This document shows, in pieces, positions 1 through 64,000 of a DNA stretch of 64,000 bases. The position numbers and the translations under genes are program-made. Origin of the DNA: a virus (taxonomy: Duplodnaviria > Heunggongvirae > Uroviricota > Caudoviricetes). Position 1 is the stretch's first letter. Every line of letters begins with the position of its first letter. Under the pieces are notes generated by a model. That model had not been told where the DNA came from. It made no database searches and saw only the letters and a list, made by a program, of their open reading frames with translations. Location of the stretch: positions 60,745 to 124,744 of the IMG/VR virus record IMGVR_UViG_3300005337_000004. One strand, written 5' to 3'.

Positions 1-1
1 C

Positions 2-229
2 GTGACGGTGAAAATCCAGGACTCGGCAGACAACAGCAGCTTTGCTGACGTGACCGGGCTTGCGTTCACTGCGACTACCGCTGCGCACACTACGCAGCGA
101 ATCGCCACGGCGAACAACGCGACGATCCGTCGCTACCTGCGCGTGGCCACCACCACCTCCGGCGGGTTCACGAGTGCGACTTTCGCCGTGATGCTCACCC
201 GTAACCAAGTTGCCGGGCAGGTCTTCTGA
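2..229 (+). CDS. phage structural protein, C-terminal fragment (5' end lies outside window)
   Basis: ORF is open to the window edge and on the same strand and operon as the tail genes. No recognisable motif. Confidence 0.3.
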   Translation: MTVKIQDSADNSSFADVTGLAFTATTAAHTTQRIATANNATIRRYLRVATTTSGGFTSATFAVMLTRNQVAGQVF

Positions 230-681
230 TGACGGTTTCCAGCCCAGAAGGCCAGCGCCTACCGGCCGCCGGGCCGATCGGCGCCTACCAGACATTCCAG
301 ATCGCGGTGCCTCTGGAAACCCACTGGCGCCCCGCTACCTGCGAAGAGGTCGGCTGCGAGCAGTTCCTGAACGGGTGGCGCGTGCGCGTTCAGGGGCTGG
401 CCGAGGCTGACGTGTATGCCATCGCCAATTCCGGTCGCAAGTTCGCCCGACTCGACGTCGCCGAGAACGAGACGTGGCTGATGTTCGAACCGGGGCAGTC
501 CTGCTTCCGAGTCTCGGAGCACAGGCTTCCGCTGGGCCGGCCAGAGTTGTTCGTGGTCCGTGACGGTGACTGGCGGGGCAACCCGACCGGCCACGTGTAC
601 CAACACAAGCGCGCCGAGGACTGGGTGGATCACTTCGCCACCAACCAGGACAAGATCGCCGAGGCCGTCGAGCGCGGCTAG
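229..681 (+). CDS. hypothetical structural protein (neck / tail-terminator position)
   Basis: 150-aa ORF whose start overlaps the upstream stop (ATGA). It immediately precedes the putative major tail gene. Positional call only. Confidence 0.35.
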   Translation: MTVSSPEGQRLPAAGPIGAYQTFQIAVPLETHWRPATCEEVGCEQFLNGWRVRVQGLAEADVYAIANSGRKFARLDVAENETWLMFEPGQSCFRVSEHRLPLGRPELFVVRDGDWRGNPTGHVYQHKRAEDWVDHFATNQDKIAEAVERG

Positions 682-753
682 GCCGCCCCTCTCCCACATT
701 TCTAGACGCCGTCCGGGTTTCCGGGCGGCGTTTCTGTTTCCCGAAGAAGGTGA

Positions 754-1167
754 ATGATCTTGGCCAAGACCTCGGGCCTGGCGTGGAGCGTACTTACTGT
801 CGCAGACGCTGCCGCAACGCCCCAAGATATCCGAAATGATGTCACCAACTTCCAATTCGCGACGCCTCGTGCCGTTCAGGACATTACCGGCATCGACAAG
901 TCCGCGAACGAGCGGCTTCTGCTGCTCGCCGACTTCACCATCACCCTGAACGGGGTCTTCAACCCGGCCAGCAACATGAGCCACGACGTCTTCAAGACGA
1001 TCCCGTCGACCAGCGTCAACCGTGCGGTGGCGATGACGGTGGCCGCGAAAAGCCTGTCGGCGAACGTCGTGCTAACCGACTACCCGCTCACTCGCGCGAC
1101 CGGCGGCGCCCTGACCTGGGCCGTTCCTGGATCTCTTGCCGACGGCGCAGTCCCTACGTGGTCGTAG
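754..1167 (+). CDS. putative major tail protein
   Basis: 137-aa ORF directly upstream of the chaperone pair and tape measure gene, matching the canonical MTP-G/GT-TMP order. No motif-level support. Confidence 0.4.
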   Translation: MILAKTSGLAWSVLTVADAAATPQDIRNDVTNFQFATPRAVQDITGIDKSANERLLLLADFTITLNGVFNPASNMSHDVFKTIPSTSVNRAVAMTVAAKSLSANVVLTDYPLTRATGGALTWAVPGSLADGAVPTWS

Positions 1168-1601
1168 GAGTAGGCATGTCGAAGGGCTTCAAGGTCCCGA
1201 AGACCACCTACCGCCTCGACTTCGAGGGCACCGAGCTTAACGGGCTCGAAGTTCGCATGACCGGCGGCAAGCTTCGAGACGTCTTCGCCGTCGCCCATCT
1301 CCACGGCGTCACAGACGAGAACGCGACGCCAGAAGACATCGAACTTGCCATGTCGCAGTACCAAGACCTGGCCGACCACATCGTCAGCTGGAACCTCGAG
1401 GACGACAACGACCAACCCGTCGCGCCGAACCTTGAAGGGCTGAAGTCGCTGGAGATCCGGCACATTCAAATGATCGCCGCCGCCTGGCAGAAAGCGCAGG
1501 TCGACATCGCCAGCCCTTTGCCGCACGCCTCCAACAGTTCGTCGACTACGGATTTGTCGATGATCCGGATGGAGGCGATCCCGGAGCGCCTCGCGAGCTG
1601 A
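1158..1601 (+). CDS. tail assembly chaperone (gpG-like)
   Basis: 147-aa acidic ORF between the putative MTP and TMP. It is followed by an overlapping -1 frame ORF that is stop-free from 1436 to 1738. Confidence 0.6.
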   Translation: MVVGVGMSKGFKVPKTTYRLDFEGTELNGLEVRMTGGKLRDVFAVAHLHGVTDENATPEDIELAMSQYQDLADHIVSWNLEDDNDQPVAPNLEGLKSLEIRHIQMIAAAWQKAQVDIASPLPHASNSSSTTDLSMIRMEAIPERLAS

Positions 1602-1738
1602 CGCAGGCTAGGGCCATCTGCGGGTTGCTACGGGAGTTCCCCGGCTACACGTACTCGTCGCTGATGGACGAGGACCCGGAGTTCCTGCGCCTGGTGAAGA
1701 TCGAGGCGATGTGCAAGCGGTCCGAAGCTGAGAGCTGA
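1158..1738 (+). CDS. tail assembly chaperone, predicted -1 programmed-frameshift extended isoform (gpGT-like)
   Basis: The -1 frame is open from 1436 to the TGA at 1736-1738 and encodes ...LREFPGYTYSSLMDEDPEFLRLVKIEAMCKRSEAES. A candidate slippery heptamer CCCTTTG lies at 1514-1520. The G/GT architecture upstream of the TMP is conserved in siphoviruses. Confidence 0.4.
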
Positions 1739-1750
1739 CACCCGAGAGGG

Positions 1751-4700
1751 GTGGCGGCGATCAGCAATGAGATCGAAATTGTCGTCAAGGTCAAGGACCA
1801 GGCGACCGCTGAGATCGCGGCCATCGCGGCAAAGGCCCGTGCGGAGGCCCAAAGCGGCGGGAACGCCGGTGGCGCAGCCATCCAGGTCCCGATTGAGGGT
1901 GACGCTTCCAGGCTTGAGCGGGATCTTGCCTCGGCGCTCAAGGCCGACAAGGGCAGCCCGATCACGGTCCCGGTCGAGGCTGATGCCAGCGAACTCGAGC
2001 AGGACGTAAAGAACGACGTCGAACACGTCGCGCCCGAACCGATCAAGGCGCCGATCGAAGGCGACGCAGCCAAGCTCGAGGCTGAAGTTGCGGCCAAGAC
2101 CAAGGCGGTGAAGCCCAACCCGATCAAAGTCCCGGTCGAGGTCGACGCCGACAAGTTCGAGGCTGAACTCCTTGCATCCTTTGCAGAGGGCGAGAAGCAC
2201 GCCGAAGAAGCCAGCAAGGCGATGAACCAGTCGTTCACCGCGATGCAGACCGGGATACGAGCTCTGCGGGCGGCTTCCGAGGAACTCAAGCCAGCAGCTG
2301 AGGCCGCGGACGACTTCGAGACCGAGTTCCGCAAGGCGATGGACGAAGGCGCCCGGGTCTCCGAGGATGCCGACCGGGCGCTTCGGCAGTCTTTCACGTC
2401 GATGGAGTCCGGGTCACGGGCTCTACGAGCGGCGGTATCCGATCTTGAGCCGCCGCTCGACAATGCCGGGAAGAAGGCCGCTGAATCCAGCAACGGATTC
2501 AGTCTCGCATCTCTGAAGATGGCCGGGCTCATCGCCGGAGCACTTTCGCTCGCGCCGGCGCTGGCAGCCATCCCCGCAGTCACGGCCGCCGTGGTCGTCG
2601 GTGCCGGCGCGATGACGCTGGGTTTCGGCGGCGTGGTTTCGGCGCTGAAGGACTACGGCCAGCAGTCCACCGCAAGCGGCCAGTCCGGTGCGCAACTCGC
2701 ACAAACGGCATTCTCCAACGCGGTCGCTATCCGCAACGCGGAGCAGGCGATCACGGACGCGAAGAAGCAGGCCGCGAGGGCTGCGCAGTCCTCCGCGGAC
2801 CAGATCTACTCGGCACAGGAACGCGTCGCCCAGTCCGCATACAGCCTGCAGCAGGCCAACCAGACCCTCACCGACTCTGAGAAGTCGTTGATGGACGCAC
2901 AGAAGGCCTTGACCCAGGCGCAGCTGGACGCGGCGAACCAGCAGAAGGATCTGAACAACAGCGCCGCGGACGCGAACATCGCAGTCCAGCAGGCCGAGCT
3001 GAATCTCACACAGGCCCGCGAGAAGCTCGCACAGACCACGAGCAGCAGCCTGTCGACGGACGACCAGAAGAAGCAGGCCGCGCTCGATCTGGCGTCCGCC
3101 CAGCAGGCACTGATTGATGCGCAGCAGCACCAGGTTGAGGCGCAGCAACAGGCCGACGCGGCTAACAAATCGGGCATCGACGGCATGCAGGCTGTCGTCT
3201 CGGCGCAGAACGCCGTACAGAAGGCCACCGAAGGTGTCGCCTCAGCGCAGCACGGCGTGAAGGACGCGGCACTGGCGCAGAAGGACGCGCAAACCGGCCT
3301 CGCTCGCGCAGTGCAGGCCGCGGCGCAGCAGCAGGCAGATTCGGCCGAGGCTGTCCAAAAGGCTGTCCAAAACCTCAAGGACACGCAAACGGAGCAGGCG
3401 CTGGCTGCTGCAGCGGCAGCGTCGACCGGTGGCGCGGCGGTTAACAAGTTCGCGCAGGATATGGCCAATTTAACGCCCGCCGGCCGTGCTTTTGTTAATC
3501 AGTTGCTGTCCATGAAGGGCGGCTTCGCGCAGCTGAAGGACACGGCTCAGACATCGATCCTGCCGGGTTTCATGCCGCTGCTGGCCGGGATCAGTGCTGC
3601 GATGCCCGGGATCAACACCGCGATCGGGCAGATGGGCAAGCTGATTGGCGGCGTTGCGACGCAGTTCGGGCAGTTGCTTCAGGACCCTGCGTTCCGCGGC
3701 AAGTTGGGTCAGATCTTCGACGACGGGCTGAAGGCGGCGCAGATCTTCTCCAGCGGCGTTGTGCCGATGGTCCAGGCCGTCGTAGATGCGGTACAGAATG
3801 CCGGCCCGATCGTGGAGGGGCTGGCCGGCGGATTTAAGGCGTTGATGACGTCCGGCATCCCGTCGCTTCTGCAGAACCTGGTAACCAGCGGTCAGGGAGC
3901 GGGGACGCTGTTTCAAAGCTTGGGGACGTTGATCTCCAACCTGGCCGGCCCGGTCGGCACTATCGCTGGCGCGCTTGCAACAGCACTGGCGCCAGCGGCT
4001 CAGGTTTTGGCGTCGCCGCAGGTTGCGCAGGCGTTGCAGTCGGTCGGCGCATCCCTTGCCAAGATCGTCATCACTTTGTCGCCGGTGATTACGATGCTTG
4101 CGCAGGGTCTCGCGGGGGCTCTGATGCTTGTGGCGCCGCTGCTGCAGTCTGTTGCCGACTTCATCCAGCGCAATCAGGCATGGCTAGTGCCGTTGGTGAA
4201 GGTTCTTACCCTGGCAGCCCTTGCCTTTCTGGCCCTGCAGAGCCCAGTCGTGCTGATCACGGGCGCGCTGATCGGAGTGGCGCTCGGAGTCAAGTACGTG
4301 TGGGACCACTTCGATGCCTTCCTCGGGTTCGTGAAGACGTGGTGGCCGGAACTGCTCGCACCGTTCACTCTCGGAACGTCCCTGATCATCGGCCACTGGA
4401 ACGACATCGTCGGCTTCGTCAAGCTCCTGCCGGGGCGCCTGCTGTCGGCGGGCGGCCACATGTGGGACTGGATCAAGGACAAGATCAACGATGCCTACGG
4501 ATGGGTGGGCCAGCAAGCCGATAGCCTGGTCAGGCTGGTCGAGGGCCTGCCTGGGCGCGCGGCCAGGGCTGGCTCGGGGCTTTGGGCCTGGGTGAAGCAG
4601 GAATTTCTCGTCGCCCTTAACGGCATCGCCGGGGCCTGGAACTCCTTGCACTTCTCGACGCCGAGCTTCCACATCCCGATCCCGTTCACTGACGGCATCA

Positions 4701-5035
4701 ACGTCGACTCCGTCACTGTCGGCGTTCCGTCGATCGGTCCGTTCAGGGCGATCGGCGGACCCCTCGGTAGGGGCGGTTTGGCTGCGGTCATCGGCGACGG
4801 CGGCTGGGAGCCGCTGCGCCTGCCGGACGGCACAACCGTGATTCCCCACGCCAACGCGCAGGCAATGGCCAGTTCGGGCGCTCTGGCCTCAGGCGCGACC
4901 GGCGTGGCGCTCCTCGTCGAGTGGGTCGGCGGCAACGCTGGCGACGAATTCCTGACGTGGCTGCGCAAGAACATCCGCATTCGCTATGGGTCTGACCCCC
5001 ATTCGGTTCAGAAGATGCTCGGGCAAAGCTTCTAG
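1751..5035 (+). CDS. tape measure protein
   Basis: 1094 aa. The N-terminal half is Ala/Gln/Glu-rich and coiled-coil, the middle has hydrophobic transmembrane-like segments, and the position follows the chaperones. This is the hallmark TMP organisation. Confidence 0.85.
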   Translation: MAAISNEIEIVVKVKDQATAEIAAIAAKARAEAQSGGNAGGAAIQVPIEGDASRLERDLASALKADKGSPITVPVEADASELEQDVKNDVEHVAPEPIKAPIEGDAAKLEAEVAAKTKAVKPNPIKVPVEVDADKFEAELLASFAEGEKHAEEASKAMNQSFTAMQTGIRALRAASEELKPAAEAADDFETEFRKAMDEGARVSEDADRALRQSFTSMESGSRALRAAVSDLEPPLDNAGKKAAESSNGFSLASLKMAGLIAGALSLAPALAAIPAVTAAVVVGAGAMTLGFGGVVSALKDYGQQSTASGQSGAQLAQTAFSNAVAIRNAEQAITDAKKQAARAAQSSADQIYSAQERVAQSAYSLQQANQTLTDSEKSLMDAQKALTQAQLDAANQQKDLNNSAADANIAVQQAELNLTQAREKLAQTTSSSLSTDDQKKQAALDLASAQQALIDAQQHQVEAQQQADAANKSGIDGMQAVVSAQNAVQKATEGVASAQHGVKDAALAQKDAQTGLARAVQAAAQQQADSAEAVQKAVQNLKDTQTEQALAAAAAASTGGAAVNKFAQDMANLTPAGRAFVNQLLSMKGGFAQLKDTAQTSILPGFMPLLAGISAAMPGINTAIGQMGKLIGGVATQFGQLLQDPAFRGKLGQIFDDGLKAAQIFSSGVVPMVQAVVDAVQNAGPIVEGLAGGFKALMTSGIPSLLQNLVTSGQGAGTLFQSLGTLISNLAGPVGTIAGALATALAPAAQVLASPQVAQALQSVGASLAKIVITLSPVITMLAQGLAGALMLVAPLLQSVADFIQRNQAWLVPLVKVLTLAALAFLALQSPVVLITGALIGVALGVKYVWDHFDAFLGFVKTWWPELLAPFTLGTSLIIGHWNDIVGFVKLLPGRLLSAGGHMWDWIKDKINDAYGWVGQQADSLVRLVEGLPGRAARAGSGLWAWVKQEFLVALNGIAGAWNSLHFSTPSFHIPIPFTDGINVDSVTVGVPSIGPFRAIGGPLGRGGLAAVIGDGGWEPLRLPDGTTVIPHANAQAMASSGALASGATGVALLVEWVGGNAGDEFLTWLRKNIRIRYGSDPHSVQKMLGQSF

Positions 5036-5061
5036 TTATGCCGTCTAAGCCAGATTGGTAA

Positions 5062-5577
5062 GTGATCACCATCCATCGGTATAAGACGTTCAACTCGCCC
5101 ATGGTGACCACTGCGGCGCCCACGCCAGTCACTACGGGCACGACCATCAAAACAATGCTTCAGTTGGCGACGCCGTCAACACGGCAGTGCCAACTCATTT
5201 CGTGGGGCTATTCCATGTCGGCCGTGCCCGGGTCAACTGGTGGCGTCATTGAACTCATCCAGACCGACGTTGCCGCGACCGTCACCGCACACGTGGCATC
5301 GGGCGTTGTGCCGCTGGACCCAAATGCACCAGCATCACTGATGACCCTGGGAACATCAGCGACCGGCTATACCGCCACGGCTGAAAACTCGACGACGGCC
5401 ACGCGCCTACTCGATTTCGATCAGATTCCACCGACGGCGGGTACGGTGCCAACCACGTTCGACTACCAATGGGTACTCGACGAACGCCCCATCATTGCAG
5501 TGTCAAAGTTCCTTCGCGTCAGGGTGACATTTGCGGCGGCCGTGAACATGACGTGCTGGCTCTGCTGGGACGAATAA
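5062..5577 (+). CDS. hypothetical Thr-rich protein (within lower-GC insertion)
   Basis: 171-aa ORF. Local GC is about 55% against about 68% in the flanks. No recognisable domain. Confidence 0.3.
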   Translation: MITIHRYKTFNSPMVTTAAPTPVTTGTTIKTMLQLATPSTRQCQLISWGYSMSAVPGSTGGVIELIQTDVAATVTAHVASGVVPLDPNAPASLMTLGTSATGYTATAENSTTATRLLDFDQIPPTAGTVPTTFDYQWVLDERPIIAVSKFLRVRVTFAAAVNMTCWLCWDE

Positions 5578-5599
5578 TCTGATAGCCACCTGCTAGGCT

Positions 5600-6244
5600 A
5601 TGTTCATGGCCGTCCGCATTGGCGAGGAGTACGAACGTTGGACCGTTGTCGAGATCATCTCCAGCAAAGTAGCGAGATGTCGATGTGACTGTGGCACCGA
5701 ACGGTCCGTGCGTGTTGGCAACCTACGCCAGGGCAAATCGCGATCTTGCGGATGCCTTCAACGTAACGTAGCCATCGCACCCGGGGACCGCTTTGGCCGC
5801 CTGACCGTACTTGATACCCCCGCCAGATCGGCAATCAAGTGCCGATGCGATTGTGGCACTGAAATCAACGCCAAGGCTATTCACCTGGTGGCGAAGGCGG
5901 TGCTCTCCTGCGGGTGCCTCCGGCGTGAAACTACTAGCAGCAGAGGGAAAAAGAACCGCACCCACGGCCTTTCAAGTCACGAGCTGTATGGCACCTGGAC
6001 GCGCATGGTTGCCCGTTGCACCAATCCAACCAGTCGGGACTACCACTGCTACGGCGGTCGCGGCATACAGGTGTACGGGCCATGGCTTCAGGTTGCGGTG
6101 TTCATCCCAGAAATTGTTTCCCTCATCGGAGAGCGCCCTAAGGGCCTGACCCTCGACCGCATCGACGTCAACGGCAACTACGAGCCGGGAAACGTGCGGT
6201 GGGCAACACGGCTCGAGCAGAGCCAAAACCGGCGCCCGAGGTAG
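5600..6244 (+). CDS. HNH_3-family homing-endonuclease-like protein with repeated CxCDCGTE zinc-ribbon units
   Basis: The C-terminus has ...DRIDVNGNYEPGNVRWATRLEQSQNRR, which matches the HNH_3 signature (DHIDGN...NLRWvT..eN) but with Arg in place of His. It is preceded by a YGGRGIQV element. Two CRCDCGTE repeats are present. The segment has lower GC. Confidence 0.55.
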   Translation: MFMAVRIGEEYERWTVVEIISSKVARCRCDCGTERSVRVGNLRQGKSRSCGCLQRNVAIAPGDRFGRLTVLDTPARSAIKCRCDCGTEINAKAIHLVAKAVLSCGCLRRETTSSRGKKNRTHGLSSHELYGTWTRMVARCTNPTSRDYHCYGGRGIQVYGPWLQVAVFIPEIVSLIGERPKGLTLDRIDVNGNYEPGNVRWATRLEQSQNRRPR

Positions 6245-6265
6245 CCGAAGCACAACGGGGGTGCT

Positions 6266-8557
6266 GTGACCAACACCGCAGCACATTTGTCATCATGGGG
6301 TTCGCGGTGGCGACGTAACACCCCGAGCCCCATGAACCCGGCCGGCCAGCCATTCGACACCGGCCCGGCCGGACCAATCGGGCTCACCGTCGAGATCTGC
6401 TTCGACCCGATCTACGAGGTGTGGACGGACATCTCGCGGTACGTCTACTACCGCGACAAGATCCAGGTCACTCGGGGTCGATCCGACGAGACGACGCAGC
6501 CCCAGCCGCAGTCCGCCGCCTTGACGCTGAACAACAGGGACGGGCGTTTCTCCCCCCGCAACGCTGCCGGCTTCTGGTACGGCCTGATCGGACGCAACAC
6601 CCCGATCCGCATCTCGCGAAAAGTCAACGGATCCGACATCCCCTACTACCGGTTCTGGGGCGAAGTACCGTCCTGGCCCACCACAACCGAAATCTCCGGC
6701 ACCGACGTCCACACTCCGATCCAGGCCTCCGGGGTCTTGCGCCGGCTCAACCAGGGCAGTCCCACCGCATACTCGGCGTTCTACCGCTCCGTCAGTCTCG
6801 GAATCGGCATCTCGAACTGCTTGGCATATTGGCCGTGCGAGGACGGAGCGAACTCCACGTCGCTGGCGTCGATACCTGTGTTCGTCAGCCCGGCAACAGG
6901 TCCAATGGTCCTGTCGGGGCAGACGCTTCCACAGCTCGCGTCGTTCAGCGGCTTCATCTGCTCCAGTCCGCTTCCGCTGCTCTCGGGCAGTACGTGGACC
7001 GGTGCCATTCCAGCGGACACCATCGGCGGTGCCGCTAACCCCGCTAACGTGCTGCGTTTCCTGTTGGGTGTCCCCAGCACCGGCGCCTACGACACGGCTG
7101 TCGTTGCGCGCCTGTTCACCACGGGCACGGTTGCGCGCCTGGACGTGCAGTACGGGGTCCTCAACAACGGATCGCTCCAACTCGCCGGATACGACAAGTC
7201 CGGTACTCAGCTGTTTGCCACCGGCTACGGATTCACAAGCCTCGACAACACTCCGATCCGCGTATCCATGGAGATGGTGCAGTCAGGATCGACCGTGGTC
7301 TGCAGCCTCGTCATTCTCGCGGTGGGGGCCACCGGCGGTACCTTCATGCAGCACACCGTTACCGGGGCAACGCTCGGGGCGGCCACCGGCGTCGTCATCA
7401 ACCCCGACGGCCACCTCAACGACACCGCGGTAGGGCACATCACCTACCAGGACGACTATGAATCGCTGTTCAACCTGTCGAGCGCCCTCAATGCTCAACT
7501 CGGCGATTCCCCGTTCGACCGGTTCGCGCTTCTGTGCTTTGAAGAGCCTGGGGTCTTCGCCTCAACCGATTTCGACAGCGTCTTCTCCGACACCACCGTC
7601 ACCATGGGCTACCAACTGCCTGATGCGTTCCCGGCGCTGGTCCAAGAGGTTATGGATACTGACGGCGGCATCCTGCTGGAGGCTCGGGATCAGAACCAGC
7701 TGCTGATGCGCCAGCGGGTTTCGATGTACAACCAGACGCCGAAGCTCACGCTGGACTTGGCGCAACATCAGCTTTCCGCGCCGCTCGCGCCCGAGGACGA
7801 TGACCGCTTCACCCGGAACCTGATCACGGTCACCAGAGTTAACGGGTCCTCCTATCGGACGTCGCTTACGTCGGGCGCACTGTCTACGGCAACTCCGCCC
7901 AGCGGCGTGGGGACCTACGAAAGCACCATCTCCCTGTCACTCGGCACTGACGCGCAGACCATCGACCAGGCCGGCTGGCGGCTGATGATCGGCACCACCG
8001 ACCGGGAACGGTACCCGCAGATATCGTTGAACCTGCGCCACCCGACGTTCACCTCCAACCCAACACTGACGCAGGCAGTCCTGAACGTCGAAGTCGGCGA
8101 CACCATCCAGTTGGTGAACCTGCCCTCGTGGCTCCCAGCGGACCCGGCGCTGCTGATCGTGCAGGGCTACAGCGAAACCCTCGGCATCTACGAGCACGAC
8201 ATCACCTTCAACTGCTCGCCGGCGGATCCGTACCAGATCGCGATCCTGGAGGACCCCGTGCTCGGGCACGCCGACACCGACGGATCTCTGCTCGCGCACA
8301 CCTATCCACTCGGCACCGAAACCACCATCCAAGTGGTGACAACCGGCGCCGCAACCGGGTCGCCGCTGTGGACCACCAACGCCGGCGATTTTCCGTTCGA
8401 CATCGCAGTCGGCGGCGAGCGCATGACCGTCACGAACATCACCGGGTCGTCGAGCCCCCAGACGTTCACGGTGACACGTTCAGTAAACGGTGTCGTCAAG
8501 AGCCAGGCAGTGGCGACCGATGTCCGGCTATGGCAGCCGATGGTCCTGAGTTTGTAA
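6266..8557 (+). CDS. minor tail protein (large, distal tail/baseplate-type)
   Basis: 763-aa ORF immediately after the TMP and HNH insertion, Gly/Thr/Ser-rich. Positional call. Confidence 0.55.
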   Translation: MTNTAAHLSSWGSRWRRNTPSPMNPAGQPFDTGPAGPIGLTVEICFDPIYEVWTDISRYVYYRDKIQVTRGRSDETTQPQPQSAALTLNNRDGRFSPRNAAGFWYGLIGRNTPIRISRKVNGSDIPYYRFWGEVPSWPTTTEISGTDVHTPIQASGVLRRLNQGSPTAYSAFYRSVSLGIGISNCLAYWPCEDGANSTSLASIPVFVSPATGPMVLSGQTLPQLASFSGFICSSPLPLLSGSTWTGAIPADTIGGAANPANVLRFLLGVPSTGAYDTAVVARLFTTGTVARLDVQYGVLNNGSLQLAGYDKSGTQLFATGYGFTSLDNTPIRVSMEMVQSGSTVVCSLVILAVGATGGTFMQHTVTGATLGAATGVVINPDGHLNDTAVGHITYQDDYESLFNLSSALNAQLGDSPFDRFALLCFEEPGVFASTDFDSVFSDTTVTMGYQLPDAFPALVQEVMDTDGGILLEARDQNQLLMRQRVSMYNQTPKLTLDLAQHQLSAPLAPEDDDRFTRNLITVTRVNGSSYRTSLTSGALSTATPPSGVGTYESTISLSLGTDAQTIDQAGWRLMIGTTDRERYPQISLNLRHPTFTSNPTLTQAVLNVEVGDTIQLVNLPSWLPADPALLIVQGYSETLGIYEHDITFNCSPADPYQIAILEDPVLGHADTDGSLLAHTYPLGTETTIQVVTTGAATGSPLWTTNAGDFPFDIAVGGERMTVTNITGSSSPQTFTVTRSVNGVVKSQAVATDVRLWQPMVLSL

Positions 8558-8569
8558 CGGAGGACCAAC

Positions 8570-9055
8570 TTGGGCATCCCTTTCGCCGCAGGTCAGCGCA
8601 TCCTGGCGTCAGATCTGAACCTGGCAACGCAGCAGGCGGCATGGACTTCGTACACGCCAGCATGGACGTCCAACGGCACGGCTCCCGCGCTCGGCAACGG
8701 CACGGTCGTCGGCTACTACGCAAAGGTCGGGCGCCTGGTCACCGCCAAGATTGAAATGAACTCAGGGTCGACGACCACCTTCGGTACCGGCTACTACTCG
8801 TGGTCGCTGCCGTTCACCGCGGCGGTAACCAGCGTCCCGACGAACCAGTTCGCACACTCGGGATCGATAGCCCTGTCGACTTCTGGCTCGGCCGTTTTCT
8901 ACACATCCACGGCTTTCATCAGTCAAGGTTCGCCGGCGGTCGTCAATGGCCTGGTTAACGGCTCTGGCAACTTCCTTGGCGCTACGAATCCGGCGACGTT
9001 CTCCGGCTCGGGGGTGCAGTTCTGCATCACCATCACCTACGAATCGACGTCCTAA
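8570..9055 (+). CDS. minor tail protein
   Basis: 161-aa Ser/Thr/Gly-rich ORF in the tail operon. Its stop overlaps the next start (TAATG). Confidence 0.4.
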   Translation: MGIPFAAGQRILASDLNLATQQAAWTSYTPAWTSNGTAPALGNGTVVGYYAKVGRLVTAKIEMNSGSTTTFGTGYYSWSLPFTAAVTSVPTNQFAHSGSIALSTSGSAVFYTSTAFISQGSPAVVNGLVNGSGNFLGATNPATFSGSGVQFCITITYESTS

Positions 9056-10242
9056 TGCATCGACGCTTGGTCCGCGCACTGGCTACTGTCCTGCTGCTGC
9101 TTGGCGTTGCCGCGCCCGGGCCGCCAAGCACCGTGCGCCTTGCGACGCCGACGACGACCTCGACGGTCTCCGGCTGGACTTCGACGTGGAACTCGGCGCT
9201 CGGCTACGCGCCGGCCGTCGGCGGCTGGAATAACCAGACGCTAAGGATGGTCATCAGGACAAGCCTTGGCGGCTCAGAGCTTCGGCTGCATCTCTCGAAC
9301 CGTTTCGCGTCGAGTCCGGCGGTCATCGGCCACGTCACCATCGGCACGCAGATGAACGGCGGCAGCACGCAGGAGACTGTCCCGCTGGATGTGACCTTCG
9401 GCGGCTCGACGGCGCTCACGCTCGGCTCCGGCGCCTCCGCAGTGTCGGACCCGATCCTGCTTGCGACCGCCCCGGCCACGCGCCTACTGGTGAGTATTTA
9501 CGTGCCGCCCGGCGCGAACATGGTCACGTCGCGGCATGACGTCGCCGAGGAGACGAACTTCAACTCGAACGGCGGCGACGCGAGCACCGCGCAGTACTAC
9601 CCGACCAGCAACACGTTCGGGTTCTACGCCCTCCTTGACGGCTTGGATGTCCCGGCCGCCGCGCCTTCAACGGTCGTGGCGATCGGCGACTCCATCACCG
9701 ACGGCCTGCACACCGACTCCGACACCGACACCCGCTGGCCGGACTACCTTGCCGCGCGCGCGGCAGCGGCCGGGCTGGCCGTAACCGACCAGGGCATCAG
9801 TGGGTCCGAGGTCACCGTCGACCAGAGCTTCGCGCTGTCCGAGCTTGACCGCTGGCAGACGGACGTCCTTAGTCAGCCGGGCGTCTGCGCAGTCATCGAC
9901 GCGGGCGGGATCAACGATCTGCGCAGTGGGGTGTCCGCGGCAACGCTAATCGCCGCGAAGCAGAGGCTCATCGCCGAGTCTCACGCGGCAGGCCTGCGGT
10001 ACTACCTAACGACCCTGACCTCGGATGCGGGCTCTACCGGCAGCAGCGGCACCGAGGCCGCACAGTGGGCCGTCTTCAATCAGTGGGTGCGTGGAGGTGC
10101 CACGGGCGCCGATGGTTACTTCGACTTCGACGCAGCGGTAGACGCCGGGGGTGCGCTGAAAGCGGTTTACGACTTCGGCGATCATCTGCATCCGAACTCG
10201 GCGGGCGCAGCGATGCTCGCCAACGTTGCGACGGGATTTTAA
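9055..10242 (+). CDS. secreted SGNH/GDSL-family hydrolase (esterase/lipase), tail-module associated
   Basis: N-terminal signal peptide (MHRRLVRALATVLLLLGVAAPG). GDS block at VVAIGDSITDG and a C-terminal DHLHPN catalytic His block. This is the last + gene of the tail operon. Confidence 0.65.
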   Translation: MHRRLVRALATVLLLLGVAAPGPPSTVRLATPTTTSTVSGWTSTWNSALGYAPAVGGWNNQTLRMVIRTSLGGSELRLHLSNRFASSPAVIGHVTIGTQMNGGSTQETVPLDVTFGGSTALTLGSGASAVSDPILLATAPATRLLVSIYVPPGANMVTSRHDVAEETNFNSNGGDASTAQYYPTSNTFGFYALLDGLDVPAAAPSTVVAIGDSITDGLHTDSDTDTRWPDYLAARAAAAGLAVTDQGISGSEVTVDQSFALSELDRWQTDVLSQPGVCAVIDAGGINDLRSGVSAATLIAAKQRLIAESHAAGLRYYLTTLTSDAGSTGSSGTEAAQWAVFNQWVRGGATGADGYFDFDAAVDAGGALKAVYDFGDHLHPNSAGAAMLANVATGF

Positions 10243-10267
10243 GGCGCACGATCTTGGAGCGCCGCGC

Positions 10268-10609
10268 TTATACCGCCTTTTGGCCACTCCGCCCCTTCAG
10301 CCTCTCGGGGTGGAACTCCCGCATGTAGTCCAACCACGACGGTGGGTCGGCTGTGCGACCAAGGGCGAAGTCAACCGACCGTTCCAGGTGCCACAGGCCA
10401 GGTGTTTGGCCGCTGGCCCCGATCTCCACCCTTTTCTCCGGTGACAGCTGGGCCGGGTGGAATGGATTCCGACTCAGGTTGGCGAGCCACGCGCGATGCT
10501 CCAGCGCGTCCTCAATTCTCAGGTACGCCACGATTCCGCCGTACACGACGAATAGCGGCGCGACCAGGGCGACAAGGTTGAGCACCGTATCCGCGTCCAT
10601 GAGCGCCAC
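10268..10609 (-). CDS. small membrane protein (reverse-strand moron)
   Basis: 113-aa ORF on the opposite strand with an N-terminal hydrophobic helix (VLNLVALVAPLFVVYGGIVAYL). It is convergent with the tail operon. Confidence 0.4.
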   Translation of the reverse strand: MALMDADTVLNLVALVAPLFVVYGGIVAYLRIEDALEHRAWLANLSRNPFHPAQLSPEKRVEIGASGQTPGLWHLERSVDFALGRTADPPSWLDYMREFHPERLKGRSGQKAV

Positions 10610-10684
10610 CCCCTATCAGCATTCTGCTACCGGAGACCGGCTTGCGGGGCTGACAACGCAAACGAAGTACGACAAGGGGGCGTT

Positions 10685-11131
10685 GTGACTGCTGCGCACG
10701 ATCAGATGCAGACCCTGCACATCCTGTCCCACGTGCCTGAGCACGCCCCGCGCGAAGGCGATCCGCACTACCACCTGTTCGAGCAAGCCAAGGCACGGAT
10801 CAAACGCCAGGGGCTGTGGAAGTGCGTCATCGCCGACGACCTGTGTGGTGGCCCGGTAGCCCTTCACCATTCGCATGTTGAGTTCTCGCAGATCAACGCC
10901 GTGGATGAGCACAAGGTGGAGCAGGCGCTGGGGCTGCACTTCGAGAACGACGAGGCGTTCCAACTGTGGGTTGAGGGTCCCGGGAACCTCGAAGTTTTGT
11001 GCCGGAATCATCACACTTCGCACTACGGCGTTCACGTCGTGCCCGCAGCCCTGTGGGAGGCGATCCGGTTCCATCGTGCCGGAGCCCCCGCAGCGGCAGA
11101 GTTCGTCGCGGCCAAGGACCTTCCGAAGTGA
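10685..11131 (+). CDS. HNH endonuclease
   Basis: Contains CVIADDLCGG...ALHHSHVEF and NLEVLCRNHH, the HNH zinc-finger and catalytic His motifs. Confidence 0.5.
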   Translation: MTAAHDQMQTLHILSHVPEHAPREGDPHYHLFEQAKARIKRQGLWKCVIADDLCGGPVALHHSHVEFSQINAVDEHKVEQALGLHFENDEAFQLWVEGPGNLEVLCRNHHTSHYGVHVVPAALWEAIRFHRAGAPAAAEFVAAKDLPK

Positions 11132-11568
11132 CCAGTCGCACCTGGGTGGCACCCGCCGTCTTCGGCGCCTTCGACGGGCTTACCTCGTCACTCGGTGTAC
11201 TACTTGCCCTCGCCGGCCAGCCGCACCTTGTGCTGCCGACCGCCGTTGGCGTTGGCTCCGCGGAGATGGTCGGCATGGCGGCCGGCCAGTGGCAGTCCGA
11301 CAGTGAGGATGGGCCGGGCGCCGCGGTTGTCATCGGCGTGGCTACCGGCGCCGGTTGCGTACTACCTGCCGTACCGTTTGCGGTCGTGCCGCCAACGGCT
11401 GCGGCAATCGCTTCAGCCATCCTGGTGCTGGCGGTGACCGCGGCGATAGCCCGGTCGCGCGCGGATCGCGGCCGGGTCCGCGCCGCCGTCGAGTCCTACG
11501 CCATCCTGGCCGCAACAGCCGTGGTCGTGCTGCTCGTGCACCTGCTCACACCGGGCGGTGGTGCATGA
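11128..11568 (+). CDS. membrane protein, holin candidate
   Basis: The GTG start overlaps the upstream stop (GTGA). Hydrophobic segments throughout, with a FGAFDGLTS motif. It lies directly upstream of the endolysin. Confidence 0.4.
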   Translation: MTSRTWVAPAVFGAFDGLTSSLGVLLALAGQPHLVLPTAVGVGSAEMVGMAAGQWQSDSEDGPGAAVVIGVATGAGCVLPAVPFAVVPPTAAAIASAILVLAVTAAIARSRADRGRVRAAVESYAILAATAVVVLLVHLLTPGGGA

Positions 11569-11867
11569 CCTGGCTGACGCACATCCTCGGGCTCGACAAC
11601 GCGAGCGGCGTGCCGTACTTGGCGTGGTCCGGAGTGGGCGGCGACCTTGGATATCTGGCAGTCGTCGGAGCCCTTGTCGCGCACTACAAGCGGCACACCT
11701 GCCACGTGAACAGCCCGCGGTTCTGCTGGCGCCCCGGCACCCATTCGGTCGAAGGCACCCCCTTCCGCGCGTGCCGCCGTCACCACCCCACGGTGCCGGA
11801 CCAAATCTCCGCAGCTCACATCGCCAAAGCCCACGCCGAACAGGCGGCAAGGAGTGCCGAGCAGTGA
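11565..11867 (+). CDS. small membrane protein with C-terminal Cys/His cluster, holin candidate
   Basis: ATGA overlap with the upstream gene. N-terminal transmembrane helices (LAWSGVGGDLGYLAVVGALVA) and a CHVNSPRFCW...CRRHH cluster. Confidence 0.4.
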   Translation: MTWLTHILGLDNASGVPYLAWSGVGGDLGYLAVVGALVAHYKRHTCHVNSPRFCWRPGTHSVEGTPFRACRRHHPTVPDQISAAHIAKAHAEQAARSAEQ

Positions 11868-12799
11868 CGATCTTCTTCCCGGATATCTCCTCCTACGAAT
11901 CTGGCCTGACGATCCAGCCCGGCACCGTTGCGGTCATTGCGAAGGCCACGGAGGGCACGTACTACCGGGACGCCGAGTACTCAAATTTCGAACAGCAGGC
12001 GGCGAAGGTCGGCGCGATCTTCTCGGCCTACCACTTTCTCAAGGCTGGCAACGCCTCAGCGCAGGCCGACTACTGCCACGCGATGGTGGGCTCGACGCCG
12101 GTCATGCTGGACGTGGAAACCGAGGGCGCGTCGAAGCCGACGGTCACCGACGTCGCGACATTCATCGCCCGCATGCACGTACTCGGCGGCAGGGTGTGGG
12201 GCGCTTACATCCCGAAGTGGTACTGGCAGCAGGTCGGCGGCGACCTGGCGTCGCTCGGCGTGGCCGTGGTCTCGTCCAGCTACGCCGCGTACTCCGACAC
12301 CGGCCCCGGCTGGGCCCCTTACGGCGGCATCACCCCGACGGCCTGGCAGTACACCGACAAGCAGCCCTACGGCGGCCAGACCATGGACTTCAACGCCTAC
12401 CGCGGCACCGTAGCCGAGCTGGCCGCGCTCATCAACGGCACCGGCACTCCCTCCCCTTCAACCTCTTCTGGAGCCGACATGGCCCTGACGGACGTCGTTC
12501 ATTTCTCCCCCGAGTTGGTGAAGCGCTACTCGGAACTGGCTGGCGAGGGCTTCGGCACTTCAGCCCCGCTGGAAACGGTGCTGGGCTGGATGGCCGGCCG
12601 CGTCGCCCACCTCGCCGACACGCAGGACGCCGTCGTCGAGGCCGCGGTGGCGCCGGTCAAAGCTGAGCTGGACCTGGTCAAGTCGGCGATCGCCGCACTC
12701 CCGGACCTGATCAACACGCACGTCGCGAACGGCGCGACCGCCGAGCAGATCGCTTCTGCGGTGATGCACCACCTATCCGCCGACGCCGCAAACGGCTAA
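11864..12799 (+). CDS. endolysin, GH25 muramidase domain plus C-terminal domain
   Basis: GTG start with an AAGGAG RBS 10 nt upstream. N-terminal FFPDISSYE...VAVIAKATEGTYYRD...AYHF is typical of GH25 lysozymes. Thr/Ser linker, then a C-terminal domain. Confidence 0.8.
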   Translation: MTIFFPDISSYESGLTIQPGTVAVIAKATEGTYYRDAEYSNFEQQAAKVGAIFSAYHFLKAGNASAQADYCHAMVGSTPVMLDVETEGASKPTVTDVATFIARMHVLGGRVWGAYIPKWYWQQVGGDLASLGVAVVSSSYAAYSDTGPGWAPYGGITPTAWQYTDKQPYGGQTMDFNAYRGTVAELAALINGTGTPSPSTSSGADMALTDVVHFSPELVKRYSELAGEGFGTSAPLETVLGWMAGRVAHLADTQDAVVEAAVAPVKAELDLVKSAIAALPDLINTHVANGATAEQIASAVMHHLSADAANG

Positions 12800-12816
12800 C
12801 CGCGGCACGGGACTAC

Positions 12817-13317
12817 ATGGCATCACACGGACTGCTCGCTTCGGCAATGCCGATTCTGTCCGCAGCGGGAGGGCTGTCCGGGATCGCCGCGGTCGTCACC
12901 CTCGTATACAAGCGCCGAGAACAGAAACAAGCCGACCGCGCCGCCGCCAGCGCCGAGCAGTACCGCGAATTCGAAGCCGCGCGGGAGTTGACCACCACCG
13001 CCCTGAGCCTGCTGGACCCGGTGAAACGGGCCCTCGGCGAGGCTGAAGAGCGCATCAAGGCTTTGCAGAGGCAAGTGGTCGACCTGGAAACCGCCGCGGC
13101 GACACTCACCACCGCCATGGAGGCACTGGCTGCCGCGTCCCAAGCGGAGCGGGCCGAGCTCGAGACCAGGCTGGCGGAAGTCACCGCCGAACGGGACGCG
13201 GCAACCACGAAGCTCGGTGCGGTCACCCAAGAGCGTGACGAGCTCCTGGTAAGGCTTGCGGCCCAGGACGCGGAACTCGACGCGCTACGGCGCCAAACCC
13301 ACGGCAGCGCCGCATGA
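12817..13317 (+). CDS. membrane-anchored coiled-coil protein (lysis accessory, holin/spanin-like)
   Basis: One N-terminal transmembrane helix followed by a long Ala/Glu/Leu-rich coiled coil. It lies immediately after the endolysin. Confidence 0.45.
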   Translation: MASHGLLASAMPILSAAGGLSGIAAVVTLVYKRREQKQADRAAASAEQYREFEAARELTTTALSLLDPVKRALGEAEERIKALQRQVVDLETAAATLTTAMEALAAASQAERAELETRLAEVTAERDAATTKLGAVTQERDELLVRLAAQDAELDALRRQTHGSAA

Positions 13318-13538
13318 GGGAGAGAGTCGTGCCGTTTCGTCTGCACCGTCACCACTCAAACCTCGCCGCAGCCGAGCGCCGACGCCTCGCGGCGCCGCTG
13401 GAGCGGGTCCAGGAGCGGCTTGCAGACCTCGGTACCGACCTCGACACCCTCGCAGCCGATGTCAGCAGCGTCGCGTCGCGGATGCGGCAGATGGCCGAGC
13501 AGGTCGCGAACCAGACAGGAGGTGCTGGCGATGAGTGA
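13314..13538 (+). CDS. hypothetical small protein
   Basis: 74-aa ORF with overlapping stop/start on both sides. No domain recognised. Confidence 0.25.
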   Translation: MRERVVPFRLHRHHSNLAAAERRRLAAPLERVQERLADLGTDLDTLAADVSSVASRMRQMAEQVANQTGGAGDE

Positions 13539-14022
13539 CGACGAGCACGAGGCGGCTACCGACGCCGAGAGGCTGGCTGCGGCTGCCGGCCTGGTGTCGC
13601 ACAGCACCGAATCGCTGGTCGACCAGATCGCTGGGCTGCGGAAGGATTTCCGTACCGCCCGCGAACAGGCCGAGGCCGACCTTGAAGCGGCGAAGCAGCA
13701 GGCGGCTAAGGACGTCGCCACCGAGCGGCGGGACCGGCGCCGCGCCGGCTGGAAGTTTGCGCTCGTCGTCTTCGTTGACGTGGTGCTGTCTGCGGCGTCG
13801 CTGGGGCTGTATGTGGACCAGCGCAGCACCGAGACCAAGCTGCACGAGACCCAGGTCGCGGTGTTGTGCCCGCTATACAGGTTGTTCGCACAGGCGATTG
13901 CCGCGCCGCGGGTTGGGGAGACGGCACAACAGAAGGCGACACGCCTGGCCGCGGCCGGCCCGATCCGCAACGGATACATCAAGCTCGGCTGTTCCCCGCC
14001 TCTTCCCCCGCCTCCGCGCTGA
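13531..14022 (+). CDS. membrane protein
   Basis: ATG with an AGGAGG RBS at 13516-13521. Central transmembrane segment (FALVVFVDVVLSAASLGLYV). Last gene before the terminator. Confidence 0.45.
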   Translation: MSDDEHEAATDAERLAAAAGLVSHSTESLVDQIAGLRKDFRTAREQAEADLEAAKQQAAKDVATERRDRRRAGWKFALVVFVDVVLSAASLGLYVDQRSTETKLHETQVAVLCPLYRLFAQAIAAPRVGETAQQKATRLAAAGPIRNGYIKLGCSPPLPPPPR

Positions 14023-14047
14023 TCCCGCATGGCCCCAACCGGCCCCC

Positions 14048-14089
14048 TCACCTGGTTCCCGCCGGGTGAGGGGGCCGGTTTTCGCGTTC
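14048..14089. terminator. bidirectional intrinsic terminator hairpin
   Basis: Perfect 15-bp inverted repeat ACCGGCCCCCTCACC / GGTGAGGGGGCCGGT with a 12-nt loop, followed by TTTTCGCG. It sits between a convergent + gene (ends 14022) and a - gene (ends 14091). Confidence 0.6.
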
Positions 14090-14090
14090 C

Positions 14091-14588
14091 CTACCGCAGG
14101 TGCTCGGCCAGCGTGTCGCGCAGGCCTTCCCAGGGGTACGGGTCGTAGCCGGAGCCGTGCGGCAGGAACCTTACCTCGGCCAGACGGCGCACGTGCTGGG
14201 CAAACGCCGGATGCCTCCGCAGCACGTCTTTCGCCCATACGTGCGCCACGACCGGCACATTGGTTCCGATCTGCTCGTTCAACAGCCCGACCGCCGCATT
14301 GTCGTTGATCAGCAACGCCCACTTCGCCAACGTGTTCACCGTCAGCGGCACCACCGCCACCGCATCCGGCGGCGGCACGGCAGACCTCGGCTCACCCGCA
14401 CGCCGGGACTCCACGCGCACCAGATGCCCGCTCGCCTCAGCAACCGCAGCCAGGTCAACAAACCCGGCGGTGGAGGCTGGGGTGCACGTCACCCACACAT
14501 CCCACCCAGCCTCACGCAGCACCCTCACACCCTCGTGCAGGCTCATAGCAGGCGGCGCGGCGCAGGCGACCAGATACAGGACAGGCAT
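14091..14588 (-). CDS. flavoprotein, HFCD family (CoaC/EpiD-like)
   Basis: 165 aa. Contains MPVLYLVACAAPPAMSLHEGVRVLREAGWDVWVTCTPAS, the flavin-binding fold of PPC-decarboxylase-like flavoproteins. Start ATG at 14586-14588 on the minus strand. Confidence 0.6.
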   Translation of the reverse strand: MPVLYLVACAAPPAMSLHEGVRVLREAGWDVWVTCTPASTAGFVDLAAVAEASGHLVRVESRRAGEPRSAVPPPDAVAVVPLTVNTLAKWALLINDNAAVGLLNEQIGTNVPVVAHVWAKDVLRRHPAFAQHVRRLAEVRFLPHGSGYDPYPWEGLRDTLAEHLR

Positions 14589-14666
14589 CCGCCCATCCTG
14601 CCGCACTGCCCGCGCCAGGGGTGCGCCAGGATCCCGAACTGCGACACGGCACCGATACTGAACAAC

Positions 14667-15848
14667 GTGACCCCCGAATCGGACAACCCCAGCGACGGAC
14701 GACGCGTTCGGCGCCTGCGACGACGCGCCGGACTCACCCAGGCCGAGTTCGCCTCCCACATGGGCCGCTCCCAAGCCTGGGTATCCGGCGTGGAAAACAG
14801 CCAGATCGCCCTGGACTCGGTCGAACTCATCAACCGCGCCGCCCGGGTGCTGCGAGTCGAACCCGGCGAGATCACCGGCAACCCGCGGCTGCTGCCCTCC
14901 CCGCTGGCCGAAAGAGCCCAGGCTGCGATCTGCGGAATCCGGCGTGTCGTACAGCGGTTCGACCTGCCACCTGACTGGCCCGTGGACCCGCGCCCCCAAT
15001 CAGGGTTGGCCGCATCCGTCGCACACCTGACCGCGCTGCGCCGGCGCGCCCGCTACGCCGACCTCGGCGAGCAAGTACCCGACGTCATTCGCGAAATCCA
15101 CGCCGCAGCAGCCCACGCCGACGGCACCACCGCCGAGGGCTTGTACGCGCTGCTGGCCATGGCCTACAAGGAAGCCGACGCCGTCGCCCACAACCTCGGC
15201 CACAACGACCTCGCCACCCTCACCGTCGAGCGGATCCGCTGGTCCGCCGACCGGGCGGCCAGCCCCGACATCGCAGCCATCGGCGACTACCTGCGGGTAC
15301 GGGACTTGTGGGCGAACCGGCTGTACGACGACGCACTGCTGGTCATCGAGCAGCGCCTGAACGCCGCGGACATCGACGACACCGTTGCCGGGTCGCTGCT
15401 GCTGCGCGGCGCCATCACCGCGGCCCGCGGCGGATCAGCGGACACTGCGCGCACCTGGATGGAACAGGCCCACCGGCTCCTCGACGACGGCGTCGGCCCG
15501 GACCGGTACGAATTGACGTTCACCGCCGCGAACATCGCCATCCATGACGTCGCCATCGCCGTCGAAACCTTCGACAGCTCCCGCGCGCTCGCCCTCGATG
15601 CCGCCACCTGCGCACCGCAGACCGCGCCCCCGTCGCGGCACGCCCGGCACCGCCTTGATGTCGCACGGGCCTGCGTCTACCACGGCGCCTACGAACGCGC
15701 CGTCACCGAGATCGAAACCGCCGAACGCCTCGCACCCCTGATGATCCGCAACAGCCCGCACGTGCCGCAGGTCATGCGGACCCTGCTGGAGCGCCGCGGC
15801 GGCAAGGAGAGGGTACGGCGTCTGGCCGCACGGCTGAACCTTGGCTGA
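14667..15848 (+). CDS. XRE-family HTH transcriptional regulator with C-terminal helical domain (WhiJ-like)
   Basis: HTH at LTQAEFASHMGRSQAWVSGVENS near the N-terminus (GTG start; the ORF is open further upstream). Long C-terminal domain. It is followed by a GHKL ATP-binding partner, as in Streptomyces WhiJ/AbaA loci. Confidence 0.6.
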   Translation: MTPESDNPSDGRRVRRLRRRAGLTQAEFASHMGRSQAWVSGVENSQIALDSVELINRAARVLRVEPGEITGNPRLLPSPLAERAQAAICGIRRVVQRFDLPPDWPVDPRPQSGLAASVAHLTALRRRARYADLGEQVPDVIREIHAAAAHADGTTAEGLYALLAMAYKEADAVAHNLGHNDLATLTVERIRWSADRAASPDIAAIGDYLRVRDLWANRLYDDALLVIEQRLNAADIDDTVAGSLLLRGAITAARGGSADTARTWMEQAHRLLDDGVGPDRYELTFTAANIAIHDVAIAVETFDSSRALALDAATCAPQTAPPSRHARHRLDVARACVYHGAYERAVTEIETAERLAPLMIRNSPHVPQVMRTLLERRGGKERVRRLAARLNLG

Positions 15849-16365
15849 GCACGACATCAGCCCGGTTGATATCGGCAGGTCAACCGCGCTCTACGGTGCG
15901 GAAATGAACACGCCGACGCAGATCACGACCAGATACGGCCATGTTGAAGGCGCCTTCAACGGCGATCGTGCGGGCATTGACGCTGCCTACGCGTTCGTGC
16001 GCAGCGCCATCGGGGACACACCTGGCGCCGAACTCGTCGGCGATGTGCTGCTGATCCTCGCCGGCAACGCGGTGCTCCACTCCGATACCCGCCTCGGCGG
16101 GCAGTTCCGGGTCCAGGTCGCATCCCTGCGCGGACACTGGAAGGTGCGGATCGACGACGACGGACACGCGACCGGGTCTCCGCACCTTGTCGGCTCCGAA
16201 CGCGGCGAGCCGCTGCACGGGCTGGCCGCGCTGAACGCCGCCGGGGTGCAATGGACGCTTCCCGGGGATGGCGCGATCCTCGCCGAGATCGACTGCCCGC
16301 TGCCGGATGAGACCCCGGCGGACCTGTCGGTGCCGGCCAAGCGCGCGGCTGCCTCGATCCTCTGA
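15841..16365 (+). CDS. GHKL ATP-binding protein (anti-sigma-factor-like Ser kinase fold)
   Basis: 174 aa with HATPase-like motifs (…VGDVLLILAGNAVLHS…, …DDDGHATGSP…, …GLAALNAAGVQWTL…). Translationally coupled to the upstream XRE regulator. Confidence 0.55.
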   Translation: MAEHDISPVDIGRSTALYGAEMNTPTQITTRYGHVEGAFNGDRAGIDAAYAFVRSAIGDTPGAELVGDVLLILAGNAVLHSDTRLGGQFRVQVASLRGHWKVRIDDDGHATGSPHLVGSERGEPLHGLAALNAAGVQWTLPGDGAILAEIDCPLPDETPADLSVPAKRAAASIL

Positions 16366-16382
16366 TGGGACCGGGAACGCGC

Positions 16383-17189
16383 TCACATCGCCCTCACCGC
16401 CGCGGTCATCTCCGCATCCCGGGCGATCCCGAACTCCGCCACCGGCTCCAGCGCCTCCATCAACGCCAGGCCGCAGTCAGTCAGCGCATAGGAGGTGCGC
16501 CGGCCCACCTCCGCCGGGATCTGGACCACCAGGCCCATGCGCTGCAGCATGTCCAGACGGTCCGCGAGGATCGAATCCACCAGGTGACTGGACACCACAT
16601 CGGGGCTGGTGTCAGCAGCCGCATTGACGACCCCGATGATCCGGTACGGGCGCAGCGGTCCGCGAGTCAACGCGGCCAGAGTCGCAAAAGTCCACTTCGG
16701 GCGCAGCACCACCCCGAACAACACCGCCGTCGCACGGCGCCGCAGCCTCTCCTCCGCCACCTCGTCACTGTCCCCGGGGCTGCGCATCGGTATCGGCTCG
16801 CGGAGGTCCAGGTGCTGCTGCATCCGGGCACACCGCACCAGCCAGCGGTAGCGCTCCCGGCCGTAGGCGGTCGCATCGGTAAGGCTGTCCAGCATCTCGT
16901 ACCCGAGCGCGGTCAGCGAGTACTCGCGGCGCCGGCCGACCAGCGGCCCGGGTTCGATCAGTCCGCCGCGAGTGAGGGTCCCCACGTGCCGGGTGACGGA
17001 CTTGGGATAGACCGTGTGCGGGCCGAAGACGGGTACGTTCACTGAGCGTGTTGCTTTGAGAACGCCGACGATCTCACTCGGTGACATCGGCTGCGCTCTC
17101 AGTAACACCAGAACGGCGTAAAACCATCGGTCCCGCAGCCAGTCCACAGTCATGCCGCAGCCGCGAAAGTGCTCACAGTCCCACAGCAA
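16383..17189 (-). CDS. transcriptional regulator with two tandem winged-helix (HxlR/PadR-like) domains
   Basis: Two repeats of a Cys-containing helix followed by a wHTH (CEHFRGCG...GGLIE and ...YALTDCGLALMEALEP). Divergent from the 17456 gene, with palindromes in the shared leader. Confidence 0.5.
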   Translation of the reverse strand: MLWDCEHFRGCGMTVDWLRDRWFYAVLVLLRAQPMSPSEIVGVLKATRSVNVPVFGPHTVYPKSVTRHVGTLTRGGLIEPGPLVGRRREYSLTALGYEMLDSLTDATAYGRERYRWLVRCARMQQHLDLREPIPMRSPGDSDEVAEERLRRRATAVLFGVVLRPKWTFATLAALTRGPLRPYRIIGVVNAAADTSPDVVSSHLVDSILADRLDMLQRMGLVVQIPAEVGRRTSYALTDCGLALMEALEPVAEFGIARDAEMTAAVRAM

Positions 17190-17455
17190 CGCCTCGCTCC
17201 CCTTCCCCCCGAGTCTGGCCGAAAAGCGTTATGCGCGCTGTACGACGAGCTACACCCCTCGCTAGTTGCTCAAAGCTTTGATTCATCACCCGTATGGGTG
17301 ACACGGGTGCCCCAACCTGGCCCTACTGGCAAACGATCACTTCTTTTTTTGTCCGTGGTTTCGGTCTGGATCACGAGGTAAAACGCTCGTAAAGTGCTGA
17401 GTCTCAGGGTGACCTAGCCACGGGCCATCAACACCGCGACGGAAGCGCTGACCTC

Positions 17456-17926
17456 ATGAGCCCAGCTCAACCAGCCCCCGAACCGACCCGGACCAAGAGC
17501 CCACAAGGCCGGGCACGCCGTCGGTCAAGGGCTGCGGAATCCGAATCCCCGCTGTCACACTTACGGCGGCGCTTCATCCGCGCCGCGTGCATCGCCGGCG
17601 GCGGCTATCTGGCGGTCATCGCCATCGACGTCGTGTTCCCTTCGGCGCTTACGCTCAAGGAGACCATGGGCCTGGAATTCAGCATCGGGTTCCTGGGCGT
17701 ACTGCTGACGCTCGTTGCGATCGGACTGTGGTTCCTCACGCAAAACACCACCTACACCCTGTCGCTGCTGGACATGATCGACGCAGCCAATAACGCGGGC
17801 AACGTGGCGAAGTCCAGAACGCCTGCCACCTTCCCAATCCCACGGCAAGGCAGTGCGGCGGCAACTCCGATACCGATCGAGCGGGGGCATCAGGTGCGGC
17901 AACAGCGAGCGCATCGGGCCGGGTGA
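17456..17926 (+). CDS. membrane protein (cargo)
   Basis: Arg-rich N-terminus, then two or three transmembrane helices (ACIAGGGYLAVIAIDVVF, FSIGFLGVLLTLVAIGLWFL). Confidence 0.4.
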   Translation: MSPAQPAPEPTRTKSPQGRARRRSRAAESESPLSHLRRRFIRAACIAGGGYLAVIAIDVVFPSALTLKETMGLEFSIGFLGVLLTLVAIGLWFLTQNTTYTLSLLDMIDAANNAGNVAKSRTPATFPIPRQGSAAATPIPIERGHQVRQQRAHRAG

Positions 17927-18002
17927 TTCAGAGGGTACGTGCACGGCCCGTGCGCAAGAAGATGATCACCACGTGTGCACGAATAGTGCACGTGATCAAG
18001 AA

Positions 18003-18034
18003 GAGAGGCGGTGCGCATCGGCGCACCGCCTCTC
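18003..18034. terminator. terminator-like perfect hairpin
   Basis: GAGAGGCGGTGCGC-ATCG-GCGCACCGCCTCTC, a 14-bp stem with a 4-nt loop. It lies between the cargo membrane gene and attP. Confidence 0.5.
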
Positions 18035-18049
18035 ACCTGCCGTTTAACG

Positions 18050-18100
18050 TGGGCGATACTGGGATTGAACCAGTGACCTCTTCCGTGTCAGGGAAGCGCG
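18050..18100 (-). other. attP core: 3' portion of a tRNA-Val(GAC) gene (anticodon arm to acceptor 3' end), not a complete tRNA
   Basis: The reverse complement reads CTTCC-CTGACAC-GGAAG (anticodon loop with GAC), AGGTC, ACTGG-TTCAATC-CCAGT (T-arm), ATCGCCC-A. The 5' acceptor and D-arm are absent. It lies directly 3' of the integrase gene. Confidence 0.6.
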
Positions 18101-18227
18101 ATGCCCAGGTCAGAACGTTGAGGCTGGCCAGAGCGCTGCATCTTTGTCCACGGATGTCCACTCGTGTCCAGCGCTGTCAACCTGGCTCTGTGCATGAATC
18201 GTGCACGACTTCGATCACCTTGAGTCA

Positions 18228-19400
18228 TCATGTTCTTGATGCCCGTGCATCCACTTCCGACATGCTCGGGCGCTGAAGCGCTGCCAAGCCGGTCTCGCCC
18301 CAGAGGTCAAGAATGGCCTGATGCTTGGTCGGATCAAGATGGGCGTACCGCTGAGTAGTTGAGTACTTCTCGTGCCCGAGAAGGTCCTGCACCCGGTACA
18401 GGTCGATCCCGCCCATCACCAGCCACGAAGCCGCCGTGTGCCGCATGTCGTTCGGGCTGCCCCGCCGCACCTTGTGTGCTGCGATTTCACACAGCACAGG
18501 TTCACCCTGGTCGTCGAACTCTCGGCAGTCGCACATTCGCGCCGCCGTCAGCGCGGGGTTGAAGACGCGGTTGCGGAAGTTGTTGTCGTTGAGGAAGCCG
18601 CCGCCCGGGGCAGTGAACACCATGTCCGACCGATCCTTGCCGTAGATCTGTCGCTCAAAGCGCTCCACCAGGAACGGCGCGATTGGAAGCGTGCGGTAGG
18701 ACTTCACGGTCTTCGGGTAGTCCCGAAGCCTCCCGTCGACCGCGACCCGGACGATGTGGGCCAGGCGAAGCTTCAGGTCGATGCAGTCAACCTTCAGGCC
18801 GGCGAGCTCCTCAATTCGAGGACCGACGTGCATGTCGAACTCCACCAGCAGTTTGTACGGCTTCCCGGTTGCCGCAACGATGGCGGTGGCTTCCTCGTGG
18901 CTCCAGAAGAACGGTGGCTTGCGAGGTGCCTGCGGTACGGCGAGGCTGCGTGCGGGGTTCGTGATGATGCGGCCCGTGTCGACGGCGTCGCCAAGCATCT
19001 TGGACATCAGCTTGGCGATGTTGATGATGGTCGGGATCCCAACTGCCGGGTCCTTAACGAGATCTTTCACCCACCCCTTGATGTCCTCGCGGCCAACCTC
19101 CAGCTCTTCGAGGGTCCACTCGCCATAGCGGGGCTCAACCCAAACGCGCCAGGTCGAGTCCTCGCGGGCCTCGGTTAGGTCGGCCACGACACGACCTTTC
19201 AGCCACTCCTCGTGCCAGGCCGACAGCTTGATGCGTCCGCGGCGGGGGTCTCGGAAGCGCCCGTTCTTCTTGGCCGCTTCCTGATCGTTAGCCCACCGCT
19301 CAACCACAGCCCTGTCGGGGTCGGTGTAGGGAATCCGCTCACCCTTAACGTAGACAAGCGCCTGCCAGTTGCCCGAGGGAAGTTGCCGGATGGTTGCCAC
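18228..19400 (-). CDS. int: tyrosine integrase
   Basis: N-terminal MATIRQLPSGNWQALVYVKG. C-terminal catalytic region has ...RHTAASWLV...HEKYSTTQRYAHL (R-H-R-Y). Adjacent to attP. Confidence 0.9.
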   Translation of the reverse strand: MATIRQLPSGNWQALVYVKGERIPYTDPDRAVVERWANDQEAAKKNGRFRDPRRGRIKLSAWHEEWLKGRVVADLTEAREDSTWRVWVEPRYGEWTLEELEVGREDIKGWVKDLVKDPAVGIPTIINIAKLMSKMLGDAVDTGRIITNPARSLAVPQAPRKPPFFWSHEEATAIVAATGKPYKLLVEFDMHVGPRIEELAGLKVDCIDLKLRLAHIVRVAVDGRLRDYPKTVKSYRTLPIAPFLVERFERQIYGKDRSDMVFTAPGGGFLNDNNFRNRVFNPALTAARMCDCREFDDQGEPVLCEIAAHKVRRGSPNDMRHTAASWLVMGGIDLYRVQDLLGHEKYSTTQRYAHLDPTKHQAILDLWGETGLAALQRPSMSEVDARASRT

Positions 19401-19474
19401 TGCGGCCCCCTGTGGTTGTCGATGACCTGCTTTAACGGTAGCGGCAGCATCAGACGGAGTCAGGGCCTTCGCTA

Positions 19475-19942
19475 CTACGAGGCTTGATCCTCTTCATTCT
19501 CGATACTGCGAAAAAGGGCACCGTCCTCCCGAGCACCTTCCATCGCCGCCCGCTCGTTTCGGCGGTACCGCTCAAGAATGGTCTTGCGTACCCTCAGGCT
19601 GAGATCGGTCCAGCTCATAATCTCCTGCGCGCGAGGGTCGGAGATCACTTCATCCGCTTCGCCAACGCCGAGCAGCTCTAGCAAGCCGTGGTGACCAGCC
19701 GCACGCATGGCTTCAACCGGCGGCCGGCCAAAGAAGAGCGCAGCTCGACCGGCAGTGTCGGCGTCCGGAGCCTTCGTTGCCCCATCGCGCCACTTGCTAA
19801 TGGCGGAGGGTGTTACTTTGGCTGCTTTTGCAAGGTCTTGCTGCTTGGCTTCGGGATGTGCCGCGAACTGGGCATTCACCCAAGCCGGCCAGGTGGCTTT
19901 GCTGTCCGGCGCGCCGCCGCTGCTTGTCATGCGCCATTCCAT
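19475..19942 (-). CDS. CI-like repressor (XRE HTH)
   Basis: HTH at QQDLAKAAKVTPSAISKWRDG. It is divergent from cro-like genes. The ORF is open to 20041, but the palindromic operator at 19979-19992 argues for an internal start (M34 or M38, about 19930-19942). Confidence 0.6.
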   Translation of the reverse strand: MEWRMTSSGGAPDSKATWPAWVNAQFAAHPEAKQQDLAKAAKVTPSAISKWRDGATKAPDADTAGRAALFFGRPPVEAMRAAGHHGLLELLGVGEADEVISDPRAQEIMSWTDLSLRVRKTILERYRRNERAAMEGAREDGALFRSIENEEDQAS

Positions 19943-19978
19943 TCGGTCGCGTGTCGTAAGCACCCTATCCCCTAAAAG

Positions 19979-20206
19979 TTGCCTGTAGGCAATTTTCCTT
20001 GCCGACACTCCGCGCCATGCCCTACGCAACCTAGGCGTCACGGCGCGTGATGACCAGTATCAGGCCACGAATTTCCTGCTCGCTCGGGAGCATCCGTACC
20101 CTGCGCGCCCCATTTTCAAGAGTGGTTGTGATCATGACTACGTGGCTGTAGTGTCGTGCACGACAGAAAAGGTTGCCTGTAGGACACGCGACCGAAGGCC
20201 TGTAGA
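19979..20206. promoter_or_regulatory. operator sites TTGCCTGTAGG(CAA) in the repressor/cro divergent region
   Basis: TTGCCTGTAGGCAA (19979-19992, palindromic), TTGCCTGTAGG (20173-20183) and GGCCTGTAGA (20197-20206). They flank the divergent starts of the repressor (-) and cro-like (+, 20221) genes. Confidence 0.45.
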
Positions 20207-20220
20207 ACCGAGGACGGCCG

Positions 20221-20517
20221 ATGCCAATCCGCCCCATCCCGCGCTACAAGCTCCTCCCGAACGGTCTCGACAACATCGTCGACAGCGACCCCGAGAATCT
20301 TCGGAAGGGCAACGGCGCACCGAACGTCGCCGCGATCGCCCGCGCCGCCGACATCAACAAGAGCGCCTTCAACCGCTTCGTCAAGGGCAAGCGCCCCTGG
20401 GCCGGGTACGGCACCGTCCAGCGCGTATCGACCGTCGTCGCCGAGGCCCGTGACATCAGCGTCGAAGAGGCTCAGCGCATGATCTTCGTGCCCGTGGAAG
20501 ACGCGGTGGCGGCATGA
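20221..20517 (+). CDS. Cro-like HTH DNA-binding protein
   Basis: 98 aa with an HTH at NVAAIARAADINKSAFNRFVKG. First + gene of the early operon. Confidence 0.5.
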   Translation: MPIRPIPRYKLLPNGLDNIVDSDPENLRKGNGAPNVAAIARAADINKSAFNRFVKGKRPWAGYGTVQRVSTVVAEARDISVEEAQRMIFVPVEDAVAA

Positions 20518-20771
20518 CCGCGACAACCCGCGAGGCGCGGAACGCCGCAGTGAAGCTCCTCACTATCCCTGAGGCAGCTGAGCGGATGGGAGTCAGCCGC
20601 TCTCACGTCTACAACCTGATCGGGGCTGGCGAACTGGAGTTCGTCAACGTCGCCCTTCGCAAGAACGGACCGACGAAGAAGCGGGTCACCGAAGCCGCGA
20701 TCGAAGCGCTGTGCGAATCCCGCACCAAGCGACACCCGCGGCGGCGACTCGTTCGGGGGGCTGCGCTGTGA
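20514..20771 (+). CDS. excisionase-like HTH protein (Xis/MerR-type)
   Basis: Contains LTIPEAAERMGVSRSHVYNLIGAGELEF, the Xis-family HTH. ATGA overlap with the upstream gene. Confidence 0.5.
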   Translation: MTATTREARNAAVKLLTIPEAAERMGVSRSHVYNLIGAGELEFVNVALRKNGPTKKRVTEAAIEALCESRTKRHPRRRLVRGAAL

Positions 20772-21121
20772 GCGCCAAGAAGCGTCCCAACATCCATAAC
20801 CTCCCGGCGGCGGTGTACCGACTGTTCGACGAGCACGGCGTCCTACTGTACGTCGGCGCGTCCTACGACCCCAATGCACGCATCAAACGCCACATGGCGA
20901 AGTCGTGGGGATCGGAAATCGCCCGCACCAAGGTCAGCTGGTACGACGATCGCCGGACAGCCTTCGGTGTCGAAGCCATTGCGATCCGCGAGGAAGATCC
21001 GCGGTACAACCGCGATTCGCCCAACCCGCAGTCCTTCGAGGTGACCGGCATCCCAAGCGAGGCCGACTACGACCGGTGGGACGAAGACATCGTTCGCGCC
21101 CTAACGGAACTCGGTCACTAG
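20768..21121 (+). CDS. GIY-YIG domain protein
   Basis: N-terminal AVYRLFDEHGVLLYVGASYDPNARIKRH is a GIY-YIG-like motif. It is a paralog of the - strand gene 49194..49676 (VYRFYDSTGVLLYVGIT). Confidence 0.5.
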   Translation: MSAKKRPNIHNLPAAVYRLFDEHGVLLYVGASYDPNARIKRHMAKSWGSEIARTKVSWYDDRRTAFGVEAIAIREEDPRYNRDSPNPQSFEVTGIPSEADYDRWDEDIVRALTELGH

Positions 21122-21219
21122 CACCTTCAACGCGTGAGGGCGATCAGCCGGCGGCCACCAGCCAATCGCCCAGATCACGCAGCACCGTCACGAGATCAAT
21201 CACTGCACTCAGGAAGAAG

Positions 21220-21711
21220 GTGACGGAATTGCGCTGGTTCCAGCGTAAGCCCCGTTCGCACCGCAAGACCAATCGCAACGACTTAACGGTCGTTTCTCGC
21301 CAGCCGCAGACCGCCGTGGTTCACGCGGTCGAGAAGCTGCCGTCGCTCCCGCCCGGGACGATGCCGCAGCGCACGGTGGAACTGCCGAAGCTTCCGCCGC
21401 GCACCGCCCCGACGCCGATGCCGTCGAGGGCCGAGTTGGACGAGGCGGCAAAGCGTCTAACGAGCTCGTTCAGCGGCCACTTCCGGCTCAAGGGCAACGT
21501 GCCGCTGTTCCGCGACGACATGACGTTGGACGAGTTCGACGAGCAGCGCACGGAGCGTTTGCGTCGCCTCCAAGACCTGTCGAAAGCGTGGCCGGACGCG
21601 CACGGCGTGAACTTCGGCGACCATCACGGTCCGAAGACGCTGGTGTTCTCCACCACCGACTACCCCCGGTTCAGCGACGGCACCGGCTCGATCCCGGCGG
21701 TGAAGCGATGA
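21220..21711 (+). CDS. hypothetical protein (Pro-rich)
   Basis: GTG start with an AGGAAGAAGG RBS. No domain recognised. Confidence 0.35.
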   Translation: MTELRWFQRKPRSHRKTNRNDLTVVSRQPQTAVVHAVEKLPSLPPGTMPQRTVELPKLPPRTAPTPMPSRAELDEAAKRLTSSFSGHFRLKGNVPLFRDDMTLDEFDEQRTERLRRLQDLSKAWPDAHGVNFGDHHGPKTLVFSTTDYPRFSDGTGSIPAVKR

Positions 21712-22136
21712 GCGTTCTCACCGACCGGTTCATGCTGAACACGCACGCCGCCGGCCACAAGCTCCTGTTCTCCGCGATCGACGTCGCCGCGAAGGTCCAC
21801 ACCCTGCTCCCTGACGGCGTGACCTTGAGGGCCTGGACGCTGCTGCCGTGCGAGGTCGCCGGCGAGGTGGTGTCGCTGGACGACAAGACCGCGATCGGCT
21901 GGATTGTTTGGCTCTCACAGCAGCCGGACTGGCGCTTCGAGGAGAGCCTGCTGAAGCACTCCAACTTCCTGCCCGAGCCCTATGCCGTCATCGCCGCGAT
22001 CACCGACGTGGACGGCATGCAGGTCCGGATCTGGGCGCACGTCACGGCCGAGTCGCAGAAGGCGACGGTCCCGACCATCACGTCACAGAAGGCCGCGGTC
22101 TCGACCGTAACCAAGGAGAAGGGGGAGGCGGCATGA
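21708..22136 (+). CDS. hypothetical protein
   Basis: ATGA overlap with the upstream gene. No domain recognised. Confidence 0.4.
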   Translation: MSVLTDRFMLNTHAAGHKLLFSAIDVAAKVHTLLPDGVTLRAWTLLPCEVAGEVVSLDDKTAIGWIVWLSQQPDWRFEESLLKHSNFLPEPYAVIAAITDVDGMQVRIWAHVTAESQKATVPTITSQKAAVSTVTKEKGEAA

Positions 22137-22558
22137 CGACCATCTTGGAACGCGCCGAAGAGTTCGCCGCCATCCTGGACGACGCCCGCAGCGAGCGGCC
22201 GTGGCGTCACGGCACCTCGGTCACCACGCGCTGGTTCGACGGGGACATGCTGGACGAGGGTTCTGCCTGGATCAAGGCCAACTCGGACATCCTGCCGTAC
22301 AACATCGACGCGTCGTGGCGGCAGATGGACAACGGTCCGCTGTTGACGCTGCGGGCGCGGAACGTCAAGGACGTGGCCGTGCTGCTGGCCTCGGCCTACG
22401 CACTTTCGGACCGTTTCGGCGTGGGCGTGTCGACGTATCAGCCGTCGCGCCTGGGCACGATCGGCGTGACGGTGGAGCGGATCTCCACGAACGGTTTCCG
22501 GGTCGGCGGCCTGCGGATTGACTTCTCCGGTTCGGCACGGACGGCGGTGGCGTCATGA
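22133..22558 (+). CDS. hypothetical protein
   Basis: ATG with a GGGGGAGG RBS and an ATGA overlap. Confidence 0.4.
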   Translation: MTTILERAEEFAAILDDARSERPWRHGTSVTTRWFDGDMLDEGSAWIKANSDILPYNIDASWRQMDNGPLLTLRARNVKDVAVLLASAYALSDRFGVGVSTYQPSRLGTIGVTVERISTNGFRVGGLRIDFSGSARTAVAS

Positions 22559-22947
22559 CCGCCGTTCTGGACACACGGACCCTTCCCGCTCTCGTCGAGC
22601 CTTCGGGCGCGCAGGTGATGCAGGACTGCGCCGAGGCTCTGGCCGATCCGTCGCTAATCGACGCGGTCTCCTCGTTCCTGGCCATGCACGAGGCTGCGGC
22701 CGAGGCGTGGGACCGGGCTCGCGCGGCGGATGCCGGCGGCTGGGGCGGTTTCGACGATGAGGCGGAGCGCCTGTCCGGTGAGGCCAAGGTCGCGTGGATG
22801 AAGATCGCGGTGGCTCGGTCGCGGCATGGCCTGTTCGTGGCGGACGAGGTGCTGGAGGTCGGCGCCGACTACTACGTGGGCCGGCGCCGGGCAGCCGGGC
22901 AGCCGGTGGTGCAGTCCGGCCCGTGCGACTGGTCGAGGGGGCGGTGA
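22555..22947 (+). CDS. hypothetical protein
   Basis: ATGA overlap with the upstream gene. Acidic protein. Confidence 0.4.
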   Translation: MTAVLDTRTLPALVEPSGAQVMQDCAEALADPSLIDAVSSFLAMHEAAAEAWDRARAADAGGWGGFDDEAERLSGEAKVAWMKIAVARSRHGLFVADEVLEVGADYYVGRRRAAGQPVVQSGPCDWSRGR

Positions 22948-23366
22948 GCATGAGCACCCCACTGCCGCACCGCGTCCCGGGCGCCGCGCTCGTCGGCCCG
23001 CTGCCGACTGTCGGCTTCCATGACGGCTCGCGTGTCGTGTACTCGCCGCCGAAGGACACCATGGATGTCCGCTGGGAGACGTGCGTCCACCACCGTGTGG
23101 CCTGCGACTGCCGCGAGGCAGAGCACGCCGAGACCGTCAGCGAGCTGCGCCACGAGATGCGCAGGGTCGAAAAGGCGTTCGCCGAGATCCTCAAGGGCCA
23201 TCAGACCTGGGCGTACACCGCTACGGGCGAAGACGAGTTCGCACAGTGCCAGTGCACCGGCTGCCAGATCGTGCGGCTCGCCGATGCCGGGCTGCGTTCG
23301 TACTCGCAGATCGGGCGCGAGCGTGAGGCTGCCGGGCTGCCGTGGACGATCGGTGGTGAGGAGTGA
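22944..23366 (+). CDS. hypothetical Cys/His-rich protein
   Basis: Start is GTG 22944 (GTGA overlap) or ATG 22950. Contains CVHHRVACDCREAEH...CQCTGC. Confidence 0.4.
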   Translation: MSMSTPLPHRVPGAALVGPLPTVGFHDGSRVVYSPPKDTMDVRWETCVHHRVACDCREAEHAETVSELRHEMRRVEKAFAEILKGHQTWAYTATGEDEFAQCQCTGCQIVRLADAGLRSYSQIGREREAAGLPWTIGGEE

Positions 23367-23608
23367 CTCCCAAGGAAGTACAACTCGGCGAGATTCGCCG
23401 GCAGATCGCCGACTGGCGCAAGGACGCCGCCGGCAGCCGCAAGCGGGCGGCCGAGCTCCGGAAGCACGCCGACGAGAACGACTCCGAGGCCGCGCACGCC
23501 GAGGAGATGGCGCGCCGCTGGGAGGTCGTCCACGACGCCGTCCGGTTCGGCGTGGTGCCGAACCTGGACGGCTGCACCGGCCCGAACACCGAGGAGGTGC
23601 CGTTCTGA
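23363..23608 (+). CDS. hypothetical protein
   Basis: 81-aa charged protein, translationally coupled to its neighbours. Confidence 0.35.
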   Translation: MTPKEVQLGEIRRQIADWRKDAAGSRKRAAELRKHADENDSEAAHAEEMARRWEVVHDAVRFGVVPNLDGCTGPNTEEVPF

Positions 23609-24504
23609 TGACCATTACTACGGACGCGCCGCTGAAGTTCGAGGACTACACGGTGACCGGCCCCGGCGTCTACGACATCCCGGAGGACGTGTATCACGCC
23701 GACCCCGTGCCCGGCGGCTCGCTGTCCAGTACCGGCGCCCGGCTGCTCGTGGAGCCGGGCGGCCCGGCGAAGTTCGCCTGGGCGCGCAGCCACGGCAAGC
23801 TGCCCACCGAGGCTATGGAGTTCGGCACCGCGGCGCACCACCAGATCCTCGGTACCGGCGCCGAGGTGGTGCCGATCGACGCCGAGAACTACCAGACAAA
23901 GAAGGCGCAGCAGGCCCGCGACGAAGCCCGCGAACGCGGCGCGGTGCCGATGCTGCCGCATCAGCTCGACGCGCTCGGCGCCATGGCGCAGGCGCTTCGC
24001 GAGCACCCGTTGGCCTCAGCACTGCTGACCGGCTGGGGACGCCCGGAGCAGTCCGCGTTCTGGCGCGACAGGGAGACGGGTGTCATCTGTCGGTCCCGGT
24101 ACGACGTGTTCCCAACCGGCAAGACGGTCCTGGGGCGCGTGCTGGTTCCGGACTACAAGACCGCTAAGGATGCCAGCCCGGAAGCCTTCGCCAGGGCCGT
24201 AAATGAGCGCGGATACCACCAGCAGGCACCGTTCTATCTCGACGGGCTGCGTGCGCTCGGGCTGGCCAATGAGGACGCGGCGTTCGCGTTCGTCGTGCAG
24301 GAGAAGACGCCGCCGTACCTGGTGGCGGTCTACCAGCTCGACGCCGCTGCCGAGTTGATCGGCGCCGCCCGCAATCGCAGGGCTCTGCGCACCTACGCCG
24401 AGTGCACCGCTTCCGGGCGCTGGCCCGGCTACTCCGAAGACATCGAGACCGTGAGCCTGCCCGCATGGGTGGAGATCCGGGCATGGGAGGACGAGGAACT
24501 GTGA
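23608..24504 (+). CDS. PD-(D/E)xK-family exonuclease (RecE/YqaJ-like)
   Basis: TGATG overlap with the upstream gene. Contains ...VLVPDYKTAK... ((D/E)xK) together with upstream acidic residues. It is followed by a RecT-like gene. Confidence 0.55.
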   Translation: MTITTDAPLKFEDYTVTGPGVYDIPEDVYHADPVPGGSLSSTGARLLVEPGGPAKFAWARSHGKLPTEAMEFGTAAHHQILGTGAEVVPIDAENYQTKKAQQARDEARERGAVPMLPHQLDALGAMAQALREHPLASALLTGWGRPEQSAFWRDRETGVICRSRYDVFPTGKTVLGRVLVPDYKTAKDASPEAFARAVNERGYHQQAPFYLDGLRALGLANEDAAFAFVVQEKTPPYLVAVYQLDAAAELIGAARNRRALRTYAECTASGRWPGYSEDIETVSLPAWVEIRAWEDEEL

Positions 24505-25679
24505 CCGAGATCGCCATCCCCGAGAGCAACGCGCCCGCCGAAGTGGTGCGGCAGATGCCCGGCACGCCGTCGCCGCTGACGCTATGGGCTGCCGAAGCCC
24601 ACCAGGCCAGCATGGTCGCCAAGGCGCTGGCCCGGACCTCGTTCGTGCCCGCCAGCATGCGCGGCAAGGACAACGACCCCGAGAAGGCCAACGAGATCAC
24701 CATTGGGAACGTCACTGCGGCGATCCTCACCGGCCAGGAGCTCGGCTTGCAGCCGATGGCGTCGCTGCGTTCCATGGACATCATCCAGGGCGTGCCGGGA
24801 CTGCGGGCGCACGCCATGCGCGGCCTGGTCCAGTCCCACGGCCACAAGCTCGTGAAGACGTCCTCCAGTGCCACAAAGGTCGTGTATCGCGGCAAGCGCA
24901 AGGGTGAGCGCGACTGGCAGGAAGTCGAGTGGACCATCGAGCGCGCGCAAAAGCTCGGACTGACCGTCAAGGACCAGTGGAAGAAGCAGCCGGAGACTAT
25001 GCTGATCGCTCGTGCGACCGGCGAGATCTGCCGCCTGATCGCCTCCGACGTGCTGCACGCGGCGCCGTACTGCGCCGAGGAACTGGACCCCGCCACGGCG
25101 GTTTCGCTCGGCTCGACCTCGGTATCCATCACCGCCGAGGAAGTCCTGAATGCCGTCGAGCCGAGCGCCGTCACCCCGTCGGATGCCAAAAACGAACCGG
25201 CGTGGTCGCCGCACGACGGCCATCCTGCTGGCGAGTTCGACCCTTGGTGCAACGGCTGCGCCGCCGAGTTTATTGCGGGCCGCGAAGCAGTGCGTCCGGA
25301 CTACATGAAGCAGGCCGAGAAGGCGTCGAGCGCTGATGAGTTCCGGGCCGTGGTGACCGCGGCGGAGGCTGCCGGCCACATGGACGAGGCGCTGCGGACG
25401 AGCCTGGCTGAGGTGTGGAAGGCAAAGGCTGCCGCAGCCCCGGCACCGCATGCTCCGGCTCAAACGGAGGTTCAGGCCGAGCGTGCCGACGACGGCGAAA
25501 ACGGCGACCCGGAGGAGTTGGACCGGGTGTACGCCGCGGTGGTCGAGAACGCCCCGGACTGGGACATGAAGCGGCTGAACGCCGAGTTCGCGTCCCGGAA
25601 CGGCGGGGTGATGCTCAAGTCCGGCACCATCGCCGAGCTGCAGGTGTTCCTGGAGTGGCTGAAGGGCGGTGCGAAGTGA
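24501..25679 (+). CDS. RecT/Redbeta-like single-strand annealing protein (putative)
   Basis: GTGA overlap with the exonuclease gene. Call rests on position and general composition; no sequence signature shown; weak. Confidence 0.45.
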   Translation: MTEIAIPESNAPAEVVRQMPGTPSPLTLWAAEAHQASMVAKALARTSFVPASMRGKDNDPEKANEITIGNVTAAILTGQELGLQPMASLRSMDIIQGVPGLRAHAMRGLVQSHGHKLVKTSSSATKVVYRGKRKGERDWQEVEWTIERAQKLGLTVKDQWKKQPETMLIARATGEICRLIASDVLHAAPYCAEELDPATAVSLGSTSVSITAEEVLNAVEPSAVTPSDAKNEPAWSPHDGHPAGEFDPWCNGCAAEFIAGREAVRPDYMKQAEKASSADEFRAVVTAAEAAGHMDEALRTSLAEVWKAKAAAAPAPHAPAQTEVQAERADDGENGDPEELDRVYAAVVENAPDWDMKRLNAEFASRNGGVMLKSGTIAELQVFLEWLKGGAK

Positions 25680-26410
25680 CAGCGCCGTGGTGGGAGTCCG
25701 AGGCACTCGCCTGGGACACGGAGACAACCGGCCTGAACGTGCAGACCGACCGGGTCGTGACCGTCGCAATGGTCAGCCTCGGCGCCGGCAAGCCGACCTG
25801 CAAGCCGTTCCTCATCAACCCGGGCGTGGAGATCCCCGAGGCTGCGTCCCGGATCCATGGAGTGACGACTCAAATCGCCAAGGAGCGGGGCGTGGCCCCG
25901 GCCGGCGCGCTGGACGAAACCGCTGATGCGCTCGCCACCACCCTGTCCAAGGGCATGCCGGTGATCGGCATGAACCTGGTGTACGACCTGTCTCTGTTCC
26001 ACTTCGACTGCCTGCGCAACGGCGTGGACACCCTGTCGAAGCGGCTCGGCGGCCACGACCGGATTCGCCCGATCGTGGACGTGTACTGCCTCGACAAGCA
26101 GTTCAGCCGCCGCAAGGGCTCGCGGAAGCTCGGCGACATCTGCGCCTTCTACGGCGTGAAGCACCACGGCGCCCACGACTCCGGCTATGACGCGCTGGCT
26201 TCCGCAATGGCTGCGGCAGCGATCGCGCGCAAGTACCCGAAGATCGCGGCGATGTCGCTGGATGAGCTGCACGACGCGCAGGTGCGGTGGAAGCACGAAC
26301 AGAACGTCAGCTACCAGACGTACCGGCGCGAAGACCTGGGCGACCGGGACTTCACCGCCGACATGGGCTGGCCGCTGTACGACGAGGTACTGAAGGCGGG
26401 TGCGCTGTGA
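25676..26410 (+). CDS. DnaQ-like 3'-5' exonuclease (DEDDh)
   Basis: Exo I motif AWDTETTGL, Exo II ...IGMNLVYDLS..., and Exo III HGAHDSGYDALASA. Confidence 0.75.
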   Translation: MTAPWWESEALAWDTETTGLNVQTDRVVTVAMVSLGAGKPTCKPFLINPGVEIPEAASRIHGVTTQIAKERGVAPAGALDETADALATTLSKGMPVIGMNLVYDLSLFHFDCLRNGVDTLSKRLGGHDRIRPIVDVYCLDKQFSRRKGSRKLGDICAFYGVKHHGAHDSGYDALASAMAAAAIARKYPKIAAMSLDELHDAQVRWKHEQNVSYQTYRREDLGDRDFTADMGWPLYDEVLKAGAL

Positions 26411-26658
26411 CCGGGCTCCTTATCATCCTCGCCGCGTTCGCCGCCGCGTTCCTGCTGTTTTTCGGCTGGCTCGTAGTCCTGGGCTTGAAGGAACGGTGGG
26501 CATCGAACGCCGCGGCTGAGCGCGAGGCTGAGGCCTGGACAAAGCCGCTTGTTGCTCCGCGGATGTTCGACGCCAAGCCCTATATGCCGCCGCAGTGGCG
26601 CCCGCTCGACGACGAGGACCTGAAAGAGATCCCGCCTCGGGATACGCGGCCGGAGTAG
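26407..26658 (+). CDS. small membrane protein
   Basis: GTGA overlap with the upstream gene. N-terminal transmembrane segment (LLIILAAFAAAFLLFFGWLVVLGL). Confidence 0.35.
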   Translation: MTGLLIILAAFAAAFLLFFGWLVVLGLKERWASNAAAEREAEAWTKPLVAPRMFDAKPYMPPQWRPLDDEDLKEIPPRDTRPE

Positions 26659-26713
26659 TCCGGCGCCTTAAGCCGGTTCAGTCCGCACTCCCCCCGGCGG
26701 ATTGAACCACCGG

Positions 26714-26760
26714 CCGGCAGACGCCCCGCCCCGATCCTCCTATCCAGGGGCGTCTGCCGG
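26714..26760. terminator. long perfect hairpin (terminator or regulatory stem-loop)
   Basis: CCGGCAGACGCCCC ... GGGGCGTCTGCCGG, a 14-bp perfect stem with a 19-nt loop, in the 26660-26790 intergenic gap. No U-tract follows. Confidence 0.4.
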
Positions 26761-26793
26761 TCACCACAAACCACACCAAAGCTTGCACGGAAG

Positions 26794-27216
26794 TTGGCGC
26801 CAGCCATGTCCAAAACACGCACCTCACTCCCGATCAAGGGCGACACCGCACTCATAGACAAGCACGGCCGGCTTGGCGGCGAGACCGTCACGGACCCGGA
26901 CCCAACCACGGCGACTACCTACGCCGAGTGGGAGACCGACAACAAGTCGCGGATCCTCGCCGTCTACTTCAACAACCCCGACACCGCCTACCAGGTGTAC
27001 GAGGCGGCGCTGATCGCAGAAGTTGAAGAGCCCCCGGACACCGCGCATGACTGGGGCCAGTTCGCGAACTCGTGCAGCCGGCAGCAGTTGCTGATCCCGG
27101 CCGGGGTTGCACGCGCCCTGCGGAAGCGGACCGCAAAGTCGCTGGTGCACTCGTGGAAGGCCGGGCCGGCGCTGCTGGTCCAGGACGCCGACGCAGCCTC
27201 GGGAGCGGCCTCGTGA
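26794..27216 (+). CDS. hypothetical protein
   Basis: 140-aa ORF after the hairpin. No domain recognised. Confidence 0.4.
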   Translation: MAPAMSKTRTSLPIKGDTALIDKHGRLGGETVTDPDPTTATTYAEWETDNKSRILAVYFNNPDTAYQVYEAALIAEVEEPPDTAHDWGQFANSCSRQQLLIPAGVARALRKRTAKSLVHSWKAGPALLVQDADAASGAAS

Positions 27217-27584
27217 ACCCGTCGTTCCCGCACCGCATGGTCGCGGTCATCGCCCGCATCGTCCTGGCGATCGTCGAGGACCTGCCGGCGTTCGTCGCGG
27301 ACGCCGCCTGCCTCGTGGCAGTGCCGGTGTCGCTGTGGCTGCTGCACCGGCTGGTCGCGCACGGAGCGACATGGGTCGGTCAGCACGTCCGGTGCGACGC
27401 GCTGGACCGCGAGTACGCGGAGCTGTGCGGCTCGTTTAGCGCTGACGACCCTGCGGACGCCGAGCAGCTGCCGGGCGTGCCGCGGCTGCCCACACGTGAG
27501 CTTCACCGCCGGCCCAGGCGGTTCCCCGGGCGCCGGATCCGGCGCCACACCACGAGCACCTCCAACTCCGACCGGAGGCACTGA
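27213..27584 (+). CDS. membrane protein
   Basis: GTGA overlap with the upstream gene. Hydrophobic N-terminal half and an Arg-rich tail. Confidence 0.35.
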   Translation: MNPSFPHRMVAVIARIVLAIVEDLPAFVADAACLVAVPVSLWLLHRLVAHGATWVGQHVRCDALDREYAELCGSFSADDPADAEQLPGVPRLPTRELHRRPRRFPGRRIRRHTTSTSNSDRRH

Positions 27585-27586
27585 CC

Positions 27587-28456
27587 ATGAGCGCTACATC
27601 AACCATCGAATGGACCGACGCCACGTGGAACCCGATTACCGGGTGCGTGAAGGTCAGCCCCGGATGTGATCACTGCTACGCCTCGACCTTCGCCGAGCGG
27701 TTCCGCGGCACCGCTGGCCACTACTTCGAGAACGGCTTCGACGTCCAGCTGCGCCCCGACAAGCTGTCGCTGCCCCTGACGTGGAAGACCCCGAAGCGGA
27801 TCTTCGTGAACTCGATGAGCGACCTGTTCATCGACGACGCCCCGGCCGAGTACATCGCGAAGGTGTTCGCGGTCATGGCGTCAACCCCGCAGCACGTCTA
27901 CCAGGTCCTGACGAAGCGGCACGCCCGCATGCAGTCCCTCTTGCGCAACGGCGGCCAGCGACTGCTGGAAGCCGCGCACGACGAAGAGACCGCACAGACG
28001 CTGTACGACGCGCCGTGGCCGCTGCCGAACGTGTGGCTCGGCGTGTCGGTCGAGGACCAGAAGTGGGCCGACATTCGCATCCCGGCCCTGATGAAAACAC
28101 CGGCCGCGGTGCGTTTCCTGTCGTGCGAGCCGCTGCTCGGCCCGGTGGACCTGTCGCGGTGGCTGGGCGTGGAGTACGGCGAGGTCGTCGGCGACTGGAT
28201 CTCGGAGATGTTCGCGGCGCTGAACGGCCGCATCGGGCCGGCTGGTGGGCTGCACTGGGTCATCGCGGGCGCCGAGTCGGGGCGCGGTGCGCGTCCGATG
28301 GATCTGGACTGGATCCGCACTCTGCGGGACCAGTGCGAGGCGTCGGGTACGGCCTTCTTCTTCAAGCAGCGGGTGATCGGAGGCAAGAAGGTCCCGACGC
28401 CTGAGCTGGACGGCCGCACCTGGACGCAGATGCCTGAGTCGGTGACGGCTCGGTGA
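27587..28456 (+). CDS. phage Gp37/Gp68-family protein (DUF5131)
   Basis: N-terminal IEWTDATWNPITGC...CDHCYA and later FLSCEPLLGP and WVIAGAESG blocks, characteristic of this family. Confidence 0.55.
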   Translation: MSATSTIEWTDATWNPITGCVKVSPGCDHCYASTFAERFRGTAGHYFENGFDVQLRPDKLSLPLTWKTPKRIFVNSMSDLFIDDAPAEYIAKVFAVMASTPQHVYQVLTKRHARMQSLLRNGGQRLLEAAHDEETAQTLYDAPWPLPNVWLGVSVEDQKWADIRIPALMKTPAAVRFLSCEPLLGPVDLSRWLGVEYGEVVGDWISEMFAALNGRIGPAGGLHWVIAGAESGRGARPMDLDWIRTLRDQCEASGTAFFFKQRVIGGKKVPTPELDGRTWTQMPESVTAR

Positions 28457-28683
28457 CCGCCCCGACAACCGAGCAACTGCCGGTCCGGATTCCCGGCCGC
28501 ACCCTGCCGCCGCGCCTCATCCATGCCACGTGCCTGGTGTGCCTGAACGAGGTCACGTTCTGCGGCATCGACGCCGCCGGCCTGTCGCCGGTGCGTCCGA
28601 AGCCGACCGAGCCAACGTGCGTGGTCTGCCGCGACCTGCGCGAAGCGCACGGCTGGGACAAGTGCCTGGAGGTCAAGCCGTGA
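28453..28683 (+). CDS. small zinc-ribbon protein
   Basis: CLVC...FCG...CVVC four-Cys arrangement. Confidence 0.4.
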   Translation: MTAPTTEQLPVRIPGRTLPPRLIHATCLVCLNEVTFCGIDAAGLSPVRPKPTEPTCVVCRDLREAHGWDKCLEVKP

Positions 28684-29009
28684 GCCTGTTCAACTCCACG
28701 ACCGTTGCCGGACTCAACATCGAGATCGACAACCTGATCGGGCAGATCCTCGCCGACGCCGACATCTGCCCGGAGTGCGCCAAGCCTCACCCGTGGCCAT
28801 TCGTGGACGTCAACCTGGCCCGGATCCCGTCTCAGGATGCCCGAAGCCGTGATCGTGTCGGCCTGTTCCTGGACCGGCAGCGCATCACCGTGCTGCCGAC
28901 TGCACGGCTGCGCATCACCTGCGCCACGCCCGCTGTCGCCAAGAACACCGCGGCGCTGCTGCGGGGACTCGGGGCGCCGTCGAAAGCCATCTACCTCGGA
29001 GGTTTCTAA
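28680..29009 (+). CDS. hypothetical protein
   Basis: GTGA overlap with the upstream gene. Contains a CPECAKPHPW element. Confidence 0.35.
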   Translation: MSLFNSTTVAGLNIEIDNLIGQILADADICPECAKPHPWPFVDVNLARIPSQDARSRDRVGLFLDRQRITVLPTARLRITCATPAVAKNTAALLRGLGAPSKAIYLGGF

Positions 29010-29246
29010 ATGAACACCCTGACTGAAGCCGTCACCGGTATCGACGCCATCCTCGCCGGCGGCCGGATCGATGTGCTGTTTGGACCCGACGGCCCGGACG
29101 GCCGCGTCGGCATCGCCTACGACCTCACATCCGGCGAAGCCGACCTGGCGGTGGCGACCGTGCACGGCGGGACCTACGAGCAGGTGCAGATCGCGCTGTA
29201 CGAGGCGCTGGTGCGGGCCGGACACGGGGCGGTGGCGGCACTGTGA
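29010..29246 (+). CDS. hypothetical protein
   Basis: 78-aa ORF immediately following the previous stop. Confidence 0.35.
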   Translation: MNTLTEAVTGIDAILAGGRIDVLFGPDGPDGRVGIAYDLTSGEADLAVATVHGGTYEQVQIALYEALVRAGHGAVAAL

Positions 29247-29749
29247 TCGTCACCCCCATCTCCGCCATCCTCGACCGCGAACCCTGGGTTCCGCTGCTCG
29301 CCGCAGACCTGCAGATCATCGTGTTCGGCACGCCAGGACCGCAGGGCTCGAAGGCGTTCAAAGGCATGCGCGCCAGCAAGACCAGCGGCAAGCAGACCCC
29401 GGTACTGGTGGAGTCGTCCAAAAAGGTCAAGCCGTGGCGGACCGCGGTCGCCGACGCGGCCCGCAAGTTCGATGGCGAACCTCTGGCGGGCCCGCTCGCG
29501 GTGTCCATGGTGTTCACGCTGAAGCCGCCGCAGCGCATGCCGAAAGGCCGCACGCACCCGACGTGCTACCCGGACTTGAGCAAGCTTTTGCGCTCTACTG
29601 AGGACGCCCTTACCGGGCTGGCGTGGGGCGATGACGCGCAGGTGGTCGAGTACCGCGACACCGCCAAGACGTACCCGGGTGGACACCGGGACGCGCTCGA
29701 CACACCCGGAGCCGTGATTCGGATCTGGCGGATTGGCGGCACCCCATGA
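29243..29749 (+). CDS. rusA: RusA-family Holliday junction resolvase
   Basis: Contains ...CYPDLSKLLRSTEDALTGLAWGDDAQVV..., the conserved RusA acidic motif. Confidence 0.65.
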   Translation: MIVTPISAILDREPWVPLLAADLQIIVFGTPGPQGSKAFKGMRASKTSGKQTPVLVESSKKVKPWRTAVADAARKFDGEPLAGPLAVSMVFTLKPPQRMPKGRTHPTCYPDLSKLLRSTEDALTGLAWGDDAQVVEYRDTAKTYPGGHRDALDTPGAVIRIWRIGGTP

Positions 29750-30858
29750 CCGCCATCGACACCATCGACCCCTTCGCGGGTCCCGGCGGATGGTCCGTCG
29801 CCGCCAAGGTGCTCGGGCTGCGCGAGGTCGGCATCGAACTCGACCCGCATGCCTGCGCTACCCGCGCAGCCGCCGGGCACCTCACCATCCGCGCCGATGT
29901 CGCCGCGATGCCGACGCACCGCATGGCCGGGAAGATCCGGGGCCTGATCGCCTCGCCGCCGTGCGGCACGTTCTCCGCGGCCGGCAAGGGTGAGGGCATC
30001 GGCGACATGCCGCTGATCCACCAGTGCCTCGACGACCTCGCCGCCGGACACGACACCCGCACACAGCTCGCCGCGGCCTGTACGGACCCGCGCACGCCGC
30101 TGGTGGTGGAGCCGCTGCGGTACGCCCTGGACCTGCGTCCGGAATGGATCGCGTTGGAGCAGGTGCCGTCGGTGCTGCCGCTGTGGGAGCACATCGCCCG
30201 CATCCTGCGGACCTGCGGCTATTCGGCGTGGAGCGGCGTTTTGAACGCCGCCGATTTCGGTGTGGCGCAAACCAGGCAGCGGGCAATCCTCATCGCGTCA
30301 CGAATCCGCACAGCTGTACCACCGGAGCCGACGCACGCGAAGGTCGCCGAGCCGCCGTCGCTGTTCGGTTCCGGGCGGCAGCGCTGGGTGTCAATGGCGG
30401 AGGCGCTGGGCTGGGGCATGACCGAGCGCCCGTACTTCGCACTTGCCACCGCGGGAGGAAAGCGCGGCGGCGCAGACGAGCAGGTTGGCGGATCCGGCGC
30501 CAGGCATTCCCTGTATGCCGAACGGGATCGCGGGGCGTGGGCGCTGCGTAACGGCAACCAGCCGCGCGCAGAGCTGCGCGCGGCTGGTTGCCCGGCCCCA
30601 ACGATTGCCTTCGGCAACAACGCTGCTCGCGTCGAGTGGATCCCCAGCGTGGGCGCAGAGAGCAATGGTCCGATTCGGATCTCCATCGAGGAAGCCGCTG
30701 TTCTCCAGAGCTTCCCCGCCGACTATCCGTGGCAGGGCACGAAGACGCAGCGCTTCATGCAGGTCGGAAACGCGGTCCCGCCGCTGCTTGCCCTCCACGT
30801 GCTGTCCGCCGCCACAGGCATCGCCATCACCGAACGCGCCGGAGGTATGGCCGCATGA
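29746..30858 (+). CDS. DNA (cytosine-5)-methyltransferase
   Basis: Motif I DPFAGPGGWS, motif IV SPPCGTFSAAGK (PC), C-terminal QVGNAVPP, and a catalytic ENV region. Standard C5-MTase architecture. Confidence 0.85.
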   Translation: MTAIDTIDPFAGPGGWSVAAKVLGLREVGIELDPHACATRAAAGHLTIRADVAAMPTHRMAGKIRGLIASPPCGTFSAAGKGEGIGDMPLIHQCLDDLAAGHDTRTQLAAACTDPRTPLVVEPLRYALDLRPEWIALEQVPSVLPLWEHIARILRTCGYSAWSGVLNAADFGVAQTRQRAILIASRIRTAVPPEPTHAKVAEPPSLFGSGRQRWVSMAEALGWGMTERPYFALATAGGKRGGADEQVGGSGARHSLYAERDRGAWALRNGNQPRAELRAAGCPAPTIAFGNNAARVEWIPSVGAESNGPIRISIEEAAVLQSFPADYPWQGTKTQRFMQVGNAVPPLLALHVLSAATGIAITERAGGMAA

Positions 30859-31688
30859 CCGCCACCAAGCCGCTGCCGGCGCACAAGGCCACGGACCCCG
30901 CCGCCGTTCGTGCCCGCAACGCCGAGTACGCACGCACGCGCAACCGCCTCCAGGCATACGGACGCTGGGACCCCTGGACCGAAGCCCAGCCCGTCCGCGA
31001 CCACATCGCACACCTCGCCACTGCGGGAATCGGCTGGATGCGCGCCGCCGAACTCGCAGGCCTGCCCTCCGCCACCGTCAGCCACTGGCTGTACGGACAC
31101 AACGGCTGGCCGCCACCGAAGCAGATCCACGCCGACAAAGCAGCAAAGATGCTCGCGGTCAAAGCAAGCCCGGAAAGTCTCGCCGACCACGCACTGACCG
31201 ACCCGCTCATCACGGTCCGGCGGATACAGACACTGGCCGCGGACGGGTTCCCCATCAAGTACGTCGCCGAACGGCTAGGCCGCGACGCCACCAACCTGTC
31301 ACGGATCATGCGCCAGTCGCACGTCGAGGTCGGGACGGCACGGGCTATCTCCGCGCTGTTCGCCGAACTCGCCGGCACCGACCCGGCCGCTGTCGGGATC
31401 AGTCCGCGCAACAGCACCTACGCCCGCAACTGGGCTGCGAAGAAGGGCTGGTTCACGTCTGCCACTTGGGACGGGAAGATTCACAACCCCGATGCCGATC
31501 CGGCGCGATGGATCCGTGTCGGCGCCAGCGACCGCAGCTTCGAGGAGCTGGTTGCCGAGGCCGAGGAGATCCGCAAAACATCCGGGGCCAGCTGGGACCT
31601 GATTGCCGAGCGGCTCAACGTTGCACGCAGCACCCTCAGCGAAGCCCGCAAGCGGGTTGCCGAGCGCGCGAAGGCCGGTGCGGCATGA
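30855..31688 (+). CDS. hypothetical protein (possible DNA-binding)
   Basis: 277-aa ORF with an ATGA overlap. Helical and basic. Confidence 0.4.
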   Translation: MTATKPLPAHKATDPAAVRARNAEYARTRNRLQAYGRWDPWTEAQPVRDHIAHLATAGIGWMRAAELAGLPSATVSHWLYGHNGWPPPKQIHADKAAKMLAVKASPESLADHALTDPLITVRRIQTLAADGFPIKYVAERLGRDATNLSRIMRQSHVEVGTARAISALFAELAGTDPAAVGISPRNSTYARNWAAKKGWFTSATWDGKIHNPDADPARWIRVGASDRSFEELVAEAEEIRKTSGASWDLIAERLNVARSTLSEARKRVAERAKAGAA

Positions 31689-31942
31689 CAATGCTCCGCG
31701 AGAACCTGCGCCCCGGCGACAACGCCGACAAGAAGCGCACCGTCGGCGCGAACATCCCCGACATCCACCCCACCACCGCCAAGGTGCCGCCGGAACTCCG
31801 CATGCCAGCGATGCGTGCCGTCGCGGCCCGCGCCCACGGCGCCGAGGATGCCCGCGACCTCCTGAAACACCTCGGGCTCATCGACCCGCGCACCCCGAAA
31901 GCCCAGTGGCGGCGCGCTTACAAGCCCAAGGCGGAGTCATGA
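31685..31942 (+). CDS. hypothetical protein
   Basis: ATGA overlaps on both sides. Confidence 0.3.
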   Translation: MTMLRENLRPGDNADKKRTVGANIPDIHPTTAKVPPELRMPAMRAVAARAHGAEDARDLLKHLGLIDPRTPKAQWRRAYKPKAES

Positions 31943-32370
31943 CAGTCACCCGCTCCGTTGCCGAGGGGCTCACGTGCGAGGAGATCCACGCCGGCTTTGA
32001 CGCGCTCATTGAACGCCTCGCGGAAGTCGCAGCCGAACGCGACTGCGCCTTCAAGATGGCCGCGCAGGCCACGAAAGACCAGCTGAAAACCCGGACCGAA
32101 CTCGACGCACGCCTGAAGATCCGGGACATCCAGATCGATTCGCTGCGTGCTGGCATCGACGGCAAGAACGCCGAGATCCGACAGCTGACCGCCCGCGTCC
32201 GCGAACTCGCGCTCGTCAACGAAGACCAGCAGCGGCAGCTCGACGTGGCGCAGCGGCTTGAGACGCCCGCACTGCGGCGCCGGTTCCTCAACCGACTCTG
32301 GCGCCGGCTCCTCAACCGCCTCCGTAGCCGCACGCGGCCCGACCAAACCACCGACAAGGACCGCCCATGA
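31939..32370 (+). CDS. coiled-coil protein
   Basis: Central heptad-rich region with a basic C-terminus. Confidence 0.35.
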   Translation: MTVTRSVAEGLTCEEIHAGFDALIERLAEVAAERDCAFKMAAQATKDQLKTRTELDARLKIRDIQIDSLRAGIDGKNAEIRQLTARVRELALVNEDQQRQLDVAQRLETPALRRRFLNRLWRRLLNRLRSRTRPDQTTDKDRP

Positions 32371-33353
32371 CCGCCCTGGCCGAACGCCCCCAGAAGGGGG
32401 TGACCAGCAGCCCGCCGACCATGCCCATCAGCAACATCACCGTCCACCCGCAGCATCGACGCCAAGACCTCGGCAAGCTCCGGGACCTGCAGCAGTCCAT
32501 CCGCAAAGAAGGCCTGATCCGGCCCGTTCCGGTCACCACCGACGGAGCGCTCATCGCCGGGGAGCGCAGGCTGCGCGCCTGTCAAAACCTCGGGTGGGAC
32601 CGCATTCCCGTCATCATCGCCAACGATGGTGCCCACGCCGTGCAGCTGCTGGCCGCCGAGGAGGCCGACACCGGTCCGCACCGCAAGCCGCGCTCCGCAA
32701 CCGAGCTGGTGCTGCTCGGCCTGGCGGTCGAGGAGTTCGAACGCAACGAGAGCGAGAAGCGCCGAGCCGACGGACAGAAAGGCATCCGCGCGGCGCGACG
32801 CGGCCAGTCCCGCGACGCCGCCACGCAGATCACCGGCCTGTCGCAGCACTACTACACGCAGATCCGGCGCATCGTCCAAGCCTCCCTCGGCTACGAACCC
32901 AACTTCGGCGGCTACGGCCAAAGCCCGGTTGACCCCGGCTGGGCCCGGCACTCCAAGGAAGTGCTGACGGTTATTGACCGCGTCGTCGCCGGCGAACGGA
33001 TCGACAACTCCACGCCGGGTGGACGCAAGAGCCTGCTGACCGTCAACGCGGTCTACGAGCAGTGGAACGCCGCGCACGCGCAGCGCCGCAAAGCCGAGGC
33101 CAAGAAGAACTCGTTCTCCACCACCGAAGAACCGGCCGCTACGCCGATTCGGCACCGCGCACAACGCGAAGCCCTCCTGAAAGGCCTCGCGTCACTGAAC
33201 GGCCTGTGCAACGGACTGGCCTCGATCACCGAGATCGACCCGGCCGTCACAAGCGAAGAGGCCGCGGCTCTGGACCGCGACCTCTCCCACGCCTCCCAAG
33301 TCCTGAGAGGCCTCCGCCTCAAGATCAAGGAGTACGCCAATGGTATCGGCTGA
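32367..33353 (+). CDS. ParB-like nuclease domain protein
   Basis: N-terminal ParB/Srx fold with a GERRLRA box (LIRPVPVTTDGALIAGERRLRACQNLGW). Confidence 0.6.
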   Translation: MTALAERPQKGVTSSPPTMPISNITVHPQHRRQDLGKLRDLQQSIRKEGLIRPVPVTTDGALIAGERRLRACQNLGWDRIPVIIANDGAHAVQLLAAEEADTGPHRKPRSATELVLLGLAVEEFERNESEKRRADGQKGIRAARRGQSRDAATQITGLSQHYYTQIRRIVQASLGYEPNFGGYGQSPVDPGWARHSKEVLTVIDRVVAGERIDNSTPGGRKSLLTVNAVYEQWNAAHAQRRKAEAKKNSFSTTEEPAATPIRHRAQREALLKGLASLNGLCNGLASITEIDPAVTSEEAAALDRDLSHASQVLRGLRLKIKEYANGIG

Positions 33354-34179
33354 CACCACCACCGATCAGCACCCGTCCAGCATCGAATGGGTCGCGCTCA
33401 AAGACGTCTTCACCGACCACGACGTCAACACCCGGCCCATCGACTTCACCTGGGTCGAACGCCGCATCAGCGCATTCGACCCCGACAAGCTCGGCGTGCC
33501 CGTCGTGTCCAGGCGCACCGACGGCCGGTACGCCTGCCTCGACGGACAGAACCGCATCGAACTGTGCCGCCGCGCCGGCTACGGCGACAGCAAAATCGAA
33601 TGCCAGGTCTTCCACGGCCTGACCACCGCCGAAGAAGCCAACCTGTTCCTCGGCAGGAACGACTCCCGGCAGGTCGGCGCCTTCCACAAGTTCGTCGCCC
33701 GCATCACCGCAGGCGACGCCGACGCCGTCTACATCGCCGCGATCGTGCAGCGCACCGGCTGGGAACTGGCGTTCGCCTCCGGCGAGAAGAAGATCGCCGC
33801 CGTCGGCGCGCTGGAAGCCGTGTGGAAGTCGGGACGGCCCGACGAAACCGGCTGGCGCGGCGCGTACCTCGAAGCCACCCTCAACGTCATCTCCGAGGCC
33901 TGGGGCCACAGCGCCGACGCGGCCAACGGACACCTGATCCGAGGCATCGGCGCCGTCATCGCCCGGCACAACGAAGTCCTCGACAAGGCCGCGCTCGCAC
34001 GCAAACTCGCCGGATACCGCAACGGCGCCCTCGGGGTCCTGTCTGACGCCAAGGGCCTGTACAGCTACGCCGGCGGCACCGTCTCCGCATGCGTCGCCGA
34101 GACCGTGGTGCGGATCTACAACGTCCGGCGTGGCGCCGGCGCCCTCCCCGCGTGGCGGCAAGACCGCGGATCCGACTGA
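33340..34179 (+). CDS. ParB/Srx-fold protein with DGQNR motif (DGQHR/DndB-like clade)
   Basis: Contains RRTDGRYACLDGQNRIELCRRAGYGD. Overlaps the upstream ParB-like gene. Confidence 0.45.
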   Translation: MVSADTTTDQHPSSIEWVALKDVFTDHDVNTRPIDFTWVERRISAFDPDKLGVPVVSRRTDGRYACLDGQNRIELCRRAGYGDSKIECQVFHGLTTAEEANLFLGRNDSRQVGAFHKFVARITAGDADAVYIAAIVQRTGWELAFASGEKKIAAVGALEAVWKSGRPDETGWRGAYLEATLNVISEAWGHSADAANGHLIRGIGAVIARHNEVLDKAALARKLAGYRNGALGVLSDAKGLYSYAGGTVSACVAETVVRIYNVRRGAGALPAWRQDRGSD

Positions 34180-34233
34180 CTGAACCCGACCGGGGCGCGG
34201 TCCATCAACCCGCGCCCCGGCACTCCTTCCCTC

Positions 34234-34596
34234 ATGGAGAACGCCGTGAACAACACCACCCAGCAAGCCCCTGACGTTGGCGACGATCGCGACCAACGCC
34301 GAACCAGCAACGAACCGGCCAGGTTCCGCAAGCGCCCCGTCGAGATCTACGCCATCCGATACGACGGCACCAACCACGCCGCCGTCAGCGCCTTCGCGCC
34401 CGGATGCTTCGAGGTCGTCGGCCCCGAAGACCGCAGCGACGACCCGAACATCACCGCGCAGGTCTGGGACTACCTGCACGGCACCTGGGTCGGGGTGAAG
34501 AACGGCCAGTGGATCGCGCAAGGCGTGCGAGGCGAGTTCTACCCAATCGCTGACGACGTCATGGGCGAGACCTACGAGGCGGTCGGCAATGACTAA
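34234..34596 (+). CDS. hypothetical protein
   Basis: 120-aa ORF. No domain recognised. Confidence 0.4.
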   Translation: MENAVNNTTQQAPDVGDDRDQRRTSNEPARFRKRPVEIYAIRYDGTNHAAVSAFAPGCFEVVGPEDRSDDPNITAQVWDYLHGTWVGVKNGQWIAQGVRGEFYPIADDVMGETYEAVGND

Positions 34597-35143
34597 GCGC
34601 CCCGACCTGCGCGAGGTCACCCAGACGTTCCTCGCCGGCAACCCGACCGGCGTGCCCGGAGACTGCGTCCGCGCCGCCGTCGCCTCCCTGCTCGACCTCG
34701 ACCCCGCGGAAGTCCCGCACTTCACCTGCCAGGACGACACCCGCGTCTGGCCACTCGCTCTCGCAGCGTTCGCCGGCCAGCACGGATGGCACATCCACCG
34801 CCGCGCCTGGGACGGCGATGCGCTGCCGGACTTCGGACTCGCCATCGGACCGTCGCCGCGCGGCATCTCCCACGCCGTTGTTGTCCGCGACGGCCAGATC
34901 GCATGGGACCCGCACCCGTCCCGCGAAGGGCTGGTCGATGTGCAGCAGGTCATCGAGTTCGGCGAGGCCGGCACGTACACCTGGGGCAAGTCCGTCGGCA
35001 TGAGCTGCGACACCATCGGCATTCCACTCAACGACCACGCCGGGAACTGGGCCGCGACCCTGCTTATCGACCGCGGCAACGCGAAAGTACTGCGGGACAT
35101 GCTTGACGGGGTGCTCGAAGAGACGGGGCCCGAGCATGCCTAG
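34589..35143 (+). CDS. hypothetical protein
   Basis: 184-aa ORF overlapping its neighbours. Confidence 0.4.
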   Translation: MTKRPDLREVTQTFLAGNPTGVPGDCVRAAVASLLDLDPAEVPHFTCQDDTRVWPLALAAFAGQHGWHIHRRAWDGDALPDFGLAIGPSPRGISHAVVVRDGQIAWDPHPSREGLVDVQQVIEFGEAGTYTWGKSVGMSCDTIGIPLNDHAGNWAATLLIDRGNAKVLRDMLDGVLEETGPEHA

Positions 35144-35675
35144 CCCCGGGTTCGTCACCGACCGCCACAACCACACCGCCGGCGCAGACAAGGCCACGTT
35201 CAGCCCCGACGGCGCATACCGGTACGCCCTGTTCCGCAGGTGGGGACACGGTCCGACGATCTGCTGGCTAATGCTGAACCCCTCGACCGCATCGGCCTTC
35301 GCAGACGACCAGACAATTCGCCGCTGCCGCGCATTTTCCCAGCGCGCAGGCTACAGCGGACTCGTAGTGGTGAACCTCTACTCGCTGCGGTCCACCAAGC
35401 CCGAAGCGCTGTGGACCCACGACGACCCGATAGGGCCGCTCGGGGACCAGTTCATCCAGACCCAAGCGGCCGGCCGCGCCAACGTTATCGCGGCCTGGGG
35501 CACACACGGGACCCGCGACGGTCGAGGGCAATGCGTTGCCGAAATGCTCACCGATGCCGGAGTCCGGCTGCACTGCCTCGGCACCAACGGCGACGGCAGC
35601 CCGAAGCACCCGCTGTTCGTCCACGGCGACACGCCGCTCGTGCCGTACCGGGTGGGGGTGACGTGCGATGCGTAA
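35136..35675 (+). CDS. DUF1643-family protein
   Basis: Contains the WLMLNPS motif characteristic of DUF1643. Confidence 0.5.
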   Translation: MPSPGFVTDRHNHTAGADKATFSPDGAYRYALFRRWGHGPTICWLMLNPSTASAFADDQTIRRCRAFSQRAGYSGLVVVNLYSLRSTKPEALWTHDDPIGPLGDQFIQTQAAGRANVIAAWGTHGTRDGRGQCVAEMLTDAGVRLHCLGTNGDGSPKHPLFVHGDTPLVPYRVGVTCDA

Positions 35676-35958
35676 CCAGCTACTGAACATTGCCGAATGC
35701 GCCATCCAAGCAGGATTCGGTTTCCTGCTCGGGCTCACTGACGTCGCCGTGGCATACGCGACCCCGGCCGGTGTGTGGCGCACCGTCGTGTGGGTTCTCG
35801 TGATCATCGTGAGCGCCGTCGCCATCGTCGTCATGAACCGGGCTGCCGGCGTCGCCCGCGGGCGTCGACCGATGCGACGGCACCGTAACCCCTCGACGGA
35901 TTCACAAACGCACAACCTGTCGATTCACGCTCTGATCAGGGGGTTTCGTCGTGGCTAA
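35668..35958 (+). CDS. small membrane protein
   Basis: Two hydrophobic helices. Confidence 0.35.
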   Translation: MRNQLLNIAECAIQAGFGFLLGLTDVAVAYATPAGVWRTVVWVLVIIVSAVAIVVMNRAAGVARGRRPMRRHRNPSTDSQTHNLSIHALIRGFRRG

Positions 35959-36352
35959 ACCGCGTCGTATTCAACGCAAGCGCGTCAAGGGGTGGAGACT
36001 CCCCGAAGGTGCCCGCTGCGTCACCAGACCAGGCAGGTTCGGCAATCCGTTCACCCTCGAATGGGCGCGGCTCGCCGACCCGGACATGACCGATGCGGCG
36101 GCGCGCGAGTACGCCGTCCGGGCTTTCGGGGCATGGCTTACCGACGACGGTTGGGCTTCGGGTTTCCGCAGCCTGGATGAGCGGCGCGCCTGGATCCTCG
36201 CCAACGTCCACACGCTCGCGGGACTCGACCTGGCGTGCTTCTGTCCGTTGCCGGCGGACGGAGAAACTGACTACTGCCATGCGCGCGTCCTAATCGACCT
36301 GGCCAATCACCCGCTGCTGTACGTGGAAGCGGACGGTGATTCAGGTGTCTGA
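35951..36352 (+). CDS. DUF4326-family protein
   Basis: Contains RPGRFGNPF...LACFCPL...CHARVL, the conserved Cys/His pattern of DUF4326. Confidence 0.45.
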   Translation: MAKPRRIQRKRVKGWRLPEGARCVTRPGRFGNPFTLEWARLADPDMTDAAAREYAVRAFGAWLTDDGWASGFRSLDERRAWILANVHTLAGLDLACFCPLPADGETDYCHARVLIDLANHPLLYVEADGDSGV

Positions 36353-36551
36353 CTCGACCAGGCCTGTTACCGGCACGCTCGGCTCCGGACACTGCTGCCC
36401 GCGGTGCTCCGCGCCGGAGCCGAGCGTGCCGGTGGCGCAGGTCGGCAACGACACCGAGGTTTGCTACGTGTACGAGTGCCCGCGGTGCCGGCATTCCTGG
36501 TGGAACACGTACAACACCACCGCCGACGAGCCGTGGGTGGTGGCGGCGTGA
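36336..36551 (+). CDS. small zinc-ribbon protein
   Basis: CCPRC...CPRC pairs. Confidence 0.35.
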   Translation: MIQVSDSTRPVTGTLGSGHCCPRCSAPEPSVPVAQVGNDTEVCYVYECPRCRHSWWNTYNTTADEPWVVAA

Positions 36552-36781
36552 TCATCTACTACGACACGGACTACGCGTTCGACATCATCGACAACTGCTG
36601 GAACGGCTGCAAAGGCCACCCGACCCGGCCGCACACCGTCGTGGCGGTAAACAAGGACTCGCTGCGCGCGGTCTTCCACTGTGACGTATGCGGCGCGGAC
36701 TGGTTCGTCGGGTACGCGGCCTGCTGCTACCCGGGCCCGTGGAGCCACCTCAAGTGGCGGCATCGGGACGGTGTCCGGTGA
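36548..36781 (+). CDS. small Cys-rich protein
   Basis: GTGA overlap with the upstream gene. Contains CWNGC...CDVCG. Confidence 0.35.
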   Translation: MIIYYDTDYAFDIIDNCWNGCKGHPTRPHTVVAVNKDSLRAVFHCDVCGADWFVGYAACCYPGPWSHLKWRHRDGVR

Positions 36782-36783
36782 GG

Positions 36784-37071
36784 TCAGGACTCGTCGTTAC
36801 CCTGAAGCTCGCGAAGCCGGGCAATGCTCGTCACCGTGGGAGGCTTCAGCGGGTCGATGCCCTGGGCTCGGGCCATCTGCCGAATGGACTCGGCCGAGTA
36901 GCCGGTCTTCTTGACGATCGCAGATGGCCGCACGCCAGCCCGGATGGCCTCGGCAACGGCTTCGGCGAGCGTGTCCCGCCTGGCCTTAAGTGCCTGTTCG
37001 GCACGCTTCACAGACGCTGCCGCGGCGGTCACCGGCCGAAGCCTCGGGTCGTCGGGATCAGAGTGCGCCAT
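36784..37071 (-). CDS. small HTH protein encoded antisense within the early operon
   Basis: Minus-strand ORF with a C-terminal HTH (AIVKKTGYSAESIRQMARAQGID). Start is uncertain: M76 at 37071, M51 at 37146, or 37296. Confidence 0.4.
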   Translation of the reverse strand: MAHSDPDDPRLRPVTAAAASVKRAEQALKARRDTLAEAVAEAIRAGVRPSAIVKKTGYSAESIRQMARAQGIDPLKPPTVTSIARLRELQGNDES

Positions 37072-37339
37072 GGGCTCATATTCGCACGTCGGCTTGGCCG
37101 CGACCAGTTGCTGTACCGCGCTGGCGGTTTTCTTCGCACACCTCATGTGGTCTACTGTAATCACCAAACGGTCTGTGGCAAAATGAATGAGAGACGCCAG
37201 GTCGGCTTCAGCTCGACCTGAGCAGTCCGGCTCTTGCGCAGGCGGTTGATGACCCGCCGATTCACCCCTTCCACTCCAACCAGCAAGGAGCACCACCCGT
37301 GGTCGTCAACCAGGTCCTGCGCACTAACCCGAACGGAGC

Positions 37340-38347
37340 GTGCAGCTAGTGGCCCGCATCCGCTCGATCAAGCCCGAGTTCTGGGAAGACGAAGTCATCG
37401 GCGACCTGTCGCTTGGCGCCCGCCTGCTGTTCATCGCCACCTGGAACTACGCCGACGACGAGGGCTTGATCCGCTGGTCCGCAGCCCACCTGAAGTCTGT
37501 GGCCTTCCGGTACGACGGCAACATCCACGCGGACAACGTCGAGGCGTGGATGGGCGAGATCGAACAGGCAGGACTCGTCTTCACCTACTCGACGGCGCGG
37601 GACCGCGGCCGGCTGGCGTTCATCGTGCACTTCCGACGGCACCAGAGGATCGATAAGCCGCAGGAGGCAAAACTCTCTCCGCCGAACTGGCGCGACCCGA
37701 TCGTGGTTGAGGTGTACGCCCGGCGGGCTGAGTGGATCTGTCCGGTTTGCAAGGATCCACTGGCCGACGACTACACCTCCGCCGCTACGTCTGAGACAAC
37801 TCCGCGATTGATCGCGGAAAGAGTCAAGACGTTGAAGGACGACCCAACCAACATCCAGGTCGTTCACCCGCAGTGCGCCAGGAATAAGCAGGTCACGAAG
37901 CTGCCGACACAACGTGTTGACGAGTTCCAGGAACCATCCACGAGCGATCCGGGACTGTTCCCTGAGCTCTCCGCGACGGATATGGATGGGAAGGGATATG
38001 GAAGGGATGAAGAACCAGATGTAGATGGGAAGGCCCCCGCGCCGAAGCGCGGCCGGGCCAAGCGTCCACAGACCGAAGCGCCGGACGACTTCGAAATCTC
38101 TCCAAGCCTTGCCCAGGCAGCCTTAAACGATCACGGCTTTGACCGCGCCCGAGTTGAGATCGAAAAGAAGAAGTTCCTCAACCATCACCGGGCCAAGGGC
38201 AACAAGTACTCGGACTGGATCCACGCCTTCCGCAACTGGCTGATCACAGCCAAGGAGATTGACGACTCCAGATCCCGCAAAACCAACGGCCCCCACGAGG
38301 CCTACGCAAACTCCACCGACCCCAACGCCTACGACGGCGAATTCTAG
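37340..38347 (+). CDS. replication initiator / replisome organiser
   Basis: 335-aa ORF directly upstream of the helicase loader and DnaB. It contains internal iteron-like repeats at 37979-38036 and has an acidic central region and a basic C-terminus. Confidence 0.45.
   Translation: MQLVARIRSIKPEFWEDEVIGDLSLGARLLFIATWNYADDEGLIRWSAAHLKSVAFRYDGNIHADNVEAWMGEIEQAGLVFTYSTARDRGRLAFIVHFRRHQRIDKPQEAKLSPPNWRDPIVVEVYARRAEWICPVCKDPLADDYTSAATSETTPRLIAERVKTLKDDPTNIQVVHPQCARNKQVTKLPTQRVDEFQEPSTSDPGLFPELSATDMDGKGYGRDEEPDVDGKAPAPKRGRAKRPQTEAPDDFEISPSLAQAALNDHGFDRARVEIEKKKFLNHHRAKGNKYSDWIHAFRNWLITAKEIDDSRSRKTNGPHEAYANSTDPNAYDGEF
37979..38036. repeat. iteron-like direct repeats (GGATATGGA / GATGGGAAGG) inside the initiator gene, candidate ori
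   Basis: GGATATGGATGGGAAGGGATATGGAAGGGATGA...GATGGGAAGG. A locally AT-richer patch. Confidence 0.4.
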
Positions 38348-38356
38348 GAGTCATCC

Positions 38357-39046
38357 GTGAGTGACACCCCTAACAGCAACACCTGGCGGCGCACCGCCGA
38401 CGACGTTTTCGCAACCCTGGGCCTGCCCGCCGCCACCGATGGCGACTGGTCCGGCTACGACCTCGACACCGACACCAACGCCGAGGAGCAGGCAGCCGAC
38501 AACCGTGCCCGCGCCGCCGAGTACTTCCTGGCCAACACGCCAGAGCGATTCCGGCACGCCATCGCCGACCACCCCGCGGTCACCGACTGGGTCACCCGCT
38601 ACCTGCTCGACCCGGCCGTCGCCGGCGACCTGGTCCTGATGGGAGGCACCGGCAGCGGCAAGACGTACCAGGCCTACGGAGCGCTCGCCGCAATCGGCAA
38701 CTCCGGACAGCCGTTCGTCCGCTGGGTCGGTGAGACAGCGCCGGACCTGCACGTCCGAATGCTGCCCTCGTCCGGCGTGAGCCTGGAAGCCGAGTTCAAC
38801 CGCGTCGCCAACGCGCCGCTGCTGCTCCTTGACGACCTCGGCGCCGCCAAGGGGTCCGACTGGTCGGAGAGCGTCATCTTCCGGCTCGTTAACCGCCGCT
38901 ACAACCGCTGCCTGCCGACGATCTACACCACCAACATCCCCATGGCGCAGCTCAAGGTCGTCCTCGGCGATCGTGTCAACTCCCGGCTCGCCCAGACCGC
39001 CACCCGCGTCAAGCTCAACGACGGCGACCGCAGGAGGGCTGCCTGA
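38357..39046 (+). CDS. DnaC/IstB-like helicase loader ATPase
   Basis: Walker A LVLMGGTGSGKT, Walker B LLLLDDLGA. Lies upstream of dnaB. Confidence 0.75.
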   Translation: MSDTPNSNTWRRTADDVFATLGLPAATDGDWSGYDLDTDTNAEEQAADNRARAAEYFLANTPERFRHAIADHPAVTDWVTRYLLDPAVAGDLVLMGGTGSGKTYQAYGALAAIGNSGQPFVRWVGETAPDLHVRMLPSSGVSLEAEFNRVANAPLLLLDDLGAAKGSDWSESVIFRLVNRRYNRCLPTIYTTNIPMAQLKVVLGDRVNSRLAQTATRVKLNDGDRRRAA

Positions 39047-40422
39047 TGGACACCTGGGACCAGCCCGAGGACCAGTCCCGGACCAACGCCGACCACGACG
39101 CCGAACGCGCCGTCCTCGGCGCCATGCTCCTCGACGGCCGCTGCATCAGCGACGTCACCGCCATCGCCCCCGCCGGCGCGTTCCACCTGCCCGCCCACGA
39201 ACGCATCGTCGCAGCCCTGGTTGCGCTCACCGCTGAAGGACGCCCCACCGACCCGGTGTCCGTCCTCGACGACTTCATCCGCCGCGGCCAGCAGAACTTC
39301 ATCGGCGGGGGCGCCTACCTGCACCGACTCATGGAGCAGGCCTGCGTTATCGGCTCGGCGACGTACTACGCCGACATTGTCCGGCGCTACCACCAGAAGC
39401 GGATGCTTGTCACCGTCGGCACCCGCCTGGCGCAGATGGGCGACGACCCCGCCACCGACCTCGACGACATCCCCGACCTGTACGACGTCGCGATCAAAGA
39501 GCTCGAAGCCGGGCTCGCCGAGACACCCAGCCTGGCCATGCCCACCATGGACGAAGCGTTCGACGCCACCATCACCGGCATCGAACACCCCGCCGAAAAC
39601 CAGTACGTCACCACCGGCATCCACGACCTGGACGCGCTGCTCAACGGCTGGGGCAGAGGCGAATTCATCATCATCGCCGCCCGGCCGTCGATCGGAAAAA
39701 GCACCCTGGCCAGGACGTTCATCCGCGAAGCCTCGATCAAGAACCGGGTGCCCACCCTGTTCGTCAGCTCCGAGATGAGCATCGACGAGAACATGCGGTG
39801 CCTGATCAGCGCCGAGGCGAAGGTCGAGCTCCACCACATCAACAAGAACAGCCTCAACGAGCACCAGTGGGCCCGGATAGCGCGCCGCGCCGACGCCATC
39901 CGCACCGCGCCGCTGCGCATTGACGAAAGCCGAAACGTCAGCCTGGGGCAGCTCCGCCACAACGCCTTCGAGATGGTCCGCAAGGGCGGGCTCGGCCTGA
40001 TCGTCATCGACTATCTCCAGCTGATGAAGACATCCGCGGCCGAGAACCGGCAGCAGGAGGTGTCGGCGCTGTCCCGCGGGCTGAAGATCCTTGCCGGTGA
40101 ACTCAGGGTCCCGGTCATTGCCCTGTCGCAGCTGAACCGCGGCCCCGAGCAGCGCACCGACAGGAAGCCGGTCATGTCTGACCTGCGCGAGTCCGGCTCG
40201 TTGGAGCAGGACGCCGACGTGGTGATCCTTATGCACCGCGAGGACGCCTACGAGCGGGAGTCCCCTCGCGCCGGCGAGGTCGACGTGATTGTCGAGAAGA
40301 ACCGCAAGGGCCCGAAGGGCACGATCACGTGCGCGTTCCAGGGTCACTACTCCCGTGTCACCGACATGGCCAAGTCCGATGACGACTGGACCCCGCACGC
40401 CGCGATGCGGGATGCCGCATGA
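39046..40422 (+). CDS. dnaB: replicative DNA helicase DnaB
   Basis: DnaB N-terminal domain plus a RecA-like core with ARPSIGKSTLA (Walker A) and LIVIDYLQLM. Confidence 0.9.
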   Translation: MDTWDQPEDQSRTNADHDAERAVLGAMLLDGRCISDVTAIAPAGAFHLPAHERIVAALVALTAEGRPTDPVSVLDDFIRRGQQNFIGGGAYLHRLMEQACVIGSATYYADIVRRYHQKRMLVTVGTRLAQMGDDPATDLDDIPDLYDVAIKELEAGLAETPSLAMPTMDEAFDATITGIEHPAENQYVTTGIHDLDALLNGWGRGEFIIIAARPSIGKSTLARTFIREASIKNRVPTLFVSSEMSIDENMRCLISAEAKVELHHINKNSLNEHQWARIARRADAIRTAPLRIDESRNVSLGQLRHNAFEMVRKGGLGLIVIDYLQLMKTSAAENRQQEVSALSRGLKILAGELRVPVIALSQLNRGPEQRTDRKPVMSDLRESGSLEQDADVVILMHREDAYERESPRAGEVDVIVEKNRKGPKGTITCAFQGHYSRVTDMAKSDDDWTPHAAMRDAA

Positions 40423-40601
40423 CCGCCACCGACATGCGCGTCCGGCGCCTTGAGCAGCGGGTTGCCCGCCTTGAGTCCGCCGACCGCGTCCCGCCCGAAG
40501 CAGCCGAGGCCTACGCCCGACTTGCCGCTACTGCACCGGTCAGTGCTGAGGACCAGGCCCGCCACCGCGCCGAACTCCTCGCCGCCCTGCGCGACGCCTG
40601 A
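40419..40601 (+). CDS. small hypothetical protein
   Basis: 60-aa ORF with an ATGA overlap. Confidence 0.3.
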
Positions 40602-40635
40602 ACCCGAACACCCAAACCCCAAAGGAGAACCGCCT

Positions 40636-41169
40636 GTGAGCGGCGAAACGATCATTACCGTCGTCGGTAACCTGACGGCCGATCCCGACCTCAAAGTGAC
40701 CTCGTCCGGAGCAGTCGTGGTCACGTTCACGATCGCCTCCACCCCGCGCACGTTCGATAAGAACTCGAACTCCTGGAAAGACGCGGAGTCCCTGTTCATG
40801 CGCTGCTCGCTGTGGCGCGAAGCCGGGGAGCACGCGGCTGACTCGCTCACGCAGGGAACGCGCGTCATCGCGACCGGCGCCCTGAAGCAGCGCTCCTACG
40901 AGAAGGACGGCCAGAAGCGCACCGTCGTGGAGCTGGACGTGGAGGAGATCGGCCCGTCGCTGAAGTACGCGACGGCGAAGGTCACCAAGGCTTCCCGCAG
41001 CGGCCAGTCCGGCGGCAATCAGCAGCAGGGCGCCGGCCAGCAGTCCAGCCGCGGCCAGCAAAGCCAGGGCGGATGGGGCGGGGCGCCGCAGAACGGCAAC
41101 CAGGGCGGATGGGGCGGCGGCCAGCAAGGCGGCTGGGGATCCGGCGCCGACACCGATCCGCCGTTCTGA
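40636..41169 (+). CDS. ssb: single-stranded DNA-binding protein
   Basis: GTG start with an AAAGGAG RBS. OB fold ([13 protein letters not shown]...), Gly/Gln-rich tail, and C-terminal DTDPPF. Confidence 0.85.
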
Positions 41170-41230
41170 TCATGACCGGCCAGCGCTACCCCCTGAACGA
41201 CACCAACCGAACCGAACGAGGAGACCGATC

Positions 41231-41452
41231 ATGAGCAACAACAACACCAGCAGCGGAGGCATCGGCTTCACCGGCCTGCTGACGATCCTGTTCATCGCCC
41301 TGAAGCTCACCCACACCATTGCGTGGTCGTGGTGGTGGGTCCTGTCGCCGATCTGGATCTCGGCTGCGGTCACCATCGTCATCCTCGGCGTGATGTTCGG
41401 CGTCGCGTTCATCGCCACCGTCATTGAGGAGCGGAAGGCGGCGCGGCGATGA
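41231..41452 (+). CDS. small membrane protein
   Basis: GAGGAG RBS. Two transmembrane helices. Confidence 0.45.
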   Translation: MSNNNTSSGGIGFTGLLTILFIALKLTHTIAWSWWWVLSPIWISAAVTIVILGVMFGVAFIATVIEERKAARR

Positions 41453-42021
41453 CCCAGATCACCAACGACCCCATCACCCTTGACCCGGTGAACCTCGCCT
41501 GGTTCGCCGAGGACTACGGCACCACCGGGTGGTGCGTGTACTTCCCCGGCATGGACGAGATCACCACCCACGACCGGCACTACCCCGGCAACGGCACCGA
41601 CCCGGCTGTCGACGACGTTGGCAAGCCGTTCACCGAGGAGACGGTCCGCGCCTACCTGGCCGAGTTCAACACCCGGTTCGGCCCCGGGTCGCCGCTGGCG
41701 GTCGAGCTCCAGGACCCGAGCTACGCGGTGGCGCTGCACTACGGCAAGCCGGCGTTCTGGTCGCACGACATGCCGACCACCGCCTGGTTCTTCGCGAGCA
41801 TCGACGAGACCGCGGACTCCACCCGCACGTTCACCACGCTGGAAGCGGCGAAGCACGCCGCGATCATCGACTGGGAGTCCGGTGACACCGGGCCTGGCAT
41901 CCCGCCGCCGGGCTACTCGTGGATCACGGACGAGAAGCAGCCGAATCACCACGTGCTGCTCGACGACGGCGTGGTCACCGGCTGGTGGGTTCAGCCGGTC
42001 GACGAGACGGCGGGTGCGTAA
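41449..42021 (+). CDS. hypothetical protein
   Basis: 190-aa ORF with an ATGA overlap. Confidence 0.4.
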   Translation: MTQITNDPITLDPVNLAWFAEDYGTTGWCVYFPGMDEITTHDRHYPGNGTDPAVDDVGKPFTEETVRAYLAEFNTRFGPGSPLAVELQDPSYAVALHYGKPAFWSHDMPTTAWFFASIDETADSTRTFTTLEAAKHAAIIDWESGDTGPGIPPPGYSWITDEKQPNHHVLLDDGVVTGWWVQPVDETAGA

Positions 42022-42638
42022 TGGCGACCCGGCTGCACAACCACTACGAGCCCTGGCACATCGTCACCGTCACCGACGAGCCGGCGGCAGGCCTGCGCCT
42101 TGACGTAAAGCACCCCAAGGACTGCGACCCGGACGGCGATGACTGCTCCGCCGAGTACCACGCCAGGCACTTCGGACTCGACGGCGAGAAGGACACGCCC
42201 GCCGCCGGCACCTACCGGGTTCGGTACTGGTGGGACAACTACGAGCCCAACGGCGACGGGCTTGAGGTCGAGACGTGCGCGCCCAGCGACTACCACCCCG
42301 ACTGCGGTCGGCGCGTTGCAGACTGCGACTGCCGCACCGTTGCGGTTCTCGGTGACGTCCAGGCCGAACGGATGCGGCAGATCGCCAAGTTCGGCGAGCA
42401 GCACCGCGAGGACGGCACCGGCGGTCCGGTGATGGCGACGCGGGCCGACGAGGCGATCGCGTGCCGTGACTATCTCGCCGAGCACGGCGGCGCCGACTGG
42501 CGTTCGCTGCTGCTGGCGCAGGTCTACGAGGCGATGGCCGACGACAGCGGCGACGGGGTCCGTGCCGGACTCGTGCGGACGGCGGCGCTGTGCGTGGCGT
42601 GGATCGAAGACATCGACTCCCGGAAGGCGGACGCGTGA
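42021..42638 (+). CDS. hypothetical Cys/His-containing protein
   Basis: TAATG overlap. Contains a CDCRTVAVLG element. Confidence 0.4.
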   Translation: MATRLHNHYEPWHIVTVTDEPAAGLRLDVKHPKDCDPDGDDCSAEYHARHFGLDGEKDTPAAGTYRVRYWWDNYEPNGDGLEVETCAPSDYHPDCGRRVADCDCRTVAVLGDVQAERMRQIAKFGEQHREDGTGGPVMATRADEAIACRDYLAEHGGADWRSLLLAQVYEAMADDSGDGVRAGLVRTAALCVAWIEDIDSRKADA

Positions 42639-42943
42639 TGCCAACCAACCCCGCCCTTGCGCAGGCCATCGCCGCACACCGTGCCGCTGTTGCCGAGCGC
42701 GGCGGACTTCCCGGCGGAGAGCACGCTCTGGTCGACGGCACCGCCAAGGCTGCCGTCCGCGAGATGCCCGACATCGATCCGGCCGTCATTGGCGAAGTGC
42801 TGATCCACACCGTGCGGCTGATGGACGCGATCGTGGAGAAGGTTCGCGAGCTGGACCCGATGCTCGATTGGGAGAGCACGAAGGACATCGCGCTGAACAT
42901 GCTGACCCATGCCGGTGCCCGGCTGTACGAGGCGGGTGTTTGA
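42638..42943 (+). CDS. hypothetical protein
   Basis: 101-aa ORF with a TGATG overlap. Confidence 0.35.
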   Translation: MPTNPALAQAIAAHRAAVAERGGLPGGEHALVDGTAKAAVREMPDIDPAVIGEVLIHTVRLMDAIVEKVRELDPMLDWESTKDIALNMLTHAGARLYEAGV

Positions 42944-43410
42944 TGTCCGAGCTTCCCATTCCCGCCCGCCGCGCCCTGTTGCTCCTCGCCGACGCCGCCC
43001 GCGAGTTCGCTCTCGGGATGGCGCACGCCGTCGCGGCCACTGCGGAAGTCATCATCGACGCCCTCGACGACGAACCCACGCCGCCGCGCACGCCGTTCAC
43101 CGGCTTGCTCGCGGCGATGCGCCACGACGACGCATGCGGCTGTGACGCCGATACCGAGCCGGCGTCGGACCGCAACTGGGTCCTGACCAACGCTTCCGAC
43201 CTGAAGGCCGGCGACTGGGTGACGTTCACCTACGGCCCCGAGTACCGGGTGGTCGAGGCCAAGCGCGCCCTGATCGACGGCAATACGTGGGCGGTGACGC
43301 TGCACCTGGCCGACGGCGACGACAAGCCGCGCCTGCTGCAGGTCGGCGCCGATACGCCGCTGCTGGCGTGCCCGGCCACCCCGGATGACCTGTCGTCGCT
43401 GGCGCCGTAG
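42943..43410 (+). CDS. hypothetical protein
   Basis: 155-aa ORF with a TGATG overlap. Confidence 0.35.
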   Translation: MSELPIPARRALLLLADAAREFALGMAHAVAATAEVIIDALDDEPTPPRTPFTGLLAAMRHDDACGCDADTEPASDRNWVLTNASDLKAGDWVTFTYGPEYRVVEAKRALIDGNTWAVTLHLADGDDKPRLLQVGADTPLLACPATPDDLSSLAP

Positions 43411-43437
43411 CGGCACCCACCCCAACCACCATCAGGA

Positions 43438-43818
43438 GTGATCATGACCATCGCGAACATCCGCATCGAAGGACCGATCGGCGGACGTGTGCCGCGCACC
43501 GATACGCCGGGCTTGGCCAAGCCCGGCCGGTTTGTCGGTGCCTACGAATCCGACCCGAACTGGCGCAACCACGCAGCCTGCCTCGGTACTGACCCCGAAA
43601 CCTGGTTCCCGCTGAATGATGCCGAGTACGGGCCCGCGCTGTTGCAGGCCGAGGACGCCAAGGCCATCTGCAATAACCGCTGCCCGGTGCGGGATGCCTG
43701 TCTGGAGTGGGCCCTGGCGACCAATCAGGGTTTCGGCGTGTGGGGCGGCCTGACCGTGAAAGAGCGGGCGAACCTGAAGCGCAGCCAGAGCCGTAAGACT
43801 CGGAGCACGGCAGCATGA
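43438..43818 (+). CDS. whiB: WhiB-family transcription factor
   Basis: Four Cys (C...C..C.....C) and a GVWGG turn (GFGVWGGLTVKER). Confidence 0.8.
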   Translation: MIMTIANIRIEGPIGGRVPRTDTPGLAKPGRFVGAYESDPNWRNHAACLGTDPETWFPLNDAEYGPALLQAEDAKAICNNRCPVRDACLEWALATNQGFGVWGGLTVKERANLKRSQSRKTRSTAA

Positions 43819-44306
43819 CCGCCCCGAAAGGACTTCGCGGCCTGGCGTTGACCGCCCGCGAGAAGCAGGTGGTGGCGCTGGTGGCGGGCGGCATGACGAA
43901 CGCAGCGATCGCCGCGGAGCTTGGCCTGTTGCCGCTGACGGTGAAGAACCACATGGCCCGTGTTGCCGCGAAGTACGGCATCGGGGACCGTGCCGGGGTT
44001 GTCGGGCTGGCGATCCGGCGCGGCGACCTGCCGGTGTCGGTGACCGGTCCAGTCCCGGCTGGTTTCGACGAGGGCCTGTTCGACGTGCTGGTGCGGATCG
44101 CCCGCGGTATGTCCAACCGGGAGATCGGCCTGGAGTTGCACCTAAGCACCGACTCGGTGAAGTCGCGGGTGCGGCGGCTGTTTGTGGTGCTGGGCGTGTC
44201 CGGCCGTGAGGAGGCAGTGGCGGCGGGTGTGGCGTGCGGGGCGCTGCGCTTGGTGCCAGTGCGGCGTCCGGTGCCGGCGCAGCGGCGAGAGCGGGTAGCG
44301 GCGTGA
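43815..44306 (+). CDS. transcriptional regulator with two tandem LuxR/GerE-type HTH domains
   Basis: LTAREKQVVALVAGGMTNAAIAAELGLLPLTVKNHMARV, and a second copy LFDVLVRIARGMSNREIGLELHLSTDSVKSRVRR. Confidence 0.6.
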   Translation: MTAPKGLRGLALTAREKQVVALVAGGMTNAAIAAELGLLPLTVKNHMARVAAKYGIGDRAGVVGLAIRRGDLPVSVTGPVPAGFDEGLFDVLVRIARGMSNREIGLELHLSTDSVKSRVRRLFVVLGVSGREEAVAAGVACGALRLVPVRRPVPAQRRERVAA

Positions 44307-44455
44307 AGCGCGCGTCGCGTTGGCAGCGCAGCCCGGGGTGGATCCGCAGCGGTGTTGCAACCGCGGTGGTGGTGTGCGGGTTCGTTGCTTTGGCTGCGCT
44401 GCCGGTGGGCTGGGTGCTGGCGCATGTGTCGGACCTCATCGGCGGTGTGCGGTGA
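44303..44455 (+). CDS. small membrane protein
   Basis: GTGA overlap with the upstream gene. Single transmembrane helix. Confidence 0.3.
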   Translation: MKRASRWQRSPGWIRSGVATAVVVCGFVALAALPVGWVLAHVSDLIGGVR

Positions 44456-44823
44456 CGGCCCAATCGCAGCTGGCTGCGAAGACGTGCGAGCGCTGCAAGG
44501 CCAAGTTTGAGCGGCGGCGCTTTGTGTCGGGTCGGCTGGAGGACGCGGCGTCCTTCGCCAGGCGGCGGTTTTGTTCGCGGGACTGCTACCGGCAGGCAGG
44601 TGTCGGGCGCCCTGAAACGCCGGCGCCGGGGGTCTGGATTCAGGGACCCCATGAACTAAGAATCGCGGAGAGCGACGCTAACGCGAGTGACCCCCGCCGA
44701 GCGGGCAGCAGTGGATACCCGTGGGATCGCCAGCGAGCCCTCCGGCCCGTGCCGAATTCGGGGCCAATTTCGACCGAACGTCAGCGGCAACTTCCCGACG
44801 CCGGACGGCAGGCTCGTTCATGA
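44452..44823 (+). CDS. zinc-finger protein
   Basis: CERCKAKF...CSRDCY pattern. Confidence 0.35.
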   Translation: MTAQSQLAAKTCERCKAKFERRRFVSGRLEDAASFARRRFCSRDCYRQAGVGRPETPAPGVWIQGPHELRIAESDANASDPRRAGSSGYPWDRQRALRPVPNSGPISTERQRQLPDAGRQARS

Positions 44824-45008
44824 GCGCCTCGGAACCTCAGCACCGCACCTGGCAGACCCTGTCTGACCAGCAGCGGACCATCGCCAAGGACCTGATGGAG
44901 CGGGCTCAGCGGATGTGGGCCGAAGCGGACGGCGAGATCTCGCTGCGCGAGGCGATCGAGCTGGCCGCGTTCCAGGCCGGCCACCAGACGCTGAAGGAAG
45001 CGAAGTGA
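44820..45008 (+). CDS. small hypothetical protein
   Basis: 62-aa ORF with an ATGA overlap. Confidence 0.3.
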   Translation: MSASEPQHRTWQTLSDQQRTIAKDLMERAQRMWAEADGEISLREAIELAAFQAGHQTLKEAK

Positions 45009-45280
45009 CCCGCCGGCCGCCGCGTCTCCCCGAGCGCCCGTCGTTCGGGGACCTGCGGTCCTGCCCCGGCAAGGTGATCTTCTTCGAGCGGCGCGTCGCT
45101 AAGCGGCGCGCCAGCGAACTGCGCAAGGCCGAAGGCGGCGGCATCCACGCATATCGCTGCAGCGCATGCGGCTACTGGCATGTGGGCCACGAGGCCGGAC
45201 GCGCTACCGAGCAGCGGCACGAGGACCGGTTCTACCAGCTGCCCCCACAACGACCGTCAGTCTCCGAAGGAGGGGTCTGA
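45005..45280 (+). CDS. zinc-ribbon protein
   Basis: CPGK...CSACGYWH. Confidence 0.35.
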   Translation: MTRRPPRLPERPSFGDLRSCPGKVIFFERRVAKRRASELRKAEGGGIHAYRCSACGYWHVGHEAGRATEQRHEDRFYQLPPQRPSVSEGGV

Positions 45281-45282
45281 TC

Positions 45283-45624
45283 ATGACCAAGATCGAAACG
45301 CGCCACATCCCCGACTGCAAGCTCTCCCACCCCCGCGACATCGACTGCGCCGAGGCCGAGCACGTGAAGCAGGAGATCGCCAACGCCGATCCGCAAGCCG
45401 ATCTGACCGACCTGAAGTGCCGGCTGAAGGCGCCGAAGCCACTCGTTGGCTACGCCGTTGTCTGCCCCGGCTGGGACCCGCACGCACGCCAAATCAACGC
45501 CGTAAACCTGTGGGACCTGGTGCCGCTGCCCGAGGCACGACACTCCCGAGACCTGTCGCGCAGTCTCGGCTCAAGCCGCCAGGTCATCGTCAAGGCCACG
45601 ATCACGTTCGAGGTCGTCGAGTGA
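45283..45624 (+). CDS. hypothetical protein
   Basis: GAAGGAGG RBS. 113 aa. Confidence 0.4.
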   Translation: MTKIETRHIPDCKLSHPRDIDCAEAEHVKQEIANADPQADLTDLKCRLKAPKPLVGYAVVCPGWDPHARQINAVNLWDLVPLPEARHSRDLSRSLGSSRQVIVKATITFEVVE

Positions 45625-45640
45625 CGTGGCCATTAGACGC

Positions 45641-45799
45641 GTGATTGTCCTGTCCTGCGATGAGTGCGGCGCGCAACCTCACCGCCGCTTTCGCACCCTC
45701 GCGGAGCTTGACGCCTGGATCCGCCAGAGCGGATGGCGAGAGATCTACTACCGCGACTGGTGCCCCCGTTGCCTGGCCGCCGGCACCAGCACCACCTGA
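45641..45799 (+). CDS. small zinc-ribbon protein (below the 60-aa ORF-track threshold)
   Basis: GTG start. VIVLSCDECGAQPHRRFRTLAELDAWIRQSGWREIYYRDWCPRCLAAGTSTT, 52 aa with CxxC...CxxC. It fills an otherwise empty gap. Confidence 0.35.
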   Translation: MIVLSCDECGAQPHRRFRTLAELDAWIRQSGWREIYYRDWCPRCLAAGTSTT

Positions 45800-45839
45800 C
45801 CGCACCCAGCAAGACCAAGACGAGAACTGGAGACACCCG

Positions 45840-46037
45840 ATGAGCAGCATCACGATCCACGTCTACGACGGCGACCCCGAGGAGTACGACGACGAAGACG
45901 AAACCGGCACGGTCGGTGCCCGCGTTCCCAACCATCGGCACTCGTATGGCGACGGCGAGGAACTGGACGCCGTGAAGACGATCGGCTGGCTGCTGGCCGA
46001 GAACAAGCACTTTGACGTGCGCTTCTTCAACAACTGA
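45840..46037 (+). CDS. small acidic protein
   Basis: GGAGA RBS. 65 aa. Confidence 0.35.
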   Translation: MSSITIHVYDGDPEEYDDEDETGTVGARVPNHRHSYGDGEELDAVKTIGWLLAENKHFDVRFFNN

Positions 46038-46055
46038 CCGACAGGAGCCGACACG

Positions 46056-46874
46056 GTGAACAAGCCCAACCAGCAGACCGTGCGCGAGATTGCTCGCACG
46101 GCGGTCAGCTACGTCATCCGCGACAACCTCGTGCAGGCGGCCATGGCCGAGCACGGCATCAGCGCCGACAACGTCTACGCCTGGAGCGAGATCTACGACG
46201 CGGTACTCGACACCATCGCGGCTAGCGTGCAGGAGCCGGCCGAGGCGACAGGCGACGAGCAGCAGCAGCCGTGGCCGCGCGCACAACGGATGCCGCTGGC
46301 CGTCGCCGGCGGCCGACCGCAGCCCTGGCACCAGCAGGCGATCGCCGAGTACAGGGCAGCGACCGGCATCGAGTTGAAGTCGAACCCGACCATTCCCGGC
46401 GGCTACACCGCAACGCAGGTCAACTGGGCCATCACGTGGTGGAACGAAAGGGCGGAGTCCGAGCAGGCCGGGGAGGCTGCCGAGGGGATTGTTAGGTTCC
46501 TGACACACTTCCGCGAGGACAGCGACGACACGGTCATCGAGGGGCTGGAGCGCTACCGCCTGACCGTCGGCATGTTGCGCGCCGTCCTGGCTGAGCGCAA
46601 GGCCCTCGCCGCTCAGATTGCAGAGCTGGAGGCGATCGTTGCCGAGGGAAACCAGAGGGATCGCGCCCTGGCGTTGCTGCTGCTTCGCAGCGGCGGCAAG
46701 GTCGAGTTCTCCCAAGTCGAGCAGGTAACCGCCCCGTGGCACGGGCAGCTCATCAGCTACCCGAGCCTCGCGACGGGCGGCTTGGTGCTGGCGTACTCGG
46801 CAGACGGCGAGACCGTCGGCGCCGCCCCGCAGCAGCCGGAGCCCGACGGCGGCGGAAGCAAGGGTGAACAGTGA
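46056..46874 (+). CDS. hypothetical protein
   Basis: 272-aa ORF. No domain recognised. Confidence 0.45.
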   Translation: MNKPNQQTVREIARTAVSYVIRDNLVQAAMAEHGISADNVYAWSEIYDAVLDTIAASVQEPAEATGDEQQQPWPRAQRMPLAVAGGRPQPWHQQAIAEYRAATGIELKSNPTIPGGYTATQVNWAITWWNERAESEQAGEAAEGIVRFLTHFREDSDDTVIEGLERYRLTVGMLRAVLAERKALAAQIAELEAIVAEGNQRDRALALLLLRSGGKVEFSQVEQVTAPWHGQLISYPSLATGGLVLAYSADGETVGAAPQQPEPDGGGSKGEQ

Positions 46875-47188
46875 AGCGCCCAAGCTTCCGCCGCCGCCCC
46901 GTTGAGCGCTGCCGCCCGGTCACGGTTGAGGTCGACGGCGAGCAGATCACCGTGCCCGTGCTCGCCGAGCAGCCGATGAGCGATGAAGGCCGCGCTGCCC
47001 TGGCCGAGATCGTTACCGCAGCCCGGCGCAAGTTCGACGCCGAGGCCGGACAACGCTGCGGCCACACCATGCCGAGCGTGCCAGCCGAACGCGTTCTCGT
47101 GTGCACCAAGCAGCCGCACCCCAACAGCCCGTGGCACGCCGACGGCAGTGGCGCCCGGTGGCGACAGGACCAGGAGGATCACCGATGA
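46871..47188 (+). CDS. hypothetical protein
   Basis: GTGA overlap with the upstream gene. Confidence 0.4.
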   Translation: MKRPSFRRRPVERCRPVTVEVDGEQITVPVLAEQPMSDEGRAALAEIVTAARRKFDAEAGQRCGHTMPSVPAERVLVCTKQPHPNSPWHADGSGARWRQDQEDHR

Positions 47189-48036
47189 GCGACGTTCACG
47201 ACGGGCAAGGCGGGGACGGTGCGGCTGCCGAAGTCGTCGGCCTGCTCCGCTCGCTGCCCCGCACGAAGATCACGCCGGAGAACATCACGCAGCACATGAT
47301 CGACCGCTGGTACAGCGAGAAGGGCGAGTGCCTCGACGAGATCCGCAACCTCCGCGAGCAGCTGGCCGCCGCGACCGCACGCGCCGAGAAGGGGAAGGCG
47401 CTGCACCGCGATCTCGCCCGCAGCACCATGCGGCACATGGAGAAGCTCGGCGCTGAGCGGGACAAGGCGAACCTGCGGGCGGCAAAGCTCCGGCTGGTCG
47501 CCGCCAGCATGTTGCAGACGTTCGTTGATGACGTGCACCCTGGCTACGCGGCAAAGCAGAGCCGTGCGGTACCGCTGGAGGACTTCAAGCGGTGGCGGCG
47601 CGTCGTGCGGGAAACAAGCTTGGCTGCCGACACGGACGACGGATCCGGCTGGACCGCCGAGGAGAACGCCGAGTTCGAGCAGCGCTACGGCGTCAAGGCC
47701 GCAATCCGGTTGCGGGCTGCGAACGACCGCGTCTGGCAGATCGTGCAGGAGTTGCGGCAGGCCGCTGCCGATGAGGGCCGCGACCCGCACCAGGACCCGA
47801 TGGCGCGCCGGCTGTCGGCCGCGCTTGTTGGCGCCGAAGTCGACACCAGCCCGCGGAGTCTCCCCAGCGGACCGACGACGGAGTACCGGTACGTCCTGGC
47901 CGACGGCAGCGAGTCCGAGTTCGAGCTGCACAACGAAGGCCCGTGCGGCTGCCGGCGCGAGGAGCGGCCGGTGTATGTCGGCGACTGGCGTCCGGCACCG
48001 CATAGGCAGGTCAACAAGACGGAGGACGAGCGGTGA
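47185..48036 (+). CDS. hypothetical protein
   Basis: ATGA overlap. 283 aa, helical. Confidence 0.45.
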   Translation: MSDVHDGQGGDGAAAEVVGLLRSLPRTKITPENITQHMIDRWYSEKGECLDEIRNLREQLAAATARAEKGKALHRDLARSTMRHMEKLGAERDKANLRAAKLRLVAASMLQTFVDDVHPGYAAKQSRAVPLEDFKRWRRVVRETSLAADTDDGSGWTAEENAEFEQRYGVKAAIRLRAANDRVWQIVQELRQAAADEGRDPHQDPMARRLSAALVGAEVDTSPRSLPSGPTTEYRYVLADGSESEFELHNEGPCGCRREERPVYVGDWRPAPHRQVNKTEDER

Positions 48037-48224
48037 ACATTCGTCAGGTGTACGTGGTCGAGAACGAGGACTGGCTCGCGCCGAAGTCCAACCTCACCGA
48101 CCAGCAGGCCTACGACGCGATTGTGCGGCTGTGGCAGGACGTCAGCGGCGAGCAGTACGACGCGGCTATCGCGGATCTGGCAACCGCGGGGCTGTGCGAC
48201 GGAGCGGAGGACGACCGTGGCTGA
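48033..48224 (+). CDS. small hypothetical protein
   Basis: 63-aa ORF. Confidence 0.3.
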   Translation: MNIRQVYVVENEDWLAPKSNLTDQQAYDAIVRLWQDVSGEQYDAAIADLATAGLCDGAEDDRG

Positions 48225-48705
48225 GGTGAGAAGCGAGGAGCGGCTGGCGGAGATCCGCAAGACCGTCCAGCGACACGACTACCAGCACCTTGTTGTCCTT
48301 GGCGACTGCGACAGGGACTGCCCGGCGTGCGCGGTTGATGACCTGCTGGCCGAGGTGGACCGGCTGGACATCCAGGCCGTGTACATGCGCGAGCAGATGG
48401 AGCAGATGAATCAGGTCATTGAAGAACGCAAGATGCAGACGGTGGTGTACCGGGCGCTGGCCGAAGAGCACCAGAAGCGCGGCAACAAGCTGAGTGCGCA
48501 ACTGGTCAAGGCCGGCGAGACACGGGGCGCCCTGGCGGTGGCTATGGAACTGCTCGACCGGCTCGCCGACGGCGCAGAATGCCGGCTCGACCAGCACGGC
48601 TACTGCCAGAGGCACAGCCAGCACAAGATGCCATGCCCACACCCGCTGGCAACGCAGTTGGTGGCGGCATGGCACGAGGTTGACCGGGAGGCGCCGAATG
48701 CCTGA
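48217..48705 (+). CDS. hypothetical Cys-rich protein
   Basis: GTG start. Contains CDRDCPAC...CQRHSQHKMPCPHP. Confidence 0.4.
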   Translation: MAEVRSEERLAEIRKTVQRHDYQHLVVLGDCDRDCPACAVDDLLAEVDRLDIQAVYMREQMEQMNQVIEERKMQTVVYRALAEEHQKRGNKLSAQLVKAGETRGALAVAMELLDRLADGAECRLDQHGYCQRHSQHKMPCPHPLATQLVAAWHEVDREAPNA

Positions 48706-48922
48706 CGCGCCGAAGCACACCACCCGGTTCATCCTTGTGCGTTCCGGTTTCGACCCGGACACCAGCCCGTGCGACACCTGGAATCCGTGCTGGACCGAGA
48801 AGGAGGCGCGGGCTGCCCGGAAAGCTGCCGCATTCTCCGCGCCGGGAAGCACGCGCCAGGTGATCGTGCGGGTCGACACCACGTACACGATCGTGGACAA
48901 CGGCGGGACCGGGCAGGCGTGA
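48698..48922 (+). CDS. small hypothetical protein
   Basis: ATG with an overlap. Confidence 0.35.
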   Translation: MPDAPKHTTRFILVRSGFDPDTSPCDTWNPCWTEKEARAARKAAAFSAPGSTRQVIVRVDTTYTIVDNGGTGQA

Positions 48923-49179
48923 TGCCACGCGACCCGCACAAGATTTACCGCAACGACCGGCAGCGCGAAGCTGTATGGGAAGCGCTCGACGCGCTGCCGG
49001 CCGGGGCGGAGTTCACGCTGCGACAACTGTGGCGTGGCGAGGTCGGAGTTCGGCGCTATCCCGCATCGTTCCCGATGACGGCGGACGTGCTGCGTGACGC
49101 GGTCCGTGTCGGGGCGGTGGAGTGTGTCGGCCGGCTGCGGACGCAGGGGGCGCCAAAGGTGTACCGGCGGGTGCGGTAA
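48922..49179 (+). CDS. hypothetical protein
   Basis: 85-aa ORF. Confidence 0.35.
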   Translation: MPRDPHKIYRNDRQREAVWEALDALPAGAEFTLRQLWRGEVGVRRYPASFPMTADVLRDAVRVGAVECVGRLRTQGAPKVYRRVR

Positions 49180-49193
49180 TGGACGGCAGCGCG

Positions 49194-49676
49194 TTAGGAC
49201 CCGGGCTCGCTGTCGCTTGGCATCGGCACGTCAGGGTTCTTTCGACGGAAGGCCTTGATGCGGCGGCGGATGTGCTCGTTGAGGTCCTTGGTCCGGTCGG
49301 TGTCCTCGGCATCGCAAACGACCTTGTAGTCAGCCCAGTCGTCTTCGCTGATTCGGATGGCCTTGGCCTTGGTGCTGTTCCAGTTGCGCCAGTTGCGGTT
49401 GCGCGGGAGTCGTTCACGAGGCTTGCCGACCACGTTGTAAATCGGCTTCTCAGTTCGTATGGCTTCCAACTCTTCAGCGGCGGCATCCTGGCGACAGGGG
49501 TGCCACGCCAGGGTGCGTTCGGCAACCTGCGACCACCACGGCTTTCGTTTCGCATGGTCGCGCCATCGAGCCGCAGGGCTATCCGTGATCCCGACATACA
49601 GGAGGACCCCGGTGGAGTCGTAGAACCGGTATACGGCGGTCGGGATTGCATCGGCGGCAACGGGGTTGGCCGTCAT
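49194..49676 (-). CDS. GIY-YIG domain protein (reverse-strand island)
   Basis: N-terminal AVYRFYDSTGVLLYVGITDSPAARWRDH. Paralog of 20768..21121. Confidence 0.55.
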   Translation of the reverse strand: MTANPVAADAIPTAVYRFYDSTGVLLYVGITDSPAARWRDHAKRKPWWSQVAERTLAWHPCRQDAAAEELEAIRTEKPIYNVVGKPRERLPRNRNWRNWNSTKAKAIRISEDDWADYKVVCDAEDTDRTKDLNEHIRRRIKAFRRKNPDVPMPSDSEPGS

Positions 49677-49936
49677 TCGGATGCCTCCCTCTTGCGCACG
49701 ATCTCGGCAACGCGCTCCGTATTCGGCCGTTCGGGCAACTTCGCGCCCGGCCGGCGCAGATACCAGTGAATGAAGTCGCGTACCACGGCAGCCCGCTCCT
49801 TGCCGAAGTCCTTGGCTGCGGCTTCGAGGTCGCCCCAGTCCTCGTCGGAGATTCGCATCTGTCGAGCAGGGGTTTTGGGCGCGTTGGGCACGCCGGAACC
49901 GTATCCCGGCGTAGCTACAGATGGCAATGATCTCAC
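49673..49936 (-). CDS. small protein, possible DNA-binding partner
   Basis: 87-aa ORF co-directional and overlapping with the - strand GIY-YIG gene. Confidence 0.35.
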   Translation of the reverse strand: MRSLPSVATPGYGSGVPNAPKTPARQMRISDEDWGDLEAAAKDFGKERAAVVRDFIHWYLRRPGAKLPERPNTERVAEIVRKREASE

Positions 49937-50020
49937 CCTTTCGGTGTAGCTACAGATTATCGTCCGAACTGCTTGCGGTGTAGCTACACCTCAGGTTACG
50001 GTGTAGCTACACCAGAAGCA
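49908..50020. repeat. array of four 10-bp palindromes TGTAGCTACA (operator/iteron-like)
   Basis: GCGTAGCTACAGAT and three copies of GGTGTAGCTACA(G/C) within about 110 bp, between the divergent - strand island and the + gene at 50032. Confidence 0.55.
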
Positions 50021-50031
50021 AGGGAGGCCCG

Positions 50032-50220
50032 ATGTACAAGCTCCGCACCAACACCGGCACGCTGCAGTTCCCGACGATCGACGCCGCCAAGACCCATATC
50101 GACCGCCTGTACCAGCAGGGTTTGATCCGCAACGGCCACATCGAGTCGGTGCAGGGCCCGGACGGCAGCTACATCGGCCTGCACCTGTCGTTCGGTGTCG
50201 TCATGGAAACCCGGTTCTGA
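50032..50220 (+). CDS. small hypothetical protein
   Basis: GGGAGG RBS. 62 aa. Confidence 0.35.
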   Translation: MYKLRTNTGTLQFPTIDAAKTHIDRLYQQGLIRNGHIESVQGPDGSYIGLHLSFGVVMETRF

Positions 50221-50222
50221 TC

Positions 50223-50444
50223 GTGGCCGGCCAGAAGCGCGCACTACTCAAGCAGTGGAACACCGCCTCCGACGTGCTGGCGGCGCACGCGACCGAGCAC
50301 CCCGTGTGCGCGTTCCCCGTTCAGCGCTGGGGCTGCCCGGACTGGCGCCGTCTCAACGACGTGGTCGACGACATCGAGGGCCAGATGATGGCGCTGCGGA
50401 TGCCGCACCCGAACAACATCACCGACGACGACCTCGACGACTGA
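50223..50444 (+). CDS. small hypothetical protein
   Basis: 73-aa ORF. Confidence 0.3.
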   Translation: MAGQKRALLKQWNTASDVLAAHATEHPVCAFPVQRWGCPDWRRLNDVVDDIEGQMMALRMPHPNNITDDDLDD

Positions 50445-50527
50445 CCGCCCCCGGCAGCAACTGGGCTACGTGCCCGGCGGCTGCCGCAGGCGGTTGGGCC
50501 GCGAAAACCGACCCGAAAGGCTTGCAG

Positions 50528-50908
50528 ATGACCGAGCCACTTCCCACCTGGATCCGCGACGCAGCCAAGGCACGCGCCCTCGCCAGCATCCGCAACCCGC
50601 AGCGCGACGCCAGCATCCGCAAGCTGGCGCAGGCGATGGCCGCGAACACGATCCAGCCCGGAACCGTCGTGGTCTACTCCAGGAGCTTCGCTGACCACCA
50701 CGGACCGGCCGTGTACATCGGACCGTCCGGCGACTACCCGGCTGGCGAGGAGATCCGCTACACCCTGATCTTCTGCGGCCTGCCGAAGCTCGAAGGCGTT
50801 GGCCGTGCCTCGTTCACCGTTGCGGGCCCGGATGACGAAGTTCCCGGCGAAGTCCGCGAGCTGGGCGCCGCAATTGCCCAGCTTCGCCGTGGACGCGGAG
50901 ACACGTAA
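50528..50908 (+). CDS. hypothetical protein
   Basis: ATG start. 126 aa. Confidence 0.4.
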
Positions 50909-50963
50909 TGCCCGCCCGCATAACGCCAGCCCGGTACCCGAACACCCGTTAGGAGAACTGATC

Positions 50964-51236
50964 ATGGTCGCTACCACCCCGTCAGGGCAGGTGATCACCT
51001 GCGACGGTTGCGGAGCCCCCATCGAGGAGGTCCGCGACGACATGAAGCACCCGGTGCTGTACCCGCACCAGTGGGCCGAGAAGAACGTGGTCTACATCGT
51101 CTGCTCGCCGCTGCCCGATGGGACCCAGCCGTGCTTGGTCCTTGCGCAGCTGGCCGACGAATTGTTCGAATCCACTAAGTGTCGCGTGCCCGGCTGCACC
51201 GGAGATCGCTGCAATGCCACACGGAGGCAGCCGTGA
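50964..51236 (+). CDS. Cys-rich protein
   Basis: AGGAGA RBS. Contains CDGCG...[11 protein letters not shown]. Confidence 0.4.
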
Positions 51237-51451
51237 GCACTTCCAGGCCGCCCTTGAAGGTCGTTCCCGGCCAGATCTGGGCCGACAAGGACCGGCGCAG
51301 CGCCGGCCGCACCGTTCGGATCCTTGAGGTCGACGGCATTCGGTACGCGATCGTCCAGAGCCCGACCGGCCTCGGCCGCAAGTCCCGCGTGCAGTACGAC
51401 CAGTACGGGCTGCGCGGCTACCGGCTGGTTTCGCAGCCCAAGGAGAACTGA
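51233..51451 (+). CDS. small hypothetical protein
   Basis: GTGA overlap with the upstream gene. Confidence 0.35.
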
Positions 51452-51455
51452 CGCG

Positions 51456-51749
51456 ATGAACACCGAAGCCACCCTGACCGGCACCATCACCATCCACCCG
51501 GCCGCCGGAACCGACGACCTGGACCGGATCCCCGAGACCAGCTACGTCCGCGTGAACCACGACGGCACCGCAATCGTACCCAGCGGTGAGGCGCCGCTGT
51601 CTACCGAGTCCGTCGCGCGTGAGGTTCGCGCACTGATCGAGGCGCTTCACGGTTTCGAGTTCGACGGCATCCTGATCCAGACCGCCGCCTCGAAGTACGG
51701 GTCGGCCCGCTCCCGGATTGTCGTGACCGACTTGGTTGTGAGGTTCTGA
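51456..51749 (+). CDS. hypothetical protein
   Basis: AAGGAGA RBS. 97 aa. Confidence 0.4.
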   Translation: MNTEATLTGTITIHPAAGTDDLDRIPETSYVRVNHDGTAIVPSGEAPLSTESVAREVRALIEALHGFEFDGILIQTAASKYGSARSRIVVTDLVVRF

Positions 51750-51750
51750 C

Positions 51751-51966
51751 GTGCCCACCCGCATGTCCCTCGCCGAGTTCACCGACGCAATCAACCGCGA
51801 GGACGGCTCGCTGCTGCGACTGTTCGCCTACACCCCGGTTGACCCGCACCGCGCGCCGGCCGAGCTGTACCACCTGTGCGTGGCCGCGAATCTTCAGTTC
51901 GAGGTGTTCAACGCGACGCTCGACCGCATCGCCGAGGTGCTCGGCATCGAACGAGAGGAGATCTGA
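51751..51966 (+). CDS. small hypothetical protein
   Basis: 71-aa ORF. Confidence 0.35.
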   Translation: MPTRMSLAEFTDAINREDGSLLRLFAYTPVDPHRAPAELYHLCVAANLQFEVFNATLDRIAEVLGIEREEI

Positions 51967-52361
51967 TGAACGACAACTGGCTGTTTTTCAAGGCGTGCGG
52001 CCACCCGTTCGGGCTGCACGTTGCCACGCCCACGGTGCAGACCGAGCGGCAGGCGTGGAACGCCTTCTACGACACCGAGAGGCAGCGGCGCGCCGCCGAG
52101 GACCGCGGCGTCACCTGCCGGCGCGTGGACCACGACACCTACCGCGAGCAGTACTACCAGCTCCTGCGTAACGGCTGCGACTGCAGGCCCGCGCCGGAAC
52201 AACTGCCCGCAGGCCGCGGCGTCTGTTCCGTGTGCGACCGCGAAATGCGGGTGCTGAAGGACGGCACCATCGGCCCGCACACCACCGGCCGCCCCGACCC
52301 GTACTGGTCGGGGCATTCACCCCGCTGCCCCGGGTGGGGACGCAAGCCGAAGGAGGCCTGA
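51966..52361 (+). CDS. Cys/His-rich protein
   Basis: Contains CGHPFG...CDCRP...CSVCD...CPGW. Confidence 0.4.
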   Translation: MNDNWLFFKACGHPFGLHVATPTVQTERQAWNAFYDTERQRRAAEDRGVTCRRVDHDTYREQYYQLLRNGCDCRPAPEQLPAGRGVCSVCDREMRVLKDGTIGPHTTGRPDPYWSGHSPRCPGWGRKPKEA

Positions 52362-52363
52362 TC

Positions 52364-52732
52364 ATGATCGTGCCCACTACTGCCGAGATCGCCGAGGGCG
52401 TCCGCACCAAAATGGCCGCCCAGCCCGACCGCCTGGCCGAAGCCAAGCCGTTGGCTGACGCACTCGTGGAGCAGTTGCGAGAGCGCATTCCGAACGCCGA
52501 CCCCGCGGTCATCGCCGCCGTCCTGCTGCACGCCGGCAGTTACGTCGGTTACCGCGTCTGGGACCAGATGAGCGAGCTCTGGATCGAGATGGACCGCTTC
52601 CACATGCGCACCGCAAACGCGATCGTTGTCGCCGGCGAGCAACTGTTCACCGAAGTTACCGGGGTGGCGATCGCTGCCGGGCCCGACGAGAAGCGCTCGT
52701 TCATTATGGCCGACTACCGCGAGCAGATGTAG
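52364..52732 (+). CDS. hypothetical protein
   Basis: AGGAGG RBS. 122 aa. Confidence 0.4.
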   Translation: MIVPTTAEIAEGVRTKMAAQPDRLAEAKPLADALVEQLRERIPNADPAVIAAVLLHAGSYVGYRVWDQMSELWIEMDRFHMRTANAIVVAGEQLFTEVTGVAIAAGPDEKRSFIMADYREQM

Positions 52733-52745
52733 GCGGGAGCGGGCC

Positions 52746-52943
52746 ATGAAGCTAAACGACAAGACCGCCCAGAAGTTGGGCCTGCTGGCCATCGAGGTTC
52801 GGCACCGCGCCAACGATTACGACACGTTCTCCTCTGACGAGGCGTGGCAGACCCGTGCCGGCCAGCTTGACCGGGCTGCGGATCTACTAAGCGAGGCTGC
52901 GCGCATCTTGGATACCGCGCTGGTGAAGGAAGGCGAGAGCTGA
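52746..52943 (+). CDS. small hypothetical protein
   Basis: 65-aa ORF. Confidence 0.35.
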   Translation: MKLNDKTAQKLGLLAIEVRHRANDYDTFSSDEAWQTRAGQLDRAADLLSEAARILDTALVKEGES

Positions 52944-53323
52944 TGGCCACCTACCGCGCCGACCTGACCGGCGATCATCACCGCCTCATCGCGCACCTGT
53001 TGCCCGGCGATCGCCTGATCCTCACCTGGTCGGCTGGCGAGAAGGCCATCGACGCCGACCCGGACTTGCCGTGGCTCGAGGTGTTCGACACCGACCCGAT
53101 CCCGCGGATTTGCCGCTACGGCACCGCTGCGGGGCTGGCGCAGAACACCCGGGTTCGGCAGCGTCCGCCGGTCACGGAGGCGGCGCGTGCGGTCCGGGCT
53201 GGCGGGGTCGTATACGTAACGTGCGAGCGGCGGCAGGACACCGACCGGTTCGGGCAGCCGTTCGGGCCGGCGGTGCTAATGCCGTCCGGGCATGTGCTGG
53301 TTGAGGCGGAGGTGAGCGTCTGA
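52943..53323 (+). CDS. hypothetical protein
   Basis: 126-aa ORF. Confidence 0.4.
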   Translation: MATYRADLTGDHHRLIAHLLPGDRLILTWSAGEKAIDADPDLPWLEVFDTDPIPRICRYGTAAGLAQNTRVRQRPPVTEAARAVRAGGVVYVTCERRQDTDRFGQPFGPAVLMPSGHVLVEAEVSV

Positions 53324-53679
53324 TGGGCGCCTTCGACAAGACCACGTTCACTGACCATGGCGACATCCGCGTCCTACACGTCCCGGCCGAGCTGGAGGTG
53401 TATACGGCCCCGAGCCTGCGCGAGGCCTCGGTGGATGCCGTGAACGACGGTCGCTACCACCTGTTGGTGGACCTGTCGCAGACCACGTTCATCGACAGCA
53501 CTGGCTGGGGTGTCCTGGTTGGCATGCGCAAACGGGTCGGCAGGTACGGCGGCACGATGCGCCTGGCCGGCCCGATCAGCGGTGGCGTCAACAGCGGACT
53601 GAAGATCACCGGCCTGGCGAACGTGTTCGAGATCGTTGGCAGCGTTGAGGTCGCGATCGGCGCGGGAGACGAGGGCTGA
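53323..53679 (+). CDS. STAS-domain protein (anti-sigma-factor antagonist, SpoIIAA/RsbV-like)
   Basis: Contains LLVDLSQTTFIDSTGWGVLVGM, the typical STAS core. 118 aa. Confidence 0.6.
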   Translation: MGAFDKTTFTDHGDIRVLHVPAELEVYTAPSLREASVDAVNDGRYHLLVDLSQTTFIDSTGWGVLVGMRKRVGRYGGTMRLAGPISGGVNSGLKITGLANVFEIVGSVEVAIGAGDEG

Positions 53680-54092
53680 TGTACCGCGAGGGCAAGTTTG
53701 TGATGTCGCACCGCGGCTACGCGGTTGACCTGTCGAGCTTCCGCATCGACGAGATCCGTACCGGCTGGAAGGGCGAGTACGCCTGCGCCACCGTGAACGC
53801 GGTGTGGTTCCGCCGCAAGAACGGCGTCAGCCAGACCGTGGCTGGTGAACTGTCGGACTCTCAGTGGGATATCCCGAAGGACGCCGTGCAGTTCCTGGAG
53901 CAGTACGAGGACGGACGCTACGGCGGCACGCCGTTTACCCGCTGGGACGGCACCGGCGTTTGGTACGCCGGCCAGGACCCGGAGGAGAACGCGCGGCACC
54001 TGGAGCTGCTGCGGACAGTTCTCGACGCGTACCACGCGAACCCTGCGGCGCCGGACCTCAGCGAGCGGTGGAATCGGTGGTGGAGGTTCTGA
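53679..54092 (+). CDS. hypothetical protein
   Basis: 137-aa ORF. Confidence 0.4.
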   Translation: MYREGKFVMSHRGYAVDLSSFRIDEIRTGWKGEYACATVNAVWFRRKNGVSQTVAGELSDSQWDIPKDAVQFLEQYEDGRYGGTPFTRWDGTGVWYAGQDPEENARHLELLRTVLDAYHANPAAPDLSERWNRWWRF

Positions 54093-54451
54093 TGTCTACG
54101 TTCAACCCTGGCGACCAGGTGCTGCTCAGCCTCGACTACAGCTACGCCATCGGCACCGTCGAAGAGCCCGCACGCAAAAGCGACAGTTTCGCCGTTCGCA
54201 TGCTCGGTGGGCGCCGCCTCTCCGAAGTCGAGATCACCGAGATGCGGCACCTGCCGCCCGATGTCCCGATGCTTCAGTGGGGATCCCGGGTGCGCGTCCA
54301 AGACAACGCCCCCCGGTGTGTCGGACGCCCCGGTTCGGTCTATCACGGGGAGTTCATCGCCAACGTCTTCGGCTACTGGGTCCTCCTTGACTCGAACGAC
54401 CAGACCTGGATCCCAGCCGACGCGCTTATGGCGGAAGCAGGTAAGGACTGA
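54092..54451 (+). CDS. hypothetical protein
   Basis: 119-aa ORF. Confidence 0.4.
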   Translation: MSTFNPGDQVLLSLDYSYAIGTVEEPARKSDSFAVRMLGGRRLSEVEITEMRHLPPDVPMLQWGSRVRVQDNAPRCVGRPGSVYHGEFIANVFGYWVLLDSNDQTWIPADALMAEAGKD

Positions 54452-54657
54452 TGCCCACGTTCTGTCGATACCAGTGTCCAGCCCACCACGGCGTCTACGT
54501 CCACACCGCCGACTGCCCGGTTGTTCCGGAGCAGCCGGCGTGCGACGGGTGCGCCGACGAGATCAGGGCGTCGCAGCTGGCCCGGCGGAAGCCGAGCGTC
54601 GGCGAGGCCATCATCGCGCTCATTCCGGGCGCCGAAGGAGCGGGGATCAAGCCATGA
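54451..54657 (+). CDS. small zinc-binding protein
   Basis: CRYQCPAHH...CPV...CDGC pattern. Confidence 0.35.
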   Translation: MPTFCRYQCPAHHGVYVHTADCPVVPEQPACDGCADEIRASQLARRKPSVGEAIIALIPGAEGAGIKP

Positions 54658-54908
54658 CCAACAAGACCACCGCTGCAGAAGACCGCTCCATCCACGAGCA
54701 CGTCCGCTCCCTACGCAAGGTGAAGCTGACGTTCAACGAGGACCAGATCTGGGTGCTGTACCGGCTGCTCGTCCGCGAACGGAGCAATGGCGCGCCGACG
54801 CTGCTGCCGGGGCTGTCCCGCGAGCACGACCATGCGATGGGCATGGCGCTGGCGCAGTTGTCCGATGCCTACATCGACCTGACCACACCAAAGGAAGGCG
54901 GCGTCTGA
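54654..54908 (+). CDS. small hypothetical protein
   Basis: 84-aa ORF. Confidence 0.35.
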   Translation: MTNKTTAAEDRSIHEHVRSLRKVKLTFNEDQIWVLYRLLVRERSNGAPTLLPGLSREHDHAMGMALAQLSDAYIDLTTPKEGGV

Positions 54909-55342
54909 TGCCGATCCCCACCGCAGAGCAGATCCTGTACGTCCTTAACGACTGCGAGCCGATCGACCTGGAGGCACTGGAATTCTGCGTCATCACCGGC
55001 GGATCCCGCCGCGACGTGTACGGCAGAAGGCTGCCGGACGACGCGCCGGCCGACTACCGGGGCTTCGAGTACGGCGAGCTCCTGATCCTCAACGAGTCCG
55101 GCCGGGAGCCGTTCGGCGACCACCGCAACCCGTCGAAGTGGTCGGTGACGACGTTCGAGACCAAGGACTACGACGCCGCGCTTGCCCTGTCCGAGCTGAT
55201 CAAGTCGGGCCTGGCGAAGCAGGACGGCCTGTACGAGTGGTCGGACGGGCTGTGGGTTCGGCCCGACGACCAGGCCGGCGCCAACGGGCGCAGGCGGAAC
55301 GACCGCGGTGCGCTGATCGCACGGATCGGAGACAACGACTGA
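54908..55342 (+). CDS. hypothetical protein
   Basis: 144-aa ORF. Confidence 0.4.
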   Translation: MPIPTAEQILYVLNDCEPIDLEALEFCVITGGSRRDVYGRRLPDDAPADYRGFEYGELLILNESGREPFGDHRNPSKWSVTTFETKDYDAALALSELIKSGLAKQDGLYEWSDGLWVRPDDQAGANGRRRNDRGALIARIGDND

Positions 55343-55764
55343 TGGGCTACATGAGACACAACGCGATCGTCGCCGTCGTGAACGGCTACATCTTTGGCCA
55401 GCCGGAAGCCCCGGACGTTGAGGCGTTCCGCGCATCGCTGCCCGTCGAGTGGCAGCACCTGGTCGTCGGCCCGGTGAAGTCGGTCATGAACGACTACGTG
55501 ACGTTCGTGTTCGCGGCCGACGGATCCAAGGAAGGCTGGGGTGCCTCCGACAATGGCGACCTCTACCGGGAGCAGTTCGTCGACCTGTTCCGGCCGGCCT
55601 ACGAGAAGGGCTACGACCCGTCCGACGTACTGATCGTGGACGCCCGCTTCGGCGGTGACGAGCCCGGCGGCTACGGCGAGGACGAGCTGATCGTCTCAAC
55701 GAACTTCCGCGACGACCGGGTGCGGCTGGACATGGTGGTCGACGACGCGGAGGACGAGGCCTGA
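55342..55764 (+). CDS. hypothetical protein
   Basis: 140-aa ORF. Confidence 0.4.
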   Translation: MGYMRHNAIVAVVNGYIFGQPEAPDVEAFRASLPVEWQHLVVGPVKSVMNDYVTFVFAADGSKEGWGASDNGDLYREQFVDLFRPAYEKGYDPSDVLIVDARFGGDEPGGYGEDELIVSTNFRDDRVRLDMVVDDAEDEA

Positions 55765-56249
55765 TGTCCAACGACACCCCCGCGATCAGCATCACTCCGT
55801 CGCTGACGTTCGCGGAGATAAAGTCCTTCGGCGACTTCCGCACCGTGTACTGCGTTCCGGCCGAGGGCGGGGGCGCCGGCGCTCTGGAGCCGAGCACCGG
55901 CATGAACTACCGCCCGAGTTTCGTTCAGTGGCACCTGCAGGACATCATCGACCACTTCCCGGCGCACGAGTTCGCCGGGTACGTCGAGTACCGGAACACG
56001 TCGGAAGACCAACCTCCGGTGGCGCGGTACTACGTGCGCGGCCGGCGCGTGGAGATGGTGACGCCGACGCTGGTGTGGCCAGACGACCCGCAGCCTGTTT
56101 CGGGGGCGGCGCGCCAGCAGATCGCCGCCGAGCTTGAGGCCCACGCCGAGTCGATCGGTTGGTACGAGGGCAGCGGCGTTTGGGCGGAAGCGCTTGACGT
56201 GGTCCGGCGGGAACCATGGACCCGACGGAACGAGGGCGACGATGACTGA
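55764..56249 (+). CDS. hypothetical protein
   Basis: 161-aa ORF. Confidence 0.4.
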   Translation: MSNDTPAISITPSLTFAEIKSFGDFRTVYCVPAEGGGAGALEPSTGMNYRPSFVQWHLQDIIDHFPAHEFAGYVEYRNTSEDQPPVARYYVRGRRVEMVTPTLVWPDDPQPVSGAARQQIAAELEAHAESIGWYEGSGVWAEALDVVRREPWTRRNEGDDD

Positions 56250-56598
56250 CGACCTCCTTGCCAACGTTGAGTTCTCCTCCCCGCGCCCCGGCATCGTTCA
56301 GATGACCCACGCCGCCGAGATCTGCGACGGCGAGCCCTGCGTCATCCACTCTCCCAGCAACCACCACATGGCCGCCTGGCCGACGACGTTCCGTTCCGAC
56401 CGGGCGATGCTGTGCCCCACGCATAAGAACCACGCGCTGGTGCTGACCGAACGGCTCTGCCAGCACAACTGCGGCCACCCGGATCCCGATTCGCTGACGT
56501 GGCTGCGGCTTCACGATCCGCTCGGGCTCGGCGCGTGGGCCACGCACGGGTGCTGCCGGTGCTGTGTTCCGGGCGAGACAGGGGAAGTCGATGCCTGA
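56242..56598 (+). CDS. Cys/His-rich protein
   Basis: Contains CDGEPC...HNCGHP...HGCCRCC. Confidence 0.4.
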   Translation: MTDDLLANVEFSSPRPGIVQMTHAAEICDGEPCVIHSPSNHHMAAWPTTFRSDRAMLCPTHKNHALVLTERLCQHNCGHPDPDSLTWLRLHDPLGLGAWATHGCCRCCVPGETGEVDA

Positions 56599-56911
56599 CC
56601 CGGGCCGCTGGCGCATGTGGGCACACCGCTATGACAGCGGCGATCTGCACAACCTTGGCAGCCGCCGCTATGTCGAAGCCCACGGCGTTCCGAAGCCGAT
56701 CGTTGAGGTGAATGTAACCGAGGTTGCCGACGACGACCCGGCTGCAACCCACTGGGGTTGGATGCGTCCCACCGATACCGAACCGGTGATGATTTACCCG
56801 CGCGAGGTGCTGTTCTCCATGTGCTTCCACTACGGCGTTCAGGCCGAAGTCAACGCCGGCAAGGGGCGTGTGGTGCGGCTGGCCGTAACGGAGGTGGCCG
56901 ATGGCCAGTGA
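56591..56911 (+). CDS. hypothetical protein
   Basis: 106-aa ORF. Confidence 0.4.
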   Translation: MPDPGRWRMWAHRYDSGDLHNLGSRRYVEAHGVPKPIVEVNVTEVADDDPAATHWGWMRPTDTEPVMIYPREVLFSMCFHYGVQAEVNAGKGRVVRLAVTEVADGQ

Positions 56912-57206
56912 GCAGCATGCCGAGACCTGGCGTCGGTTTGTTGCCGACGTCCGCGACTTCACCGAGCGACACCCCTCGCCGGAAGGTGTGGCTCACCTCG
57001 TGTGGGAGGCCGCCGTTCTCGGGTTCGTCAACGGCACCCAGCATGCGGCCGGGCGCAGCCATTCGGAGGTGCATGCCGACTTCCTGAAGGACCACGCCAT
57101 CGTCAAGGGCGTCCTCGACATTGCCGAGCTCGACTGCGAGCGATGGGGCGCCCTAAGGGAACTGCGCGCCGGCGGCGAGACGGCCGGAGGGCACGGCGAT
57201 GCCTGA
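56901..57206 (+). CDS. hypothetical protein
   Basis: 101-aa ORF. Confidence 0.4.
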   Translation: MASEQHAETWRRFVADVRDFTERHPSPEGVAHLVWEAAVLGFVNGTQHAAGRSHSEVHADFLKDHAIVKGVLDIAELDCERWGALRELRAGGETAGGHGDA

Positions 57207-57384
57207 GCACATCAGCCCTGTACGCATGCGCGAGATCGACTACATCCTGCGGTTCCCCGGCAGGTTCCCCAAGTCCGACATCCGTGACGCCGCGCTCGAG
57301 CTGCGCGCGGAGATCGACTTGCTCAACGAGGCACTACAACGCACCCTTCCAGCCAACACCCACCACGAAGGAACCCCGTCATGA
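57199..57384 (+). CDS. small hypothetical protein
   Basis: 61-aa ORF. Confidence 0.3.
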   Translation: MPEHISPVRMREIDYILRFPGRFPKSDIRDAALELRAEIDLLNEALQRTLPANTHHEGTPS

Positions 57385-57980
57385 CCAGACGTATCGCTGC
57401 CCTGATTGCAGGGCTGTTCATCGCCCTCGCCGCTCTCGCTGGCTGCTCCCACGCCGCGCCCGTGTCCTACGCGCCGGCCGCCTACGGGCAGAACGGCCAG
57501 TGCTACTACGATGACGACCCCTACGAGGCGCAGCAGCTCCTTGCCGCGGGCCTGTGCCCTGCCGGCTGGGTGCCCACGCCGATGCCGCTGTACTGGCACG
57601 AGGAGTACTACAACTACTACTCGAGCCCCAGCTATTACAACCGGTACGTCCTGGTGTCCCACCGCACCGTGTACGTCACCCACGAAACGACGTTCCACAC
57701 CACCTACTCCTCGCAGATCACCGCGGCGTCATCGAAGGCCACGTACAAGGGCAGCAACGGCAAGACCGTCACCGGCACCACGGCGAAGATGAAGTTCTCT
57801 ACCGGCTCCGGATCCACCGGGAAGGTCGGCGGTGGGTCGCTGCGCAGCGGAACCAGCGGTGGATCTACTAAAGATACCGGTGGCGGAGGCGGCTCCGGCG
57901 GCAGCAAGAGCAGCGGCACGGTGAAGTCGAAGACCGGCAGCGGCAGCGTCGGCGGCGGATCCCTGCGGAGCCGCAAGTGA
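57381..57980 (+). CDS. lipoprotein with Gly/Ser-rich internal repeats
   Basis: Signal peptide plus a LAGCS lipobox. Tyr-rich middle, then duplicated GSGSTGKVGGGSLRS / GSGSVGGGSLRS repeats. Confidence 0.6.
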   Translation: MTRRIAALIAGLFIALAALAGCSHAAPVSYAPAAYGQNGQCYYDDDPYEAQQLLAAGLCPAGWVPTPMPLYWHEEYYNYYSSPSYYNRYVLVSHRTVYVTHETTFHTTYSSQITAASSKATYKGSNGKTVTGTTAKMKFSTGSGSTGKVGGGSLRSGTSGGSTKDTGGGGGSGGSKSSGTVKSKTGSGSVGGGSLRSRK

Positions 57981-58492
57981 TGCAGGAACGCGACTTCAGC
58001 GTCTACGGCTACTGGCCTCACTCCAGCGAACGCTGGGGTGAGGTGTTCCAGGCCACGTCAGCCCGTGCGGCCGAGGACCTGGCGCAGATGTACGCCGCCG
58101 AGCAGGGCGCGGTGCTGCGGGTGGCCGGCGTGTTCGAGGGCATCGTGGCGTCCGTCGACCGGTACACGCTGTACGTGGACCCGCGGGACGTGCGCAACCT
58201 CGACGAGGAAGACCTCGAGCCCGACGTGCCGGAACTTGAGACCGCAATGTGGACCGCGCTCGGGCTGGTTGAGGACCCGCACGACCGCCGCTGGAATGAG
58301 CGCACTGGCGGGCAGCGGTTTTGCGATCAGATCCTTGCCGACTCGCCGTTGGCCGCGGAGGACGTGGCAATGGACAAGGTGCACGACGAGGGCGGTCGGC
58401 TGCTGGTGTGTGCGGTGTTCGCGGGTGCTCGGCAGCGGGCGGACGCGCTGTACGCGAAGTTCGCGAACCCGGATGTGCAGGTGGAAGGCTAA
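57977..58492 (+). CDS. hypothetical protein
   Basis: 171-aa ORF. Confidence 0.45.
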   Translation: MMQERDFSVYGYWPHSSERWGEVFQATSARAAEDLAQMYAAEQGAVLRVAGVFEGIVASVDRYTLYVDPRDVRNLDEEDLEPDVPELETAMWTALGLVEDPHDRRWNERTGGQRFCDQILADSPLAAEDVAMDKVHDEGGRLLVCAVFAGARQRADALYAKFANPDVQVEG

Positions 58493-58607
58493 CCGGCACC
58501 CGAGGGATAGGCCGAAAAGCTACACGGCCGACAACAGCGGCGTACCCTCGCTAACGCACTCGCGTTAAACGCTCCGCGCCCCAATTCCCCACTCCCCTGG
58601 AGCCAGC

Positions 58608-59600
58608 ATGTCCGAGTACGGCAACAGATGGTCCGTCACCAAGATGGTCGCCGTCGGCAGCGCGACCGTCCTGGGTCTCATCATCGGAATCCCCGTCGTC
58701 GTTGGGACCCTGTCCGCCTGGGACTCGACCACCGCCGGCCAGGTCGCCGTCGTCCGCAACGGCGGACCGTTCTCCAACAGCAACATCCGCGCCGTCATCA
58801 AGCCCGCGTCGAGCCTGACGTGGACAGGCATCTGGTCCAGTACCCACAAGTACCCGGCGACACAGTCCTCGTACACCATCACGTCGGACCCTAAGAACGG
58901 CGGGCAGCCCGGCGTGGACGTCGTGTCCGTGCCGTCCTCCGACGGCGTGCAGATGGGGATCGAAGGCACGCTGTACTACACGCTCAATACCGACCCGGCG
59001 ACAATCCGAAGCTTCGACGACAAGTTCGGCACCCGCACCTACAGCTTCAACGCGAGCACCTACAACGCCTACGCCGGCACCAAGGGCTGGGACGCGTTCA
59101 TCAACACCATGGTGCGGCCGGTTCTGAACAATGCGCTGCGCGAGCAGATCGGCGACACACGCTGCTCCGACCTGGTGTCATCGTGCGCGCTGGTGCAGAA
59201 CAACGGCACCAACCCGGCCAACGGCACGTTCCCCGTGGGCAACGTCAACATCGCCAAGGTGCAGAACGCGATCAACGCCACGCTGACGACCGACATCAAG
59301 AGCACCCTCGGCGGGGACTACCTGATTGGGATCCAGTTCGCGATCAACAAGGTCGATCTGCCGTCGAACGTGCAAACCGCCGTCGATCAGGCGCAGGCGG
59401 CGTTCGCGGCGGTGTCACAGTCGCAGGCGAAGATCGCACAGGCCAAGGCCGAGGCGGATGCGAACGCCGCCAAGCAGCAGGGGTACAACAGCTGCCCCGC
59501 TTGCGCCGAGCAGGACATCTTGAAGGCGCTGCCGCCGTCAGTGACGGTCTTTGCGCCGGGGTCCGGGACGGGGCTGCCGTTGACGACCGGAGCGAAGTAG
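58608..59600 (+). CDS. SPFH/band-7 domain membrane protein
   Basis: N-terminal transmembrane helix, an SPFH-like core (...GQVAVVRNGG...), and a C-terminal Ala/Gln coiled coil (AQAAFAAVSQSQAKIAQAKAEADANAAKQQ). Confidence 0.5.
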   Translation: MSEYGNRWSVTKMVAVGSATVLGLIIGIPVVVGTLSAWDSTTAGQVAVVRNGGPFSNSNIRAVIKPASSLTWTGIWSSTHKYPATQSSYTITSDPKNGGQPGVDVVSVPSSDGVQMGIEGTLYYTLNTDPATIRSFDDKFGTRTYSFNASTYNAYAGTKGWDAFINTMVRPVLNNALREQIGDTRCSDLVSSCALVQNNGTNPANGTFPVGNVNIAKVQNAINATLTTDIKSTLGGDYLIGIQFAINKVDLPSNVQTAVDQAQAAFAAVSQSQAKIAQAKAEADANAAKQQGYNSCPACAEQDILKALPPSVTVFAPGSGTGLPLTTGAK

Positions 59601-59602
59601 CC

Positions 59603-59902
59603 GTGCCCGAGTTCGCTGCGGGGCTGGTCGTTTTGGCGCTGATCGGGGTGGGGCTGGCGTGGCGTGCGGAGCGCGCACGCCGCAAGGCGGCATCCGAGCG
59701 CTATGCCGGCGTATGGGAAACGGCAGAGAAGGCCGAGGCTGGTGTCACGATCGTCGGGGTCCGGCGCGTGTCGCACGGCCGCGAAACCGACTTTGCCGAG
59801 GTGGCGCGGGTTCCGAACGACGATCCGGACTGGCTTCGCAAGGTGCGTGACGCCCGCGCGGAGGCTGCGGAACGTATCAGCACGTTGGCGGCGGACGTAT
59901 GA
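59603..59902 (+). CDS. small membrane protein (NfeD-like partner of SPFH protein)
   Basis: GTG start and one transmembrane helix. It lies immediately downstream of the SPFH gene, as in SPFH/NfeD pairs. Confidence 0.4.
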   Translation: MPEFAAGLVVLALIGVGLAWRAERARRKAASERYAGVWETAEKAEAGVTIVGVRRVSHGRETDFAEVARVPNDDPDWLRKVRDARAEAAERISTLAADV

Positions 59903-60053
59903 CGGTCGTGCCACCGAAGGCAAAGGCCTCCTAGGTGGCGGTAAACGAATTCGCCGAGATCACGGCAGTCGGCTACCGTAGCCCTCGTCCCGGTGCGCCG
60001 GTTCCAGCTACTTCTTTGGAAAAGTGCTCGCTGGCACCACTCTTGATCTCGGG

Positions 60054-60198
60054 GCATTGACAACAGAATCAGCACCCGCCGGGTGCGCAGATGAGTCTTA
60101 CTTCTTCCTCAAAAGAAGAGAGCCCGGGTTCGAATCCCGGCGGCACGCGAGAGCGCGCTGTGGTGTAGCGGCCTAGCACTTCCGTCAGGCTCGTCACC
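60054..60198 (+). ncRNA. Y-RNA-like unit 1 (permuted tRNA-like module)
   Basis: T-arm CCGGG-TTCGAAT-CCCGG at 60124-60140, followed by a short closing hairpin and a D-arm-like GGTGTAGCGGCCTAGCAC. The unit is bounded by TTGATCTCGGG-type repeats at 60043 and 60199. Confidence 0.4.
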
Positions 60199-60212
60199 CT
60201 GATCTCCGGCGG

Positions 60213-60333
60213 GTTCAACTTCATAAGCACCTCCCGGTGCGCTGGTCGCGGGTACTTCTTGCAGAGGATCGGTTCGAATCCGAACGCCGCTTCGGTGGCG
60301 ACGACGTGTGGCTACGTCAACCCCGCAGCCGTT
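60213..60333 (+). ncRNA. Y-RNA-like unit 2
   Basis: T-loop GGTTCGAATCC at 60271-60281, followed by a CGCCGC-UUCG-GUGGCG tetraloop-capped acceptor-like hairpin (60285-60300). Bounded by repeats at 60199 and 60334. Confidence 0.4.
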
Positions 60334-60344
60334 TTGATCTCGGG

Positions 60345-60498
60345 AGGGACAGCGCAGACTTCGGTCGCGCCCGGTGCGAGGCAAGTACGGGTACTTCTAA
60401 TTTGAGGGTCGCCGGTTCGAGTCCGGCCCGCGTCAGCGATGAGGCGGTAGCTCAGTGGGTAGAGCATCAGACTGGCGAAAGCCGTCCCCGTCGCCAAC
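60345..60498 (+). ncRNA. Y-RNA-like unit 3 (best-formed: T-arm, closed acceptor stem, canonical D-arm)
   Basis: GCCGG-TTCGAGT-CCGGC (60411-60427), then CCGCGTC-a-gcgat-GAGGCGG, a 6/7-bp acceptor-like stem. Then TA-GCTC-AGTGGGTA-GAGC (a perfect D-arm, 60448-60465) and a GGC-GAAA-GCC tetraloop hairpin. Ends at the repeat at 60499. Confidence 0.5.
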
Positions 60499-60554
60499 TT
60501 GATCTCGGGCGCGACCACTGCCGCTCCTCCCCCGTGCAGTAGGGAAGTCGAGCG

Positions 60555-62207
60555 ATGTCGAAGTTCAACAGCCCCACCGTCAAGCCGGCCGTGTTCTCCC
60601 CGGTCGCCACCGAGCGCGCCCCTTCCGGCCGTACCCACGAGGGCGGCCCCGGGTACGGGCGCGACACCAAGTCGGAACTGTTCCTTCTCGCAGTCACGAA
60701 CATGGTCGCGGAGAACACCTTCTACGAGACCGCCGGCGCCCGTGACGACCGGTTCGAGCAACTCGTTCGGCAGGTTGCCATTGAGGACCCTGACTGGATG
60801 AGCCGGTTCGTTCCGTGGCTGCGCTCCGTTGCGAACATGAGGTCCGCCTCGATCGTGGCTGCGTGCGAAGCTGTGAAGGCGCGGCTGGATGCCGACCGCC
60901 AGGTGGAGAAGCCGCCGTTCGGCGTGGCCCAGGTGCAAAACCCCTTCAACCGCGCCGTCATTGCCGCGGCCTGCCAGCGTGCTGACGAGCCGGGCGAGAT
61001 CCTGGCGTACTGGACGTCCCGCTACGGCCGGGCAATCCCGAAGCCGGTGAAGCGGGGCGTGGCCGACGCTGTGGCCCGGCTCTACAGCGGCAAGTCGCTG
61101 CTAAAGTACGACTCGGACGCCAAGGGCTTCCGATTCGGCGACGTCATCGACCTTGTCCACCCCACGCCGCACCCGGATAAGCCATGGCAGGGCGAGCTGT
61201 TCCGCTACGCCCTTGACCGCAGGCACAACCGGGCCGGACTGCCCCCGGAGTCGAACCGGACGCTGAATGCGAACCTGGTGATGCGGACCCTGCCGGTTGA
61301 GGACCGGCGCGCGGTTCTGCTGCAGCCGGACGGCCCGGAGCGGCTCGCCGATGCGGGGTTCACATGGGAGGCGCTGGCTGGTTGGCTCCAGGGCCCGATG
61401 GATGCCGCCGCGTGGGAGGCGATCATCCCGTCGATGGGCCTGATGGCGCTGGCGCGGAACCTGCGGAACTTCGACCAGGCTGGCGTGTCCGATGCTGTGG
61501 CAGCGCAGGTTGCCGCGAAGTTCGCCGACGCCGAGCAGGTCGCCCGTTCCCGGATGCTGCCGTTTCGGTGGCTCTCGGCGCACCGGGCCGCGCCGTCGCT
61601 GCGGTGGTCTTACCCGCTGGAGCAGGCGCTCGGTCACAGCCTCGCGAACATTCCGCAGCTGGCGGGCCGAACCCTGATCCTGGTGGACACCTCCACCTCG
61701 ATGGACGCCGGGTTCTCCAAGGACGGCACACTGATGCGGTGGGACGCTGCCGCACTGTTCGGGATCGCACTCGGGCACCGCTGCGCGCACGCGGATGTGG
61801 TGTCGTTCTCCAGCGCCCAGCAGTTCTACGGCGACCGCCCCGGCCCGCGGACGAAGGCGTTCCCGATGGCCAAGGGCGAGTCGGTGCTGCGTTCGCTTCA
61901 GCGGTGGAAGGGCGACGGGTACTTCCTTGGCGGCGGTACCGACACGGCAGGGGCGCTGCGGTCCACATTCGCCAGGCACGATCGGGTGGTCATCGTCACC
62001 GACGAGCAGGCCGCATATGACCCGGTGGGCGTGTCGGGGTCGATCCCAGCGAACGTGCCGATGTACACGTGGAACCTCGCTGGCTACCAGGCGGGGCACG
62101 CGCAGTCCGGGGGCGCCAACAGGCATACCTTCGGGGGGCTGACTGATCAGGCCTTCAAGATGATTCCCCTCCTGGAGGCTGGGGCGTCGCAGAGCTGGCC
62201 GTTCTGA
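60555..62207 (+). CDS. rsr: Ro60-like TROVE-domain protein with C-terminal vWA (MIDAS) domain (Rsr ortholog)
   Basis: 550 aa. N-terminal TROVE/HEAT-like region. C-terminal vWA with a DxSxS MIDAS motif (ILVDTSTSMD) and later GGGTD. Confidence 0.75.
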   Translation: MSKFNSPTVKPAVFSPVATERAPSGRTHEGGPGYGRDTKSELFLLAVTNMVAENTFYETAGARDDRFEQLVRQVAIEDPDWMSRFVPWLRSVANMRSASIVAACEAVKARLDADRQVEKPPFGVAQVQNPFNRAVIAAACQRADEPGEILAYWTSRYGRAIPKPVKRGVADAVARLYSGKSLLKYDSDAKGFRFGDVIDLVHPTPHPDKPWQGELFRYALDRRHNRAGLPPESNRTLNANLVMRTLPVEDRRAVLLQPDGPERLADAGFTWEALAGWLQGPMDAAAWEAIIPSMGLMALARNLRNFDQAGVSDAVAAQVAAKFADAEQVARSRMLPFRWLSAHRAAPSLRWSYPLEQALGHSLANIPQLAGRTLILVDTSTSMDAGFSKDGTLMRWDAAALFGIALGHRCAHADVVSFSSAQQFYGDRPGPRTKAFPMAKGESVLRSLQRWKGDGYFLGGGTDTAGALRSTFARHDRVVIVTDEQAAYDPVGVSGSIPANVPMYTWNLAGYQAGHAQSGGANRHTFGGLTDQAFKMIPLLEAGASQSWPF

Positions 62208-62446
62208 TGTCCGACAAGGTTGAGGCCCCGTTCACGCCCGATCAGGTGGCATCACTCAACGCCTACCAGGTTGCCGGCATCATGCATCCGTTCACCTGTG
62301 GTGGCGGCCAGGCGCGTGGACATAGCGGCATCCGGCTGATTGCCGCCGAGGACGGCTGGCACTGCGCCAGCGACACCTGCGACTACCGGCAGGACTGGGC
62401 CCACGCTTTCATGGCTAACTGGTCGTGGAGGAGGCTCGAACTGTGA
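62207..62446 (+). CDS. small Cys/His protein
   Basis: 79-aa ORF with a FTCGGG...WHCASDTCDY cluster. Confidence 0.4.
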   Translation: MSDKVEAPFTPDQVASLNAYQVAGIMHPFTCGGGQARGHSGIRLIAAEDGWHCASDTCDYRQDWAHAFMANWSWRRLEL

Positions 62447-63321
62447 CCGACCGCACCGCGCTCGGAGACAGAATGAAAAAGTACGAGGCGGCCACGAAGA
62501 CCGTGCTGCCGCCTCGTAACTACTCGATCATCAGGGTCGACATCCGAGCCGCCCACACGCTGCTGCGTCACGCCGCCAAGCCGTTCGACTACGACTTCAT
62601 GGCCGACATGGACGCGACCGCCGTCGCGTTGTGCGCCGAGGTCCAGGGTGCGGTGCTCGGGTACGTGCAGTCCGACGAAATCAGCGTCCTCGTCTGCGAC
62701 TTCACCGGCCCGAACAGTCAGCCGTGGTTTGGCGGCGGGGTGCAGAAGCAGGTGTCGATCGCCGCGGCTACCACCACTGCCGCATTCAACGCACGCCGAC
62801 CCGCCGAGGTGGCGACCGGCCGCATGGCCACCTTCGATGCCCGCGTCTTTACGCTCCCGAACGCGGTGGAGGTCGCGAACTACTTCATCTGGCGAGAATG
62901 CGATGCAGTTCGCAACAGCATTGCCATGGCGGCGCAAGCTAAGTTCTCCCCGCGCCAGCTCCACGGCGTCAATACCGGCCGCATGCAGGAGATGCTGTTC
63001 GCCGAGCACGGCATCAACTGGAACGACTACCCGGACGGCGCCAAGCGCGGCCGGGTCGTGGTGAAGGCCTCCGGCGAGCGGGAAGTCACGTTCACGCACA
63101 AGCGAACCAACGAGGAGCGAACCGTCACGGCGGTGCGGTCTTGGTGGGAGGCGCAGCCGGCACCGCACTTCACGACGGATCCCGATGGGTGGCTGGCGCA
63201 GATAGTTCCGGCGCTGCCAATCCTGGATCTGGGACCCGAGTTCGAGACGCACGCCGCGGAGTCGCTGGAGATCGCGAACGCGACGTTCGATGCGGTCGCG
63301 CAGTCCTGGCCGAAAGATTGA
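62443..63321 (+). CDS. Thg1-like protein (tRNA-His guanylyltransferase family, 3'-5' polymerase)
   Basis: N-terminal ...MKKYE...YSIIRVDIRAAHTLL...KPFDYDFMADMDATA...GYVQSDEISVLV matches the Thg1/TLP catalytic core (RxDGRxFH..., SDE). Confidence 0.6.
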   Translation: MTDRTALGDRMKKYEAATKTVLPPRNYSIIRVDIRAAHTLLRHAAKPFDYDFMADMDATAVALCAEVQGAVLGYVQSDEISVLVCDFTGPNSQPWFGGGVQKQVSIAAATTTAAFNARRPAEVATGRMATFDARVFTLPNAVEVANYFIWRECDAVRNSIAMAAQAKFSPRQLHGVNTGRMQEMLFAEHGINWNDYPDGAKRGRVVVKASGEREVTFTHKRTNEERTVTAVRSWWEAQPAPHFTTDPDGWLAQIVPALPILDLGPEFETHAAESLEIANATFDAVAQSWPKD

Positions 63322-63363
63322 CTTACCCTGAACCATCTGGTCGTTTCCGTCCCGAGGAGACCG

Positions 63364-64000
63364 ATGACCACGCTCGACGAACTGTTCCCGCCCGCGGACC
63401 TCAAGGCCGAGATCGAAGCCGGCTACGTCTTGCGCAAGCAGCACCCTGAGCTGCCGATCTCGATCTACACCTACGGGCGCACCTGCCAGTACGAGAACCG
63501 GTGGAACGCCATCACCACTCGGTGTCGCGGCCTGATCGCCGACGACACCGACGGCCGGATAGTGGCGCACTGCCTGCCCAAATTCTTCAATCACAGCCAG
63601 CACGGCATCGGCTACGACTTCGCGCCGCCGCTGCCAAACGAGCCGTTCGAGATCTTCGACAAGGTCGACGGCTCGCTCGGGATCGTCTTTCACTACGCCG
63701 ACGCCTGGCGCGTGGCGTCAAAAGGCTCGTTCACTTCCGAGCAGGCGAGGTGGGCGCAGGCGTGGCTGGACGCAGCCGGCCCGGATGGCGCACTCGAGCC
63801 GGGCACCACGTACCTCGCGGAGATCGTGTACCCGGAGAACCGGATCGTAGTGAACCTCGGTGACGAGCGGACGCTGGTGCTGCTGGCCGTGTACGACGCC
63901 GAAGGCCGGGAGCACCCGGTTATCAGCTACGCCGACGCCTGGGAGAAGCTCGGCGGCCGGGTTGTGCGCTCGTGGCGGGCGCTGCCGCTGGCGGAACTGG
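63364..64000 (+). CDS. ATP-dependent RNA ligase (nucleotidyltransferase motif I KxDG), 3' end beyond window
   Basis: GAGGAGA RBS. Contains FDKVDGSLGIV (a KxDGS ligase adenylylation motif), with later TYLAEIVYPEN-type motifs. The ORF is open to the window end. Confidence 0.6.
   Translation, partial: MTTLDELFPPADLKAEIEAGYVLRKQHPELPISIYTYGRTCQYENRWNAITTRCRGLIADDTDGRIVAHCLPKFFNHSQHGIGYDFAPPLPNEPFEIFDKVDGSLGIVFHYADAWRVASKGSFTSEQARWAQAWLDAAGPDGALEPGTTYLAEIVYPENRIVVNLGDERTLVLLAVYDAEGREHPVISYADAWEKLGGRVVRSWRALPLAEL

What the first reader, a model, noticed from the sequence alone, without database searches (positions are those of the whole stretch)
60555..64000. RNA-repair cassette: Ro60(TROVE-vWA) + small Cys protein + Thg1-like 3'-5' polymerase + RNA ligase
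Four co-directional genes follow the Y-RNA array. They encode Ro60/Rsr with a vWA domain, a small Cys/His protein, a Thg1-like enzyme and an ATP-dependent RNA ligase with a KxDG motif. Thg1-like enzymes rebuild 5'-truncated tRNAs. RNA ligases reseal broken tRNAs, for example after host anticodon-nuclease attack. Ro60 with Y RNA scaffolds RNA quality control and degradation. Together this looks like a phage counter-defence or RNA-repair system that couples tRNA-mimic ncRNAs to tRNA end-healing enzymes. Such combinations are rarely characterised experimentally in actinophages.
Basis: partly seen in the sequence, partly recalled or inferred. Interest (0 to 1): 0.85.

Follow-up and report, generated by a model that had tools for sequence, protein, structure and literature searches.

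The report
Modular phage RNA-repair gene island
An uncultivated high-GC phage carries, side by side, a Ro60 protein with four Y-like RNAs, a reverse (3'-5') tRNA-repair polymerase, an RNA ligase and (just past the window end) a kinase-phosphatase. All are known RNA-repair parts, and related phages show they are separate, swappable modules rather than one fixed machine.

Summary
Profile searches confirm Ro60 (TROVE plus vWA, 60555-62207), a bacterial-type Thg1-like protein (TLP, 62443-63321) and an Rnl1-type RNA ligase (63364 to the window end). Catalytic residues are intact in all three. An identical metagenome contig (L002) extends the window.

Four Y-RNA-like units lie upstream. One matches Rfam YrlA at E = 1e-7, below the gathering score.

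Related phage contigs show three independently gained or lost modules in two hot spots that flank a backbone gene:
- Ro60 with its Y RNAs;
- TLP;
- Rnl1 with Pnkp, sometimes with an RlaP nucleotidyltransferase where the window has TLP.

All three modules occur together only in this genome. The "small Cys protein" is the backbone gene, not a cassette component. The TLP gene inserted into it and took over its last 27 codons.

My best reading is a T4-like heal-and-seal tRNA repair pathway supplemented by 5'-end rebuilding, with Ro60/Y RNA as a neighbouring autonomous module. Every part and the general layout are already described in the literature. I rate it a new variant of a known kind, of moderate interest.

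The parts
58608..59600 (+). SPFH/Band-7 membrane protein (330 aa). Possible accessory cargo of hot spot 1; membership in the repair island is uncertain.
   Evidence: Pfam Band_7 1e-17 and phrog_200. No homologue was found at this position in L057, L058, L063 or L064. An SPFH gene embedded in the rtc RNA-repair locus of P. aeruginosa is reported in PMC13086221.
59603..59902 (+). 99-aa protein with a hydrophobic N-terminal stretch, downstream of the SPFH gene. Function unknown.
   Evidence: Gene call in L002 at 9049-9348. No Pfam family.
59987..60055 (+). Y-RNA-like unit 1. It is short: a terminal stem plus one hairpin.
   Evidence: Carries the shared 5' motif GGTGCG..TACTTCT and 3' motif TGATCTCGGG. 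Fold.
60075..60213 (+). Y-RNA-like unit 2, with a T-arm-like GGTTCGAATCC hairpin.
   Evidence: Repeat families D1-D3. The fold has a terminal stem closing a multibranch core, z = -2.5.
60230..60347 (+). Y-RNA-like unit 3, with a T-arm-like hairpin.
60368..60511 (+). Y-RNA-like unit 4. This is the canonical YrlA-like unit, with T arm, D arm and a GGCGAAAG motif.
   Evidence: Rfam YrlA hit at 60387-60494: 42 bits (gathering score 69), E = 1.2e-7, full-length model match. Similar sub-threshold YrlA hits lie directly upstream of Ro60 in L039, L057 and Gordonia phage VanLee.
60555..62207 (+). Ro60/Rsr orthologue (TROVE ring plus vWA domain with a MIDAS motif).
   Evidence: It is 57-68% identical to 80 chromosomal homologues in Streptomyces and other Actinomycetota.
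62207..62446 (+). 79-aa Cys/His protein. It is the truncated form of a ~115-aa backbone gene and is probably not part of the repair system.
   Evidence: 40 homologues, none annotated with a function. Conserved HPFTC..GWxC..CxYRQDWAH core. AF2 model pLDDT 79 with no PDB fold match. The full-length form is present in L057 and L058.
62443..63321 (+). Bacterial-type Thg1-like protein (TLP, 292 aa). Bases ~62430-63237 are the inserted gene. Bases 63238-63321 are the captured 3' end of the backbone gene.
   Evidence: BtTLP 4KGK matches at 3e-47, against 1.6e-10 for eukaryotic Thg1. Residues E15, R31, D33, K46, S77, D78 and E79 (292-aa numbering) align with BtTLP E12, R28, D30, K43, S74, D75 and E76. 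Junction homology to L057 is shown.
63364..64000 (+). Rnl1-type ATP-dependent RNA ligase: the first 212 of 403 aa. The gene runs to window-equivalent 64575. The Pnkp gene follows at 64577-65485 (L002 14023-14931).
   Evidence: PF09511. Alignment to T4 Rnl1 2C5U keeps motif I K100, motif IV E233-G234 and motif V K246/K248. Pnkp matches 4XRP at 1.2e-46 and T4 Pnkp 1LTQ at 2.2e-38, with a P-loop G9-T16 and D174-x-D-G-T.

Best explanation
The region is an accessory RNA-repair island in a ~120-kb uncultivated actinophage-like genome. It is built from three autonomous modules.

[quoted passage not shown] Pnkp removes the 3' phosphate through its DxDxT phosphatase domain. It phosphorylates the 5' end through its P-loop kinase domain. 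Rnl1 then adenylylates itself on K100 and seals the break.

**Module B, end rebuilding (TLP).** A template-dependent 3'-5' polymerase rebuilds nucleotides missing from a 5' end. The 5' monophosphate it needs can be supplied by Pnkp. In related phages an RlaP nucleotidyltransferase accompanies the same ligase and kinase instead.

**Module C, Ro60 with four Y-like RNAs.** This is an RNA-binding ring with tRNA-mimicking partner RNAs. It probably binds or triages damaged or misfolded RNA, possibly through host PNPase as in phage phiLo. It sits next to the enzymes but does not depend on them.

**Shown versus inferred.** The following are shown: family identity, intact catalytic motifs, tight same-strand packing, the modular presence/absence pattern, and the insertion history. 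The following are inferred: the substrates, the order of reactions and the counter-defence role.
For: **Family assignments and catalytic residues:**

**Operon-like packing:** the Ro60 stop overlaps the Cys start, the Cys stop overlaps the TLP start, and 1 nt separates Rnl1 from Pnkp.

**Recurrent pairwise linkages in independent phage lineages:**
- TLP-Rnl1-Pnkp in L010, L064/65 and L159.
- TLP two genes from Pnk in mycobacteriophage Pound.
- Ro60, then Rnl1, an RlaP-like gene and Pnkp in L044.
- RlaP near Ro60 in L048 and L056.
- A HAD_SAK_2 phosphatase and TLP near Ro60 in L055.
- Ro60 inside a ~30-tRNA array, followed by an Rnl1-like ligase, in Streptomyces phage BRock.

**TLP and RlaP alternate beside the same ligase and kinase:** window versus L058.

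**Literature:**
- TLPs repair 5'-truncated tRNAs in vitro using the 3' acceptor strand as template (PMC3701042).
- Thg1-PNK-ligase neighbourhoods have been described (PMC2904730).
- Phage RNA-repair components include Rnl1, RlaP, Thg1 and TROVE (PMC7824862).
- Pnk plus RNA ligase was proposed as RNA repair in cluster J, E and L mycobacteriophages (PMC3706429).
- Phage Ro60 binds its Yrl RNAs and host PNPase (PMC12135203).
Against: - There are no experimental data for this phage, and its host is unknown.
- No cognate host nuclease has been identified.
- The ligase falls far short of the NCBIfam RnlA equivalog cutoff (54.6 against 242 bits). Its C-terminal 140 aa do not align to the T4 Rnl1 domain that, to my knowledge, confers tRNA specificity.
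- Templated 3'-5' addition needs a template strand. TLP therefore cannot obviously fill gaps in an anticodon loop, and its link to the ligase step is uncertain.
- TLP occurs without Rnl1-Pnkp in L063.
- 80 cellular Ro60 loci have none of these enzymes within 10 kb.
- The YrlA hit is below Rfam's gathering score.
- The adjacency may simply reflect two insertion hot spots lying about 250 bp apart.
Confidence: 0.65

Rival explanations
1. **One integrated machine.** The Ro60 ring and its four tRNA-like Y RNAs act as a scaffold. They recruit TLP, Rnl1 and Pnkp to damaged tRNAs, forming a phage 'repairosome'. This is the coupling the first reader proposed.
For: All parts lie on one strand with overlapping or near-abutting genes. 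Ro60 lies within about 7 kb of at least one RNA-repair gene in six of the phage loci examined: the window, L044, L048, L055, L056 and BRock. In L052 an Rnl1 homologue lies about 5 kb from Ro60. [quoted passage not shown] From my own knowledge, the Salmonella rsr-yrlBA-rtcBA operon is a precedent; the held papers cover the Rsr-YrlA/YrlB association (PMC4201824) and the RtcR-regulated rtcBA operon (PMC7790460, abstract).
Against: Close relatives keep Ro60 and Y RNAs without any of the enzymes (L057; the short contigs L148 and L149 end inside Ro60 and cannot show what follows). Others keep the enzymes without Ro60 (L058, L064/65, L159). The two groups sit in different hot spots separated by a backbone gene. 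Most phage Ro60 loci and all 80 cellular loci examined lack these enzymes nearby.
Confidence: 0.15
2. **The enzymes act on the phage's own Y RNAs.** They process, re-seal or rebuild the tRNA-like modules, for instance when these serve as decoys for host tRNA nucleases, rather than repairing host tRNAs.
For: Four tRNA-like units lie immediately upstream. M. smegmatis YrlA is cut by RNase P and receives CCA, so Y RNAs are handled by tRNA enzymes (PMC4201824).
Against: TLP-Rnl1-Pnkp occurs in relatives that have no Ro60 or Y RNA in the preserved flank (L064/65, L159, L010). There is no direct evidence.
Confidence: 0.1
3. **The TLP is a tRNA-His maturation enzyme.** It adds G-1 to a phage or host tRNA-His, like eukaryotic Thg1, and is unrelated to repair.
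For: Many phage homologues are annotated 'tRNA-His guanylyltransferase'.
Against: The protein matches bacterial BtTLP far better than eukaryotic Thg1 (3e-47 against 1.6e-10). TLPs act on many tRNAs and prefer 5'-truncated substrates (PMC3701042). No tRNA-His gene lies in the window or in L002. From my own knowledge, bacterial tRNA-His G-1 is genome-encoded.
Confidence: 0.05
4. **Not RNA repair at all.** The ligase acts as a tail-fibre attachment catalyst, like the second activity of T4 gp63, and Pnkp heals DNA ends.
For: The PHROG 562 label is 'RNA ligase and tail fiber protein attachment catalyst'. From my own knowledge, T4 Pnkp also acts on DNA.
Against: The genes lie far from the tail genes (tape measure at 1751-5035), among non-structural accessory genes. 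They are joined to a tRNA-specific polymerase family and an RNA-binding protein.
Confidence: 0.03

Closest known systems
Phage T4 Pnkp plus Rnl1 tRNA repair pathway (counter to the PrrC anticodon nuclease), and its mycobacteriophage counterparts (Omega and Cjw1 Pnkp; clusters J, E, L)
   Same: Bifunctional kinase/DxDxT-phosphatase Pnkp aligned end to end with T4 Pnkp (1LTQ, 2.2e-38). An Rnl1-family ligase with motifs I, IV and V. The two genes are adjacent.
   Different: The ligase is only distantly related to T4 RnlA (2e-6) and below the equivalog cutoff. Its C-terminal domain is not alignable. A TLP and a Ro60/Y-RNA module sit alongside. No cognate nuclease is known.
Bacterial Thg1-like protein neighbourhoods with polynucleotide kinase and RNA ligase (Anantharaman, Iyer and Aravind 2010, PMC2904730); BtTLP (4KGK)
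   Same: Bacterial-type TLP with the full catalytic set, next to a kinase and an RNA ligase.
   Different: This case is phage-borne. The kinase is a T4-type Pnkp with a phosphatase domain. The TLP carries a 27-aa foreign C-terminal tail captured from the gene it inserted into.
Ro60/Rsr with YrlA Y RNAs: the Salmonella rsr-yrlBA-rtcBA operon, M. smegmatis Rsr, mycobacteriophage Ro60 and Thermus phage phiLo Ro60-Yrl-PNPase
   Same: A TROVE plus vWA protein with tRNA-like Y RNAs encoded directly upstream. Linkage to RNA-repair genes.
   Different: The neighbours are ATP-dependent Rnl1, Pnkp and TLP, not RtcB and RtcA. There are four Y-like units rather than the two reported for Salmonella, M. smegmatis and phiLo. 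The Ro60 module is separable from the enzymes in close relatives.
RlaP-containing RNA-repair operons (RNA ligase plus RlaP Pol-beta nucleotidyltransferase plus kinase/phosphatase)
   Same: Same layout of ligase, nucleotidyltransferase and end-healing enzyme. The relatives L058 and L044 have exactly Rnl1-RlaP-Pnkp.
   Different: In the window genome RlaP is absent, and a 3'-5' polymerase of an unrelated fold (TLP) is the only nucleotidyltransferase.

Membership tests
Ro60 / TROVE (Rsr) | TROVE domain detected by a curated profile | tested here: met
   PF05731 scores 51.3 bits against a cutoff of 23. The profile match covers only residues 283-345. PHROG 850 covers residues 18-543 at 9e-51.
Ro60 / TROVE (Rsr) | C-terminal vWA domain with a MIDAS motif | tested here: met
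   D378-T-S-T-S, with G459GGTD and T482DEQ. The region aligns to the vWA region of phiLo Ro60 9KOP. Pfam VWA_2 itself is below its cutoff (20.3 against 27).
Ro60 / TROVE (Rsr) | Cognate Y RNA encoded next to the gene | tested here: inconclusive
   The YrlA model matches full length at E = 1.2e-7, but at 42 bits against a gathering score of 69. Four units share end motifs that are unique in the window. Equivalent hits lie upstream of Ro60 in three other phages. Binding was not tested.
Thg1 / Thg1-like protein (TLP) | Thg1 catalytic domain detected by a curated profile | tested here: met
   PF04446 scores 76.4 bits against a cutoff of 29.2. Thg1C scores 26.1 against 26.3, marginally below.
Thg1 / Thg1-like protein (TLP) | Metal-binding carboxylates and the activation lysine (BtTLP D30, D75, E76, K43) | tested here: met
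   D33, D78, E79 and K46 (292-aa numbering) align with them.
Thg1 / Thg1-like protein (TLP) | TLP subtype rather than eukaryotic tRNA-His-specific Thg1 | tested here: met
   BtTLP matches at 3e-47, against 1.6e-10 to 1e-6 for Candida and human Thg1.
Thg1 / Thg1-like protein (TLP) | [quoted passage not shown] | not testable with these tools
   Needs an enzyme assay.
Rnl1-type RNA ligase (T4 RnlA family) | Nucleotidyltransferase motifs I (KxDG), IV (EG) and V (KxK) | tested here: met
   K100VDG, E233G and K246xK248 align to T4 Rnl1 K99, E227-G228 and K240/K242. The T4 residue numbers are from my own knowledge.
Rnl1-type RNA ligase (T4 RnlA family) | Equivalog-level match to T4 RnlA | tested here: not met
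   TIGR02308 scores 54.6 bits against a cutoff of 242.25. Pfam RNA_lig_T4_1 is met (60.1 against 28.3). It is therefore a family member, not an RnlA equivalog.
Rnl1-type RNA ligase (T4 RnlA family) | C-terminal domain conferring tRNA specificity | tested here: inconclusive
   Residues 261-403 do not align to T4 Rnl1.
T4-type polynucleotide kinase-phosphatase (Pnkp) | N-terminal P-loop kinase plus C-terminal DxDxT HAD phosphatase in one chain | tested here: met
   AAA_33 scores 57.3 bits and HAD_PNKP 172.5 bits. G9LPASGKT and D174IDGT are present. The protein aligns end to end with 4XRP (1.2e-46) and T4 Pnkp 1LTQ (2.2e-38).
rsr-yrl-rtcBA type RNA-repair operon | RtcB ligase, RtcA cyclase and RtcR regulator next to rsr | tested here: not met
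   The protein genes scanned with Pfam, from window 57381 to window-equivalent 67317, gave no RtcB, RtcA or RtcR match.
Modular RNA-repair system (ligase + nucleotidyltransferase + end-healing enzyme + scaffold and ncRNA) | All four functional classes encoded together | tested here: met
   Rnl1, TLP, Pnkp and Ro60 with Y-like RNAs lie within about 5.5 kb on one strand. The component classes are as listed in PMC7824862. Cooperation between them is not shown.

The most novel reading that the evidence does not exclude
The four Y-like RNAs, each with a differently built tRNA-like core, serve as adaptors on the Ro60 ring. They bring TLP, Rnl1, Pnkp and/or host tRNA enzymes to damaged tRNAs, or they act as sacrificial tRNA decoys that the enzymes then regenerate. 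This phage would then encode a complete, self-contained RNP 'repairosome'. It would be the first system in which the long-proposed scaffold role of Ro60/Y RNA in RNA repair could be reconstituted from one operon.
Probability: 0.15. Interest if true: 0.8.

Novelty: new variant of a known kind. Interest (0 to 1): 0.45.

Why it matters
The role of bacterial and phage Ro60/Y RNA is still unclear. The in vivo role of bacterial-type TLPs is also unknown. Here both sit in one compact, probably co-transcribed stretch with a textbook heal-and-seal pair. Natural relatives provide ready-made 'deletion' variants: Ro60 only, enzymes only, and RlaP instead of TLP.

That makes a small defined gene set for heterologous reconstitution. 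Such work could ask three questions:
- Does Ro60/Y RNA influence tRNA repair?
- Which tRNA lesions does a TLP fix in cells?
- Which actinobacterial tRNA-targeting defences does the set neutralise?

The TLP insertion, with its own ribosome-binding site and a captured C-terminus, is also a clean example of how accessory genes are spliced into phage backbones.

The individual parts and the overall layout are already in the literature, so this is an informative instance rather than a new principle.

Tried and rejected
- **Rfam at gathering thresholds** found nothing in the window. Only the permissive scan found YrlA.
- **Exact-sequence lookup of the 298-aa TLP** failed because the real start is 62443. 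The Ro60 lookup succeeded.
- **DNA similarity to isolated phages** is nearly nil. The only hit is 84 bp to the Gordonia phage VanLee Ro gene. DnaB is at most 44% identical to any record. No named phage or host can be assigned.
- **Viral-contig scan with the ligase** found nothing.
- **The small Cys/His protein** has no Pfam, PHROG or NCBIfam family. Its AF2 model (pLDDT 79) has no PDB fold match, with best E = 3.3. It also occurs in a contig with no RNA-repair genes nearby (L059). I therefore rejected it as a cassette component.
- **The alternative that TLP was deleted from the relatives** was considered and rejected. The tail motif AEFExHAxESLxxANExF..WP occurs in distant members of the Cys family (P0011, P0012, P0022; at the N-terminus in P0019). 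TLPs elsewhere (L003-L011) align only up to residues 267-271. L057 carries about 40 nt at the junction with no counterpart in the window.
- **Promoter and terminator scans** were uninformative.
- **Other hot-spot cargo genes in relatives** have no informative family beyond weak HTH and zinc-ribbon hits.
- **Burroughs and Aravind 2016 (PMC5062991)** is not held. It is cited only indirectly through PMC7824862.

Full report
**1. What is in the sequence**

The window is 66.6% G+C and carries mostly plus-strand genes, including a tape-measure protein and a DnaB helicase. It is a siphovirus-like phage genome. No isolated phage is close to it: the only DNA match is 84 bp to the Ro gene of Gordonia phage VanLee, and DnaB is at most 44% identical to any record.

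- **Ro60 (60555-62207).** It passes Pfam TROVE (51.3 bits, cutoff 23). It matches PHROG 850 over nearly its whole length (9e-51). It has a vWA MIDAS motif, D378-x-S-x-S. Its best solved relative is Ro60 of Thermus phage phiLo.
- **TLP.** It passes Pfam Thg1 (76.4 bits, cutoff 29.2). It matches the Bacillus thuringiensis Thg1-like protein structure 4KGK at 3e-47, against 1.6e-10 or weaker for eukaryotic Thg1. The BtTLP carboxylates D30, D75 and E76, the activation lysine K43, and R28 and E12 are all conserved. It is therefore a bacterial-type TLP. In vitro, members of this class rebuild 5'-truncated tRNAs of many identities, using the 3' acceptor strand as template (PMC3701042). The likely start is GTG 62443. 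It has a GGAGG motif upstream and overlaps the preceding stop by 4 nt.
- **RNA ligase (63364 onward).** This ORF is the N-terminal 212 aa of an Rnl1-family ligase (PF09511, PHROG 562).

**2. What lies beyond the window**

Contig L002 carries exactly this Ro60 gene and is 100% identical to window 50555-64000.

- The ligase is 403 aa. Motifs I (K100VDG), IV (E233G) and V (K246xK248) align to T4 Rnl1.
- One base after its stop, a 302-aa T4-type polynucleotide kinase-phosphatase begins. It scores HAD_PNKP 172.5 bits and AAA_33 57.3 bits. It aligns end to end with Pnkp1 4XRP (1.2e-46) and T4 Pnkp 1LTQ (2.2e-38). It has a P-loop and a DxDxT motif.

The cassette is therefore Y-like RNAs, Ro60, small protein, TLP, Rnl1, Pnkp. 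The last two form the classic heal-and-seal pair.

**3. The Y-RNA array**

Between 59987 and 60511 lie four units. Each begins with GGTGCG-N8-22-TACTTCT and ends with TGATCTCSGG. These motifs occur four times each in the 64 kb and nowhere else, against shuffle expectations of 0 and 0.3.

Each unit folds as a terminal stem closing a branched core. Units 2 to 4 have a T-arm-like GGTTCGAxTCC hairpin. Unit 4 matches the full Rfam YrlA model at E = 1.2e-7, but below the gathering score (42 against 69 bits). Comparable YrlA hits sit directly upstream of Ro60 in L039, L057 and VanLee. This fits the published pattern of YrlA-like RNAs next to Ro60 in bacteria and mycobacteriophages (PMC4201824) and in phage phiLo (PMC12135203).

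**4. Comparative anatomy: the key result**

Relatives of this phage share two backbone genes around the region. One is a 171-aa gene (window 57977-58492). The other is a 112-aa gene just after Pnkp. Between them the content varies.

| Genome | Hot spot 1 (171-aa gene to Cys gene) | Cys gene | Hot spot 2 (Cys gene to 112-aa gene) |
|---|---|---|---|
| Window | SPFH, 99-aa protein, four Y-like RNAs, Ro60 | split by TLP | Rnl1, Pnkp |
| L057 | Y RNAs, Ro60, 193-aa HTH protein | intact (116 aa) | empty |
| L058 | three unknown genes | intact (115 aa) | three small genes, Rnl1 (89% identity), RlaP, Pnkp |
| L063 | HNH-endonuclease-like ORF | split by TLP | other genes; no ligase or kinase within 8 kb |
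| L064/65 | one unknown 335-aa gene | split by TLP | two small genes, Rnl1 (52%), Pnkp (94%) |
| L159 | no Ro60 homologue (about 780 bp, not examined) | split by TLP | Rnl1 (93%), Pnkp (92%) |
| L148, L149 | Ro60 follows the backbone gene directly | contig too short | contig too short |

The main points are these.

- Ro60/Y RNA, TLP and Rnl1-Pnkp are three independently gained or lost modules. All three co-occur only in the window genome.
- The two groups occupy two different hot spots, separated by one small backbone gene.
- TLP and RlaP (PF10127, 'RNA repair pathway DNA polymerase beta family') alternate beside the same ligase and kinase. This suggests they fill the same nucleotide-restoring slot.

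**5. The small Cys/His protein**

It belongs to a family of about 40 unannotated proteins. They come from metagenomic contigs, several of 60-220 kb, and from two Streptomyces genomes. The family has a conserved HPFTC…GWxC…CxYRQDWAH core. It matches no profile family, and a confident AF2 model finds no PDB fold.

In L057 and L058 the gene is about 115 aa. Window 62213-62436 aligns to its 5' part. Window 63238-63317 aligns at 92.5% to its 3' end. The roughly 800 bp in between is the TLP gene, with its own ribosome-binding site. L063 and L064 have the same junctions, so this was a single insertion event.

As a result, the last 27 residues of TLP (EFETHAAESLEIANATFDAVAQSWPKD) are the captured C-terminus of the interrupted gene. 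TLPs in other lineages align only up to residues 267-271. The small protein is thus a bystander backbone gene, not a repair component.

**6. Wider context**

- **Phage Ro60 loci from IMG/VR.** Eighteen loci were found (seventeen distinct, since L050 duplicates L051). Five have at least one RNA-repair gene within about 7 kb: L044 has Rnl1, an RlaP-like gene and Pnkp; L048 and L056 have RlaP; L052 has Rnl1; and L055 has a HAD_SAK_2 phosphatase and TLP.
- **Streptomyces phages BRock and Alone3.** Ro60 is embedded in an array of about 30 tRNA genes. In BRock the array is followed by an Rnl1-like ligase and a metallophosphatase.
- **Mycobacteriophage Pound (cluster J).** A TLP lies two genes from its Pnk. 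Cluster J, E and L phages are already proposed to use Pnk plus RNA ligase for RNA repair (PMC3706429, PMC5511906).
- **Low-GC large phages.** There TLP neighbours NAD-salvage genes and PTH2. These are typical counter-defence islands (PMC7824862).
- **Cellular Ro60 loci.** By contrast, 80 actinobacterial chromosomal Ro60 loci lack TLP, Rnl1 and Pnkp within 10 kb. Their Ro60 is 57-68% identical to the window protein, closer than any isolated-phage Ro60.

Ro60 therefore tends to sit in tRNA and RNA-repair neighbourhoods in phages, but not obligately.

**7. Mechanism**

The best-supported reading has three parts.

[quoted passage not shown] Pnkp heals both ends and Rnl1 seals them. This is inferred from family membership and intact active sites.
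- **End rebuilding.** TLP rebuilds missing 5' nucleotides on a 5'-phosphate end that Pnkp can supply. This is inferred from BtTLP biochemistry, the published Thg1-PNK association (PMC2904730) and the TLP/RlaP alternation.
- **Ro60 and Y RNAs.** They bind damaged or misfolded RNA and may engage host PNPase, as shown for phiLo (PMC12135203). This module is adjacent to the enzymes but autonomous.

Weak points are as follows. Templated addition does not obviously apply to anticodon-loop gaps. The ligase C-terminal domain is unlike that of T4. No host or cognate nuclease is known. Adjacency may partly be a by-product of two neighbouring hot spots.

**8. Verdict**

RNA repair is a sound reading, but physical or functional coupling of Y RNAs to the enzymes is not supported by the comparative data, and the small protein does not belong to the system.
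- All components and the layout of ligase, nucleotidyltransferase, end-healing enzyme and TROVE scaffold are already described (PMC2904730; PMC7824862, which cites Burroughs and Aravind 2016).
- The new elements are three. First, this is a compact combination of Ro60 and four Y-like RNAs with ATP-dependent Rnl1, Pnkp and TLP rather than RtcB and RtcA. Second, TLP stands where relatives have RlaP. Third, the insertion history is documented.
- I rate it a new variant of a known kind, with interest 0.45.

Noticed in passing
window 62430-63321 (compare L057 6004-6351, L063 1850-2979, L064 5896-7001): The TLP gene is an ~800-bp insertion, carrying its own GGAGG ribosome-binding site, into a backbone gene. 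It now ends with the interrupted gene's last 27 codons. The junctions are identical in three genomes.
   Followed up: yes
window 58608-59902: A membrane-anchored SPFH/Band-7 protein and a 99-aa protein with a hydrophobic N-terminal stretch sit directly upstream of the Y-RNA array. No homologue was found at this position in the relatives. SPFH genes are known inside rtc RNA-repair loci (PMC13086221), so the pair could be a fourth module or unrelated cargo.
   Followed up: partly
L001 (Gordonia phage VanLee) 4876-4979; L060 (Streptomyces phage Alone3) 6774-6847; L040 9828-9901; L041 9651-9880; L043 9649-9724: tRNA genes, either annotated or predicted by ARAGORN, lie just upstream of phage Ro60 genes. 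In VanLee the annotated tRNA-Arg(tct) overlaps a YrlA model hit. Several of these are probably Y-RNA tRNA-like modules mislabelled as tRNAs.
   Followed up: partly
L060 and L061 (Streptomyces phages Alone3 and BRock): Ro60 is embedded in the middle of an array of about 30 tRNA genes. In BRock the array is followed by an Rnl1-like ligase and a metallophosphatase gene.
   Followed up: partly
L053 12346-13203; L055 14241-14756; L048 3486-4385; L056 6633-7445: Other phage Ro60 loci carry nearby a Tad2-like anti-Thoeris gene (L053), a HAD_SAK_2 RNA-repair phosphatase (L055) or RlaP nucleotidyltransferases (L048, L056). Ro60 seems to reside in counter-defence and RNA-repair islands.
   Followed up: partly
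L002 12810-14931 versus L058 7358-10177 and L064 7731-9747: Mosaic identities. The window Rnl1 is 89% identical to that of L058 but 52% to that of L064. The window Pnkp is 63% identical to that of L058 but 94% to that of L064. This implies a recombination breakpoint between the two genes, at the place where L058 has RlaP.
   Followed up: partly
L063 1092-1850: An HNH-endonuclease-like ORF occupies hot spot 1 in this relative. This is consistent with homing-type turnover at the site.
   Followed up: no
window 9538-9614 (minus strand): ARAGORN predicts a tRNA-Ala(cgc) inside a plus-strand ORF with high third-position G+C (9055-10242). It may be spurious.
   Followed up: no
L012-L037 (low-GC large phage contigs): In these phages TLP neighbours NAD synthase/NADAR, NAPRTase, Nudix, PTH2 and YpsA-SLOG genes. 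This is a different, NAD-centred counter-defence context.
   Followed up: partly
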